The position numbers and the translations under genes were made by a program. Positions 1 through 32,622 of a stretch of DNA of 32,622 nucleotides are shown here, one piece after another; within the stretch, counting starts at the first letter, position 1, and every line of letters starts with the position of its first letter. Origin of the DNA: Ktedonobacterales bacterium (GTDB taxonomy: Bacteria > Chloroflexota > Ktedonobacteria > Ktedonobacterales > JADMIN01). The notes below the pieces were generated by a model. It did no database searches and had not been told where the DNA came from. It saw only the letters and a list, made by a program, of their open reading frames with translations. The DNA lies in assembly GCA_036265775.1 (NCBI GenBank), contig DATAOM010000355.1, positions 1-32,622 of the forward strand, in the 5' to 3' direction.

Positions 1-1587
1 CCAAGTGCGCGCGTCAGTCGATTGCAGCGACTCATTGAGTTGGGTGCGCCTGACGTGCTGGTGCAAAATGAGTGGAGCAATTTCCGGCAGCGAGCTCGGC
101 GAGGCCTCAATCAGGGAGTGGACATCTGGGAGGACCCGTCAGATCCGGCGGCCGTCGGATCGCAGCCCCGTCTTGACGCGCCGCTGGCGGACCAGTTGCG
201 CTACTGGGGCGAGTCGAATTCCATCTTTGCGATTCGGCAGACCCAGCAATCCAAGCTGCGCGACCTCACACGTCTGCGCGATTACAGCAGCAACCGTCAG
301 GTGGACGAGAGCAGCCTCGACGCCGCACTGGCGTTCCTCCATGCCGAGATCGAACTCGCCCGCGCTGCTCATCCTGATCGTCCGCTCTACGTCGTCAAAG
401 TGGACCTCAAGGACTACTATCCGACGCTTCCCCATGATCTGCTGCTCTCTATCCTAGGCCGCTTTGGCCTCACAGAGCGCGAGCTCGGCTTTATGCGCCG
501 CTATCTACGCGTGCGTATGGAGAACGGCAGGCAGACACAGATCGCACACGCCGGTGTACCGCACCACCGCCGGCTCTCTGACCTGCTAGGCGAGTTAGTG
601 TTGCGGTTGATGGACATGTATGTGGAGCGCGCAGCACGTGTCCAGGTGATTCGCTTCATCGACGACATCACCTTGCTAGCGGCCTCGCCAGAGGAGGCGG
701 TCAAGGGGTGGGAGGCAGTGCGATCGTTCTGTGCGGCGTGCGGTCTCACCCTCAACATGGAGAAGTGTGGCAGCGTCTGTGTCGGGGGCGAAGCATTGCC
801 TCTGGAGCTGCCACAGCGCGCGCCGCGTTGGCTGCTGCTGACACTCGATGCGCAGGGGCGTTGGGCGGCGGATGCGGCGGGTCTGGAGGTCGAGTTGGAG
901 CGTGCGCGCTGGCAGATCGCACACGCGTCCTCTATTCTCGAGCGGGTACGGCTGTACAACGCGACGCTGACGCACCTGGAACAATCCCTGGCCATCGCGG
1001 CGCCGTTGGGCGAGGCGCATCGCGAGAGTGTGCGCGCAGCCTATGCCCGCTGCCAAAATACGCTCTTTGGTCTGGAGACAGACGCAACCGGTATGCTGCG
1101 CGGGATGATACGTGAACGGTTCGTGGGCAACGGAGTGGCTGCGGAGGCGCTAGAGGCATGGCTGTTTTGGCCGATTACGGCAGGCGGGCTGGGGCTACGC
1201 CAGGCGCAGTTACGCGCAGAGAGCTACGCTGAGGCGTTCGCTAGGCGCACACGTGACGTCACGCCCGAGGAGCGTCCTGACGATTGGCAGCGACGCAGCA
1301 ACCCGTGGGCGCGCTATTACAGCTCGTTGCTCACTGCGGTCAGCCCCATCGCGCCGGAGCCCAGCGCCATGATGGAGACGCTAGTGAAGGACTTCATCAA
1401 CCGAGGCGCGGAACTATCGGCTGGGCAGCAGAAGACGCTCTCTCCCTACTGGCGCTGGATCCTTTATATCTACGGTCCCCAGATTCTCGAGTCGTTCGGC
1501 ACCTTCCGCTTCCTGTTCAGCGAATTGGTGCCGTTGCAGATTCTAACCAGCCGGCAGTCTGCGGATGGCGAGGCAGACGATGCATAG
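1..1587 (+). CDS. Reverse transcriptase-domain protein, 5'-truncated by the window edge (RT palm/fingers plus about 270-aa helical C-terminal extension)
   Basis: Frame 1 is open from nt 1; the listed ORF 22..1587 merely starts at an internal TTG. RT motifs are readable in the translation. Motif A: VVKVDLKDYYPTLPH (Asp codon 403-405). Motif B-like: AGVPHHRRLSDLLGEL (553-579, with the usual QG replaced by HH). Motif C: RFIDDITLL (FIDD 655-666). Motif D/E: GLTLNMEKCG (742-771). Stop TAG at 1585-1587. Confidence 0.8.
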   Translation, partial: PSARVSRLQRLIELGAPDVLVQNEWSNFRQRARRGLNQGVDIWEDPSDPAAVGSQPRLDAPLADQLRYWGESNSIFAIRQTQQSKLRDLTRLRDYSSNRQVDESSLDAALAFLHAEIELARAAHPDRPLYVVKVDLKDYYPTLPHDLLLSILGRFGLTERELGFMRRYLRVRMENGRQTQIAHAGVPHHRRLSDLLGELVLRLMDMYVERAARVQVIRFIDDITLLAASPEEAVKGWEAVRSFCAACGLTLNMEKCGSVCVGGEALPLELPQRAPRWLLLTLDAQGRWAADAAGLEVELERARWQIAHASSILERVRLYNATLTHLEQSLAIAAPLGEAHRESVRAAYARCQNTLFGLETDATGMLRGMIRERFVGNGVAAEALEAWLFWPITAGGLGLRQAQLRAESYAEAFARRTRDVTPEERPDDWQRRSNPWARYYSSLLTAVSPIAPEPSAMMETLVKDFINRGAELSAGQQKTLSPYWRWILYIYGPQILESFGTFRFLFSELVPLQILTSRQSADGEADDA

Positions 1588-1814
1588 GGGAATGGGGTCG
1601 ATGGGCTCTCGACGTCGCACGATTTGTGGCGCAGATGAAGAATTGCGGCAAACTCATTGGCACCCAACACCATTGGCGGATGAGATCGGAGATCGAGAGC
1701 GTCAGGACGTGTGGTAACAGAGCTGGAAGCGGCCTTGACCTGCGAAATGTCCGGTGGTGAGAGGCGGAAAAGAATTGGTGAGTAGCAGAGTGCAGAGCAA
1801 GGAGGACTGTTGCC

Positions 1815-2420
1815 ATGTGCGGACGCTATCAGTTACTGCGGCCCGAAGACATCGCAATTCGTTTCGAGGCGGTGAACACCGTGCCTGATCTCGCCGCCAG
1901 CAGCGATGTGCGCCCAACCCAGTCGATCCCCGTGGTGGCGATGGGACGCGAACTCGCTCTCATGCAGTGGGGTATTACGCCTGCCTGGGAGAAAGACAAA
2001 AAGAAAGCGCCACTGATCAACGCGCGCGCGGAAGGCATCGAGACGAAGGTGACATTTCGCCAGCCATTACGCTTTCAGCGCTGCATCATCCCAGCTACTG
2101 GCTTCTATGAGTGGCAGGCTCCGGTGGGTGGCGGCAGGAAGGTGAAATACCTGTTCACGCGCGCCGATGGCGACTTCCTGGCGCTGGCTGGTGTCTTTGC
2201 GAACTACAAGACGCCAGAAGGGCTGATGACGCGCTCGTGCGCCATCATCACGACAACGCCCAACGAGGTGGTCGCGGCCATCCACGACCGCATGCCAGTG
2301 ATCCTGGCGCGCAAAGACGAGGACGCCTGGCTCAATCCCGACGAGACGGAGAGCGAGGCGCTACTGCCTTTCCTGCGTCCACTTCCTGCCGAGGCGCTCC
2401 GTGCGCCAATCGCCGTCTAG
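1815..2420 (+). CDS. SOS response-associated peptidase (SRAP; YedK/HMCES family)
   Basis: Starts MCGRY with the catalytic Cys2. Other family hallmarks: LINARAE, GFYEW (Glu99) and HDRMPVIL (His157). AAGGAGGA lies 8 nt upstream of the ATG. 201 aa, typical for the family. Confidence 0.9.
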   Translation: MCGRYQLLRPEDIAIRFEAVNTVPDLAASSDVRPTQSIPVVAMGRELALMQWGITPAWEKDKKKAPLINARAEGIETKVTFRQPLRFQRCIIPATGFYEWQAPVGGGRKVKYLFTRADGDFLALAGVFANYKTPEGLMTRSCAIITTTPNEVVAAIHDRMPVILARKDEDAWLNPDETESEALLPFLRPLPAEALRAPIAV

Positions 2421-2506
2421 CGCCGGGCAAGCCGAACGCTCCTGAGGCCTGTTTCGTGTAGAATGAGTGCAAGAGACGAAAGACAAGGCCTCAAGGAGCA
2501 TGGTTG

Positions 2507-2737
2507 ATGAGCGACGATGTGAACTGGGACGAGTGGGACAGAGAAGAGCTCTTCATCCCTATGGGGGAGATCGGCAGGGACGACTCGTACGCCTATCAAC
2601 AATTGCTCCAACTGAAGGCCGATGGCTGGGAGCAGTACGACGCCGCCCGGCAAGACGACAATCCGCTCGGCTTCAATCCTGGCATGGTCATTTCCCTGCG
2701 ACGGCGAAAACAGTCCAGCGACACTCCACAAGAGTAG
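2507..2737 (+). CDS. Small acidic hypothetical protein (76 aa)
   Basis: AAGGAG at 2494-2499 lies 7 nt before ATG 2507 (the track's TTG at 2504 is one codon upstream). The composition is acidic and Trp-rich (DDVNWDEWDREELF), unlike the Arg-rich overlapping frame. TAGAAT preceded by TG at 2457-2465 is a possible extended -10. No family recognised. Confidence 0.45.
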   Translation: MSDDVNWDEWDREELFIPMGEIGRDDSYAYQQLLQLKADGWEQYDAARQDDNPLGFNPGMVISLRRRKQSSDTPQE

Positions 2738-2755
2738 TGGGCACGCTATGGATCG

Positions 2756-4255
2756 CTACTGCAGGGCTGCGGTGAGGCGAGCGATATTCTCGGCCAGCCT
2801 GGTCATGGGCGAGCGCAGCTCCCATTCATGGAGATAGAGCTTGTTCGCTCGCGCCAGATAGCTGTCGAAGATCGGCTGCATGGCGGCGACGACGCCTTTG
2901 TCGTAGCAGATCAGTGTCACCTCCAAGTTAAGGGTAAAGGAGCGCAGGTCGAGGTTGCTCGAGCCGATCACTGCGATGTTGTCATCCACGGTCAGATGCT
3001 TCGCATGCAGCAGCGAAGGCGACTTGAAAAGGTAGACCTTGACCCCGGCGCGCTGGAGTTGCTCGTAGTAGGAGCGCTGCGCGTTGTAGACGAGGAACTG
3101 ATCGCCGATCTCTGATGAGATGAGGGTCACATCGACCCCGCGCTCCGCGACCGTCGTGATCGCCGTCATCAGCGCGTCATCGGGCACAAAGTAGGGGTTG
3201 GCGATGGTGAGCTTATGCTCGGCGGCATGAATCAGCTCAGTGTAGAGCTTGAGGTTGTTGTCGTCTGGGTAGCCCGGACCGCTCGGCAGCGTCTGGCAGA
3301 GCACGTCACCGCACTTGGTGTAGACGTCGCGTATCTCCACCGGCAGTTCATGCAGCAAATGGACATTTGTCTCAGCGTACCAATCAGTCAGGAACAGCCC
3401 ATTGAACTCGCGCACGACTGGCCCAGCCACCCGCGCCACCAGCTCCGTGTAGTACAGCCCCTTCCTCAGGTTCTTCTTCTTGTGATAGGTGCGGTCAATG
3501 AGGTTCTGTGAGCCGACGAAGCCGACCAGGTTGTCGATGACGACGATCTTGCGGTGATTGCGCAAGTCTGGGCGGGTAAAGCGCGGGTTGAAGAGCTTGA
3601 ACGGCAGCGTCAGATGCCACTCGATCCCTGCGTTGGTCAAGCGCTTGAGCATGTCTTTATAGCGCGGATAGGAACGGGATCCTAAGTCATCCAGCAACAC
3701 CCGCACCTTGATACCACGCTGGGCCGCCTGCTCCATCGCGAGAAAGCACTCCTCGGTCGCCTTGTCGAGCGCGATGATGAAGTACTCGATGTGGACGAAG
3801 TAGCGCGCCTCGTTGATCGCCTCCGCGATGCGCGCAAGTGATCCGGCGTAGTCGGGTAGAAGTTCAACACTGTTGCCATCATAGGCCGGCAGGCCACCCA
3901 GGTTGGTGTTGAGCGCCACGAAGCGTTGGTACTGCTCTGGAATGACCGGATTGACCAAGGCATGCGTCTGGGGATCGGCCGCCGCGATGGCTCTCGCCCT
4001 CGCCACCGTCTCGGTGATCAACTGGGTGGAGGTGCGCTGTTGCGCCCGACGACGCGCAGGGAGCTTGGGGTTGCCAATTAACAAGTAGATGAGGAGTCCC
4101 AGATAGGGCAGCAGCAGCATCGTGAGCAGCCACGCCGTCGCTGAAGAGGGTTTGCGATTGGTGGGGATGATGAAGAGCATGATCACCGGGATCGCATAGC
4201 TGATCACGGTCAGGATCTCGATGAGCAAGAGAACGATGTCCCAGTTCCACGTCAT
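2756..4255 (-). CDS. cls: Cardiolipin synthase (PLD superfamily, two HKD motifs), copy 1
   Basis: Two N-terminal TM helices, then two HKD motifs (HRKIVVIDN...GSQNL and HAKHLTVDD...GSSNLD). ATG at 4255 is preceded by GGAGGGGA. 499 aa, typical ClsA-like length. Confidence 0.92.
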   Translation of the reverse strand: MTWNWDIVLLLIEILTVISYAIPVIMLFIIPTNRKPSSATAWLLTMLLLPYLGLLIYLLIGNPKLPARRRAQQRTSTQLITETVARARAIAAADPQTHALVNPVIPEQYQRFVALNTNLGGLPAYDGNSVELLPDYAGSLARIAEAINEARYFVHIEYFIIALDKATEECFLAMEQAAQRGIKVRVLLDDLGSRSYPRYKDMLKRLTNAGIEWHLTLPFKLFNPRFTRPDLRNHRKIVVIDNLVGFVGSQNLIDRTYHKKKNLRKGLYYTELVARVAGPVVREFNGLFLTDWYAETNVHLLHELPVEIRDVYTKCGDVLCQTLPSGPGYPDDNNLKLYTELIHAAEHKLTIANPYFVPDDALMTAITTVAERGVDVTLISSEIGDQFLVYNAQRSYYEQLQRAGVKVYLFKSPSLLHAKHLTVDDNIAVIGSSNLDLRSFTLNLEVTLICYDKGVVAAMQPIFDSYLARANKLYLHEWELRSPMTRLAENIARLTAALQ

Positions 4256-4454
4256 GGCGCTCTCCCCTCCACTGCTTGGGCGTTCTCAGTCATTCGTTAC
4301 CCTGCCCGAGGCTACAGAGTCACTTATCAGAATATCAGAAAGTTATGTCGTGCGCAGACTAACATTGACGTCGTGGGCGCGCCTGATGAACACCCCTCTC
4401 TGCGACGGCCAGCTCCTCGACTTCCCTGAGCCGCATGGAAACAGCAGAACAGAA

Positions 4455-4491
4455 ATGAAGCGCGATCATGACATTCATGCGCGCGCTTCAT
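4455..4491 (-). terminator. Candidate intrinsic terminator downstream of the 7-TM gene
   Basis: 10-bp perfect stem (ATGAAGCGCG 4455-4464 / CGCGCTTCAT 4482-4491) about 40 nt past the stop at 4532. On the transcribed minus strand it is followed by the U-rich UUCUGUUCUGCUGUUUCC. Confidence 0.45.
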
Positions 4492-4492
4492 T

Positions 4493-4518
4493 AATGGGCC
4501 AAAACAATGGGCCAAAAC
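4493..4518. repeat. Perfect 13-nt tandem direct repeat (AATGGGCCAAAAC x2)
   Basis: Units at 4493-4505 and 4506-4518 are read directly from the sequence. A related ATGGGCCAA occurs at 5512-5520 on the other side of the same gene. Confidence 0.8.
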
Positions 4519-4531
4519 AGGATCTGGTTTG

Positions 4532-5428
4532 TTACTGAGCGCCCTCAGGAGCGCTGGACGGCACGTCGGGAACTGTGCCATTGGCCGATGTCTCACTGGC
4601 CTCACTTACTGGAGTCGTATCTGGCGTGGCTGCATCCAGATTTGTTTCAGAAGCTGGCTCCGCGAGGTCGGTAGCCGATGTGGCTGTAGAGGGCGGCGTT
4701 ACTTCTGGCGCTGCTGATGCGGTGGCGGCCACCGCCGCTGTTTCGCCCGTTCCCGTCGCGGCTCCTGTCGCTGCGCTCGCGCTGGTAGCCGCAAAGGGAT
4801 TTTCTGCTGAATACTCCTCGACGACGAAATTCTGGGTGGTGCGCCACTGGAAGTAGAAGCCGATCGCGGCGATGGCCAGATAGAGCAGCCCCCAGAGCCA
4901 GTTATCGCGCACAATGGCCCCTACCGCGCCAAAGCGCAGACCGGTGAGGGTAATGCGTCCCAGCGCCAGGAAGACGCCGCCCAGCAACAGTTCCGCGCCA
5001 GCAAGAGAGGTCAGGATGAGGACGAGCACTTTGGGGAAATGCAAATAGATGGCGACGGCTACCCATGCGAGGCCAACCAGCAAGCCCACCAGGAAGGTCA
5101 GCCAGCCATCATTGAAGCCAAGGCCCGCCATGATCCCAATGCCTAACTGGTAGCCGACAAAACCAGCCAGCAGCACCACGGCGGCGGCATAGAACAGATA
5201 GGCGATAGTGGCGGCGAAGATGGCGACGAGCAGACCGACGACCCAGCTAATGACGGTCGAAAGGAAACCCTGCCCGAAGATGTTGGTGAAGATCGTCGCG
5301 CCGAACTGGAAGCCGGCGAAGAACCCCCAGATCGAGACGAGAATCGTGAAGAATCGGTAGCCCGTAAAACACAGCGCGAGCCCCAGCATGATCACCAGCA
5401 ACGACGTAAACACCGTCTGGAAGAACAT
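4532..5428 (-). CDS. Polytopic membrane protein (about 7 TM, DUF4203/TM7S3-like) with low-complexity Ala/Thr/Ser/Pro C-terminal tail
   Basis: GAGGAGG lies 7 nt upstream of ATG 5428. Seven hydrophobic segments occupy the first about 200 aa (MFFQTVFTSLLVIMLGLALCFTGYRFF...). The last about 90 aa are A/T/S/P/E-rich. The DUF4203 assignment is from memory of the N-terminal pattern, not a search. Confidence 0.75.
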   Translation of the reverse strand: MFFQTVFTSLLVIMLGLALCFTGYRFFTILVSIWGFFAGFQFGATIFTNIFGQGFLSTVISWVVGLLVAIFAATIAYLFYAAAVVLLAGFVGYQLGIGIMAGLGFNDGWLTFLVGLLVGLAWVAVAIYLHFPKVLVLILTSLAGAELLLGGVFLALGRITLTGLRFGAVGAIVRDNWLWGLLYLAIAAIGFYFQWRTTQNFVVEEYSAENPFAATSASAATGAATGTGETAAVAATASAAPEVTPPSTATSATDLAEPASETNLDAATPDTTPVSEASETSANGTVPDVPSSAPEGAQ

Positions 5429-5801
5429 GGCAACGCCTCCTCGGCATGCTAACTGCCTGCCTTGCAGCCACGACGCGCTTGACGACGCCCTATAGCTATT
5501 CAGTCATTGGCATGGGCCAACGAGGTAGACGCAGCACAGGGCAAGCGCTTGCGCAAGCAGTTCATGGTACTCCCAAGAAACGAGCGCGCACATCGTTAAG
5601 AATGAGGTATTTCTTCAAAGCCGGCATGCGCGGCCCTCGGCCCATTGCATGCCAATGGCGATTTGATAAAGGCGCATGCGCCCATCTCTAAGAATACCCC
5701 TCCGCCGCGTATTCGACGTGATCTTCCTGCGGAAGCATGTAACTGACGCCTCTAGCAGGCGTAAACGCACATAGCGCAGGACTCTCTGCCGTCGGGAGTA
5801 T

Positions 5802-7292
5802 CTATTGCAGGGCCGCAGTCAGGCGCGAGATATTCTCGGCGAGTTTTGCCATCGTCGGGCGCGCCACCCATTCCTCTAGATCGAGTCGCTTCGCGCGCGC
5901 CAGATAGCTCTCAAAGACCGGCTGCATAGAGGCGACGACGCTTTTGTCATAGCAGACCAGCGTTACTTCCAGGTTGAGCGTGAATGAGCGCAGGTCCAGG
6001 TTACTGGAGCCAATGACCGCGATATCGTCGTCCACGCTCAGGTGCTTGGAATGCAGCAGAATTGGCGAGCGGTAGAGATAGACCTTCACCCCCGCGCGCA
6101 GTAACTGCTCGTAGTAGGAGCGCTGCGCGTTGTAGACGAGGAACTGGTCTCCGATCTCCGAGGAGATCAGCGTCACATCCACCCCGCGTTGCGCCGCCGT
6201 GGTGATAGCGGTCATCAATGCGTCATCTGGCACAAAGTAGGGATTGGCGATGGTGAGCTTATAGTTGGCGGCGGAGATGAGCTGTGTGTAGAGTTTGAGA
6301 TTGTTGTCATCGGGAAAGCCAGGGCCGCTAGGCAAGGTCTGGCAGAGAACCTCCCCCGTCGCGCTGACTGCCTGGCGCGTCTCAGCAGGCAATTCTTTCA
6401 GCAGCATATCATCGGTCTCGGAGTACCAGTCCGTCATGAAGAGCGCATTGAACTGCCGGACAACTGGCCCCGTCACTCTCGCCACTAACTCGGTATAATA
6501 CAATCCTTTTTTCAGGTTCTTCTTCTTGTGATACGTTCGGTCAATCAAGTTTTGCGAGCCGGTAAAGCCCACCAGGCCATCGACGACGACGATCTTACGA
6601 TGGTTGCGCAGGTCTGGCCGGGTGAACCGCGAGCTAAAGAACTTGACGGGGAGCATCAGATGCCACTCGATGCCCGCCTTGGTCATCCGGTCAAGCATCT
6701 CCTTGTAATGGGGATAGGAGCTTGACCCCAGTTGGTCCAGCAGCACGCGTACCTTGACGCCACGCTGCGCCGCCGCCTCCATCGCGGCAAAACAGGCTTC
6801 CGTCGCGTCATCCATGGCGATGATGAAGTACTCGATGTGGACGAAGTAGCGCGCCTCGTTGATCGCCTCGGCGATGCGTGCAAGCGATCCAGCGTAGTCA
6901 GGCAACAGTTCGACCTGATTGCCAGCGTACGCAGGCAGCCCGCCTAGATGCGTGTTAAGCGCCACGAAGGGCTGATAGCGCTCCGCGATAGGCGGGTCCA
7001 GCAACGCCAGTTCGCCGGGATGCGCCTCGGGATTCGCCCGCGCCTCCTCGACACCGGCGGTGATCATCTCAGTGGCGGTACGCTGCCGCGCCCGGCGATA
7101 GGCAGGCAACTTCGGGCTGCCGATCAGCAGGTAGATGAGCAGGCCCAGGTAGGGGAGCAGCACGATCAAGAGCAGCCATGCGGTCGCGGACGAGGGCTTG
7201 CGGTTGGTGGGCACGATGAAGAGCATGATGATCGGCAGCAAATAACCGATCCCCGTCAAGATCAGCGTGATTCTGGCCCAATCCCAGGTCAT
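5802..7292 (-). CDS. cls: Cardiolipin synthase (PLD superfamily), copy 2, paralogue of 2756..4255
   Basis: Same architecture as copy 1: 2 TM plus HRKIVVVDG and HSKHLSVDD HKD motifs. AAGGAGGA lies upstream of ATG 7292. It is collinear with copy 1 over the full length and roughly three-quarters identical by eye. Confidence 0.92.
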   Translation of the reverse strand: MTWDWARITLILTGIGYLLPIIMLFIVPTNRKPSSATAWLLLIVLLPYLGLLIYLLIGSPKLPAYRRARQRTATEMITAGVEEARANPEAHPGELALLDPPIAERYQPFVALNTHLGGLPAYAGNQVELLPDYAGSLARIAEAINEARYFVHIEYFIIAMDDATEACFAAMEAAAQRGVKVRVLLDQLGSSSYPHYKEMLDRMTKAGIEWHLMLPVKFFSSRFTRPDLRNHRKIVVVDGLVGFTGSQNLIDRTYHKKKNLKKGLYYTELVARVTGPVVRQFNALFMTDWYSETDDMLLKELPAETRQAVSATGEVLCQTLPSGPGFPDDNNLKLYTQLISAANYKLTIANPYFVPDDALMTAITTAAQRGVDVTLISSEIGDQFLVYNAQRSYYEQLLRAGVKVYLYRSPILLHSKHLSVDDDIAVIGSSNLDLRSFTLNLEVTLVCYDKSVVASMQPVFESYLARAKRLDLEEWVARPTMAKLAENISRLTAALQ

Positions 7293-7434
7293 GGCGCTTC
7301 CTCCTTCACCGCGAGAATTGTGCCTTCCGTCGCCACGCCGTCTTATGCGAAAAGGCGCGCAAGAAAATGGCTAGTATGCTCACTGCATGCTTATCTGGTC
7401 GCTGTTATCTGTGCGCTTTGCTCTCCGGCGGAGG

Positions 7435-8106
7435 CTAAATGGGCAGCCCCTGGCTGTTGGTATGGAGGGATTGTGTCTGGAACTTGACCAGAAACGCCAC
7501 GATCTCGCCACTGGGCCGCTCGATCAAGACGGCGCCATCCTGCCACGCGCCATCCAGATGCTGAAACTGCCCCAGTGGATCGCCCTGGTTGAGGTGAACG
7601 TCATGCACGCTCAAATCACTGGCGTTCGGCGCGCCAAAGACGAAGACGCGCACGCTTCCAAGGAGCTGCGTCTCCAGCGCGTTGAGTGCATTGTCGCCTA
7701 CGCTGTCAATCCATGGGTCGCGTAGCGACTCCAGCCAGCGCAGGAAGCGCCCAACGAGCGAGTCGCGCCGGAAGAGCCAGAAGCCGAAGTAGCGAGCGGC
7801 GGGTCCAGCGCCGAAGAGTGGGCTGCGGACGTAATCAATCGCGCCGGAGGAGCGGGTGGGAGCGAGCGGCTGCCAGCCAGCGGGCAATGCCAGGATAGGC
7901 GTGAGCGCGAGGTGATTGAGGTGGCGAATCAGGCGATACTGCGCCTTGATTCCGCTCGGCGTCGAGACGTCCACCGCGCCTTCGTATTGTCCCCCAGGCG
8001 TATCCACGTAGAGCTTGCCGTGCGAGTAGGCTGCAGTGGAGGTAGGGTCGTCGCGCGTGAAGTGGCTGAGCGTCCCGATCAGAACACCATAAGTGGGTAA
8101 AGGCAT
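7435..8106 (-). CDS. DUF2278 (YukJ-like) family protein
   Basis: N-terminal MPLPTYGVLIG and C-terminal VHDVHLNQGDP...DGAWQDGAVLI...FQTQSLHTNSQGLPI match my recollection of the Bacillus subtilis YukJ pattern (NYGVLKG ... HMNQGN ... WxDGG ... FxSQS..TD..G). 223 aa. Confidence 0.7.
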   Translation of the reverse strand: MPLPTYGVLIGTLSHFTRDDPTSTAAYSHGKLYVDTPGGQYEGAVDVSTPSGIKAQYRLIRHLNHLALTPILALPAGWQPLAPTRSSGAIDYVRSPLFGAGPAARYFGFWLFRRDSLVGRFLRWLESLRDPWIDSVGDNALNALETQLLGSVRVFVFGAPNASDLSVHDVHLNQGDPLGQFQHLDGAWQDGAVLIERPSGEIVAFLVKFQTQSLHTNSQGLPI

Positions 8107-8263
8107 CTCGCTCGATCCTCTCTAAATGACACGCCTCCTTTCTAACGTTTGGAAGCGCCCACGGCCACAGCGTCCTCTTTCCCCGCCACTCTCTGTCACT
8201 TCGCGGACGCTCAGGGCAAAACCGGCGCTTCATCGAATCATGGTCTGGGTTGTATCACGCCCC

Positions 8264-10018
8264 TTACGTCGCCGTGTCTGTCGCGGGCTGCTGCTTCTGC
8301 TCAAACGCGGCCAGGACTGCGGCGACTGAGCTGTAGTAGGCGTCCGTCCCCACCAGCTTCGTCACCTCATAGGTGTCCAGTTCGGCGCGCACGTTGCCGG
8401 CGACCTCCGCGAAGACGAGGCGAACGCCGCGCTCCTTGAGTTGGCCAAAAGACTGGCGTATCGTCGCCCCGCCCGACCAGTCCACGTCGTCGATTGCCGC
8501 CGCATCGACGCAGAGCCAGGAGACTGGAGGGTCCGCTCCATTGACGAGGTCAAGGATCTCCTCGGAGAACTTTTCGGTGTTCGCGTAGTAGAGGCTGTGG
8601 TTGAACCGATAAATCAGCAGGCCGGGGGTCGCCTCCGCAGGCGTGGTGACCGGCAGGGAGCGCCAGCCTTGTGCGCCATCCACCACCTCCGGCGCCAGCA
8701 CCGTATTCCTGGGTTGGTATCCTCGCCGCACGTGTTCCAGCAGCGAGAGGACCATCGCCAGGAAGATCGCCTGCTCGACGCCGATGAAGACCACGGTCGC
8801 GGCTGTAATGAGCGCAACCCAGAATTCGGGAGGTCGCTGCGCCAGGATGGAGCGCATACCCTTGATGTCGATGAGTTCCACGCCGATGTAGAACACTACG
8901 GCGGCTAATACCGCGTTTGGCATAAATGCCAGCGGTTTGGTCAGGAAGAGCAACACAATCAGGACAAGGACACTGGTGGTGAGTTGAGAAATCTGGCTGC
9001 GTCCTCCAGCGCCATCGACCATTTGGGTCTTGGTGGGGCTGCCATTCACGACAAATGTGCCAGACAAACCAGCCCCGACGCTGGCGAAGGTGAGCCCAAC
9101 CAGATCGCTGTTCTCGCTAAAGCGCTCGTTGTATTTGGCGGCATAGGCGCGTGAGGTAGCGGCGCTCTGGGCGAGAATGACGAGGAAACAGGAAAAGGCG
9201 ATAGGGATGAGGGGAGGGATGTCGTTCCAGGTCACGCCTTGTGGCAAGCCAAATGTGGGGAGACCGCTTGGCACGGTCCCCAAGGTTGAGACGCCTTTCG
9301 CAGATAAGTTGAAAAAATAGCTGGCGGCGATCATGCCGATAACCGCGATCAGCGCGCCAGGGATATTCGGCGCGAAGCGCTTGCAGCCAATGATCAGGCC
9401 AAGAACGATCAGCGAGACGAGGAGGGTGAGGCCGCTCGTTTGTGGGAGTTGTTGAATGTCTTTGACCAGCTTGTCGAGCGTGCCACTCCCGCCACCTGGC
9501 AGTCCGAGCATCCCAGAGATCTGGCCGATGGCAACCTGGATGCCGACGCCCGTCAGGAAGCCGATCAACACGGTGCGCGAGAGGAAGTCCGCCAGAAATC
9601 CCAGCCCGATGATGCGGGCGATGAGCAAGATCGCGGCGGTGATCAAGGCCAGGAGTCCCGCCAATGCGATGTACTGCGGTGAAGCCGTCGCCGCCAGTCC
9701 AGCCAGCCCAGCCGCCATGATCGCCGCCGTAGCCGAATCCGCGCCGACGACCAGGTGGCGAGACGACCCCAACAGGGCGAACAGCGCGATAGGGATGAGG
9801 ATGGTATAGAGGCCGGTAATGACTGGCATGCCAGCGATCTTGGTATAGCCCATCACCTCAGGGATGGCGAGCGCGGCTAACGTCACACCAGCGACGATAT
9901 CAGTGGAAACTCGCGCCCGGTCTATTGGCAGGACGCCCTCCATGATGGAGAACTGGCGACCGAATAGCGAGAACTGACGACCTGCTGCAGGGCCCTGACG
10001 CTTGTGAACGACGGCCAT
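8264..10018 (-). CDS. SulP-family anion transporter with C-terminal STAS domain
   Basis: SulP signature region DIVAGVTLAALAIPEVMGYTKIAGMPVITGLYT, multiple TM segments and a STAS-like C-terminus (LIYRFNHSLYYANTEKF...RGVRLVFAEV). I place the start at ATG 10018 because AAGGAGGA lies 5 nt upstream. The track's extension to 10387 overlaps the upstream gene. Confidence 0.9.
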   Translation of the reverse strand: MAVVHKRQGPAAGRQFSLFGRQFSIMEGVLPIDRARVSTDIVAGVTLAALAIPEVMGYTKIAGMPVITGLYTILIPIALFALLGSSRHLVVGADSATAAIMAAGLAGLAATASPQYIALAGLLALITAAILLIARIIGLGFLADFLSRTVLIGFLTGVGIQVAIGQISGMLGLPGGGSGTLDKLVKDIQQLPQTSGLTLLVSLIVLGLIIGCKRFAPNIPGALIAVIGMIAASYFFNLSAKGVSTLGTVPSGLPTFGLPQGVTWNDIPPLIPIAFSCFLVILAQSAATSRAYAAKYNERFSENSDLVGLTFASVGAGLSGTFVVNGSPTKTQMVDGAGGRSQISQLTTSVLVLIVLLFLTKPLAFMPNAVLAAVVFYIGVELIDIKGMRSILAQRPPEFWVALITAATVVFIGVEQAIFLAMVLSLLEHVRRGYQPRNTVLAPEVVDGAQGWRSLPVTTPAEATPGLLIYRFNHSLYYANTEKFSEEILDLVNGADPPVSWLCVDAAAIDDVDWSGGATIRQSFGQLKERGVRLVFAEVAGNVRAELDTYEVTKLVGTDAYYSSVAAVLAAFEQKQQPATDTAT

Positions 10019-10119
10019 ACCATCCTCCTTCGCACTACCCCAAGACAAGAACCAGCCTGGTGGAGGCGTGAAGAGACGCTTCGCTGACGGCGTCCTCAAC
10101 GCGCAACTTGCGCCATTCG

Positions 10120-11592
10120 CTACACGCCGGTCTGCGCCTTTATGCGCCCGGACTTCGCTGCCTGGATGAGCGCGGCATAATCCTGCTCGTTCTGGTTCGC
10201 GTACGCCACCGAGAACTCGGCGATGGCCCGGTCGAATGTCTCGTTCTTCCCTAAATAGGCGGCGATGGCGATTGGGTCGCCCGAGCGCGCATGGGCGCGG
10301 GCGAGACTCCAGGCGCACATCTTGGCATAGAAGACCATCATCCTGGGCGTCATCGTCTCGATCGCCGCCGACACCTTCCAGTCCCACAACTGCCGCACAT
10401 AGTAATCCTGAGGCAGATCATCACCGAGCTGGATGTGGTCCCATCCGAGGAGGATATCCGTGGTGGCCTGGATCAATCGCTGGCCGTTGACCACTCGCTC
10501 GCCATGCTTGGCGTACTTGCTCTGCCCAGCATACGGTTCCAGGACGGAGGCTTGCGCCTCCTTGACCTGCAGGAACAGCGGATCGGTCTCATCACGCCCG
10601 ACGAGCAGGATGATCCATGTGCGCGTGCCCACACTGCCGACTCCGACGACCTTGCGAGCGACATCGACGTAGCGGTACTCCTCCACAAGCTGGCGGCGGT
10701 CGATCAGCAGTGTCTGCCGATAGCTGCGAATGAAGTCGCGTACGATGTCCTCGATGCGACGATGCTCCTCGGCAGGCAAGAGCTCCTGCAGACGGACAAC
10801 CAGCGGCGGGCTGCTGACGATTTGCAGTTGACCATCCACACGGCGCGTCAGCTTTTCAAGCGCGCGCGCATTGTCTTTAGTGTGCGCTTCCGCTACCCTG
10901 AGGTCCAATCTCGCCAGCTCCTGTGGCCGCGTTTCTCCTCCCCACCGCTGGCGAACACCCGCCATATCCAACCTGGCGTACCAGATGGCGAGGTTGCCCA
11001 TAGCGGCGAATTCGCGCATGGCGCGCCGGTATTCCGCCGCGACAGCCAACACGCAGAACCGGCGGTCTTTGTCTGAGAAGGCTCGTTCACGTCCGGCGAT
11101 TTCGATGCTGGCGGCAAGCCGCTTGACATCCCATTCCCATGGGCCAGGCAGCGTCTCGTCAAAATCGTTGATGCCGAAGACGAGGTCGCGCTCCGGCGAG
11201 GCGAATCCACCAAAGTTCGCTAGGTGCGCGTCACCGCAGAGTTGCGCGTGCATTCCAGACTGTGGAGTCGTGGACAGATCCGAGGCCATGATGACCGCGG
11301 AGCCTCGATAAAAGGCGAAGGGAGACGCGAGCATACGCCCGTACCTGATGGGGACAAGGTCAGCTACCCGGGTTCGCGCCTGCTCCTCCAAGAGCGCGAT
11401 GGGATCGGGCCGGTCTGCTGGCGCCGTCCAGGCGGCATGGCCCTCGCGGGGCGTTTTGGCGCGGGCGGCTCTCCCGATGGCGACACGCTCATCTACGGTC
11501 AAATGTTTGACAATGGCGGGCTTCACGTCTGTGGGCGCGCTGGCGTTCACAGAGTGTGGCCGCGCCTGGCGACCCGTCACTTTCTTCGTCAT
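10120..11592 (-). CDS. DUF2252 domain-containing protein
   Basis: Matches the family pattern I know from actinobacterial DUF2252 proteins: DRPDPIALLEEQ, IRYGRMLASPFAFYRGSA, CGDAHLANFGGFASPERDLVFGINDFDETLPGPWEWDVKRLAAS. The preferred start is ATG 11592 (GGGGAGGGGG just upstream). ATG 11664 is the alternative. Confidence 0.8.
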   Translation of the reverse strand: MTKKVTGRQARPHSVNASAPTDVKPAIVKHLTVDERVAIGRAARAKTPREGHAAWTAPADRPDPIALLEEQARTRVADLVPIRYGRMLASPFAFYRGSAVIMASDLSTTPQSGMHAQLCGDAHLANFGGFASPERDLVFGINDFDETLPGPWEWDVKRLAASIEIAGRERAFSDKDRRFCVLAVAAEYRRAMREFAAMGNLAIWYARLDMAGVRQRWGGETRPQELARLDLRVAEAHTKDNARALEKLTRRVDGQLQIVSSPPLVVRLQELLPAEEHRRIEDIVRDFIRSYRQTLLIDRRQLVEEYRYVDVARKVVGVGSVGTRTWIILLVGRDETDPLFLQVKEAQASVLEPYAGQSKYAKHGERVVNGQRLIQATTDILLGWDHIQLGDDLPQDYYVRQLWDWKVSAAIETMTPRMMVFYAKMCAWSLARAHARSGDPIAIAAYLGKNETFDRAIAEFSVAYANQNEQDYAALIQAAKSGRIKAQTGV

Positions 11593-11802
11593 AACCCCCT
11601 CCCCCCACGTGAATCCATCGTGTTTTGCGATCGCGACTGCGCCTCCATACGCGCTCTCGTTCATAATCGTTTATCTGTTTGGCAAACGCATTATCGAACA
11701 CGATCCGGTTTGGCGTCCAACGTGAACAACGTGAACAACGTCGTCTGTGCGCATGGCTGAACATGAACGATCACGGCTCAAGCGACTGGCCTTTGATAAT
11801 AC

Positions 11803-11831
11803 TTGCCTACTTGGTATCGTTGTGTGATACT
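11803..11831 (+). promoter_or_regulatory. Sigma70-like promoter candidate (TTGCCT-17 nt-GATACT with extended -10 TG)
   Basis: TTGCCT at 11803-11808, a 17-nt spacer, TG at 11823-11824 and GATACT at 11826-11831. It points towards ppk2 but lies about 480 nt upstream of its start. Confidence 0.4.
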
Positions 11832-12312
11832 GGCTTTATGGAATGTTAAAGCCGTGTTAAGGCATTCCATCGGCGGAGCGGTCACTCCAGGTTGGGCGAG
11901 ACGCCTAGCGGGATAACTCACCGATTCTGGCGCTGACCGCAAACAGCGCAAGTCTATGCCCGCCTTCTTTCTCCTCTGGCGGAGGCCGTGCGAGGTTGCC
12001 AGCCTGATGTTCCTCGAATCGGGAGACGTATACCGACAACTCCAGGATGGGGCGCTCGCTTCTTGCGTGTGGCCACGCGGTGTCAGATAACGTCTTCCAG
12101 ATACATCCTAGACTTATGCGCTTGACACCCATCACTGGGAAGTCGCGCTTCGCATGATCTTGTGGAGACATACACGAGATATACCCTCAGCAGATGACAT
12201 CATCAGGAATCGACGCGTAATCCACGCATGAACGAGAGTCGCCACACGAGGAGGAAATCGTAGTTGGTGAGATAGAGCGCGGGATGTTGTGTGGAGAGAA
12301 GGGAGTACGCAG

Positions 12313-13245
12313 ATGGCGAAGAAGGGCAAGCGCAAACACCAGCATGAGGACGATGGCGAGAGCGGCGCGACGCTGACTCGTGACCCAGAAGCTGAAGGTC
12401 ATGCCAAAGGCCATTCTGGCAAAAACAGCCGCGAGCAGGCAGCAGGGCTGAATGGACGGGGCGCGGCGCGCAAGCCGATGAGCGCCAAGGAATACGAGAA
12501 GGCGCTCAAGCCGCTCCAGGTCGAGCTGGTGAAGCTGCAAAACTGGGCAAAGCAGACTGGCGCGCGCGTCATCGTCGTCTTCGAGGGGCGCGACGCCGCC
12601 GGCAAGGGCGGCTGCATCAAAGCCATTACCGAGCGGGTCAGCCCGCGCGTCTTCCGTATCGCCGCCCTTCCTGCCCCCACCGAGCGCGAAAAGACGCAAA
12701 TGTATTTTCAGCGCTACATGGAACACTTCCCGGCGGCCAGCGAGATCGTGCTCTTCGACCGTAGCTGGTATAACCGCGCCGGGGTGGAGCATGTCTTAGG
12801 CTATTGCACCGACGAACAGTATCGCGCCTTCCTGCGTGTGACCCCTGAGACCGAACGGGTCGTGGTCCAGTCTGGGATCATCCTGCTCAAGTACTGGTTA
12901 GAGGTGAGCCAGGAAGAGCAAACCCGCCGCTTCGAGGAGCGCATCCACGATGGGCGCAAGACGTGGAAGCTCAGCCCGCAGGACCTGGAGGCGCACCGCC
13001 TCTGGTACGACTATTCACGCGCTCGTGATGCGATGTTCGCCGCGACCGACACGCTGGAGGCGCCCTGGTATGTGATTGACGCCGAGGATCAGAAGCGCGC
13101 GCGCCTCAATTGCATCGCGCATCTGCTCAGCCAGATCCCCTACGAGGCGGTTCCGAGCAAGCCAGTCCGCCTGCCCAAACGCCAGGACGCCGATGGCTAT
13201 GTCGAGCCGAACTGGCGCCGTCACCCGGTTCCTGACGCCTATTGA
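12313..13245 (+). CDS. ppk2: Polyphosphate kinase 2 (PPK2)
   Basis: Walker A-like FEGRDAAGKGG, plus PR.F..A.P.PTEREK and FDRSWYNRAGVEHVLGYC hallmarks. GGGAG lies 7 nt before ATG 12313. An internal ATG at 12478 (MSAKEYEK) is an alternative start that would remove a charged about 55-aa N-terminal extension. Confidence 0.9.
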   Translation: MAKKGKRKHQHEDDGESGATLTRDPEAEGHAKGHSGKNSREQAAGLNGRGAARKPMSAKEYEKALKPLQVELVKLQNWAKQTGARVIVVFEGRDAAGKGGCIKAITERVSPRVFRIAALPAPTEREKTQMYFQRYMEHFPAASEIVLFDRSWYNRAGVEHVLGYCTDEQYRAFLRVTPETERVVVQSGIILLKYWLEVSQEEQTRRFEERIHDGRKTWKLSPQDLEAHRLWYDYSRARDAMFAATDTLEAPWYVIDAEDQKRARLNCIAHLLSQIPYEAVPSKPVRLPKRQDADGYVEPNWRRHPVPDAY

Positions 13246-13327
13246 GTCGTCGTAGCGCTTCATCCATCTAGCGACCGGAGCGTGCCGCTGGTTGTGGGAA
13301 TGATGGGAGCCGGTCAAGGAGAAAGCC

Positions 13328-16135
13328 ATGAGTTCGCCAACGACCACTGAGCCAGACGCGACCGCATCAGGTCCGGTGTGGCATACCCTCAGTGTCAGCG
13401 ATGCGTTACAGCATGAAGAGGTCGATCCAACCAAGGGCCTCAGTCCCGCCGAAGCCGAAACGCGTCTGCAGAAATACGGCCCCAACGCCTTCGCGCAGGC
13501 GGAGAAAGAGCCGGGCTGGCGCGCCTTCCTGCGTCAGTTCCGCGACCCGATGCAGATCGTGCTGCTCGTGGCTGGCGCGATCAGCGGTATCGCGATTCAG
13601 CAGTGGGCCACAGCCGTCGTCTTGATTGGCCTGGCGGTCTTCAACGCCGTGCTCTCGCTGCGCCAGGAAGGCAAGGCGGAGGCCAGCGTCGCCGCGCTGC
13701 AGAAGATGCTGCTCGTCAAGACGCGTGTGCGACGTGGTGGTGAGACGCTGCAGATTCCGGCGGACCAGGTGGTTCCCGGCGATATTGTGCTGTTTGAAGC
13801 CGGCGACCGTGTGCCGGCGGATGGGCGCCTCATTCGCGCCGCCACGGTAGAGATCGACGAATCGGCGCTGACGGGTGAGAGCGCGCCGGTGCCAAAACTG
13901 ACTGAGCCGGTAGAGAAGGTGGACACGCCGCTGGGCGACCGCGTGGACATGGCGTACATGAACACCAACGTCACGCGCGGCTCCGGCGAGTTGCTCGTGA
14001 CGGCCACCGGCATGTCCACCGAGGTCGGGCACATCTCCGGGCTGCTGCAAGCGACCAAGCTCGAAGAGACGCCGCTGACCAAGCAACTCAATGTCTTGAC
14101 TGGGCAAATCATCACGATTGCGGTCGTGGCGCTGGCGATCTCGCTTTTGATCGGCAGGTCTCGCGATACCCCGCGGGATCTCCTCTTTCTCACTGGTGTC
14201 GCCTTCGCCATCTCGGCCATCCCAACGGGCCTCCCGGCTGTCGTGACCTACCTCTTAGCCACTGGGACGACCACGCTCGCAGCAGCCGGAGCGATCGTTA
14301 AGCGGCTGCGCTCGGTGGAGACGCTGGGGGCGACCTCGGCCATCAACTCCGACAAAACCGGCACGCTCACCCTCAACCAGATGACCGCCGTCGAGATGGC
14401 GACGTTCGGCCAGCGCTATACCGTCACCGGCAGTGGCTATGGCACGGACGGACAGATCACGCGCGTCGGCGGCCAGCCCAATCCTGACCTGGAGCCGTAT
14501 CTGCTGCCCATGGCGCTCGCCTCGGACGCGGTGGCCAAGGACGGCGCGCTGGTAGGCGATCCCACTGAGGGCGCGCTCGTCGTGCTGGCGGCCAAGGGCG
14601 GCATCGACGCCACGACAACACGGGAAGAGTATCCCCGTGTGGCGACGCTGCCGTTTGACGCAGCCTACAAGCTCATGGCCACCTTCCATCACATGAAGGA
14701 TGAATCTGGCAAAGACGTGATCCGCTGCTTCGTCAAGGGGGCGCCGGATCAACTGCTGGCCCGCGCGAGTTCGGGTCTGGGGGCCGACCAGCAGACCCTC
14801 TCGGTGGACGAGGGACGCGAGAAGTATCTGGCGTACAACGAGAGCCTGGGCAAGCAGGGGCTGCGGGTCATGGCGATTGCGCGCAAAGACTTCGACCCCG
14901 CCAGTTTCAACCCTGACGCCGATCTCTTGCCGTTGATAGACGGTCTCACCTTGCTGGCGCTGGTGGGCATCGTCGATCCGCCGCGACCCGAGGCCAGGAC
15001 CGCGATTGCCAAGGCCCGGGAGGCGGGCATCCAGGTGCGTATGATCACCGGTGACCACGCCGTCACCGCCGCCGCCATCGCCGAGCAACTCGGCATCCCC
15101 GGTCGCGCGATCAGTGGGGCGGAGTTTGAGGCGCTGAGCGACGAGCAGGCGCAAGAACAGATCGACGAGATCGGCGTCATCGCGCGTGTCGCCCCCGAGG
15201 ACAAAGTGCGGCTGGTCAACATCCTCAAGAAGAAGGGCAATATCGTCGCCATGACGGGGGACGGCGTCAACGACGCCCCCGCGCTCAAGACGGCGGATAT
15301 TGGCGTGGCGATGGGCATCACCGGGACCGACGTCTCCAAGGAGGCGGCGGTGATGATCCTCACCGACGACAACTTCGCCACCATCGTGCGCGCGGTGGAA
15401 TTAGGGCGTACGCTCTACGGCAACCTGGTGAAGTACATTGAGTACCAGATGGGGTCGCTGTTCGCGTTCATCCTGACCTTCCTGGGGTCGGCGCTCTTCA
15501 ATATCCTGGGTGGCATCCCCTTCCTGCCGTTCCAGGTATTGTGGGTCAACTTCACGGTAAACGTCTTCGAGGCTATTGGTCTGGGGCTGGGCGCGCCCGC
15601 GCCAGGATTGATGGAGCGCCCGCCGCGTCCGGCGAATGAGCGGATCATGCCAATGCGCCTGGCCGTTCGGCTGGTGTTCCTGGGGCTAGTGATGGGCGCT
15701 GTGACGCTGGTCTGCATGCAGTATGTCGCTCAGAGACAGGACGATGTGCTGGCGCGGTCTATTGGCCTGACCGCCTTCTCGCTGGCGAGCATCTTCTTCG
15801 CGCTGGAGTGCAACGACGAACTCGGCTCAGTCTTCAGCCACAAGACCATCGAGAACACCAAGCTCATGCAGATGAGCGGGTTGTCGTTGCTGGCCACCTT
15901 CGTCGTGGTCCAGTTCAATTTCATGCAGCGCATCTTTGGCACCGAGGCGCTTGATATAAACCAGTGGCTCGTCTGCCTCGCCCTGGGGTCGATTGTGCTG
16001 TGGGTGGTCGAGATCATGAAGATCTTCCGCCGTCGCGCAGCAGCCCGTGCGGAGGCGAGCGCGGCTGCGACCGCAGAGGCGACCGTTACCACAGAGCCAG
16101 AGCCCGCCGTCAGCGCCGCCGCGCAAGGCGAGTAG
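13328..16135 (+). CDS. Cation-transporting P-type ATPase (P2/SERCA-like architecture)
   Basis: Phosphorylation motif DKTGTLT (Asp codon 14351-14353), TGES, MITGDH and TGDGVNDAPALK. 935 aa with about 10 TM. AAGGAGA lies upstream of ATG 13328. Confidence 0.93.
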   Translation: MSSPTTTEPDATASGPVWHTLSVSDALQHEEVDPTKGLSPAEAETRLQKYGPNAFAQAEKEPGWRAFLRQFRDPMQIVLLVAGAISGIAIQQWATAVVLIGLAVFNAVLSLRQEGKAEASVAALQKMLLVKTRVRRGGETLQIPADQVVPGDIVLFEAGDRVPADGRLIRAATVEIDESALTGESAPVPKLTEPVEKVDTPLGDRVDMAYMNTNVTRGSGELLVTATGMSTEVGHISGLLQATKLEETPLTKQLNVLTGQIITIAVVALAISLLIGRSRDTPRDLLFLTGVAFAISAIPTGLPAVVTYLLATGTTTLAAAGAIVKRLRSVETLGATSAINSDKTGTLTLNQMTAVEMATFGQRYTVTGSGYGTDGQITRVGGQPNPDLEPYLLPMALASDAVAKDGALVGDPTEGALVVLAAKGGIDATTTREEYPRVATLPFDAAYKLMATFHHMKDESGKDVIRCFVKGAPDQLLARASSGLGADQQTLSVDEGREKYLAYNESLGKQGLRVMAIARKDFDPASFNPDADLLPLIDGLTLLALVGIVDPPRPEARTAIAKAREAGIQVRMITGDHAVTAAAIAEQLGIPGRAISGAEFEALSDEQAQEQIDEIGVIARVAPEDKVRLVNILKKKGNIVAMTGDGVNDAPALKTADIGVAMGITGTDVSKEAAVMILTDDNFATIVRAVELGRTLYGNLVKYIEYQMGSLFAFILTFLGSALFNILGGIPFLPFQVLWVNFTVNVFEAIGLGLGAPAPGLMERPPRPANERIMPMRLAVRLVFLGLVMGAVTLVCMQYVAQRQDDVLARSIGLTAFSLASIFFALECNDELGSVFSHKTIENTKLMQMSGLSLLATFVVVQFNFMQRIFGTEALDINQWLVCLALGSIVLWVVEIMKIFRRRAAARAEASAAATAEATVTTEPEPAVSAAAQGE

Positions 16136-16160
16136 ACGGGAAAACGAAAGAACCGCAAAC

Positions 16161-16204
16161 GCAGACATGCCGCAATCAGCCATCCAGCACTGCGGTGTGT
16201 CTGC
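16161..16204 (+). terminator. Stem-loop immediately after the ATPase stop (possible terminator without a U-tract)
   Basis: GCAGACAUGCCGCA (16161-16174) pairs with UGCGGUGUGUCUGC (16191-16204): 14 bp including two G-U pairs, with a 16-nt loop. It starts 26 nt after stop 16135. No U-run follows. Confidence 0.3.
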
Positions 16205-16325
16205 AGCGGATCGCTCACTGAGACACGACCACAGTCGTAGATAGACCGCGCCAGGACCACCACATATTCTGTCCTGATGTTTTTGTCCTGGCGGCGTCGC
16301 ATTAGATTGTCTCTTGAGGCTTACG

Positions 16326-18041
16326 ATGTCAGCGCCTAGTTCCTCGTCATCGCGCCGCGCCCGTCTGGAACAGTGGGCGCCGGGGCTGCGTGTCCTGCGC
16401 ACATACGACCGATCCTGGTTGTCCAAAGATCTGGTCGCAGGTCTTGTCCTTTCCGCGCTGCTTATCCCACAGGGGATGGCCTATGCCGAGTTGGCTGGCC
16501 TCCCGGCGATTACTGGCCTCTACACTACCGTCATCTGCCTGCTCGCCTATGCGATCTTTGGCCCTTCTCCCCGCCTGGTGCTCGGCCCAGATTCGTCGTT
16601 GGGGCCGATGATCGCGGCGGCGATCTTGCCGCTGGCGGCGGGCAGCGTAGACCGCGCAGTAGGGCTGGCTGGCACACTGGCGCTTCTCGTTGGAGCGATC
16701 TGCGTGATAGCTGCGGTCGCGCGACTCGGATTCGTCGCCGACCTTATCTCCAAACCCGTGCGCATGGGCTATCTCGCGGGTTTAGCCGTCACAATCGCGG
16801 TAGGTCAATTGCCCAAACTGCTCGGCTTTTCTGTCGACGCAGATAGTTTTGTCCAGGAGGTGCGCGCGATTGTGACGCAGTTGGGGCAGACCAATTTCTG
16901 GACGTTTGCGGTTGGTCTCCTCACGTTGGTCATCATCGTTGGGCTGCGCCGCTGGGCGCCGCGAGCGCCGGGCATTCTCTTCGCCGTCTTCGCGGCGATC
17001 GTCGTTACCTCACTCCTGAATCTGGCTGCCCACGACGTCGCGACCGTCGGCGTCTTGCCACAAGGCTTCCCCCTGCCACAGTTGCCGCGCGCTTCCCTTT
17101 CGGACCTCCCGATTCTTATCGCCACGGCATTCGGCATCTCGCTGGTGGCCATTGGCGATACGATCTCTACCTCGGCGGGATTCGCTTCGCGCCAAGGGTT
17201 GGAGATAGACGCCAATCAGGAGCTTGTCGGCATCGGCGCGGCGAACGTGCTGGCGGGATTCTTCCAGGGATTTCCCATTAGCACCAGCAGCTCACGAACC
17301 GCCGTCGCTGAACAATCGGGCGCGAAGACTCAGTTGACTGGCGTGGTGTCGGCGGCGGTCGTGCTCGTCATGCTGTTGTTTCTTCCGGGCTTGGTACGCA
17401 ACCTGCCGCAGTCGGCGCTGGCCGCGATCCTGATCGTCGCCGCCGCAGGTCTCCTCGATCTTGAAGGTCTGCGCCAACTGCTGTTGGATAGCCAGAGCGA
17501 GTTTGTTCTCGCTATCATCTGCGCGCTCGGCGTCATCTTCATCGGCGTCTTGCAAGGTATCCTCGTGGCGATCCTGCTCTCGGTCTTTCAACTCTTTGCG
17601 CGTATATGGCGACCTCGATGGGCCGTGATGGGACGAGAGGATGGGCTGCCTGGCTTCCAGGATCTGCAGCGGCATCCAGCGGCGCGGCCATTGCCTGATA
17701 TCCTGATCATTCGATGGAGCGCCCCGCTGATGTTTGCGAACGCCACGGTGTTCCGCTCCGTCGTCCGGGAGCAGCTTACCCAGAGGGACCCGCAGCCGAA
17801 GTGGGTCGTCATCGCGGCCGAACCGATCACCGAATTGGACACCACAGCAGGCGACATGCTACGGGACCTGGACCTGGAACTCAATGCGAAGGGCATACAT
17901 CTGGCCTTCGCTGAGCTCCAGGGACCAGTACGGGAACATCTCATCAAGCTGGGGCTACAAAAGACAATTGACGCGCGGAACTTCTATCCAACGCTGGATA
18001 CGGCGATCGAGGCCATTGCGGAGCAGGCGCCAACGGAATGA
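16326..18041 (+). CDS. SulP-family anion transporter with C-terminal STAS domain (second, divergent copy)
   Basis: LVAGLVLSALLIPQGMAYAELAGLPAITGLYT and a STAS-like end (ILIIRWSAPLMFANATVF...GIHLAFAELQ). GAGG lies 6 nt before ATG 16326; the track's TTG at 16314 is 4 codons upstream. Confidence 0.9.
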   Translation: MSAPSSSSSRRARLEQWAPGLRVLRTYDRSWLSKDLVAGLVLSALLIPQGMAYAELAGLPAITGLYTTVICLLAYAIFGPSPRLVLGPDSSLGPMIAAAILPLAAGSVDRAVGLAGTLALLVGAICVIAAVARLGFVADLISKPVRMGYLAGLAVTIAVGQLPKLLGFSVDADSFVQEVRAIVTQLGQTNFWTFAVGLLTLVIIVGLRRWAPRAPGILFAVFAAIVVTSLLNLAAHDVATVGVLPQGFPLPQLPRASLSDLPILIATAFGISLVAIGDTISTSAGFASRQGLEIDANQELVGIGAANVLAGFFQGFPISTSSSRTAVAEQSGAKTQLTGVVSAAVVLVMLLFLPGLVRNLPQSALAAILIVAAAGLLDLEGLRQLLLDSQSEFVLAIICALGVIFIGVLQGILVAILLSVFQLFARIWRPRWAVMGREDGLPGFQDLQRHPAARPLPDILIIRWSAPLMFANATVFRSVVREQLTQRDPQPKWVVIAAEPITELDTTAGDMLRDLDLELNAKGIHLAFAELQGPVREHLIKLGLQKTIDARNFYPTLDTAIEAIAEQAPTE

Positions 18042-18130
18042 GATCAGTAGCCCCTGGATTGACGCGCGCCACCTAGCGCCCTCACGAATAACTGATACCA
18101 AGTCTTGGGAGACATCCGTAAAATGAAGTC

Positions 18131-18280
18131 ATGGCAAGGCGCGTTCATCTTCGGGCCGATTTGAGCGTCGACGAGATGGAGCGACGCTAGCGGGCGGCCA
18201 AAGAGCCGCATGAACGCAGTTGGTGGCAGGTCCTGTGGCTGCTCCCATGTGGACGGCCTGGTTGCTATGATGAGCCATGA
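18131..18280 (+). pseudogene. Relic of a transposase N-terminus (IS630/DDE_3-like HTH region), with an in-frame stop and truncated
   Basis: From ATG 18131 the frame reads MARRVHLRADLSVDEMERR*RAAKEPHERSWWQVLWLL, then degenerates. The pattern (V)HLR.(D/H)LS..E.ERRYR.A.(D/E)P.ERS.WQ(I/V)LWLL is one I recall from the N-termini of a transposase family common in Chloroflexi. TAG 18188-18190 replaces the expected Tyr. No transposase body follows. Confidence 0.45.
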
Positions 18281-18348
18281 CAGACGTGAGAGACAGCATT
18301 GCGTCTCACCTATGGTGTACATCCTCTCGATGTGGGTATCATCTCGCC

Positions 18349-18885
18349 ATGGGCAGAAGAAATTATCTGATTGACGGCGTGTCCGGCGCTGGCAAAACGG
18401 CGGTCTGTACCGAATTGCAGCGGCGCGGCTACCAGGCCATTCATGGTGACCGTGAATTGGCGTATCAAGGCGATCCAGCCACGGGTCAACCGACGGATGG
18501 CCTTACGCACGAGTACTCAGCGACCTTCATTTCCGAGCACCACATTTGGGATGTCGAGAAAGTCAAAGCCATCGCCGCCAACCAGGAGGAGGCGGTCACC
18601 TTCTTCTGCGGTGGGTCGAAGAATTCCTCCAAATACATCGACTTATTTGACGGCGTGTTTGTCCTTGCGGTCGATCTGGACACCAGTCTCCGGCGGATTG
18701 ATGAGCGAGTGGCGCTGGACCCCACTGATTGGGGCGGAACACCAGAGGAGCGGGAAATCACTGTGCGCATGTATCACACGAAAGCAGCCCTTCCCAAGAA
18801 CGGCATCCTCATCGACGCCACGGCGCCGCTCGCGCACGTCGTGGACGAGATCCTCCGTCAATGCGACGCAAATACATCACTCTAG
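18349..18885 (+). CDS. P-loop NTPase (AAA/nucleoside-kinase-like), function unknown
   Basis: Walker A motif DGVSGAGKT lies directly after the start MGRRNYLI. About 178 aa. I prefer ATG 18349 because the track's longer N-terminus (from 18277) runs across the transposase relic. Confidence 0.7.
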   Translation: MGRRNYLIDGVSGAGKTAVCTELQRRGYQAIHGDRELAYQGDPATGQPTDGLTHEYSATFISEHHIWDVEKVKAIAANQEEAVTFFCGGSKNSSKYIDLFDGVFVLAVDLDTSLRRIDERVALDPTDWGGTPEEREITVRMYHTKAALPKNGILIDATAPLAHVVDEILRQCDANTSL

Positions 18886-19013
18886 GGCGTTCTGCACGAG
18901 GCGGCCTTTCTACAACCTCCCAGACGAGACCCATATCAGCCAGCAGCGACGATAGGAGCGTGATTGAACGCCTGTTACCGCTCATATGACGCAAAGGCGC
19001 ACCTCGCGTGGCG

Positions 19014-20435
19014 CTATTCGAACCGCGATTCTTGCTGACGCTGGCGCTCTACTTCTTCAGGATCCTGCGGCCACGGCACACCGTTGGGTTTCAACCAGGG
19101 CCACCAGGCCACGAGCAGCCCGAATGCGATGGCGCCCATCCATGCGCCCAGGCCGAATGTGGCCGTTGGGCCAATCTGTGTCCAGAGCAGGGCGGCCAGG
19201 AGATTGGCTGGCAGCGCGATAAAACCAGTCAGGCCGTTGTACCAGCCGAGCGCGGTCCCACGGCGTGATTTGGGAACGAGATCAGAGACGAAGGCTTTCG
19301 CCACCCCTTCGGTGGCCGCATAGTAGGCCCCGTAGAGGAGAAACAGCCCCCAGATGTGCCATTGCGTCGTCGCGCGTGTCCAGCCCAGATAGACAAGGGT
19401 GAATGCGGCGAAGCCCACAGCCAGTATGGGCAGGCGGCCGAAGCGATCGGAAAGCGCGCCAAGCGGCGTCGCCAGCACGGCATAGACCAGGTTGAAGCCA
19501 AAATAGACGAGCGGGACCGCGATCAGGGAGGCCTCCAGCCCCTCGGTGCGTAAGAAGAGGAACGCGTCTGAAGAGTTGCCAATCGCAAAGATGGTCGCGA
19601 CGACAGCGAAGAGCCAGAACCGCGCGCCCAATCCCTGCCACGCGCGTGGACGCGGCTCTGCGGATACTGGAGCCTGCTGCGCATCGCTGCGCGCGGCTGG
19701 AGATGAGGGGCGTGGGCTGGCGAGCCGCCGTGGGTCGCGCAGGAAAAGCACGGCAAAGATGATCGACAGCGCGCCGGGGATCAGCGTCCAGGCGAAGACA
19801 GCGCGGAGGTTGCCCGCCGTAGCGGCAAGAATGGCGACGGCAAGCAGCGGTCCGATGGCGGCTCCCAGGGTGTCGGCGCTGCGATGGAACCCGAACGCCT
19901 TGCCACGCTGATCCGGCTGGACGGAGTCGGCGATCATCGCGTCTCGTGGGCTGCCACGCACCGACTTGCCTGCGCGGTCGAGCAAGACAAGACCGAGCGC
20001 GAGCTGCCAGGTGCTGATCCATGCCAGCAAGGGCTTGGCCAGATTTGAGACGCTGTAGCCACCGATGACCAGCCAGCGACGGTTGCTGATGCGGTCGGCG
20101 ACCGTCCCCGAGATGACCTTGAGGATGCTCGTGGCGCCCTCCGCCACTCCCTCGACCAGGCTGGCCAGTATGAGCGGCGTGCCGAGGACCTGGACGAGGA
20201 AAAGCAGCCGCAACGGCATAATCATCTCGCTGGAGATGTCGGTCAGCAGCGACACGACGCCAAGTACCAGAACGGTGCGACTGATACCACGCAGCCAGCG
20301 GCGCGGTCCGCTCCCCCTGGTCTGGGACTCGCCTGGCTCGGCCGTCGTTGCCTCCTGTTCGGCGTCGGACGGATGCTGAAGCGCGTCCTGGGGCGCCGTG
20401 AGACCGGTCGAAGGCCCTTCCTCAGTCGGCTTCAT
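19014..20435 (-). CDS. MFS transporter
   Basis: About 12 hydrophobic segments. Typical MFS loop motifs (GTVADRISNRRWL; LSDRFGR). About 55-aa hydrophilic N-terminus. ATG 20435 overlaps the 3' end of the upstream gene by 14 nt. Confidence 0.88.
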   Translation of the reverse strand: MKPTEEGPSTGLTAPQDALQHPSDAEQEATTAEPGESQTRGSGPRRWLRGISRTVLVLGVVSLLTDISSEMIMPLRLLFLVQVLGTPLILASLVEGVAEGATSILKVISGTVADRISNRRWLVIGGYSVSNLAKPLLAWISTWQLALGLVLLDRAGKSVRGSPRDAMIADSVQPDQRGKAFGFHRSADTLGAAIGPLLAVAILAATAGNLRAVFAWTLIPGALSIIFAVLFLRDPRRLASPRPSSPAARSDAQQAPVSAEPRPRAWQGLGARFWLFAVVATIFAIGNSSDAFLFLRTEGLEASLIAVPLVYFGFNLVYAVLATPLGALSDRFGRLPILAVGFAAFTLVYLGWTRATTQWHIWGLFLLYGAYYAATEGVAKAFVSDLVPKSRRGTALGWYNGLTGFIALPANLLAALLWTQIGPTATFGLGAWMGAIAFGLLVAWWPWLKPNGVPWPQDPEEVERQRQQESRFE

Positions 20436-21855
20436 CGTCCTCTATGCTCCAATACAGCGCGTCAATATGACCTGAGGCGCTGAAACGCTGGATCACGCGA
20501 TGGCCAACGTCCGCCACATAGATACGCCCATCAGCGTCCTGCGCGAGGCCGCCGAGCTGCCCAAGCTGGCCGGGTAGATCACTGCTGGTCTGCGACTGTC
20601 CACTCACGGCGCCATATGCGCCGCAGACGCTCCCGTCTAGGCAGCGGACCTCCACACGGAGGCTAGTGTTGTTCGCCATGAGCACGCGCCCAGACGGCTG
20701 AACGAGAAGCGCTTGATAGCCACTGTTCGGGCCAACAAAGTTGGTGGGAAGCGCCCAGTTTGTTGTCGCGCCGCTTCGCGTATCCAGCCGGTACACATGC
20801 CCCTTGGTCAGCGCAAGGACCGCTGCGCCGTCAGTAGTAGCGGCGATACCGGCCGTCAGGGGCTCTGGCACGGTCCACCGATTCAGCAGCTTTCCCTCTG
20901 CATTGTAAGAGGAAATCGCGCCGCGCCGGTCGGCGAGAAAGACGTTTGCTCCGCCGGTCGCCACACAGCCAATGGATGGGAAATAGTCAACGGGGATCGA
21001 CCAGCGCGCCAGCAGACGCCCATCCGAGGCAAATTGGAGCATCAGGTGATTGAGCGTATCCGGGACGAAGAGATGATCTGATGAGTCGAGCGCGATGCCG
21101 CAGAAATGAAACTCCAACCCTGTCGGCGGCTGATTCCGCGCGACGATGGCGCTCGCCTGACTCAGATTAGCAGGGATGCCGAGCCGCTCAGGGTCGGAGG
21201 CTGAACCAGGTGGGCTGAAGCCAGGTCCGGGCGGCCCCTGCCAACTGGCAAGCGCTGGCCAGAGCTTTGCGCGCAAAGACCCATCTGAGCCGAACACACG
21301 AATGGCCCATCCCTCGAGATCAGTGGCGTAGAGCGCGCCCTGACGGTCAACGGCGAGGTAGCCAGGCTGGAAGTTGATGGCGCGCGGGGGATTTACCCAA
21401 CCCACGAAACTCAGCAGGAGGACGGTAGGGACAAGTACGGCGGGCATAGTGCGTAACTGCCATCCACGTGGCAGGCAGCACGCGCACCAGACCGCCGCCG
21501 CGAAGACGACGAAGGCGCCACGCTGGCACCACACCACAGTAGGAGATTGCGTGAGCGATACGGGAGGGGATGATGTGAGCAGTTCGGGAGGAAATCGCGT
21601 GAGCGCGACGGGCTGGCTCAATGCGCACCAGAGAATCGTACCCCAGACCAGGATTCCGCCCGCGCAGCGCAGCGCCACACGCGCGACATGCTCGCCAGGC
21701 ACGAGCATGAGGAGCGTCCCCGCCGTCACCAATCCAAGCCCGACCGCCAAATATGGCTCGAAGGCGATTTGTGGCGGTAAGAGCACACACACGATCGCGG
21801 CGGCGACGCCTGCGATCAGCGGCCATACGCTGCGCCGCAAGACAGACCAACCCAT
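20422..21855 (-). CDS. Membrane-anchored NHL-repeat beta-propeller protein
   Basis: The N-terminal about 170 aa hold 4-5 TM segments rich in Cys/Trp (VVWCQRG..AVWCACCLPRGW). About six NHL-like blades follow (GALYATDLEGWAIRVFGSDG; HLFVPDTLNHLMLQFASDGRL; RIYVADVGHRVIQRFSASG). I prefer ATG 21855; the track's GTG 21897 lies inside the predicted IS right end. Confidence 0.8.
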   Translation of the reverse strand: MGWSVLRRSVWPLIAGVAAAIVCVLLPPQIAFEPYLAVGLGLVTAGTLLMLVPGEHVARVALRCAGGILVWGTILWCALSQPVALTRFPPELLTSSPPVSLTQSPTVVWCQRGAFVVFAAAVWCACCLPRGWQLRTMPAVLVPTVLLLSFVGWVNPPRAINFQPGYLAVDRQGALYATDLEGWAIRVFGSDGSLRAKLWPALASWQGPPGPGFSPPGSASDPERLGIPANLSQASAIVARNQPPTGLEFHFCGIALDSSDHLFVPDTLNHLMLQFASDGRLLARWSIPVDYFPSIGCVATGGANVFLADRRGAISSYNAEGKLLNRWTVPEPLTAGIAATTDGAAVLALTKGHVYRLDTRSGATTNWALPTNFVGPNSGYQALLVQPSGRVLMANNTSLRVEVRCLDGSVCGAYGAVSGQSQTSSDLPGQLGQLGGLAQDADGRIYVADVGHRVIQRFSASGHIDALYWSIEDDEAD

Positions 21856-21870
21856 CGCGCAGCCTTTGTC

Positions 21871-22040
21871 TGGAAGAACGGTATGGTTGTTTGACACTCC
21901 ACGGGGGCTAAAGTCCCATGGATTCTCGGTTCTCCGACGCGGCTAGCGCCACGCCTCCCCGAAGGCTCTGACCGAGCCACTCTATATTCCTGGCGGCGTT
22001 CTGGTCCCGATGGAGGCTCGTTCCGCACTCCGGACAAGCA
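21871..22040 (-). ncRNA. Predicted omega (right-end) RNA of the TnpB element, with a guide derived from flanking DNA; boundaries approximate
   Basis: By analogy with characterised TnpB systems, the guide RNA overlaps the tnpB 3' end and the right end. Here a terminal hairpin CCAUGGG-ACUUUAGCC-CCCGUGG (21899-21921) contains the tnpB stop codon in its loop. It is followed by AGUGUCAA and then flanking sequence ACAACCAUACCGUUCUUCCA (21871-21890). The 5' boundary is a guess. Confidence 0.3.
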
Positions 22041-23146
22041 TGCCAACGGACAGAGAGACCCTTCTGGACCAGCACGCCACAGCCAGAACACGTCTGGCTC
22101 GTGAACGCAGGATTGACCGCTATGACTCGCCTACCGGCGCATGCTGCCTTGTAGGTGAGGGTGCTCAGGAACGCTGCCCACCCTGCATCCTGGATGCTCT
22201 TGGCGAGATGGTGGTTCCTGACCATATTGGCGACCTGCAAGTCCTCGTGATAAATCGTGTCGTTGGCTCTGACCAGTGCCAGCGCCGTCTTATGATGGAA
22301 GTCTTGCCGCTGGCGCCGCACCTTCTGGTGCGCCTTCGCCAACAGTGTGACCGCCTTGCGGCGTCGGTGGCTGCCACGCTGGCGCCGACTCACTCTGCGT
22401 TGGGCAGTCTTGAGCGCGCGTTCCGCTTTGCGATACCAACCGGGGGAGAAGATGCGCGTGCCGTCGGAGAGCGTGGCGAAGGCTTCCAGGCCAAGATCTA
22501 TGCCGGTTTCCTGTCCAGTGGGCGGCAAGGGCTGTACGGGCACATAGGCGCAGGAGAAGCAGACGTACCAACCGTCTGCCTCCTTGCTGATCGTGACCGT
22601 CTTGGGCGTCCCCTCCAAGGGGCGAGACCAGCGCACTGCAATCCGCCCGATCTTTGACAGCACAAGGAAGCCGTTATCCAGTGTCGCGCCGTTGCCATAT
22701 TCTATGTATGTGAACGAATGCCAGCGAGTACGCGCCTGATAGCGGGGAAAGCCTGCTTTCTCGCCTGCTTTCACCCGGCGAAAGAACGCTTGATACGTCT
22801 TGTCCAGCCGCGCCAGCACATCTTGCAAGATGTGGCTATGGATGGCGGCGTACTCAGGAAAAGCGGCACGAATATCCTTGAGTTCTGCTGCTTGTTGATA
22901 ACGCGAAAGCGAAATCCGGCAACGCTGCCAAGCCGTGATACGTTGCTCTAGCGCCGTGTTGTAGAGCCAGCGGCACAAGCCAAGGGTACGCCCCAACGCC
23001 CGCTCCTGCGTGGGAGTGGACATGAGCTTGTGCTTGAATGTCTTGCGTACCGTTGACTGCTCCATACATCTCTATTCTGTCTGATTGGCGCAAAAATGGT
23101 AATAGCGCGGAATGGTGGCTAAAGCCACACACGCCTGACCGCGCGG
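21891..23146 (-). mobile_element. IS200/IS605-family element carrying only tnpB (IS1341-like); ends predicted from matched subterminal hairpins
   Basis: Left-end hairpin GTGGC-TTTA-GCCAC (23115-23128) and right-end hairpin GGGAC-TTTA-GCCCC (21904-21917) share the loop and closing pair. TTCAAC (23147-23152) lies 18 nt outside the left hairpin. TCAA (21891-21894) lies 9 nt beyond the right hairpin. This spacing resembles what I recall for IS608. Exact ends are inferred. Confidence 0.55.
21908..23065 (-). CDS. tnpB: TnpB (RNA-guided RuvC endonuclease; IS200/IS605 OrfB)
   Basis: N-terminal KTFKHKL.PT..Q...L signature. RuvC triad intact: GIDLG (D190), IYHEDL (E274), HRDQNAARNI (D354). Zinc finger CSGCG...CPECG (C326, C329, C344, C347). 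385 aa. Confidence 0.93.
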   Translation of the reverse strand: MEQSTVRKTFKHKLMSTPTQERALGRTLGLCRWLYNTALEQRITAWQRCRISLSRYQQAAELKDIRAAFPEYAAIHSHILQDVLARLDKTYQAFFRRVKAGEKAGFPRYQARTRWHSFTYIEYGNGATLDNGFLVLSKIGRIAVRWSRPLEGTPKTVTISKEADGWYVCFSCAYVPVQPLPPTGQETGIDLGLEAFATLSDGTRIFSPGWYRKAERALKTAQRRVSRRQRGSHRRRKAVTLLAKAHQKVRRQRQDFHHKTALALVRANDTIYHEDLQVANMVRNHHLAKSIQDAGWAAFLSTLTYKAACAGRRVIAVNPAFTSQTCSGCGVLVQKGLSVRWHACPECGTSLHRDQNAARNIEWLGQSLRGGVALAASENRESMGL

Positions 23147-23357
23147 GTTGAACCCCGGCGGTTTGCGGTGGGCTAATGCCCGTCTCTATCAGAAGGCCAT
23201 GGCGCTGACCTCGGCGCGTAGCGTTCTAGGGTGTGAAACGTGTGGTGTGGGGCAGAGTCACTCGGCAAGCCATGCGCTGGTCCTGGTGCCATCAGATGGA
23301 TGGTATTGGGATGGACGCCGGTTCGCCATGGTTCGCTACAATGAGCTAACCCTGAGA

Positions 23358-23903
23358 TCAGCCTATCGTGAACTCTGCCGAATAGACCGGCGCGCCGGTG
23401 GCGCTAGCAGCAGCTCCGGTCCCATTGGGCGTATACGTCAGCATTACACGATATGTGCCCGCTGGCCAGCCAGCGCCGTTGTCCATCTCATGGGCGTATT
23501 CGATGCGCTGCACGAACGCGCTTCCAGCGGAAATGACCACCGACTTCCTGCCTGCTGGGGCGGGCGCGCACTGGCTGACGCTCTGCCAGGAGTTCTGCAC
23601 CAGACGCTCGACTTCGATCGAGACGCATCCAGTTCCGCCGTCTGTCAGCGCAATGTCGGTCTGCAATCCGTTGTGAATCGTCACCAGCAGCGGTTCCTCG
23701 GCGCCGTACTGCTGTTTGGCAAGGGATAGGGTCACCTTGCCTGACGTTGTCTGCGACCCCGCGCCTGCCTGGGCCGTCTGGGTAGAAGCTCCCTGCGCGT
23801 CAGCGGCGCCGCTTGGGCTACTAACTTGGCCACAACCAACAACAAATAGCGCAAGCAGCAAGGACGCCGCCAGCGCCAACGGACGCATGATCGTATTTCG
23901 CAC
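23358..23903 (-). CDS. Secreted lipoprotein, function unknown
   Basis: AAGGAGG lies 7 nt upstream of GTG 23903. Signal peptide with lipobox: MRPLALAASLLLALFVVGC-G. A low-complexity linker precedes an about 120-aa beta-rich domain with two Cys. Confidence 0.75.
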   Translation of the reverse strand: MRNTIMRPLALAASLLLALFVVGCGQVSSPSGAADAQGASTQTAQAGAGSQTTSGKVTLSLAKQQYGAEEPLLVTIHNGLQTDIALTDGGTGCVSIEVERLVQNSWQSVSQCAPAPAGRKSVVISAGSAFVQRIEYAHEMDNGAGWPAGTYRVMLTYTPNGTGAAASATGAPVYSAEFTIG

Positions 23904-24069
23904 TGAGCTACCTCCTTTACTGAATCTTACTACTATTGACGCCGCATTATGCGCGTAGGTTCCATAGGCGACCGGTGGTTCGCGGCGAACACCGCCGAGG
24001 CTCTATTGCCGCATGATACGCGGTCGCACAACCTGAGACAACCACCAAGAGCGCGTCTCACACATGGTC

Positions 24070-24101
24070 GAGGGCCGGCTCCCAGATAGGAACCGGCCCT
24101 C
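24070..24101 (-). terminator. GC-rich stem-loop downstream of the BNR-repeat gene
   Basis: GAGGGCCGG (24070-24078) / CCGGCCCTC (24093-24101): perfect 9-bp stem, 14-nt loop, about 55 nt after stop 24156. A second 7-bp hairpin sits at 24118-24139. No U-tract. Confidence 0.35.
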
Positions 24102-24155
24102 GCATTCACCCGACCGATTGAGTCAGCCTATCGACTCAACCGATCAGAACGTACG

Positions 24156-27032
24156 TCATTTCAGGTTGATCGCCCAGATACTACGGCCGTGCGTCGCCGC
24201 AAACAACTTATGCCCGGTGCTGGTCGTCACCAGCGTGAGGCCATTGACCTTAACGATCGGCAGGCCGGAGCCAACCGGCAGCCAGTGGGAGGTCCCGCCA
24301 CCGATATTGTGCAGGACGCCGAAATCGGTGGAAACGTAGACGTCGTTGGCGTGCGGGTCGAAGGCGATGCCAGTGATTGGCTGGTCGCCGAGACCGCTGC
24401 TCAGATCCGTCCATGTCGCCGTGTGCGTCGCCGGATCGTAGAGGACATCGAAGACATGGCCCTTCGCCGTCCCCGCGGCCTGCGCGTATGCGTCATAGCC
24501 CGAGAACGAGATGAACGCATGGTTCGGATTGCGCGGATCGACCGCGATACCGCTCACAAAGCGCGTCGGCGTGTTCGGCGTGTCGATGCGCGTGTAGGAG
24601 ACGGTGCTCGCATCGCTCGCATCAGCGTTGGTGCTGATGAAGACACGACCACGGCGCGTGCCGGCCCACAGCGTGCCGGTATTGCTCGTCGTGCGGGCGA
24701 TGGCGACGACATAGTTCCCAGCGGAATCAGCCGGGCTGCTCGCACCCTTGTCCGCGCCGAAGAACGTGCCGGAGAGGTCGCCAGCGTCATTCAAGTTGGT
24801 CGACGGGAATGGGTCGTTCGGGTTGGCATAGACGCCACCCATGGGCACCCAGTCGCCGCACTTCGCGGCGAAGTCGCCGGTGAACTCGTTGCAATGCTGG
24901 TCGAGATAGGCTTGCGGGCCGCCATTATCCGTGGTGCGGAAGATGTGCTGCTCGCCCTCAAACATCGTGTCGGCCTTGGCCGTATTCGGATCGTAGATCA
25001 TCGGCACGTAGAAGGACGCGCCCTCATTGTTGCCGAGCGGATCGGCGATCCAGTCCCACTGGTCCGGCGCGCCATTGTGGAAATTGACGTCGTGCGCCGG
25101 ATTGAAGAACGAATGGAACGAGATGTTGGAGTGAGCGGCGTTGATGCCAGACTGGCCACCGTCACCACCAATCGCCTCGAGCCAATCGCTCGTGCCACCA
25201 CCCTGGATCCCGTTCATCCAGGTGCCGTTGTCCTGGGTGCCACCGATGAGCATGCTCGGATTCTGCGGATCCACCGAGACGCTCTGGAACTGCAGTGTCT
25301 GCAGGCCGGCGTTCATGGAATAGATACGCGTCGGCACCGCAGTGAGCCAGGCGTTGCAGAGAGCCTTGGAAGTGGCGCCGAGACCGCGGACATTGCACCC
25401 CAGGTTGGGGTCAGTGGCCATATTCGAAAAGGTCCCGCTTGTGCGCACAATGCCGCCGTCAGAGCCAGCGAAGGCGATATCGGGGTTGTTCGCGTCAAAG
25501 GCGAGCGCGTGCTGGTCGGGGTGCATCCCGATGAAGTTCATGTCGTAGCTCATGTCCGTGAAGCTGACACCCGCATTCGTGGAGCGCTGCACGGCGCGCG
25601 AGTTGGACCGACCCGCTAACTCTTCGTACTTAAACAGTCCACTGAGCCAGACCGTGTCCGGATGGCCAGCAGGCGAGGTGACGACCATATCGTAACTGCA
25701 CTGCGATGTGGTCTGGGTGCGGCAGAAGTCGTACGATGCGAAGCCGTTCGGGTTGGAGGCGCTGGAGTTGGAAAGCTCCTGCCAGACAGGGGTCGCGATG
25801 CTGGCGTCGTCGGTGCGATAGAACCGCGCGATTCCAGTCCGCCCATCAGCAAGATAGATGCGAAGCTTGCCGCTGCCATCGATCAGCGGAGCGAGCGCGA
25901 ACTCCACGCGGTTGTTCGCGCTGTTCGCAGGGTCTCCGGCGTCAAATGCGGTGAAGACCTGCTCGAACGCGCCGTTCGTGCCACGGAAGAGGCCGTAGTC
26001 GAACATCGAGAAGTAGAAGCGCCCTGTGGTCGTCGGGTCAAACGAGACCTTGGAGACACCACCGCGGAAGAAGTCGCTTCCGTTCGGAGAGGTGGGATCC
26101 ACCGGATCGGATGGTTGACTGAAGGTCAAGGTGAAATGTGCGCCACCATCGGTTGACTCGTAGAGGCCAATCGTCGGCGCGCCCGGGGGCGTGAAGCGGC
26201 CACCGTTCACAGACGACACGCCGTGACGGGCCACCGCGGTGCCAATCACAATGTGGCTGGCGTTGTGGGGGTCCACGTCGATCGAGGCGATCGAACGGCC
26301 AGCCGCCGCAGCCGGGCTGCCGGCGAGCAGGGTCCAGTGGGCGCCACCATCGGTCGTCGAGTACATGCCAACCCCGGCCTCAGAGTCGCTGGAACCGTTG
26401 GGTTCGCCGGTACCGACGAGGACGTGATCCTTGTTGGCTGGATCGACCCAGAGGGAGCCGATGGCCGCCGAATCCATTCCGTTCGGCATTGCCGTCCAGC
26501 TCGGAGGCGTCGCCAGCGCGTCATTGGTGCGCCAGACGCCACCGCCAGCGGCGCCGAGGTAGAGCCGGCAATCACCAGGATTGCAGGTCGAAGCCACGCC
26601 AATCGCCGTGACACGTCCCGATTCAATCTTTGGCCCGAACGAGCGGGACCATTCGACTGGGACGTTGCCGGTCGAGGGGCCGAGCGGCTGCCACGTGGCG
26701 CCCTTGCCATTCGGATCGCCACCCTTCACGATGCCGTTGTATGCATTGCGGGCATTGGACACCTGGGCCGGGGCGATGTACGTCGATGGATACGCCTGAT
26801 TGTCGTAGAGCTCCTGATTGGGGCTGCCAAGGTCGCTTCGCGGAGCCTCGGAGCCGGCATTATCGCTTTCAAACTTACCGGTGTGGTGGCTAAATGAGAG
26901 ATTGGCGCCTACGCTAGTGGGGCGCACGAGGAACGTGCTCGCGCTTACCGCCACCAGGGCAACCACCCCGACGACGCCAATGATGCCAAGGATCCGCTGC
27001 CGTGCGGACAGACTGGATAACCAGCGTTTCAC
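24156..27032 (-). CDS. Large secreted or membrane-anchored BNR/Asp-box repeat beta-propeller protein (VPS10/GH74-like)
   Basis: Asp-box motifs STDGGAHW, STDGGAHF and STNAGVSF, plus GTQDNGTW and TTDNGG. N-terminal signal anchor KRWLSSLSARQRILGIIGVVGVVALVAV. I place the start at GTG 27032 (G-rich SD AAGGGGGGGG ending 4 nt upstream, separated by UGUA) rather than the track's 27140. Confidence 0.85.
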   Translation of the reverse strand: MKRWLSSLSARQRILGIIGVVGVVALVAVSASTFLVRPTSVGANLSFSHHTGKFESDNAGSEAPRSDLGSPNQELYDNQAYPSTYIAPAQVSNARNAYNGIVKGGDPNGKGATWQPLGPSTGNVPVEWSRSFGPKIESGRVTAIGVASTCNPGDCRLYLGAAGGGVWRTNDALATPPSWTAMPNGMDSAAIGSLWVDPANKDHVLVGTGEPNGSSDSEAGVGMYSTTDGGAHWTLLAGSPAAAAGRSIASIDVDPHNASHIVIGTAVARHGVSSVNGGRFTPPGAPTIGLYESTDGGAHFTLTFSQPSDPVDPTSPNGSDFFRGGVSKVSFDPTTTGRFYFSMFDYGLFRGTNGAFEQVFTAFDAGDPANSANNRVEFALAPLIDGSGKLRIYLADGRTGIARFYRTDDASIATPVWQELSNSSASNPNGFASYDFCRTQTTSQCSYDMVVTSPAGHPDTVWLSGLFKYEELAGRSNSRAVQRSTNAGVSFTDMSYDMNFIGMHPDQHALAFDANNPDIAFAGSDGGIVRTSGTFSNMATDPNLGCNVRGLGATSKALCNAWLTAVPTRIYSMNAGLQTLQFQSVSVDPQNPSMLIGGTQDNGTWMNGIQGGGTSDWLEAIGGDGGQSGINAAHSNISFHSFFNPAHDVNFHNGAPDQWDWIADPLGNNEGASFYVPMIYDPNTAKADTMFEGEQHIFRTTDNGGPQAYLDQHCNEFTGDFAAKCGDWVPMGGVYANPNDPFPSTNLNDAGDLSGTFFGADKGASSPADSAGNYVVAIARTTSNTGTLWAGTRRGRVFISTNADASDASTVSYTRIDTPNTPTRFVSGIAVDPRNPNHAFISFSGYDAYAQAAGTAKGHVFDVLYDPATHTATWTDLSSGLGDQPITGIAFDPHANDVYVSTDFGVLHNIGGGTSHWLPVGSGLPIVKVNGLTLVTTSTGHKLFAATHGRSIWAINLK

Positions 27033-27436
27033 TACACCCCCCCCTTGGACTAGATGGTCACGAACTACGGTGGCGGAAATGGCTCGCAGCCAGCGCCACA
27101 ATTGGCAATCGGACGAATTGCCCCTACACAAGCGCCGCAAATGCCGTGTACTCGTTGCTCTAGCGTCACATGTGGCTGGAGCAATTGCGCGCCGATGATG
27201 CGTTTACACGGCGCAGCAGGAGAGATACGGCATGTGACATTCCGGGCCTCGTCCGAACGCAACGCACATTGGGCCGCTGCCCCTACACGCCAACCGACGC
27301 CTGTTGCTCCATTGCAGCAGGCGGACTTTAGCAGCCAGATTGCACCTCAGCGGAATCTCTGTGACTTCTCCTTGCCACTCCTCCTTTTGCTCGTTCAGCA
27401 ACAACGAATCTAGCGTAGTGTCTGTTATAGCTTGCA

Positions 27437-27465
27437 AGTATAGCGGGTAACGCTCCTTGAGTAAA
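27437..27465 (-). promoter_or_regulatory. Sigma70-like promoter candidate facing the BNR-repeat gene (TTTACT-17 nt-TATACT)
   Basis: The reverse complement of 27437-27465 reads TTTACT CAAGGAGCGTTACCCGC TATACT. It would give an about 400-nt leader before GTG 27032. Confidence 0.35.
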
Positions 27466-27570
27466 GAGCCTGTTTCCTGCTATAAACCGATCCGCCTGAG
27501 ATGGCGTATGAAGGCTGTTCGCCGCCTGTGCGACCTACTACGCTCGTTCGATACAGAAGTGGTGAGGGAA

Positions 27571-27612
27571 AGCGCCTACCAACGCAGGTAGCGCTCTGGA
27601 CTGAGCGCTACC
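27571..27612. promoter_or_regulatory. Three-segment mutually exclusive hairpin set (attenuator-like)
   Basis: Segment 2, GGTAGCGCT (27587-27595), pairs perfectly with segment 3, AGCGCTACC (27604-27612). It can alternatively pair, with one bulge, with segment 1, AGCGCCTACC (27571-27580). Confidence 0.3.
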
Positions 27613-27721
27613 ATACCTTCTGTGTTCAACGGAGCAGGTGTATTTGGGTAACTGCGCTACAGCGAGAAATCTCTTCCTTTGAATATTTGCTATACTGCTT
27701 GCCTTTGTCCTTTGTTTACAC

Positions 27722-27750
27722 TTGACACGCTTCGACCGTCCCGGTAAGAT
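27722..27750 (+). promoter_or_regulatory. Strong sigma70-like promoter candidate (TTGACA-17 nt-TAAGAT)
   Basis: TTGACA at 27722-27727, a 17-nt spacer and TAAGAT at 27745-27750, about 75 nt upstream of the small membrane-protein gene. An extended -10 TGCTATACT at 27688-27696 sits just upstream. Confidence 0.55.
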
Positions 27751-27825
27751 AGGCGCCATGCTACGCCTGAACATCGGGTGGAGAGGGTCTCTAGACCTGT
27801 GTTTAAGTAGAGAGGCAAGGGGTTC

Positions 27826-28053
27826 ATGTCGAGCACATGGCGCTGGATTGTCACGGCCTTGGGTCTCATTACTGGCGCGCTGTTTCTGCTGACGGTGGTC
27901 AATGCGGACTGGCTCGAAGCTATCGGCATCGATCCTGATGGCGGCGATGGCTCGGTCGAGCGGTTGATCGTGGGGGGACTGGCATTACTGACAGTAGTTC
28001 TCTTCTCGGTGGCCTCCTATCAATGGGGAAAGGCCAGCGCGGCCAAGGCATAG
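27826..28053 (+). CDS. Small two-TM membrane protein (75 aa)
   Basis: Two hydrophobic helices flank the loop DWLEAIGIDPDGGDGSVE. This resembles a conserved small-protein motif (DW.E..FG.DPD.G.GS.E) that I recall from actinobacterial hypothetical proteins. A purine-rich stretch GAGGCAAGGGG lies upstream of ATG 27826. Confidence 0.65.
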   Translation: MSSTWRWIVTALGLITGALFLLTVVNADWLEAIGIDPDGGDGSVERLIVGGLALLTVVLFSVASYQWGKASAAKA

Positions 28054-28129
28054 TGATCGCCTGATCTGCCTGTTGGCGTGCTTGTATCCAGAGCGCGCGT
28101 TTCCTTGGTCCACCTCAGCTATCTATGCG

Positions 28130-28164
28130 AGACTGCCCGGAGCGGATGGCAATCTGGGCAGTCT
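28130..28164 (+). terminator. Stem-loop between the small membrane-protein gene and the repeat-protein gene
   Basis: AGACTGCCC (28130-28138) / GGGCAGTCT (28156-28164): perfect 9-bp stem, 17-nt loop, followed by TCTGCT. It may attenuate read-through from the 27722 promoter. Confidence 0.35.
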
Positions 28165-28371
28165 TCTGCTATGCGCGGTGTTGAATGGGCCATGCACGAA
28201 TGGCGCCGAGAAAAAGCGCTGCCGCCATCGCCATTGCCGCTTGAAGAGTTGCTAGGCCGTGATGGCGCAAATATCAAGGAAGCGCGCCATATGCACACCA
28301 CTTCCTCCGCTAGCTAGCGAACGAGCGAACGAGTATACTGTCGTGGCGCCACGCTACATGGGGGAGGCCCG

Positions 28372-31182
28372 ATGATCGACCAATCTGCGGACGTCAGCGC
28401 GCAAGCCAAGACGCTCATCAGCGCGCCGGGAGATGACGCTGAGCTACTGGAGCAGCTGAAGTCGCTAGCCCTGGCGCACGAGGAAGAATTCTCCGCCTGC
28501 GCAGGCGTCTGGGCGCCGGGGCTATACGAGCGCGATCCCGACTTCTTCGGGCCGTTCCTGGTCGCCTACCTGGACACCAAGCAGGAGGAAGCCATTAAGG
28601 CGCTCCTGGCCAGGGCGGAAGCCGACGGGCATGATGAACTCTTCGCCGATCTCTATCAGAAGTTTCGGGATGAGAAGAGTTGGAACGGCGATGTCGCGCG
28701 ACTCGCGCGCGCACGCCTCTCCGACGATGAAGCGCTCAAGGCGCTGCAACGCCGAGAGAATCCGCGCTCGCGCTGGCGGTTGAGTGAAGGTGTGGCGCTG
28801 GCGCTGTATCGGCGCAATCCCGAGCGCTTCGGCGAGTTCGTGCGCGAGCACGTCCAGCGTGGCTGGAGTCGTCGCCCGGAACGCTATCGGCGTTTGCGCC
28901 GAGAAGCGCGCGCACGCGGTGACGATACCCTCTACTGGGCGCTCTTCCGCGACTACGCCAGCGACGAGGAGTGGAGGGCGAGCGTCCATCAATTGCTGGC
29001 GAGCAAGCCCCCAGCCAGCGCACTGATCGAGGAGTTGGACAAGCGGCAGCCAACGCGCGCCGTCGCGTTGGACATGAAGACGCTCACCAGCCTCGTGCGT
29101 ACCTACCGGCAAGAGGCGATACCGTACCTCGAACAGCATCTCTCCTCGGCGCCGGATTCTTTGCTCAAACAGGCTCGCAAGCTCGGCGATGAGACGCTGT
29201 ACTGGTCTCTTTTCTTCCTCGCTGGAACCTCCGCGCGCTGGAACGCCGACCTGCGCGAGCAGATCGCCCGGCCGCTCTCGGATGAGCAACTCGAAGAAGT
29301 GTTGCGCCTGCGAACGCCGCCGGAGGAGCGCCGCCACGCCTGGCGATTGGAGAAGGACGTGGCGCAGGCGCTCTACCAGCGCAACGCCACTCTCTTCGGG
29401 CCATTCCTCGACGAATTCGCTAACGGTGGCCTGGCCGCCCTGGAGCTGCCCCAGCGCATACAGGCGGCGCTCGGCGCCGATCAGGATCGCGGGGCGCTCT
29501 TGCGCGAGATGGAAGCGCTCGCGCAGGCGCCTGGGTTCTCGGAGCAGGCGCCGCAGTGGGCTCCAGCGCTGTACGAGCGCGATCCGCTGTTCTTCGAGCC
29601 ATTCCTGACTAACCACCTCTCTGGCGACCAGACCGAGGTCATCACGCAACTGCTCACGCGCTCCGAGGCGGCGGGACAGGACTCCTTCTTCACCGCGCTC
29701 TACCGCAAGGTCGCGCGGGAAGATACGTGGAACAAAGAACTCGCCGAGCTGGCGGAGTCGCCGCTGCCAGATGACACAGTGGTCCAGATGATCCTGCGCC
29801 GCCAGGCGGATAGCTGGCTCAGCCTCACCGACAAGACGGCGACGGCGCTCTATCGCCGCGATCCGGCGCGCCTGGGCGCTTTCGTGCGCGAGCATGCGCA
29901 GCACAGTTGGCGTGAGGAGGAGAGTTACAAACAACTGCGCGAGGCGGCGCGTCTGCGTGGGGACGACGATCTCTACTGGGCGCTGTTCCGCGAGCTGGCG
30001 GATGAGCGTGAGTGGCAGGCCGAGGCGCGCCGCCTGCTGGCCAGCGACACGCCTCCCGAGCGCATCGCCGAGGAGTTGACGAAGCGCCACCCCGAACATC
30101 TGTGGAACGTCGATACCGGCGTCATCGCCGACATCATTGAGAAATACGGGCGCGCGGCGCTCCCCTACGTCCAGGAGCATCTGACCTGGATCACCCGTCG
30201 CGCGGCGCCGAAGCTCCTCACGCGCATCAAGAAGCTGGGCGATGAGAACCTGTACTGGCCCATCTTCTTCAAGGCCGGCGACAGCAAGCAGTGGAACGAG
30301 GCGCTGCGTGAGCTGCTGGCGCAGCCGCTCGGGGCCGAGGAGTTGGCCGCTCAGCTTCCTCTGCGCACGCCGCCCGTGCGCCGCTGGGGTGGCTGGACCC
30401 TTGAGGAGGATGTCGCGCTGGGCTTCTACCGCCGTGACCCACAGCGATTCGCGCCATTTCTGGAGCGGTTCGCGCATGGCTCCTACGACGAGGCGCTCTT
30501 CGTAGAAGCCCAGGCGAAGCAGGACGAGGACTTCCTGGATTATCTTTCACTTCAGCTCTTGCGCCAGATCGAGTCCTGGCTCAACCTGGCGTATCCCACC
30601 GACTCCACGCTCCGGTGGCGCAAGCCGGACATGAAGGCGCAGGACAAGGTGCGGCGCACGGGGCGTATGCTGACCGACCGCTTCGACCGCCTCGTGGCGC
30701 AGTCGCCTGCGCTGTACGTACGGCACGCGGCGGCGATGCTGAGCCGGATCAACGCGTTTGAGGTCTGGTCCTTCAAGCGAAACCTGTCGTTCAACCCAGC
30801 GTTCGCCTACCTGTACACGCAACATCGCGCGGCGTGGCTCGCCGAGCCGGATGCGCTGCGCGAAGTCCTGGAGTCGCCCAATATCTATGTGCAGATTCTG
30901 GGCCTGCTGATGCTCGGTGAGGGTGGCGCCGACGCGGCGGAGCGGGCGCGCGAGAATCTGTTGATCCTGCGCGCCCTCCTGCTTGGTGGCGCGCATGTGA
31001 GCACGAAGAAGCTGGCGCTGCGCGCACTCGAGCTGGCGGCGCGCCAGGGAGAGACGTACGCCGCGCAGTTCCTCCCGGTCGTGGAGGAGGCGGTCCACCT
31101 GAGCGGCAGACGCGCGGTGGACCAGCAGGCGATGGTCGCGTTCGTGCGGCTACAACGCGAGCTGGCGGCGCAGAGCGCCTGA
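28372..31182 (+). CDS. 936-aa all-alpha repeat protein of unknown family (internal duplication plus HEAT/ARM-like C-terminus)
   Basis: GGGGGAGG lies 4 nt upstream of ATG 28372. Residues about 22-352 and about 371-702 are collinear copies. The motif ALY(R/E)R(D/N)P..F..F(L/V) occurs six times, and GD(D/E).LYW.(L/I)F four times. The C-terminal about 200 aa look HEAT/ARM-like (NIYVQILGLLMLGEGG...LLILRALLLGG...KKLALRALELAA). Confidence 0.85.
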   Translation: MIDQSADVSAQAKTLISAPGDDAELLEQLKSLALAHEEEFSACAGVWAPGLYERDPDFFGPFLVAYLDTKQEEAIKALLARAEADGHDELFADLYQKFRDEKSWNGDVARLARARLSDDEALKALQRRENPRSRWRLSEGVALALYRRNPERFGEFVREHVQRGWSRRPERYRRLRREARARGDDTLYWALFRDYASDEEWRASVHQLLASKPPASALIEELDKRQPTRAVALDMKTLTSLVRTYRQEAIPYLEQHLSSAPDSLLKQARKLGDETLYWSLFFLAGTSARWNADLREQIARPLSDEQLEEVLRLRTPPEERRHAWRLEKDVAQALYQRNATLFGPFLDEFANGGLAALELPQRIQAALGADQDRGALLREMEALAQAPGFSEQAPQWAPALYERDPLFFEPFLTNHLSGDQTEVITQLLTRSEAAGQDSFFTALYRKVAREDTWNKELAELAESPLPDDTVVQMILRRQADSWLSLTDKTATALYRRDPARLGAFVREHAQHSWREEESYKQLREAARLRGDDDLYWALFRELADEREWQAEARRLLASDTPPERIAEELTKRHPEHLWNVDTGVIADIIEKYGRAALPYVQEHLTWITRRAAPKLLTRIKKLGDENLYWPIFFKAGDSKQWNEALRELLAQPLGAEELAAQLPLRTPPVRRWGGWTLEEDVALGFYRRDPQRFAPFLERFAHGSYDEALFVEAQAKQDEDFLDYLSLQLLRQIESWLNLAYPTDSTLRWRKPDMKAQDKVRRTGRMLTDRFDRLVAQSPALYVRHAAAMLSRINAFEVWSFKRNLSFNPAFAYLYTQHRAAWLAEPDALREVLESPNIYVQILGLLMLGEGGADAAERARENLLILRALLLGGAHVSTKKLALRALELAARQGETYAAQFLPVVEEAVHLSGRRAVDQQAMVAFVRLQRELAAQSA
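28435..30477 (+). repeat. Intragenic tandem duplication (about 1 kb x 2, diverged) inside the repeat-protein gene
   Basis: Copy A is about 28435-29427 and copy B about 29482-30477. The protein-level offset is 349 aa (WAPGLYERDP at aa 47, WAPALYERDP at aa 396). Roughly 40% aa identity by eye. Boundaries are approximate. Confidence 0.8.
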
Positions 31183-31209
31183 GAAGGCCAGGGGAGAACG
31201 GAGTCCAAC

Positions 31210-32622
31210 ATGGAGGTTGCGCTGGCGTACGACAGCCCGACGACGGTCATCACGACGCCTGGGGTTTCCGCGCTGGAGATCGCCACCAATCGCCGCCGCG
31301 CGCCCGTCGCGTTCAGGGGTCGGGTGAAAGCGCCCTACCTGCTGCGACAACTCCTGCTCGGGCTGCATCGGGTGATCGTGAGCGACCTGCGCTGGCTCGA
31401 CGAGGACGAGTGGGTACAGATGCTCGACCCCGTCATCACCGTGCATCACGACCAGCTCTTCTTCGAGGCGTTCAGTAACGACCAGTCCTCGTACGCCCGC
31501 CTCTCCGCGCCGCTGGACGCGTTCGAGCCTGAGGGTGAGGTGCGCTACGGGACGACGAATATCGACTTCACCGAGCAACTGCGTGACGCGCTGACGCAGT
31601 TACGCAGCTCGCGGCGCACATTATTGGCGGTGGGCGCGACGGGCTTTGGTGTGACCTCAGCGGTCGGCGCGGGAGCGCGCGAGCATGTCGAGCGCAAGGT
31701 CGATGTGCCGGATGACTGGCTCAAAGGCTTCCTCCAGGTGCAGAGCGCCTTCGCCATGCATCCTTACCAGTTCGACGCCCAGCCGGTGGACCTGCTCTCG
31801 GTGATTGCCTTCTTGCAAGAGAACAAGCCGCCCACACTGCCGCACGGGATGCGCGTCGAGTTCACTCCCGACGCGCCGATTCTGATCGCGCTGGAACCCT
31901 GGGACCAGCGCTTCGTCCTGCGTGGGACGCGCTATAGCGGCTACGAGCGCAGCGTACGCCTCTGGGGGCGACGGCGGCTTGAACTATTGCAGGGTGTGCT
32001 GCCCTACGCCGACAAGGTGACAATTGGGGTGCTGGGGCGCGGCCTGCCACACTACTACATCTGCCATTGCGGGCCGTTTCAGTTCACGCTGGCGCTCTCC
32101 GGCTGGACGAAGAATGACTGGTCGAAGGATAGCGCGTTAGATGCGCTCGCGCCGCGTGGGACACCCGACGTGAAGCTGGTTGCGCGGGTCTACGCCTATC
32201 TCGGCGAGCGCCTGCTGGCGCGCCGGGACGAGATCGCCGCCGACATAGGGATCGAGAAGAGTGAGGCGGAGAGCGCGCTTTTCGCGCTGTGCCGCGCCGG
32301 GCGGGCGATGTATGACCCCACCACACGCCAGTATCGCAACCGCGACCTCTTCGCCGAGCCGCTCGACATCGTGAAGTTGTTCGCGCCGAATCCACGTGCC
32401 CTCGCGGCGCAGCGCCTCGTAGAGGCGGGGGCTGTGTCGCTGGGGGAGATCACGCCGCCTGAGCGCCGGGACGACAATCGCCGCGAGACCCGCGCGGAGG
32501 CGCGTGTGACCGACGGGCAGGTCTACGATGTTCTGGTCTCGGTCGATAGCTCAGGGCGCTTGCGCTTTGGCCGCTGTGGATGCCCCTACTTCCAGAACAA
32601 CCTCTTGTCGCGTGGCCCCTGC
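31210..32622 (+). CDS. SWIM zinc-finger protein with a long N-terminal domain and a winged-helix-like segment; 3'-truncated by the window end
   Basis: Not in the supplied ORF track because it has no stop. I translated frame 1 from ATG 31210 (GGAG 6 nt upstream) to nt 32622 and found no stop (471 codons). It ends in YDVLVSVDSSGRLRFGRCGCPYFQNNLLSRGPC, the first part of a SWIM CxC...C(x)H finger (CxC at 32575-32583). It starts 27 nt after the upstream stop. Confidence 0.85.
   Translation, partial: MEVALAYDSPTTVITTPGVSALEIATNRRRAPVAFRGRVKAPYLLRQLLLGLHRVIVSDLRWLDEDEWVQMLDPVITVHHDQLFFEAFSNDQSSYARLSAPLDAFEPEGEVRYGTTNIDFTEQLRDALTQLRSSRRTLLAVGATGFGVTSAVGAGAREHVERKVDVPDDWLKGFLQVQSAFAMHPYQFDAQPVDLLSVIAFLQENKPPTLPHGMRVEFTPDAPILIALEPWDQRFVLRGTRYSGYERSVRLWGRRRLELLQGVLPYADKVTIGVLGRGLPHYYICHCGPFQFTLALSGWTKNDWSKDSALDALAPRGTPDVKLVARVYAYLGERLLARRDEIAADIGIEKSEAESALFALCRAGRAMYDPTTRQYRNRDLFAEPLDIVKLFAPNPRALAAQRLVEAGAVSLGEITPPERRDDNRRETRAEARVTDGQVYDVLVSVDSSGRLRFGRCGCPYFQNNLLSRGPC

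Follow-up and report, generated by a model that had tools for sequence, protein, structure and literature searches.

An intact rvt/UG37 reverse transcriptase gene and its probably unrelated SRAP neighbor in a Ktedonobacterales contig

Does a reverse transcriptase (RT) gene found immediately upstream of a gene for an abasic-site sensor belong with it functionally, or do the two only share a stretch of chromosome? The question is raised by contig DATAOM010000355.1 of a Ktedonobacterales bacterium (GCA_036265775.1; positions 1–32,622, hereafter, the window), which opens on its forward strand with a truncated RT gene, an SRAP/YedK-type gene, and a small acidic open reading frame (ORF). A preliminary description of this DNA had treated the RT as an orphan with an aberrant motif B and had raised the possibility that the first two genes form a pairing of a new kind, or are simply adjacent. 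Our analyses make it highly probable that the RT is an intact member of the rvt/UG37 family and that the SRAP gene and small ORF are unrelated resident neighbors.

The RT reading frame (frame 1, + strand) runs uninterrupted for 528 codons, starting at base 1 and closing with a TAG at 1585–1587. Extending the locus upstream, as the preliminary description had suggested, recovered the missing N-terminus. It came from public contigs that match the window almost exactly at first, with 6 mismatches over 4,750 aligned bases, and diverge from it further on. The full protein has 828 residues (P0001; loci L001 and L002) and differs from the window-covered part at one residue. Of this intact bacterial rvt gene the window covers the 3′ two-thirds: positions 1–1587 (+) carry codons 301–828 and the TAG stop, while the first 300 codons and a conserved leader lie outside the window. 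Past the stop, positions 1588–1640 (+) hold the remnant of a longer C-terminal tail, where in-frame read-through yields GNGVDGLSTSHDLWRR, a match to the tail ..EGGEFDGLSTADDLR of four related proteins (P0002–P0005), and blastn homology to two related loci (L063 and L065) stops ~35 nt past the rvt stop. Because this is the last stretch homologous to rvt relatives, the rvt block ends on the right approximately here.

The identification of this gene as a genuine RT was borne out by a Pfam RVT_1 match (E = 6.8e-15) and by the location of motifs A, B, C, and D, all on the + strand. Motif A (DLKDYY, 403–420) begins with an Asp, D435 in P0001 numbering, that is kept in 99 of 100 homologs; motif C (FIDD, 655–666) supplies the catalytic Asp pair, D521 and D522, each present in 100 of 100; and motif D (LNMEKCG, 751–771) contains N552 (99/100), K555 (99/100), and G557 (100/100). 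Of the PADLOC profiles, RT_UG37 matched with E = 1.2e-173 (577 bits, profile positions 299–773 of 778), compared with 5e-15 for the next-best RT model, RT_UG4, and values equal to that or weaker for all other RT models. The protein is homologous and collinear over its full length with those of 52 genome loci, among them one in Herpetosiphon aurantiacus DSM 785, whose protein is 38% identical over residues 1–821; the biochemically studied bacterial rvt reportedly comes from H. aurantiacus. According to Mestre et al. 2022 (PMC9226505), UG37 corresponds to the ‘rvt’ genes of Gladyshev and Arkhipova (2011), which are single-copy elements with an N-terminal coiled coil and protein priming; those authors found the defense prediction for UG37 inconclusive and left the class unclassified. 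By its sequence, then, the RT is assigned to the described rvt (reverse transcriptase-related, domesticated) family, UG37 in the UG/Abi catalog. The earlier placement among UG/Abi-type RTs was correct, and the label of orphan no longer applies.

Two other RT classes were considered and rejected. The group II intron RT model (TIGR04416) scored 57 bits against a cut-off of 300, aligning to the palm only, and the retron model (NF038233) scored 17.7 bits against a cut-off of 235; retron RTs are also typically ~300–400 aa long, compared with 828 aa here. These results agree with the earlier remark that the protein is far larger than a retron RT and has no recognizable maturase-X or endonuclease signature, and Pfam detected no endonuclease or integrase domain in the RT. 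An Rfam search of 5.2 kb around the rvt gene found no RNA family, including no group II intron and no msr/msd.

One feature of the RT that had seemed unusual was motif B (GVPHHRRLS, 553–579, + strand), which reads PHH in place of the canonical Q-G form. The PHH is there, but it does not set this gene apart: Q-G is missing from all 100 homologs, among which the residue after the motif B proline is N in 36, M in 25, H in 16, L in 8, and Q in none, and the second residue is H in 26, G in 17, Y in 12, and N in 10. Other positions of this family-specific motif are strongly conserved (G485 in 100/100, P487 in 95/100, and S493 in 93/100), and ‘PHH’ is best read as normal family variation. An odd motif B might otherwise signal that the RT is what remains of a retroelement (a group II intron, retron, or similar) that is decaying or no longer functions, as might the nonsense codon that has shortened its C-terminal tail relative to close relatives; the segment lost, however, is less conserved than any other part of the protein. 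We consider such a remnant extremely improbable, since the catalytic residues D435, D521, D522, and K555 are all present in the window gene and conserved in 99–100% of homologs, and since substitutions relative to an 85% identical relative are concentrated at third codon positions (49/48/154 by position), which points to a gene under purifying selection and not in decay. Residue conservation and codon-position bias together rule out a decaying pseudogene, and the family-wide absence of Q-G, the low group II intron and retron scores, and the lack of intron or msr/msd RNA in the Rfam search likewise speak against the retroelement remnant.

The earlier report of a helical C-terminal extension was also confirmed. 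The thumb, a family-specific helical C-terminal domain, and a short acidic tail occupy 772–1584 (+; alignment A1 and AlphaFold2), and the ~270 residues after the palm were predicted by AlphaFold2 to be mostly helical, with pLDDT mostly 85–95 and falling below 50 in the last 11 residues; no Pfam domain was found in this extension. Invariant columns of alignment A1 fall in three conserved blocks on the + strand: WPITAGGLGL (1168–1197), YWRW (1447–1482), and GTFRFL..ELVPLQ (1498–1539). In the N-terminal region outside the window, which is conserved, the P0001 model has long helices at residues 4–36 and 83–121. Between a β-hairpin at 257–272 and motif A at 435 lie ~150 residues, an insert whose segment 335–403 is the most gap-rich and is modeled with low confidence; this long, variable insert before motif A is consistent with reports of a large loop, termed 2a, that separates motifs 2 and 3 in rvt (PMC5718144). 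A search by sequence found no solved rvt structure, and Foldseek returned only generic RT matches (TM 0.2–0.4), the closest being non-LTR RTs (R2 and LINE-1) and DRT9.

The SRAP gene (1815–2420, +, 201 aa) is intact, as had been stated. Its product matched Pfam SRAP (PF02586) with E = 1.1e-56 and 192 bits against a cut-off of 27.1 bits, covering profile positions 1–203 of 214; it retains Cys2, Glu99, and His157, the residues named earlier, as well as Asn69; and its sequence aligns with the solved YedK and HMCES structure chains. Compared with E. coli YedK (222 aa profile), the window protein is shorter, and it scores below the cut-off of NCBIfam PRK09951 (58.8 against 349 bits). Judging from the family and the catalytic residues, it most likely does what SRAP proteins usually do, which is to shield abasic sites in single-stranded DNA (ssDNA) covalently. 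SRAP paralogs in these bacteria also adjoin relaxase and coupling-protein genes. The small acidic ORF that follows (2507–2737, +, 76 aa) is open at 2504–2737, with ATG 2507 the likelier start, as AAGGAG stands 8 nt upstream. It had been described as acidic, which its 17 acidic and 8 basic residues confirm, and it is a real coding gene because its substitutions relative to the orthologous locus L061 number 4, 4, and 21 at the first, second, and third codon positions, changing 18 codons synonymously and 6 non-synonymously. A search of 1.84 billion representative proteins gave one orthologous cluster, 91% identical, and five other matches, all weak and local and all to proteins of much greater length; no family for it was found in Pfam, PADLOC, or NCBIfam. 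The ORF is restricted to this lineage and accompanies SRAP, which it also follows in L061 and in the P0125 contig.

The distance from the RT stop to the SRAP start is 227 bp on the same strand, as originally described, and no terminator-like site was found between them, so read-through transcription from rvt into SRAP is possible. RT-type and SRAP-type proteins both deal with single-stranded nucleic acid, and one could picture a functional module of rvt and SRAP, perhaps including the small ORF, in which SRAP protects or processes abasic sites in the protein-linked single-stranded product of rvt. We examined this idea by comparing the surroundings of rvt genes. Of the other rvt loci, 53 have downstream sequence of 1 kb or more, and SRAP was found near rvt in only one of these (L029, a Planctomycetales MAG), an outcome that the preliminary description had itself named as refuting the pairing. 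In L029, SRAP lies 212 bp downstream of rvt on the same strand, and the rvt protein is 34% identical to that of the window. SRAP directly downstream of rvt is seen, in all, in two distant phyla. The independent adjacency in a phylogenetically distant locus favors the module, but the nearest rvt relatives of L029 (at most 50% identity) are without SRAP, and a single extra case is not significant because ~0.1–0.3 SRAP occurrences are expected by chance (~736 kb of flanking sequence, one or two SRAP genes per genome). Nor were SRAP genes overlooked: a sensitive search with an HMM built from 60 SRAPs, run on six-frame translations of all rvt loci, revealed no hidden copies and matched only in the window lineage and L029.

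Closer relatives are more telling. Rvt relatives that are 79–85% identical occupy at least five other contexts, and none of those sampled with downstream sequence has SRAP. Conversely, two loci with SRAP orthologs, L061 (92% identical) and the P0125 contig (86%), keep the row of AIRS, RNase III, SRAP, and small ORF without rvt, having only 113–132 bp at the rvt position. In L062, where SRAP is 75% identical, the same junction is occupied by a gene for an HNH endonuclease together with another SRAP gene. SRAP also has its own conserved 5′ region: positions 1709–1814 (+) are 86% identical to the pre-SRAP region of L062, where the upstream neighbor gene is different and yet 110 nt before SRAP are shared, so the conservation of these 110 nt does not depend on rvt. 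The region probably comprises the SRAP promoter and a 5′ UTR in which AAGGAGG is the Shine-Dalgarno sequence; the intergenic DNA of L061 differs from this 5′ region common to the window and L062, and no LexA-type box or sigma-70 promoter was recognized before SRAP by eye or by scanning. All-against-all clustering of ORFs within 6 kb of 54 rvt loci found no conserved neighbors beyond within-genus synteny (Herpetosiphon) and hisG. No publication linking SRAP/YedK to reverse transcriptase came up in a search of the literature. Because rvt is an extra block in a row that close relatives keep without it, we regard SRAP and the small ORF as unrelated to rvt: most likely they are a resident gene row with its own upstream region, and SRAP most likely acts independently of rvt. 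The suggested RT–SRAP pairing shows no conserved linkage, and a functional module of the two is very unlikely, although, given the L029 adjacency, a weak or facultative link may exist.

The rvt ORF and its leader (~130–170 nt) form a block of ~2.7 kb between the RNase III and SRAP genes, a junction that varies among close relatives. The left boundary of the block could be placed only to within ~20 nt and the right one to within ~65 nt. Its ends showed neither terminal repeats, whether direct or inverted, nor a duplicated target; the presence or absence of rvt may reflect insertion here or loss elsewhere. The leader is conserved in eight loci and six genomic contexts, always adjoining rvt; a pattern scan of metagenomes added only three loci, which did not suffice to build a covariance model. 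More distant homologs have no counterpart, and the Herpetosiphon rvt starts ~30 nt after hisG. We also observed hisG near rvt in three lineages, directly upstream in two phyla.

A conserved leader that always accompanies the gene raises the possibility of a DRT-like single-gene anti-phage RT, with a nearby noncoding RNA serving as template as in DRT2, DRT9, and DRT10. PADLOC classes its RT_UG37 model with the DRT systems, the structural matches include DRT9, and the block varies in presence among close relatives, as defense genes often do. We nevertheless consider such a system unlikely. RNAalifold on seven leader sequences found no covariation (the covariation term of +1.11 is unfavorable, with one compensatory pair), the leader is missing in the more distant homologs, and it gave no Rfam match. 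The neighbors at this and other rvt loci are housekeeping or transport genes and form no defense island, and across the 52 genome loci no neighbor is conserved apart from synteny within a genus; no defense genes were found nearby. The published defense prediction for UG37 was inconclusive (PMC9226505), and the activity reported for rvt is non-templated (PMC10680173).

About a quarter of rvt homologs carry acidic, disordered C-terminal tails resembling that of SSB, the protein that binds single-stranded DNA, with tips such as DDDIPF, EEIPF, and DDHPF. SSB recruits partner proteins through its C-terminal peptide, which these tail tips resemble. In a broader interpretation, rvt would be wired into ssDNA maintenance through its SSB-like tails, its adjacency to SRAP would not be pure chance, and the leader could be a bound RNA. 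If so, the rvt tail would dock on SSB partners or compete with SSB for them, and the protein-linked polynucleotide made by rvt would have its effect under stress, where forks have stalled or ssDNA gaps have opened. We hold this scenario to be improbable.

Under our preferred reading, of an intact rvt/UG37 gene beside unrelated neighbors, the result is mainly corrective: what looked like an RT newly paired with a sensor of abasic sites is a known rvt/UG37 gene that stands by chance beside a resident SRAP gene. The locus nevertheless offers a clean natural comparison, in which the row of AIRS, RNase III, and SRAP either contains the 2.7-kb block of leader and rvt or lacks it. This presence and absence, together with the occurrence of near-relatives of rvt in at least six genomic contexts, bears on the way in which a domesticated RT that is supposedly non-mobile passes from one genome to another. 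The SSB-like tips and the upstream hisG may offer testable handles on rvt function, although neither is a property of the RT–SRAP pair that was originally flagged.

A meeting report (PMC10680173) describes non-templated polymerization by rvt and stress relief that requires the catalytic residues, as well as purifying selection and frequent horizontal transfer of the genes. By homology to other rvt proteins, the window RT is likely a stress-related, protein-primed, non-templated polymerase. We propose that the 828-aa protein would multimerize through its helical N-terminal region, that the RT palm and the family-specific C-terminal domain would start synthesis on the protein itself (protein priming), and that nucleotides would then be added without a template.

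Among better-known systems, the UG/Abi class 1 polymerases AbiK, Abi-P2, and AbiA have the same reported mode of protein priming and non-templated synthesis and likewise carry a helical C-terminal domain past the palm (PMC9226505, PMC9508834, PMC11077055). The similarity of these proteins to rvt is nevertheless confined to the palm (PADLOC AbiP2 E = 4e-7, against 1e-173 for UG37); they are without the 300-aa N-terminal region of rvt, rvt has no defense-island context, and its closest structural matches are not Abi polymerases. With the rvt family the window protein shares the length (~800–850 aa), the family-specific C-terminal domain, the stand-alone gene without retroelement RNA or endonuclease, and the purifying selection and signs of horizontal movement, both reported for the family (PMC10680173). 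Within that family the window protein is distinct: its acidic tail is shortened and lacks the IPF tip found in a quarter of homologs, it is only 38% identical to the H. aurantiacus protein, and the Ktedonobacterales subclade in which it falls has a conserved 5′ leader of its own.

The reverse transcriptase (RT) at the window edge is a further member of the already known rvt ("reverse transcriptase-related") family. Its reading frame, open for 528 codons from base 1 (positions 1–1587, forward strand, frame 1, TAG at 1585–1587), matches Pfam RVT_1 (E = 6.8e-15) and contains all the motifs reported for it: A (DLKDYY, nt 403–420), B (GVPHHRRLS, nt 553–579), C (FIDD, nt 655–666) and D (LNMEKCG, nt 751–771). 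The suspected UG/Abi-type class was borne out by PADLOC, which places the fragment in UG37 (RT_UG37, E = 1.2e-173, profile positions 299–773 of 778); its remaining RT models gave palm-only matches at E = 5e-15 or weaker. Because the RT_UG37 match begins at position 299, about 300 N-terminal residues are absent from the fragment. The JGI metagenome contigs L001 and L002 both encode a near-identical protein in full (P0001, 828 aa). L001 has six mismatches to the window over the first 4,750 aligned bases, diverges further along, and supplies the upstream DNA absent from the window. According to Mestre et al. (2022), UG37 "corresponds to rvt elements" and was kept unclassified, its defence prediction being inconclusive (PMC9226505). 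Group II intron and retron RTs were rejected (57 bits vs a 300-bit cut-off and 17.7 bits vs a cut-off of 235, respectively), and an Rfam search of 5.2 kb around the gene returned no RNA family. Scanning one genome per species, we found end-to-end rvt homology at 52 loci, mostly in Chloroflexota (Ktedonobacterales, Herpetosiphon) and Planctomycetota. One of them, in Herpetosiphon aurantiacus DSM 785, is 38% identical over residues 1–821; the bacterial RVT characterised biochemically comes from that species.

The PHH sequence in motif B, previously considered a peculiarity of this RT, is ordinary for the rvt family, since both positions that are canonically Gln and Gly vary across 100 full-length homologues. 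The consensus is G(100)-V/I/L-P(95)-x-x-R/H-x-L(89)-S(93); the Gln position holds N, M, H, L and others but Q in none of the 100, and the Gly position holds H (26), G (17), Y (12), N (10) and others. In canonical RTs this Gln contacts the incoming nucleotide, and its loss would fit reports that rvt uses nucleotides unusually and synthesises without a template. The window RT retains the catalytic residues, which are conserved among homologues (P0001 numbering: D435 and K555, 99/100 each; D521 and D522, 100/100), and substitutions relative to genes at 85%, 83% and 93% identity fall roughly 1:1:3 by codon position. The gene is under purifying selection, and an RT in decay is excluded by the conserved catalytic residues together with the third-position bias.

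P0001 was modelled with AlphaFold2 from 24 homologues (mean pLDDT 80, pTM 0.83). The N-terminal region is helical, its long helices spanning 4–36 and 83–121, and is followed by a beta-hairpin at 257–272, a long variable segment at 300–425 consistent with the published "loop 2a" (PMC5718144), the palm at 429–560, and a helical thumb and C-terminal domain modelled with confidence, which hold the most conserved rvt blocks (WPITAGGLGL, YWRW and GTFRFL..ELVPLQ). The tail at the end of the model is acidic and disordered. Against the PDB, Foldseek gave only generic RT matches (TM 0.2–0.4; R2, LINE-1 ORF2p, DRT9, group II intron RTs and G2L4), and a sequence search found no solved rvt structure. In 24 of the 100 homologues (among them P0032, P0035–P0038, P0040, P0041 and P0094) the acidic tail carries a DDDIPF, EEIPF or DDHPF tip, and in a further nine it ends in F; DDDIPF is the conserved C-terminal hexapeptide of SSB that binds SSB partner proteins (PMC5872125). 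The window tail (1540–1640 region) is acidic and shortened (..SADGEADDA), without such a tip; a longer tail is cut by the TAG at 1585, and its remainder is still recognisable in the DNA downstream.

Downstream, the preliminary description had noted an intact SRAP/YedK-type gene and a small acidic ORF, both of which are there. The SRAP gene (1815–2420, forward strand, 201 aa) has a full-length PF02586 match (192 bits), retains the active-site residues Cys2, Asn69, Glu99 and His157, and aligns with YedK and HMCES chains of known structure. For the small ORF (2507–2737, forward strand, 76 aa; 17 acidic and 8 basic residues), the most probable start codon is the ATG at 2507, preceded 8 nt upstream by AAGGAG. 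The ORF is a real gene, because its substitutions relative to L061, an SRAP-side relative, concentrate at third codon positions (4/4/21 by codon position; 18 synonymous vs 6 non-synonymous codons). Pfam, PADLOC and NCBIfam hold no family for it; among 1.84 billion representative proteins, a single cluster is orthologous (91% identical), and the remaining five matches are weak, local and to much longer proteins.

The same description had paired the RT with SRAP and the small ORF. We searched all fetched loci by tblastn and then with an SRAP HMM on six-frame translations; SRAP turned up near rvt in just two cases, the window lineage and L029, a Planctomycetales MAG locus with the order hisG, rvt, SRAP. 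Of the 53 other rvt loci with at least 1 kb downstream (~736 kb of flank examined), L029 is thus the single case, and since the window was the reason for looking, it alone counts as independent; chance would yield 0.1–0.3 SRAP hits in that flank at one or two SRAP genes per genome. SRAP is absent near L029's nearest rvt relatives and near the close rvt relatives P0005, P0006, P0007, P0008, P0011 and L063 (79–85% identity), whose neighbourhoods are quite different from the window's, and L064, a 93% relative, has no RNase III gene upstream. A facultative rvt–SRAP module, for which L029 and the lack of a detected terminator between the two genes could be cited, is very improbable, and the comparison from the SRAP side is decisive against the pairing. 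In L061 and the P0125 contig (SRAP orthologues 92% and 86% identical) the row runs protein kinase, 119-aa ORF, AIR-synthase-like gene, RNase III, SRAP, small ORF, continuing in L061 into cardiolipin synthase, with only 113–132 bp and no rvt between RNase III (95% identical, L061 vs window lineage) and SRAP. SRAP is not a partner of rvt, the two being merely adjacent, and the small ORF, which follows SRAP in these rvt-less relatives too, is a lineage-restricted companion of SRAP and not of the RT. The most likely role of SRAP is the one it has in other bacteria, independent of rvt.

Homology between L061 and the window lineage stops ~8 nt past the RNase III stop and returns at the SRAP ATG, while homology to other rvt loci extends from 130–170 nt before the rvt start to ~35 nt past its stop; the 110 nt before SRAP (window 1709–1814) are 86% identical to the region upstream of SRAP in L062 (SRAP 75%). 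From these boundaries, a ~2.7-kb block of leader and rvt fills a variable junction, leaving SRAP with a 5′ region of its own. The block has no terminal repeats. The junction differs among close relatives: it is 113 bp in L061 (5885–6000), holds the rvt block in the window lineage (L001 9085–11999), and in L062 (2767–6000) contains an RRXRR/HNH endonuclease gene, a second SRAP and two small ORFs, with a resolvase gene after the main SRAP. SRAP paralogues 69–74% identical to the window's adjoin Replic_Relax relaxase and TrwB-like coupling-protein genes (L066 1299–5606, L067 1549–5606), indicating that SRAP is also carried on conjugative elements in this bacterial group.

The window is not a defence island; the rest of it encodes transporters, PPK2, a P-type ATPase, two cardiolipin synthase paralogues and TnpB. 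The paralogues (2756–4255, 499 aa; 5802–7292, 496 aa; both reverse strand; each with PLDc_N and two PLDc_2 domains) are separated by 1.5 kb, with a TM7S3/TM198-like membrane protein gene in between. The TnpB/IS605 OrfB-type gene (21908–23065, reverse strand; OrfB_IS605, Cas12f1-like TNB and HTH domains) has no tnpA noted nearby. Two ORFs lack a Pfam family, one of 994 aa (24156–27140, reverse strand; a faint glycosylhydrolase-like NCBIfam match only) and one of 936 aa (28372–31182, forward strand; no NCBIfam match); both gene calls are uncertain because long ORFs overlap them on the opposite strand.

Near rvt, hisG (ATP phosphoribosyltransferase) occurs in L010, L012, L013, L014, L031, L037 (6946–7971), L029 (6733–7974) and L039 (4031–4909); in Herpetosiphon species and the Planctomycetales MAG it immediately precedes rvt on the same strand, and in a Gemmataceae MAG it lies 2 kb upstream. 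The adjacency is suggestive because a role for rvt under amino-acid starvation has been reported (meeting report PMC10680173), and was not significant by a rough collision estimate.

In Ktedonobacterales, rvt genes from six different genomic contexts share a conserved leader of ~130–170 nt ahead of the start codon (L001 9113–9285, upstream of the window; equivalents in L003, L055, L057, L058, L063, L064 and L065), and a metagenome-wide pattern scan found it only beside rvt. It could be a promoter with 5′ UTR, or a bound RNA. Its conservation across contexts would suit a DRT-like system with the leader as ncRNA, but we consider such a system unlikely: the leader lacks covariation, more distant rvt homologues do not have it, the surroundings are not a defence context, and the reported rvt activity is non-templated. 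Published descriptions of the family mention soil dwelling, purifying selection and frequent horizontal transfer (PMC10680173; PMC9226505), of which the selection and the movement between contexts were observed directly here. Enzymology and physiology are inferred from membership in the rvt family: the RT most likely works as a multimer, primes its own synthesis and polymerises nucleotides in a non-templated manner.

What the first reader, a model, noticed from the sequence alone, without database searches (positions are those of the whole stretch)
28372..31182. 936-aa all-alpha protein built from a two-level internal repeat, with no family I can name
Residues about 22-352 and about 371-702 are collinear copies (offset 349 aa, about 40% identity by eye). 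Each half is itself made of roughly 90-aa modules. The motif ALY(R/E)R(D/N)P..F..F(L/V) occurs six times, starting at nt 28513, 28795, 29362, 29560, 29839 and 30415. GD(D/E).LYW.(L/I)F occurs four times. A Trp-centred helix ..W(N/R/Q)....L..LLA occurs six times. The last about 230 aa switch to a HEAT/ARM-like pattern. There are no TM segments, no signal peptide and no catalytic motif that I recognise. A large modular helical scaffold encoded 27 nt upstream of a SWIM/winged-helix protein looks like the sensor or scaffold half of a multi-component system. Such a system might act in nucleic-acid surveillance or as an NTPase-coupled conflict system. I cannot assign it.
Basis: seen in the sequence. 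Interest (0 to 1): 0.7.

Follow-up and report, generated by a model that had tools for sequence, protein, structure and literature searches.

The report
Retron helper protein with duplicated repeats
The 936-residue all-helical protein is the helper subunit of a type XIII retron (a bacterial reverse-transcriptase system, presumed to act in phage defence); it belongs to a widespread family that no domain library describes, and here its four-module repeat array has been duplicated.

Summary
ORF 28372-31182 encodes 936 aa. Its halves are 46% identical (E 4e-95). Each half is four ~93-aa modules that are homologous by profile comparison, followed by an unrelated ~195-aa C-terminal domain.

It is not an orphan. 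The next gene matches PADLOC SWIM_XIII (E 4e-140). A 99.3%-identical contig that runs past the window end carries a conserved msr-msd-like ncRNA and an RT_XIII reverse transcriptase (E 2.5e-138). The order solenoid, SWIM, ncRNA, RT recurs in about 47 loci from at least seven phyla.

The protein therefore sits where Mestre et al. 2020 placed the HEAT/ARM-like accessory of type XIII retrons. However, its family (about 381 clusters at 50% identity) matches no Pfam, NCBIfam, PHROGs or PADLOC model, including WGR_XIII and HEAT-ARM_XIII.

Type XIII splits cleanly in two:
- a WGR-linked branch, with ncRNA arms 192-225 nt apart;
- this branch, with arms 103-135 nt apart, probably Mx65-like.

The common form has one four-module array. 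This Ktedonobacterales-like clade has two, and Anaerolineae have three with different duplication boundaries. ncRNA length does not follow array number.

The mechanism (a scaffold joining RT-msDNA to the SWIM protein) is inferred. The SWIM partner's N-terminal ~300 aa is predicted to have a PCNA-like clamp fold.

The parts
28360..28367 (+). Shine-Dalgarno-like GGGGGAGG, ending 4 nt before the ATG of the solenoid gene
   Evidence: Read directly from the sequence.
28372..31182 (+). Gene for the 936-aa accessory alpha-solenoid (ALY/GD-repeat family) of a type XIII retron
   Evidence: ORF. Homologues and synteny. AF2 model is all-alpha, pLDDT 89.6. Foldseek finds only generic HEAT solenoids.
28429..29481 (+). 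Array copy 1 (aa 20-370): modules M1-M2-M3-M4. This is the extra, N-terminal copy and the less conserved one
   Evidence: Module map. Mean identity among 2x orthologues is 73%. It is 44-46% identical to single-array proteins.
29482..30597 (+). Array copy 2 (aa 371-742): modules M1-M2-M3-M4. This copy is collinear with the array of single-array homologues
   Evidence: Module map. Mean identity among 2x orthologues is 81%, and it is 48-50% identical to single-array proteins.
30598..31179 (+). C-terminal helical domain (aa 743-936, modules C1-C2). It is unrelated to the modules and basic (the 717-936 segment has pI 9.25), and is a candidate docking module
   Evidence: hhalign shows no relation to M1-M4. 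pI. The last ~110 aa resemble the C-terminus of WGR_XIII accessories only weakly (hhalign probability 33%, E 4.7e-4).
31210..32622 (+). 5' 471 codons of the SWIM_XIII partner gene (499 aa in the twin contig), cut by the window end inside the CxCx12CxH motif
   Evidence: PADLOC SWIM_XIII E 3.7e-140. D73-x7-D81-x4-E86-x32-D119-x41-E161 motif, and C456xC458x12C471xH473 in L004. AF2 plus Foldseek give a PCNA-like N-terminal fold.

Best explanation
**Identity.** The 936-aa protein is the accessory alpha-solenoid subunit of a type XIII retron, on the short-ncRNA branch that is probably Mx65-like. The cassette runs: solenoid gene, SWIM_XIII gene (PCNA-like fold, winged helix, SWIM zinc finger), msr-msd ncRNA, RT_XIII. 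Only the first two genes lie in the window.

**Shown.**
- The gene order is conserved across phyla and is often translationally coupled.
- RT, SWIM protein, accessory type and ncRNA length all divide into the same two branches.
- The protein is a two-level repeat: about 93-aa double-HEAT-like modules, four per array, with two arrays here.
- Both arrays have been kept through divergence down to 64% identity.

**Inferred.**
- The solenoid is a non-catalytic scaffold. Its conserved C-terminal domain and adjacent array hold the RT-msDNA particle and the SWIM protein in one complex.
- By analogy with characterised retrons, that complex stays inert until phage infection disturbs the msDNA or the complex itself.
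- The duplicated N-terminal array adds extra binding surface, either for a second partner copy or for a trigger. It does not serve to match a longer msDNA.
For: **The system.**
- SWIM_XIII matches at E 3.7e-140 in the window.
- Contig L004 is 99.27% identical to window 23583-32622 and extends 3 kb further. It carries an RT matching PADLOC RT_XIII at 2.5e-138, with YADD and NARPH motifs. The best PDB sequence hits are retron RTs (Ec86, 3e-38).
- Between the SWIM and RT genes there are a1/a2 inverted repeats, at 9242-9252 and 9358-9368.
- An alignment of ten loci shows the invariant GGTTAGCC (containing the usual TAGC priming-G context, PMC6868368). Fourteen of 28 predicted pairs keep pairing through compensatory changes.

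**Synteny.**
- It holds for 2x proteins, 1x proteins and 3x proteins (L019, L021).
- A genome scan with the SWIM profile gave 79 loci. Counting all fetched loci, including duplicate contigs, the upstream gene is this family in 51 and WGR_XIII in 34.
- Twenty of 47 loci have a 4-nt stop/start overlap with the SWIM gene.

**Co-segregation.** The RT neighbour-joining tree and the SWIM tree each separate WGR-linked from ALY-linked loci without exception. This agrees with the RT-accessory co-evolution that Mestre et al. reported.

**Fold.** AF2 pLDDT is 89.6. Foldseek hits are HEAT solenoids that act as scaffolds (MMS19, importins, FANCI/D2, CAND1; E 1e-4 to 1e-3). I saw no catalytic motif, and no enzyme family matches.
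Against: - No experiment on any type XIII accessory protein turned up in the searchable literature. Anti-phage activity of type XIII retrons is itself unproven.
- The RT and ncRNA are seen on a twin contig, not in the window itself.
- The repeat arrays are acidic (pI 5.2-5.9). That argues against simple nucleic-acid wrapping and leaves their binding partner unknown.
- Three 3x loci (L011, L020, L026) have the solenoid and SWIM genes but no adjacent RT. The pair may therefore act without a neighbouring retron RT.
- None of the PADLOC accessory models for type XIII recognises the protein.
Confidence: 0.8

Rival explanations
1. The solenoid is the sensor, not a passive scaffold. Its repeat surface binds a phage protein or a host guardee, and array duplications add or diversify recognition surfaces.
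For: - The extra N-terminal array evolves faster than the array next to the C-terminal domain: 73% against 81% mean identity, and 28% against 40% invariant columns.
- Arrays expanded independently, with different boundaries, in different lineages.
- Array number is unrelated to ncRNA length.
Against: - The difference in rate is small, and both arrays are clearly under constraint.
- No trigger is known.
- This reading does not exclude the scaffold reading.
Confidence: 0.3
2. The solenoid regulates or loads a clamp. It holds, opens or positions the PCNA-like SWIM partner on msDNA or on target DNA.
For: - The partner's N-terminal ~300 aa is predicted to have a sliding-clamp fold. Foldseek gives 456 PDB hits at E below 1e-3, and the listed top hits are almost all PCNA, with target-normalised TM 0.58-0.67.
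- The two genes are translationally coupled.
- The pair persists without an adjacent RT in L011, L020 and L026.
Against: - This rests on one AF2 model (pLDDT 79.5) and on fold similarity at 8-14% identity.
- There is no evidence of ring formation.
- No ATPase is present, whereas known clamp loaders are ATPases.
Confidence: 0.15
3. The solenoid binds the msDNA/msr directly and acts as a ruler or sheath, so array number follows msDNA length.
For: Mestre et al. suggest HEAT/ARM accessories may bind nucleic acids. The C-terminal domain is basic (pI 9.25).
Against: - The a1-a2 spacing is 103-116 nt in 1x loci, 105 nt in the 2x locus and 112 nt in a 3x locus. There is no scaling.
- The arrays are acidic.
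Confidence: 0.08
4. It is an unrelated housekeeping HEAT-repeat protein that merely sits next to a SWIM gene.
For: The flanking genes in the window are housekeeping or transport genes.
Against: - The adjacency is conserved in about 47 loci from Chloroflexota, Armatimonadota, Myxococcota, Verrucomicrobiota, Planctomycetota, Alphaproteobacteria and Bacteroidota.
- The flanks differ from locus to locus.
- Every context recovered for a family member includes a SWIM_XIII gene.
Confidence: 0.02

Closest known systems
HEAT/ARM-like accessory proteins of type XIII retrons (Mestre et al. 2020, clusters 216_1, 216_2, 259_1, 1688_1 and 3262_1; PADLOC WGR_XIII and HEAT-ARM_XIII)
   Same: - Same position, immediately upstream of the SWIM_XIII gene, in a cassette with RT_XIII and an msr-msd.
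- Same all-alpha solenoid character.
- Same co-variation with the RT.
- Possibly a shared C-terminal ~110 aa with WGR_XIII (hhalign E 4.7e-4, probability 33%).
   Different: - It has no WGR domain.
- It is not recognised by any of the four PADLOC accessory models, even at E up to 1.
- It is built from 93-aa ALY/GD modules.
- It is linked to a separate RT/SWIM clade and to a shorter ncRNA.
- It may be Mestre's cluster 216_2, but I could not check this because the supplement is not held.
Retron-Mxa2 (Mx65) of Myxococcus xanthus
   Same: - Mestre lists an 'Mx65' ncRNA subtype within type XIII.
- ALY-linked loci have a1/a2 arms 103-135 nt apart. That fits a short msDNA, whereas Mx162 has a 241-nt transcript (PMC6868368).
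- The myxobacterial ALY-linked RTs (Hyalangium, Archangium) carry GAExH in place of NAxxH. The Mx65 RT is reported to have a substitution at that Asn.
   Different: - I did not examine the M. xanthus locus itself, so the equivalence is an inference.
- The window's RT keeps NARPH, and its host is Chloroflexota-like.
Eukaryotic HEAT/ARM solenoid scaffolds (MMS19, importin-beta family, FANCI/FANCD2, CAND1)
   Same: The overall alpha-solenoid fold is shared (Foldseek E 1e-4 to 4e-3, probability 0.9-1.0). These proteins are non-catalytic scaffolds or clamps.
   Different: - TM-scores are only 0.1-0.23 and identity is 10-13%.
- Pfam HEAT and Arm models do not hit.
- This is a resemblance of fold class, not evidence of homology.
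DUF4132/MolR-type WGR proteins next to SWIM genes
   Same: They share the general theme of a helical protein encoded beside a SWIM-domain protein.
   Different: Neither DUF4132 nor WGR hits the 936-aa protein in Pfam at E up to 1. WGR appears only in the other branch's accessory, and there below Pfam's own threshold.

Membership tests
Type XIII retron system (Mestre et al. 2020) | Retron RT of clade 10 (PADLOC RT_XIII) in the cassette | tested here: met
   The RT is not in the window. On the 99.27%-identical contig L004 the RT (9404-10717) matches RT_XIII at 2.5e-138 and carries YADD and NARPH.
Type XIII retron system (Mestre et al. 2020) | Associated protein with a DEDE motif, a winged helix and a C-terminal SWIM CxCx12CxH (cluster 114_1) | tested here: met
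   SWIM_XIII matches at E 3.7e-140. The motif is D73/D81/E86/D119/E161, with the last spacing x41 rather than x37, and CxCx12CxH is present in L004.
Type XIII retron system (Mestre et al. 2020) | msr-msd ncRNA flanked by a1/a2 inverted repeats, with a priming G, upstream of the RT | tested here: met
   a1/a2 repeats are at L004 9242-9252 and 9358-9368. GGTTAGCC is invariant and 14 of 28 pairs are compensatory across 10 loci. Rfam has no model that hits. Production of msDNA cannot be tested here.
Type XIII retron system (Mestre et al. 2020) | HEAT/ARM-like repeat protein encoded directly upstream of the SWIM gene | tested here: met
   The gap to the SWIM gene is 27 nt. The fold is an all-alpha solenoid. 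Synteny is conserved.
Known type XIII accessory clusters as modelled in PADLOC (WGR_XIII PDLC02973; HEAT-ARM_XIII PDLC02920-22) | A significant match to one of the four accessory HMMs | tested here: not met
   There is no hit at E up to 1 for the window protein or for P0018, and none for the Hyalangium, Hyphomicrobium or L007 homologues. Accessories of the other branch match WGR_XIII at E from 1e-252 down to 0.
Mestre cluster 216_2 or 3262_1 (HEAT/ARM-repeat protein) | Sequence membership in the published cluster | not testable with these tools
   The supplementary tables are not held. Weak C-terminal similarity to the 216_1-type WGR proteins makes 216_2 plausible.
HEAT / ARM repeat families (Pfam) | A match to the HEAT, HEAT_2, Arm or related repeat profiles | tested here: not met
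   Pfam gives no family at E up to 1. The only similarity is at the level of fold class.
DUF4132 / MolR-type | Pfam DUF4132 and WGR domains | tested here: not met
   Pfam gives no family at E up to 1.
Anti-phage defence system | Demonstrated protection against phage | not testable with these tools
   I found no experimental paper on type XIII function. The window is not a defence island.

The most novel reading that the evidence does not exclude
The ALY/GD solenoid and the clamp-fold SWIM protein together form a module of their own, built around a DNA clamp. The solenoid positions or gates a PCNA-like ring on msDNA or on invading DNA. Array duplications (1x, 2x, 3x) set how many clamps or RT-msDNA particles one complex holds. 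The pair can work without a neighbouring RT, as in L011, L020 and L026. If so, the first retrons ever discovered (the Mx162/Mx65 group) would act through a clamp-based mechanism unlike any characterised retron effector.
Probability: 0.12. Interest if true: 0.75.

Novelty: new variant of a known kind. Interest (0 to 1): 0.42.

Why it matters
Type XIII includes Mx162 and Mx65, among the earliest retrons described. I found no experimental work on how its non-RT proteins function.

This analysis adds four things:
- It names an unannotated and widespread accessory family (about 381 clusters at 50% identity). No Pfam, NCBIfam, PHROGs or PADLOC model matches it, so PADLOC would report these cassettes without their accessory gene.
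- It shows that type XIII is really two co-evolving branches that differ in accessory protein, RT, SWIM protein and ncRNA length.
- It documents repeated, independent expansions of the accessory's module array. These give natural 1x, 2x and 3x variants for structure-function experiments.
- It suggests that the SWIM partner has a sliding-clamp fold, rather than being the transposase-derived protein proposed earlier.

For annotation the practical result is simple. This 'hypothetical protein' and its neighbour should be labelled as retron type XIII components.

Tried and rejected
- **Domain libraries for the 936-aa protein.** Pfam, NCBIfam, PADLOC and PHROGs all returned nothing.
- **PDB by sequence.** Neither the single sequence nor the family profile gave a significant hit.
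- **Foldseek.** PDB returned only generic solenoids at low TM-score. The viral library BFVD returned nothing below E 1e-3.
- **Mobile elements.** tblastn against the plasmid and phage collections found no match.
- **Rfam on the retron ncRNA region.** No retron family matched.
- **Array number follows msDNA length.** Rejected. The a1-a2 spacing is about 103-116 nt in 1x, 2x and 3x loci alike.
- **Defence-island context.** Rejected for this window, whose neighbours are transporters, PPK2, DUF2252 and TnpB.
- **Recent or artefactual duplication.** Rejected. DNA-level copies are only 61-80% identical, and both arrays are conserved in orthologues down to 64% identity.
- **P0047 (698 aa, carrying a SWIM Pfam hit).** It looked like a natural solenoid-SWIM fusion, but its middle is low-complexity out-of-frame-looking sequence. 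I treat it as a frameshift or assembly artefact.
- **Mapping the family to Mestre's cluster numbers.** Not possible, because the supplements are not held.
- **Sigma-70 promoter scans.** They gave nothing decisive.
Full report
**1. The observation**

ORF 28372..31182 (+) encodes 936 aa from an ATG preceded by GGGGGAGG. BLASTP of the first 360 residues against the next 360 aligns residues 16-353 with 367-704. Identity is 46% over 342 columns, E = 4e-95.

- Six ALY-type motifs occur, at aa 50, 144, 333, 399, 492 and 684.
- Four GD(D/E)xLYWx(L/I)F motifs occur.
- Five of the six ALY sites also form a DNA direct-repeat family at 61-80% identity. The repeat is old and is not an assembly artefact.

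For the second repeat level I cut an alignment of 28 single-array homologues (A1) into 93-aa pieces. Modules M1-M4 match one another by hhalign at 95.6-99.2% probability (E 1e-8 to 3e-19). The last ~195 aa (C1, C2) match neither the modules nor each other.

In the window protein the order is M1-M2-M3-M4-M1-M2-M3-M4-C1-C2. An AlphaFold2 model built on 48 sequences is entirely helical, with pLDDT 89.6 and pTM 0.68.

**2. What it sits in**

No domain library recognises the protein: Pfam, NCBIfam, PADLOC and PHROGs all return nothing.

The gene 27 nt downstream (31210 to the window end, 471 codons visible) matches PADLOC SWIM_XIII at E 3.7e-140. It carries the Dx7Dx4E...D...E motif and the start of CxCx12CxH. 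These are the features Mestre et al. 2020 give for the primary associated protein of type XIII retrons (PMC7736814).

An exact-sequence look-up found the same 936-aa protein on three metagenome contigs. One of them, L004, is 99.27% identical to window 23583-32622 and runs 3 kb further. On L004:
- The SWIM gene is 499 aa long.
- A 287-nt spacer follows, and then a 437-aa reverse transcriptase.
- The RT matches PADLOC RT_XIII at 2.5e-138, and its best PDB relatives are retron RTs.
- The spacer holds inverted repeats at 9242-9252 and 9358-9368.
- Folded as RNA, these extend into a ~19-bp stem that encloses smaller hairpins.

The corresponding regions of ten loci align well:
- GGTTAGCC is invariant just after the 5' arm. 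The priming G of retrons is usually in a TAGC context (PMC6868368).
- A conserved hairpin follows.
- Fourteen of 28 predicted pairs are kept through changes on both sides.

Rfam has no matching family. The cassette is therefore a retron, and only its first two genes fall inside the window.

**3. How general the linkage is**

The order solenoid, SWIM, RT was found in four kinds of locus:
- other 2x proteins, down to 64% identity;
- single-array homologues in Ktedonobacterales MAGs;
- a 307-kb contig;
- a distant homologue at 24% identity.

The flanking genes differ in every case.

A scan of one genome per species with a SWIM-protein profile returned 79 loci. I called ORFs in all loci and searched them with profiles of the solenoid family, the SWIM protein and the RT:
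- Nearly every locus has an RT after the SWIM gene.
- Counting every fetched locus, duplicate contigs included, the gene before the SWIM gene is a member of this family in 51 loci.
- These come from Chloroflexota, Armatimonadota, Myxococcota (including Hyalangium and Archangium), Verrucomicrobiota, Planctomycetota, Alphaproteobacteria and a Flavobacteriaceae MAG.
- In 34 loci the upstream gene is instead a ~1,050-aa protein that matches PADLOC WGR_XIII at E from 1e-252 down to 0. These include Bradyrhizobium, Methylobacterium, Vibrio penaeicida and Campylobacteraceae.
- The three loci with neither are cut off by a contig end.
- In 20 of 47 non-duplicate loci the solenoid stop codon overlaps the SWIM start codon by 4 nt.

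**4. Two branches of type XIII**

Neighbour-joining trees of the RT (77 sequences) and of the SWIM protein (84 sequences) each place all WGR-linked loci in one clade that contains no ALY-linked locus.

The ncRNA differs as well. The outer inverted repeats are 192-225 nt apart in WGR-linked loci. They are 103-135 nt apart in ALY-linked loci.

Three points suggest that the ALY-linked branch is the Mx65-like one and the WGR-linked branch the Mx162-like one:
- Mestre's Table 1 lists ncRNA subtypes 'Firmicutes/Mx162/Mx65/Ne144' within type XIII.
- Mx162 has a 241-nt primary transcript.
- The Mx65 RT is reported to lack the Asn of NAxxH. The myxobacterial ALY-linked RTs have GAExH, while all WGR-linked RTs have NAxxH.

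I did not see the M. xanthus loci themselves, so this equivalence is an inference.

**5. The family and its relation to known accessories**

An exhaustive profile search over 1.84 billion cluster representatives found 381 proteins at E up to 1e-3, and 204 at E up to 1e-30.
- Most are 580-640 aa long with one matched stretch.
- About 30 are 1,030-1,140 aa long with three stretches.
- Only one representative (P0001) is the 936-aa form.
- Sources name them all 'hypothetical protein'.

None of the four PADLOC accessory models for type XIII matches any tested member.

A profile-profile comparison with 18 WGR_XIII proteins shows only a weak similarity, probability 33% and E 4.7e-4. It links the last ~110 residues of both families. 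This hints at a shared C-terminal docking module but is not conclusive.

Mestre's list includes a subcluster 216_2, described as a 'HEAT/ARM-repeat' protein, alongside the WGR-type 216_1. This family may be 216_2. The supplement is not available here.

Foldseek of the model against the PDB returns scaffold-type HEAT solenoids: MMS19, importins, FANCI/FANCD2, CAND1 and condensin subunits. E-values are 1e-4 to 4e-3, but TM-scores are only 0.1-0.23. This shows the fold class, not homology. The viral structure library, plasmids and phages gave nothing.

**6. Array expansions**

| Form | Module order |
|---|---|
| 1x | M1-M2-M3-M4-C1-C2 |
| 2x (this window's clade) | (M1-M4)x2-C1-C2 |
| 3x (mainly Anaerolineae) | (M1-M3)x2, then M1-M4-C1-C2 |
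| other | M1-M2-M3-M2-M3-M4-C1-C2 (P0064) |

Because the boundaries differ, these are independent duplication events.

Among the 14 2x orthologues both arrays are conserved. Array 1 is somewhat freer: 73% against 81% mean identity, and 28% against 40% invariant columns. Array 2 is the copy closer to single-array proteins.

The spacing of the ncRNA arms is the same in 1x, 2x and 3x loci. The arrays are therefore not a ruler for msDNA length. The arrays are acidic (pI 5.2-5.9), while the C-terminal segment (aa 717-936) is basic (pI 9.25).

**7. Mechanism**

Shown:
- The gene belongs to a four-part cassette whose parts co-diversify.
- It is translationally coupled to the SWIM gene.
- It encodes a large non-enzymatic solenoid.

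Inferred:
- The solenoid is the scaffold that ties the RT-msDNA particle to the SWIM protein. This fits Mestre's finding that the type XIII RT co-evolves with the accessory rather than with the SWIM protein.
- By analogy with characterised retrons, the complex would be held inactive until infection disturbs it.
- The extra array probably adds binding surface, either for a second partner copy or for a trigger.

Rival readings are given with their evidence in the Rival explanations section. They are a sensor surface, a clamp regulator, an msDNA sheath and chance adjacency. The sheath and chance-adjacency readings are disfavoured respectively.

**8. The partner**

I modelled the full-length twin of the window's SWIM protein (P0200, 99% identical). 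The model has pLDDT 79.5 and pTM 0.82.

Foldseek against the PDB gave 456 hits at E below 1e-3. The listed top hits are PCNA or other sliding clamps, apart from structures in which PCNA is bound to a partner:
- E is as low as 2.5e-9.
- About 290-308 columns align.
- The target-normalised TM-score is 0.58-0.67.

The N-terminal ~300 aa contains the 'DEDE' residues that Mestre et al. read as transposase-derived. This region is instead predicted to be a two-domain DNA-clamp fold, followed by the winged helix and the SWIM finger. I found no paper linking retrons, SWIM and sliding clamps. This rests on one model and needs experimental confirmation.

**9. Verdict**

The finding is real. Its 'orphan' status is resolved: it is the accessory solenoid of a type XIII retron.

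The kind is known. The family itself is absent from every domain and defence library available here, which counts as new. So do its clean association with a distinct branch of type XIII and the duplicated-array architecture of this particular protein.

Interest is moderate.

Noticed in passing
window 31210-32622 (+), and its full-length twin P0200: The N-terminal ~300 aa of the SWIM_XIII partner is predicted to adopt a PCNA-like sliding-clamp fold. Foldseek gives 456 PDB hits at E below 1e-3, the listed top hits are PCNA or other clamps, and the target-normalised TM-score is 0.58-0.67. This differs from the transposase-derived origin proposed for the 'DEDE' region in 2020.
   Followed up: partly
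window about 32120-32320 (SWIM protein residues ~305-371): With the family profile, the winged-helix region gives repeated but non-significant PDB hits to Z-alpha (Z-DNA/Z-RNA-binding) domains. These are CyHV-3 ORF112 at E 0.03 and ADAR1 Z-alpha at E 0.4-1.6. It is only a lead.
   Followed up: no
loci L012-L090 (genome scan): Type XIII retrons fall into two branches that differ in every component. One has a WGR_XIII accessory and outer ncRNA repeats 192-225 nt apart. The other has the ALY/GD solenoid and repeats 103-135 nt apart. The RT and SWIM trees agree with this split without exception.
   Followed up: yes
L011 8001-14915; L020 958-5693; L026 3717-8449: Three loci with the triple-array solenoid have the SWIM gene but no RT or ncRNA motif next to it. 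In L011 three unrelated genes (aldo-keto reductase, acetyltransferase and a 126-aa ORF) separate the solenoid gene from the SWIM gene. Either the RT lies elsewhere in the genome or the pair works without it.
   Followed up: partly
L004 9218-9223: A perfect TATAAT lies about 10 nt upstream of the 5' arm of the ncRNA stem. It may be the -10 box of a separate msr-msd-RT promoter. The consensus scan did not call a full promoter there.
   Followed up: no
window 21908-23065 (-): A TnpB / IS605 OrfB-type gene (OrfB_IS605 5.8e-26, Cas12f1-like TNB 1.1e-23, HTH_OrfB_IS605) lies 5 kb upstream of the cassette. A similar gene lies 1.3 kb beyond the RT in the 2x locus L092.
   Followed up: no
window 24156-27140 (-): A 994-aa ORF with an N-terminal hydrophobic segment and repeated Asp-box-like motifs (for example STTDGGAHW and STDGGAHF) has no Pfam hit at E up to 1e-5 and no PHROGs hit. 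Its function is unknown, and it is not conserved next to the cassette in other loci.
   Followed up: no
window 27827-28054 (+): A 75-aa ORF with two hydrophobic segments lies between the 994-aa gene and the solenoid gene. It is called as a gene on the twin contigs L004-L006 but is absent from the more distant loci.
   Followed up: no
window 8264-18041: A cluster of two SulP/STAS sulfate permeases, a DUF2252 protein, a PPK2 polyphosphate kinase and a P-type cation ATPase. This is ordinary transport and metabolic context, not a defence island.
   Followed up: no
L039 3911-8611: In one uncultured-bacterium MAG the solenoid and SWIM reading frames run together as a single 1,566-codon ORF. It could be a real fusion or a sequencing frameshift.
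   Followed up: no

What the first reader, a model, noticed from the sequence alone, without database searches (positions are those of the whole stretch)
31210..32622. Unlisted open-ended ORF: SWIM zinc-finger protein with an about 300-aa unknown N-terminal domain and a winged-helix-like segment, apparently in an operon with the repeat protein
The supplied ORF track misses this gene because the window ends before its stop. Translation from ATG 31210 gives 471 uninterrupted codons. Residues about 320-380 (VARVYAYLGERLLARRDEIAADIGIEKSEAESALFALCRAGRAMYDPTTRQYRNRDLF, about nt 32170-32350) read like a winged helix-turn-helix. The last residues (YDVLVSVDSSGRLRFGRCGCPYFQNNLLSRGPC) are the first three Cys of a SWIM CxC-x(n)-C-x-H finger. 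SWIM domains were originally described in bacterial SWI2/SNF2 ATPases, MuDR-type transposases and MEKK1. To my recollection E. coli YehQ, of the MoxR/VWA-containing yeh cluster, is also annotated with one. The partner enzyme, if any, should lie just beyond the window edge.
Basis: partly seen in the sequence, partly recalled or inferred. Interest (0 to 1): 0.6.

Follow-up and report, generated by a model that had tools for sequence, protein, structure and literature searches.

The report
Retron type XIII SWIM partner protein
The open-ended gene encodes the zinc-finger helper protein of a known but mechanistically unsolved bacterial reverse-transcriptase system (a type XIII retron), and its "unknown" front half is predicted to fold like a DNA sliding clamp.

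Summary
ATG 31210 opens 471 stop-free codons that run off the contig end; the window is a whole contig. Full-length relatives (51-99% identical) are about 499 aa, so about 28 codons are missing. They complete the finger as CxCx12CxH.

The protein is catalogued. It matches PADLOC SWIM_XIII at E=4e-140, the "DEDE motif / winged helix / SWIM" protein of type XIII retrons (Mestre 2020, the class of Mx162 and Mx65). The upstream 936-aa repeat protein is its HEAT/ARM-like partner.

In every relative at least 85% identical, including a syntenic contig, the gene is followed by a covariation-supported msr-msd RNA and an RT_XIII reverse transcriptase. The "partner enzyme beyond the edge" is therefore a retron RT, not an SNF2, MoxR/VWA or nuclease gene. 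That part is missing from this 76%-complete assembly.

The N-terminal 300 aa are predicted to be a PCNA-type sliding-clamp protomer (two AlphaFold models, three Foldseek searches), not the transposase-like nuclease suggested in 2020. I found no paper reporting this. Other agents of this scan noted the same fold in homologues from at least 10 other genomes.

No study of type XIII retron function was found. Verdict: new member of a known kind.

The parts
28372..31182 (+). 936-aa all-helical HEAT/ARM-like repeat protein, the upstream partner gene of the module
   Evidence: ORF. No Pfam, NCBIfam or PADLOC hit. A homologue lies directly upstream of the SWIM gene in all 30 nearer loci. This matches Mestre 2020's HEAT/ARM clusters that precede cluster 114_1.
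31183..31209 (+). 27-nt intergenic spacer with a Shine-Dalgarno-like GGAG at 31200-31203
   Evidence: Sequence read. No promoter or terminator match between the two genes.
31210..32622 (+). SWIM_XIII gene, 3'-truncated by the contig end (471 of about 499 codons)
   Evidence: PADLOC SWIM_XIII E=3.7e-140, residues 64-471 against model positions 96-493 of 509. Relatives of 499 aa at 99% identity.
31210..31308 (+). N-terminal tail, residues 1-33: low model confidence, but Tyr7 and Arg30 are invariant across 84 sequences
31309..31704 (+). Predicted clamp-fold domain 1 (residues 34-165; strand-helix-3 strands, twice). It carries the invariant D73, D81, E86, D91, T115-T116-N117, D119, R132 and E161, which include the published 'DEDE motif'.
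   Evidence: Secondary structure. Foldseek hits to PCNA. Motif. Invariant residues.
31705..32109 (+). Conserved helix 168-181 (P167, W170, F174, Q176 invariant) in the place of PCNA's interdomain loop, followed by predicted clamp-fold domain 2 (residues 186-297; W252, G253, R254 invariant)
32134..32343 (+). Winged helix-turn-helix, residues 309-378
   Evidence: Model elements H321-334, H339-346, H350-362, E366-369, E374-377. TrmB, DprA_WH or HTH_24 Pfam hits in 4-9 of 84 family members. Zalpha-type winged helices in the PDB at E=0.0055.
32485..32622 (+). SWIM zinc-finger beta-sheet with the first three ligands (Cys456 at 32575-77, Cys458 at 32581-83, Cys471 at 32620-22). The His and the final helix lie beyond the contig end.
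   Evidence: CxCx12CxH in 115 of 117 full-length relatives. Pfam PF04434 passes gathering on P0002 and hits 69 of 84 family members.

Best explanation
The ORF encodes the SWIM accessory protein of a type XIII retron (PADLOC SWIM_XIII; Mestre 2020 cluster 114_1). It is co-transcribed with its HEAT/ARM-like partner, the 936-aa repeat protein.

By inference from close relatives, the rest of the system lies just past the contig end:
- the last 28 or so codons of the gene;
- about 110 nt of spacer with a TATAAT-like box;
- an msr-msd RNA of about 140 nt;
- a retron reverse transcriptase of about 430-440 aa.

Predicted anatomy of the protein, in order:
- a short conserved N-terminal tail;
- a PCNA-type sliding-clamp protomer of two domains, which is the most conserved part and carries six invariant acidic residues and several conserved arginines;
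- a winged helix;
- a CxCx12CxH SWIM finger.

Proposed mechanism (inferred, not shown). The RT copies the msd part of the RNA into a short hairpin msDNA of about 65 nt, branched from the invariant G of TTAGCC. The SWIM protein binds this nucleic acid through its clamp-like body, winged helix and zinc finger. Together with the HEAT/ARM scaffold it forms the effector half of the system. The RT-msDNA part holds it in check or arms it until infection disturbs the msDNA, as in the characterised retrons.

My odds: identity as the SWIM_XIII protein of a type XIII retron module, about 0.93. An RT and ncRNA actually following in this organism, about 0.9. The clamp-like domain acting as a nucleic-acid-binding module rather than an enzyme, about 0.5. 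An anti-phage role for the system, about 0.55.
For: Family identity:
- The window's own truncated protein hits SWIM_XIII at E=3.7e-140. The 99%-identical full-length relative hits it at E=6e-145.
- The published family features are present: D73-x7-D81-x4-E86-x32-D119-x38-E158, a winged helix, and CxCx12CxH.

System context:
- Relatives at 99, 96, 93, 91, 85 and 71% identity all show repeat protein, then SWIM gene, then a 230-286 nt gap, then an RT.
- L015 is syntenic with the window over 25155-32621 at 84-91% DNA identity.
- Those RTs are RT_XIII at E=1e-135 to 1e-141.
- Of 61 genome loci with at least 2.5 kb of downstream DNA, 54 have the RT downstream on the same strand.

ncRNA in the gap:
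- A profile of the RNA finds it in 33 RT-positive loci, always directly upstream of the RT.
- An a1/a2 stem ends at the invariant G of TTAGCC and encloses an msr hairpin and an msd hairpin.
- 91% of cells are paired, against 34-55% when the partners are slid. 18 of 29 pairs change on both sides, and 0 of 500 shuffles reach that.

Clamp fold:
- Two AlphaFold models were made: P0002 with 20 sequences (pTM 0.77), and the window's own sequence with 84 cross-phylum sequences (pLDDT 83, pTM 0.85).
- Both give PCNA as the top 50 PDB hits: E down to 1.2e-12, target TM 0.70-0.78, about 500 hits at E<=0.001.
- The viral library returns viral PCNAs and phage beta-clamps.
- The order of strands and helices reproduces PCNA's twice-repeated strand-helix-3-strands pattern in each of two domains.
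- Conserved arginines R46, R132, R135, R250, R254 and R256 sit on or next to the helices that line the DNA channel in PCNA. This placement is inferred from topology.
Against: - The RT and ncRNA are not in the window or anywhere else in this assembly. Their presence here is inferred from relatives only.
- Six to seven of 61 loci, plus four more found by other routes, carry the same gene pair with no RT. Most of these are Anaerolineae-type loci at about 53-63% identity.
- The clamp fold is a prediction. No Pfam clamp model hits any of 84 members, and the two halves show no sequence similarity to each other.
- Six invariant acidic residues are unusual for a passive clamp. They could form a catalytic or metal site.
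- I found no experiment on type XIII function. Mestre 2020 reports partly vertical inheritance and raises a non-defence role.
Confidence: 0.85

Rival explanations
1. The SWIM protein is the catalytic effector. It would be a metal-dependent nuclease whose active site is the invariant acidic 'DEDE' cluster, possibly derived from a Mutator/IS256-type transposase, as Mestre et al. 2020 proposed.
For: D73, D81, E86, D91, D119 and E161 are invariant in 84 sequences from at least seven phyla, including the RT-less ones. The published motif is present. MuDR-type transposases also carry SWIM fingers (Makarova 2002, cited). No other enzyme is recognisable in the module.
Against: DDE/DEDE transposases have an RNase H-like fold. 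Both models of this region give a clamp fold instead, and the top 50 PDB hits contain no transposase, integrase or RNase H. No Pfam transposase or nuclease model hits any of 84 members.
Confidence: 0.2
2. In this organism the pair is a stand-alone, RT-less two-gene module (repeat protein plus SWIM protein), like those in Anaerolineae, and no retron lies beyond the edge.
For: RT-less pairs exist (L005-L008, L031, L035, L036, L038, L042, L078), and their SWIM proteins score just as well on SWIM_XIII. The own assembly contains no RT_XIII gene and no ncRNA.
Against: All relatives at 85-99% identity, including the syntenic L015 and the two contigs with the 99%-identical protein, have the RT. The RT-less loci belong to a clade at about 53-63% identity. 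The assembly is only 76% complete and the contig simply ends inside the gene.
Confidence: 0.07
3. The module is a domesticated, vertically inherited retron with a cellular role such as DNA metabolism or regulation, rather than phage defence. The clamp-like protein would act on host DNA.
For: Mestre 2020 found a 0.78 correlation of cluster 114_1 with 16S and suggested functions other than defence. The window's neighbours are transporters and ordinary genes, not a defence island.
Against: At 85-93% protein identity the cassette sits between different flanking genes, which points to mobility. In three loci a DUF4062-STAND-TPR gene is nested inside the cassette, and one RT-less pair adjoins type III CRISPR genes. 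All retrons characterised so far act in defence (abstracts).
Confidence: 0.3
4. One reading: the SWIM protein is the adaptor of an SNF2 helicase, a MoxR-AAA/VWA pair or a nuclease encoded downstream, as in the E. coli yeh cluster.
For: SWIM domains do occur in SNF2 ATPases (Makarova 2002, cited).
Against: None of about 90 related loci shows such a gene as the conserved neighbour. The conserved neighbour is a retron RT.
Confidence: 0.01

Closest known systems
Type XIII retrons (Mestre et al. 2020, RT clade 10; Retron-Mxa1/Mx162, Mxa2/Mx65, Nex2/Ne144, Sau1/Sa163) and their cluster 114_1 protein, which is PADLOC SWIM_XIII
   Same: Near full-length match to the SWIM_XIII model. The DEDE motif, winged helix and CxCx12CxH finger are all present. 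A HEAT/ARM-like gene lies upstream. In close relatives an RT_XIII gene with its own msr-msd RNA lies downstream.
   Different: This is a Chloroflexota-type lineage; named relatives are Ktedonobacterales, Anaerolineae and Chloroflexia MAGs. That phylum is not among those listed for type XIII in the passages I read of the 2026 SPIRE survey. The predicted msd is short (about 65 nt, like Mx65 rather than Mx162). The HEAT/ARM partner is a 936-aa form, whereas relatives have forms of about 590-680 or about 1040-1160 aa. In the window itself the RT and RNA are missing because the contig ends.
PCNA / 9-1-1 / beta-clamp sliding clamps (DNA clamp fold)
   Same: The predicted two-domain protomer has the same strand-helix order as PCNA, with target TM 0.70-0.78. 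Conserved arginines lie at the helices that face DNA in PCNA.
   Different: There is no detectable sequence relationship. A conserved helix replaces the interdomain connecting loop. Six invariant acidic residues are present. The domain is fused to a winged helix and a SWIM finger. Ring formation, a loader and polymerase partners are all unknown.
Retron-Eco7/Ec78 (type I-A), in which a retron has co-opted the stand-alone Septu PtuAB effector pair
   Same: A two-protein effector module exists both alone (the RT-less pairs) and attached to an RT-msDNA module. This suggests the same evolutionary logic of co-option.
   Different: The effector proteins are unrelated. PtuA is an ATPase and PtuB an HNH nuclease, whereas here no ATPase or recognisable nuclease is present. 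The analogy is conceptual only.
Zalpha winged-helix domains (ADAR1; cyprinid herpesvirus ORF112)
   Same: They are the best sequence-profile match in the PDB for residues 300-369 (E=0.0055), with the same winged-helix layout.
   Different: The Asn and Tyr that contact Z-DNA in Zalpha align with Glu and Phe here (alignment). The similarity is in fold only.

Membership tests
SWIM_XIII / Mestre cluster 114_1 (type XIII retron accessory protein) | Full-length match to the family profile | tested here: met
   PADLOC PDLC02972: the window protein scores E=3.7e-140 over residues 64-471 against model positions 96-493 of 509. The genomic search also aligns residues 1-66.
SWIM_XIII / Mestre cluster 114_1 (type XIII retron accessory protein) | Central Dx7[D]x4Ex30-32Dx37E motif | tested here: met
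   D73-x7-D81-x4-E86-x32-D119-x38-E158 in the window protein, with the last spacing one residue longer than published. D73, D81, E86, D119 and E161 are invariant in 84 sequences.
SWIM_XIII / Mestre cluster 114_1 (type XIII retron accessory protein) | Winged helix upstream of a C-terminal CxCx12CxH SWIM finger | tested here: met
   The winged helix is modelled at residues 309-378. CxCx12C is present in the window, and the His lies beyond the edge but is present in 115 of 117 full-length relatives.
Type XIII retron (the whole system) | Clade-10 retron reverse transcriptase (RT_XIII) next to the accessory genes | tested here: inconclusive
   It is not in the window or the own assembly. It is present downstream in all relatives at 71-99% identity, with RT_XIII at E about 1e-135 to 1e-141.
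Type XIII retron (the whole system) | msr-msd ncRNA with an a1/a2 stem and a branching G, next to the RT | tested here: inconclusive
   It is absent from the window and the own assembly. In relatives it is strongly supported by covariation. msDNA synthesis itself is not testable here.
Type XIII retron (the whole system) | HEAT/ARM-like repeat protein gene preceding the SWIM gene | tested here: met
   The 936-aa gene ends 27 nt upstream. Homologues hold the same position in 30 loci. No PADLOC model matched it.
SWIM zinc finger (Pfam PF04434) | Score above the gathering threshold, with the CxC...CxH ligands | tested here: met
   The truncated window protein gives no hit. The 99%-identical full-length P0002 scores 22.6 bits against a cut-off of 19.6. 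69 of 84 family members hit at E<0.01.
PCNA / sliding-clamp family | Two-domain clamp fold | tested here: met
   This rests on prediction only. Two models give top-50 PDB hits that are all PCNA or 9-1-1, with E down to 1.2e-12 and target TM 0.70-0.78. The viral library agrees.
PCNA / sliding-clamp family | Sequence membership (Pfam PCNA_N / PCNA_C or beta-clamp models) | tested here: not met
   No clamp model hits any of 84 members. Sequence and profile searches of the PDB find only the winged helix.
PCNA / sliding-clamp family | Closed ring oligomer that encircles DNA and is loaded by a clamp loader | not testable with these tools
DDE/DEDE transposases (Mutator, IS256) | RNase H-like catalytic fold carrying the acidic residues | tested here: not met
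   The region that bears the motif is modelled as a clamp fold. No transposase or RNase H-like structure is among the top 50 hits of either PDB search, and no Pfam transposase model hits.
Zalpha (Z-DNA-binding winged helix) | Conserved Asn and Tyr of the recognition helix that contact Z-DNA | tested here: not met
   In the alignment to ORF112 Zalpha, these positions are Glu and Phe.

The most novel reading that the evidence does not exclude
The SWIM_XIII protein assembles through its PCNA-like body into a ring or partial ring that clamps the msDNA hairpin, or foreign DNA once released. That would make type XIII retrons, and the RT-less repeat-protein/SWIM pairs, the first immune or conflict systems built around a sliding-clamp fold. 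It would also give a mechanism at last for the retron class discovered first (Mx162).
Probability: 0.25. Interest if true: 0.75.

Novelty: new member of a known kind. Interest (0 to 1): 0.45.

Why it matters
Type XIII is the class of the first retrons ever described (Mx162 and Mx65 of Myxococcus), yet I found no study of its function or structure. Its accessory proteins also contain no recognisable enzyme.

This window adds a Chloroflexota-lineage member. More usefully, the analysis gives a concrete, testable picture of the accessory protein: a clamp-like DNA-binding body, then a winged helix, then a zinc finger. This replaces the earlier "transposase-derived nuclease" guess.

It also shows that the repeat-protein/SWIM pair can exist without the RT. 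That suggests a stand-alone module which retrons co-opted. For the annotation of this genome, it turns an unlisted open-ended ORF into a named component of a defence-type system.

Tried and rejected
- Pfam and NCBIfam on the truncated protein gave nothing beyond a weak TrmB winged-helix hit.
- Rfam at E<=1 on three relatives' loci found no family for the ncRNA.
- Sequence and profile searches of the PDB found only Zalpha-type winged helices and no clamp.
- hhalign of clamp domain 1 against domain 2 gave a probability below 1%. This is uninformative.
- A profile-profile test against real PCNA sequences was not possible. The PF00705 search reported only which control genomes matched and gave no loci.
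- The rest of the retron was sought in the own assembly by tblastn with two RT_XIII proteins, by blastn with L015's downstream DNA, by a regex and by an nhmmer profile of the ncRNA. None found it. The C344 match is an internal paralogue, not a contig end.
- An exact-match scan of metagenome contigs with the window's last 41 nt found nothing. A protein-based scan found nothing closer than 93% identity with DNA.
- The contigs that carry the 99%-identical protein could be read only as gene tables, without DNA.
- I considered that the downstream RT might be a group II intron. I rejected this because the RT is RT_XIII by profile, lacks extra intron domains, and always follows a covarying msr-msd RNA.
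- The E. coli YehQ analogy could not be tested directly.
Full report
**Observation.** ATG 31210 opens a frame of 471 codons that runs without a stop to base 32622. The window is the whole of contig C355 in a 567-contig assembly estimated 76% complete, so this assembly holds nothing downstream. The preceding 936-aa gene stops at TGA 31180-31182. The 27-nt spacer carries GGAG 6 nt before the ATG, and no promoter-like or terminator-like site lies between the genes. The gene is real: 384 homologues were scored, the best 99% identical, and nearly all are 480-510 aa. Only about 28 codons are therefore missing. The relatives continue ...RC(E/G)CPYFQNNLLSRGPCEHLLAV... and stop about 26 codons after the His.

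**Family.** The truncated protein gets no Pfam or NCBIfam family. The full-length 99%-identical relative passes the Pfam SWIM gathering score. The PADLOC library is decisive. The window's own protein matches SWIM_XIII at E=3.7e-140 over almost the whole model, and the relative matches at E=6e-145.

SWIM_XIII corresponds to cluster 114_1 of Mestre et al. 2020 (PMC7736814). [quoted passage not shown] It is the primary accessory protein of type XIII retrons (Mx162, Mx65, Ne144, Sa163) and is usually preceded by a HEAT/ARM-like repeat protein. Each feature holds here:
- D73-x7-D81-x4-E86-x32-D119-x38-E158 is present in the window protein.
- The finger spacing is exactly x12 in 115 of 117 full-length relatives.
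- A homologue of the window's repeat protein lies directly upstream of the SWIM gene in all 30 nearer loci.

**What lies beyond the edge.** Gene tables or DNA for relatives at 99, 96, 93, 91, 85 and 71% identity all show the same order: repeat protein, SWIM protein, a gap of 230-286 nt, then an RVT_1 protein of 395-442 aa. L015 (96%) is syntenic with the window on both sides of the repeat-protein gene, at 84-91% DNA identity. These RTs are RT_XIII by profile, at E about 1e-135 to 1e-141 and well ahead of every other retron RT model. They show the NAxxH, YADD and VTG motifs (sequences printed), which I know as retron RT signatures.

Among 80 loci fetched from named genomes, 61 have at least 2.5 kb of DNA downstream of the SWIM gene. 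Of these, 54 carry the RT downstream on the same strand.

The gap holds a conserved RNA gene. After a TATAAT-like box comes a 5' arm, an invariant TTAGCC, a short hairpin, a longer hairpin, and a 3' arm complementary to the first. RNAalifold recovers this layout. For the three helices, 91% of cells pair, against 34-55% when the partners are slid. 18 of 29 pairs change on both sides, and none of 500 shuffles reaches the observed values. The a1/a2 stem ends exactly at the G of TTAGCC, the position of the branching guanosine in known retrons. A profile of this RNA finds it in 33 RT-positive loci, always directly upstream of the RT, even where 3.5 kb is inserted between the SWIM gene and the RT. 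Rfam has no family for it.

**Limits of that inference.** The own assembly contains no RT_XIII gene and no copy of this RNA. The one downstream-like match (C344) is internal to its contig and only 76% identical, so it is a paralogue. Two metagenome scans gave nothing closer than 93% identity with DNA. The presence of the RT in this organism is thus inferred, at about 0.9. The main caveat is that RT-less versions of the pair exist: L005-L008, L031, L035, L036, L038, L042 and L078, mostly Anaerolineae-type at 53-63% identity. L026 looks RT-less but has the RNA at its contig end, so its RT probably lies beyond. The SWIM proteins of RT-less loci score as well on SWIM_XIII as the others and keep all the invariant residues.

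**The N-terminal 300 residues.** No Pfam model hits this region in any of 84 family members. Two AlphaFold2 models were made. The first used the 99%-identical full-length relative with 20 sequences (pLDDT 74, pTM 0.77). The second used the window's own 471 residues with 84 sequences from Chloroflexota, Armatimonadota, Myxococcota, Bacillota, Planctomycetota, Bacteroidota and Pseudomonadota (pLDDT 83, pTM 0.85, with the region mostly at 85-97).

Both models give the same answer in Foldseek against the PDB. About 500 hits reach E<=0.001. The top 50 are all PCNA or 9-1-1 subunits. The best E-values are 5.7e-11 and 1.2e-12, with target-normalised TM of 0.70-0.78 over about 280 columns. The viral library returns viral PCNAs, phage beta-clamps and poxvirus VLTF-1.

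The order of secondary-structure elements reproduces the clamp topology. Each of two domains is strand-helix-3 strands, twice over, and an extra conserved helix (168-181) stands where PCNA has its interdomain loop. These two domains are the most conserved part of the protein, with 27% invariant columns against 9-15% elsewhere.

The region that Mestre et al. read as a possibly transposase-derived DEDE nuclease is thus predicted to be a clamp fold. No transposase or RNase H-like structure appears among the top hits. I found no paper that links type XIII retrons or SWIM proteins to a clamp fold, though that library is incomplete. Other agents of this scan reported the same fold for homologues in at least 10 other genomes. 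I reached it independently and rely only on my own tests.

**Mechanism.** Shown: family identity, operon structure, conserved linkage to the RT and ncRNA in relatives, and the covarying RNA structure. Predicted: the clamp fold, the winged helix and the finger. Inferred: the RT makes a short hairpin msDNA of about 65 nt from the msd region; the SWIM protein binds nucleic acid through the clamp-like body, winged helix and finger; with the HEAT/ARM scaffold it forms the effector half of the system, and the RT-msDNA part controls it.

The conserved arginines R46, R132, R135, R250, R254 and R256 lie at the helices that face DNA in PCNA. That placement rests on topology alone, because I could not inspect coordinates. 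The RT-less pairs suggest that the two-protein module is older and was co-opted by a retron, as Septu PtuAB was in Retron-Eco7 (abstracts). This fits Mestre's remark that the components did not all co-evolve equally.

The six invariant acidic residues remain unexplained by a passive clamp. A catalytic or metal-binding site, or a partner interface, are both open. I put a nuclease function at about 0.2.

Whether the system defends against phages is untested. In favour are the variable flanks at 85-93% identity, a STAND NTPase gene nested in the cassette in three loci, and a CRISPR type III neighbour in one locus. Against are the ordinary neighbours in this window and the partly vertical inheritance reported in 2020.

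**Verdict.** The finding is a correct observation of a gene that the ORF track missed. The partner is a retron RT, however, and the protein belongs to a family catalogued in 2020. It is a new member (Chloroflexota lineage) of a known kind. The main added value is the clamp-fold prediction, which gives a testable hypothesis for a retron class with no known mechanism.

Noticed in passing
L019:9526-12639(-), L041:8283-11465(-), and L024 by its similar spacing: In three Chloroflexia/Ktedonobacterales loci, about 3.4-3.8 kb is inserted between the SWIM gene and the ncRNA-RT. The two read (L019, L041) encode one opposite-strand protein of about 1040-1060 aa with DUF4062, NB-ARC/AAA_16 (STAND NTPase) and TPR domains. 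The ncRNA stays attached to the RT.
   Followed up: partly
L005-L008, L031, L035, L036, L038, L042, L078: Repeat-protein/SWIM pairs with no RT within 3-8 kb and no ncRNA, mostly Anaerolineae, CFX3, CFX4 and Aggregatilineales. Their SWIM proteins keep all the invariant residues. In L007 the pair sits directly after type III CRISPR RAMP/Csx19 genes.
   Followed up: partly
L015:9617-9756 and the equivalent stretch in 32 other loci: The msr-msd RNA of this retron lineage has no Rfam family. A TATAAT-like box (TTGCTATAATGG) lies about 20 nt upstream of the 5' arm in L015, L010 and L013.
   Followed up: partly
window 32107-32316 (residues 300-369): By profile, the winged helix is closest to Zalpha (Z-DNA/Z-RNA-binding) domains of cyprinid herpesvirus ORF112 and ADAR1 (E=0.0055 to 0.7). 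The Z-DNA-contacting Asn and Tyr are Glu and Phe here.
   Followed up: partly
window 27118-27612 compared with L015:1956-4415: There is an indel of about 2 kb between the window and its syntenic relative just upstream of the repeat-protein gene. L015 carries three extra minus-strand ORFs there (228, 171 and 208 aa).
   Followed up: no
own genome G000:C291:3843-4202(-): A 570-aa open frame with weak similarity (36% over 112 residues) to the retron RT. It is another reverse transcriptase of unknown class in the same assembly.
   Followed up: no
L015:11164-11212, with own genome C152:9952-10000 and C359:10939-10986: A 49-nt stretch just after the RT stop codon in L015 is 100% identical to a site on contig C152 of the window's assembly and 85% identical to one on C359. 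It may be a small dispersed repeat.
   Followed up: no
L065, L068, L074, L076, L094: In Planctomycetota, 'Uabimicrobium' and Polaribacter loci, the frame directly upstream of the SWIM gene is open for more than 2000 aa. This is a much larger partner than the HEAT/ARM proteins of 590-1160 aa elsewhere.
   Followed up: no
window 32578-32580: The residue between the first two zinc ligands is Gly in the window (CGC) but Glu in the 99%-identical relative (CEC). Both variants occur across the family.
   Followed up: no
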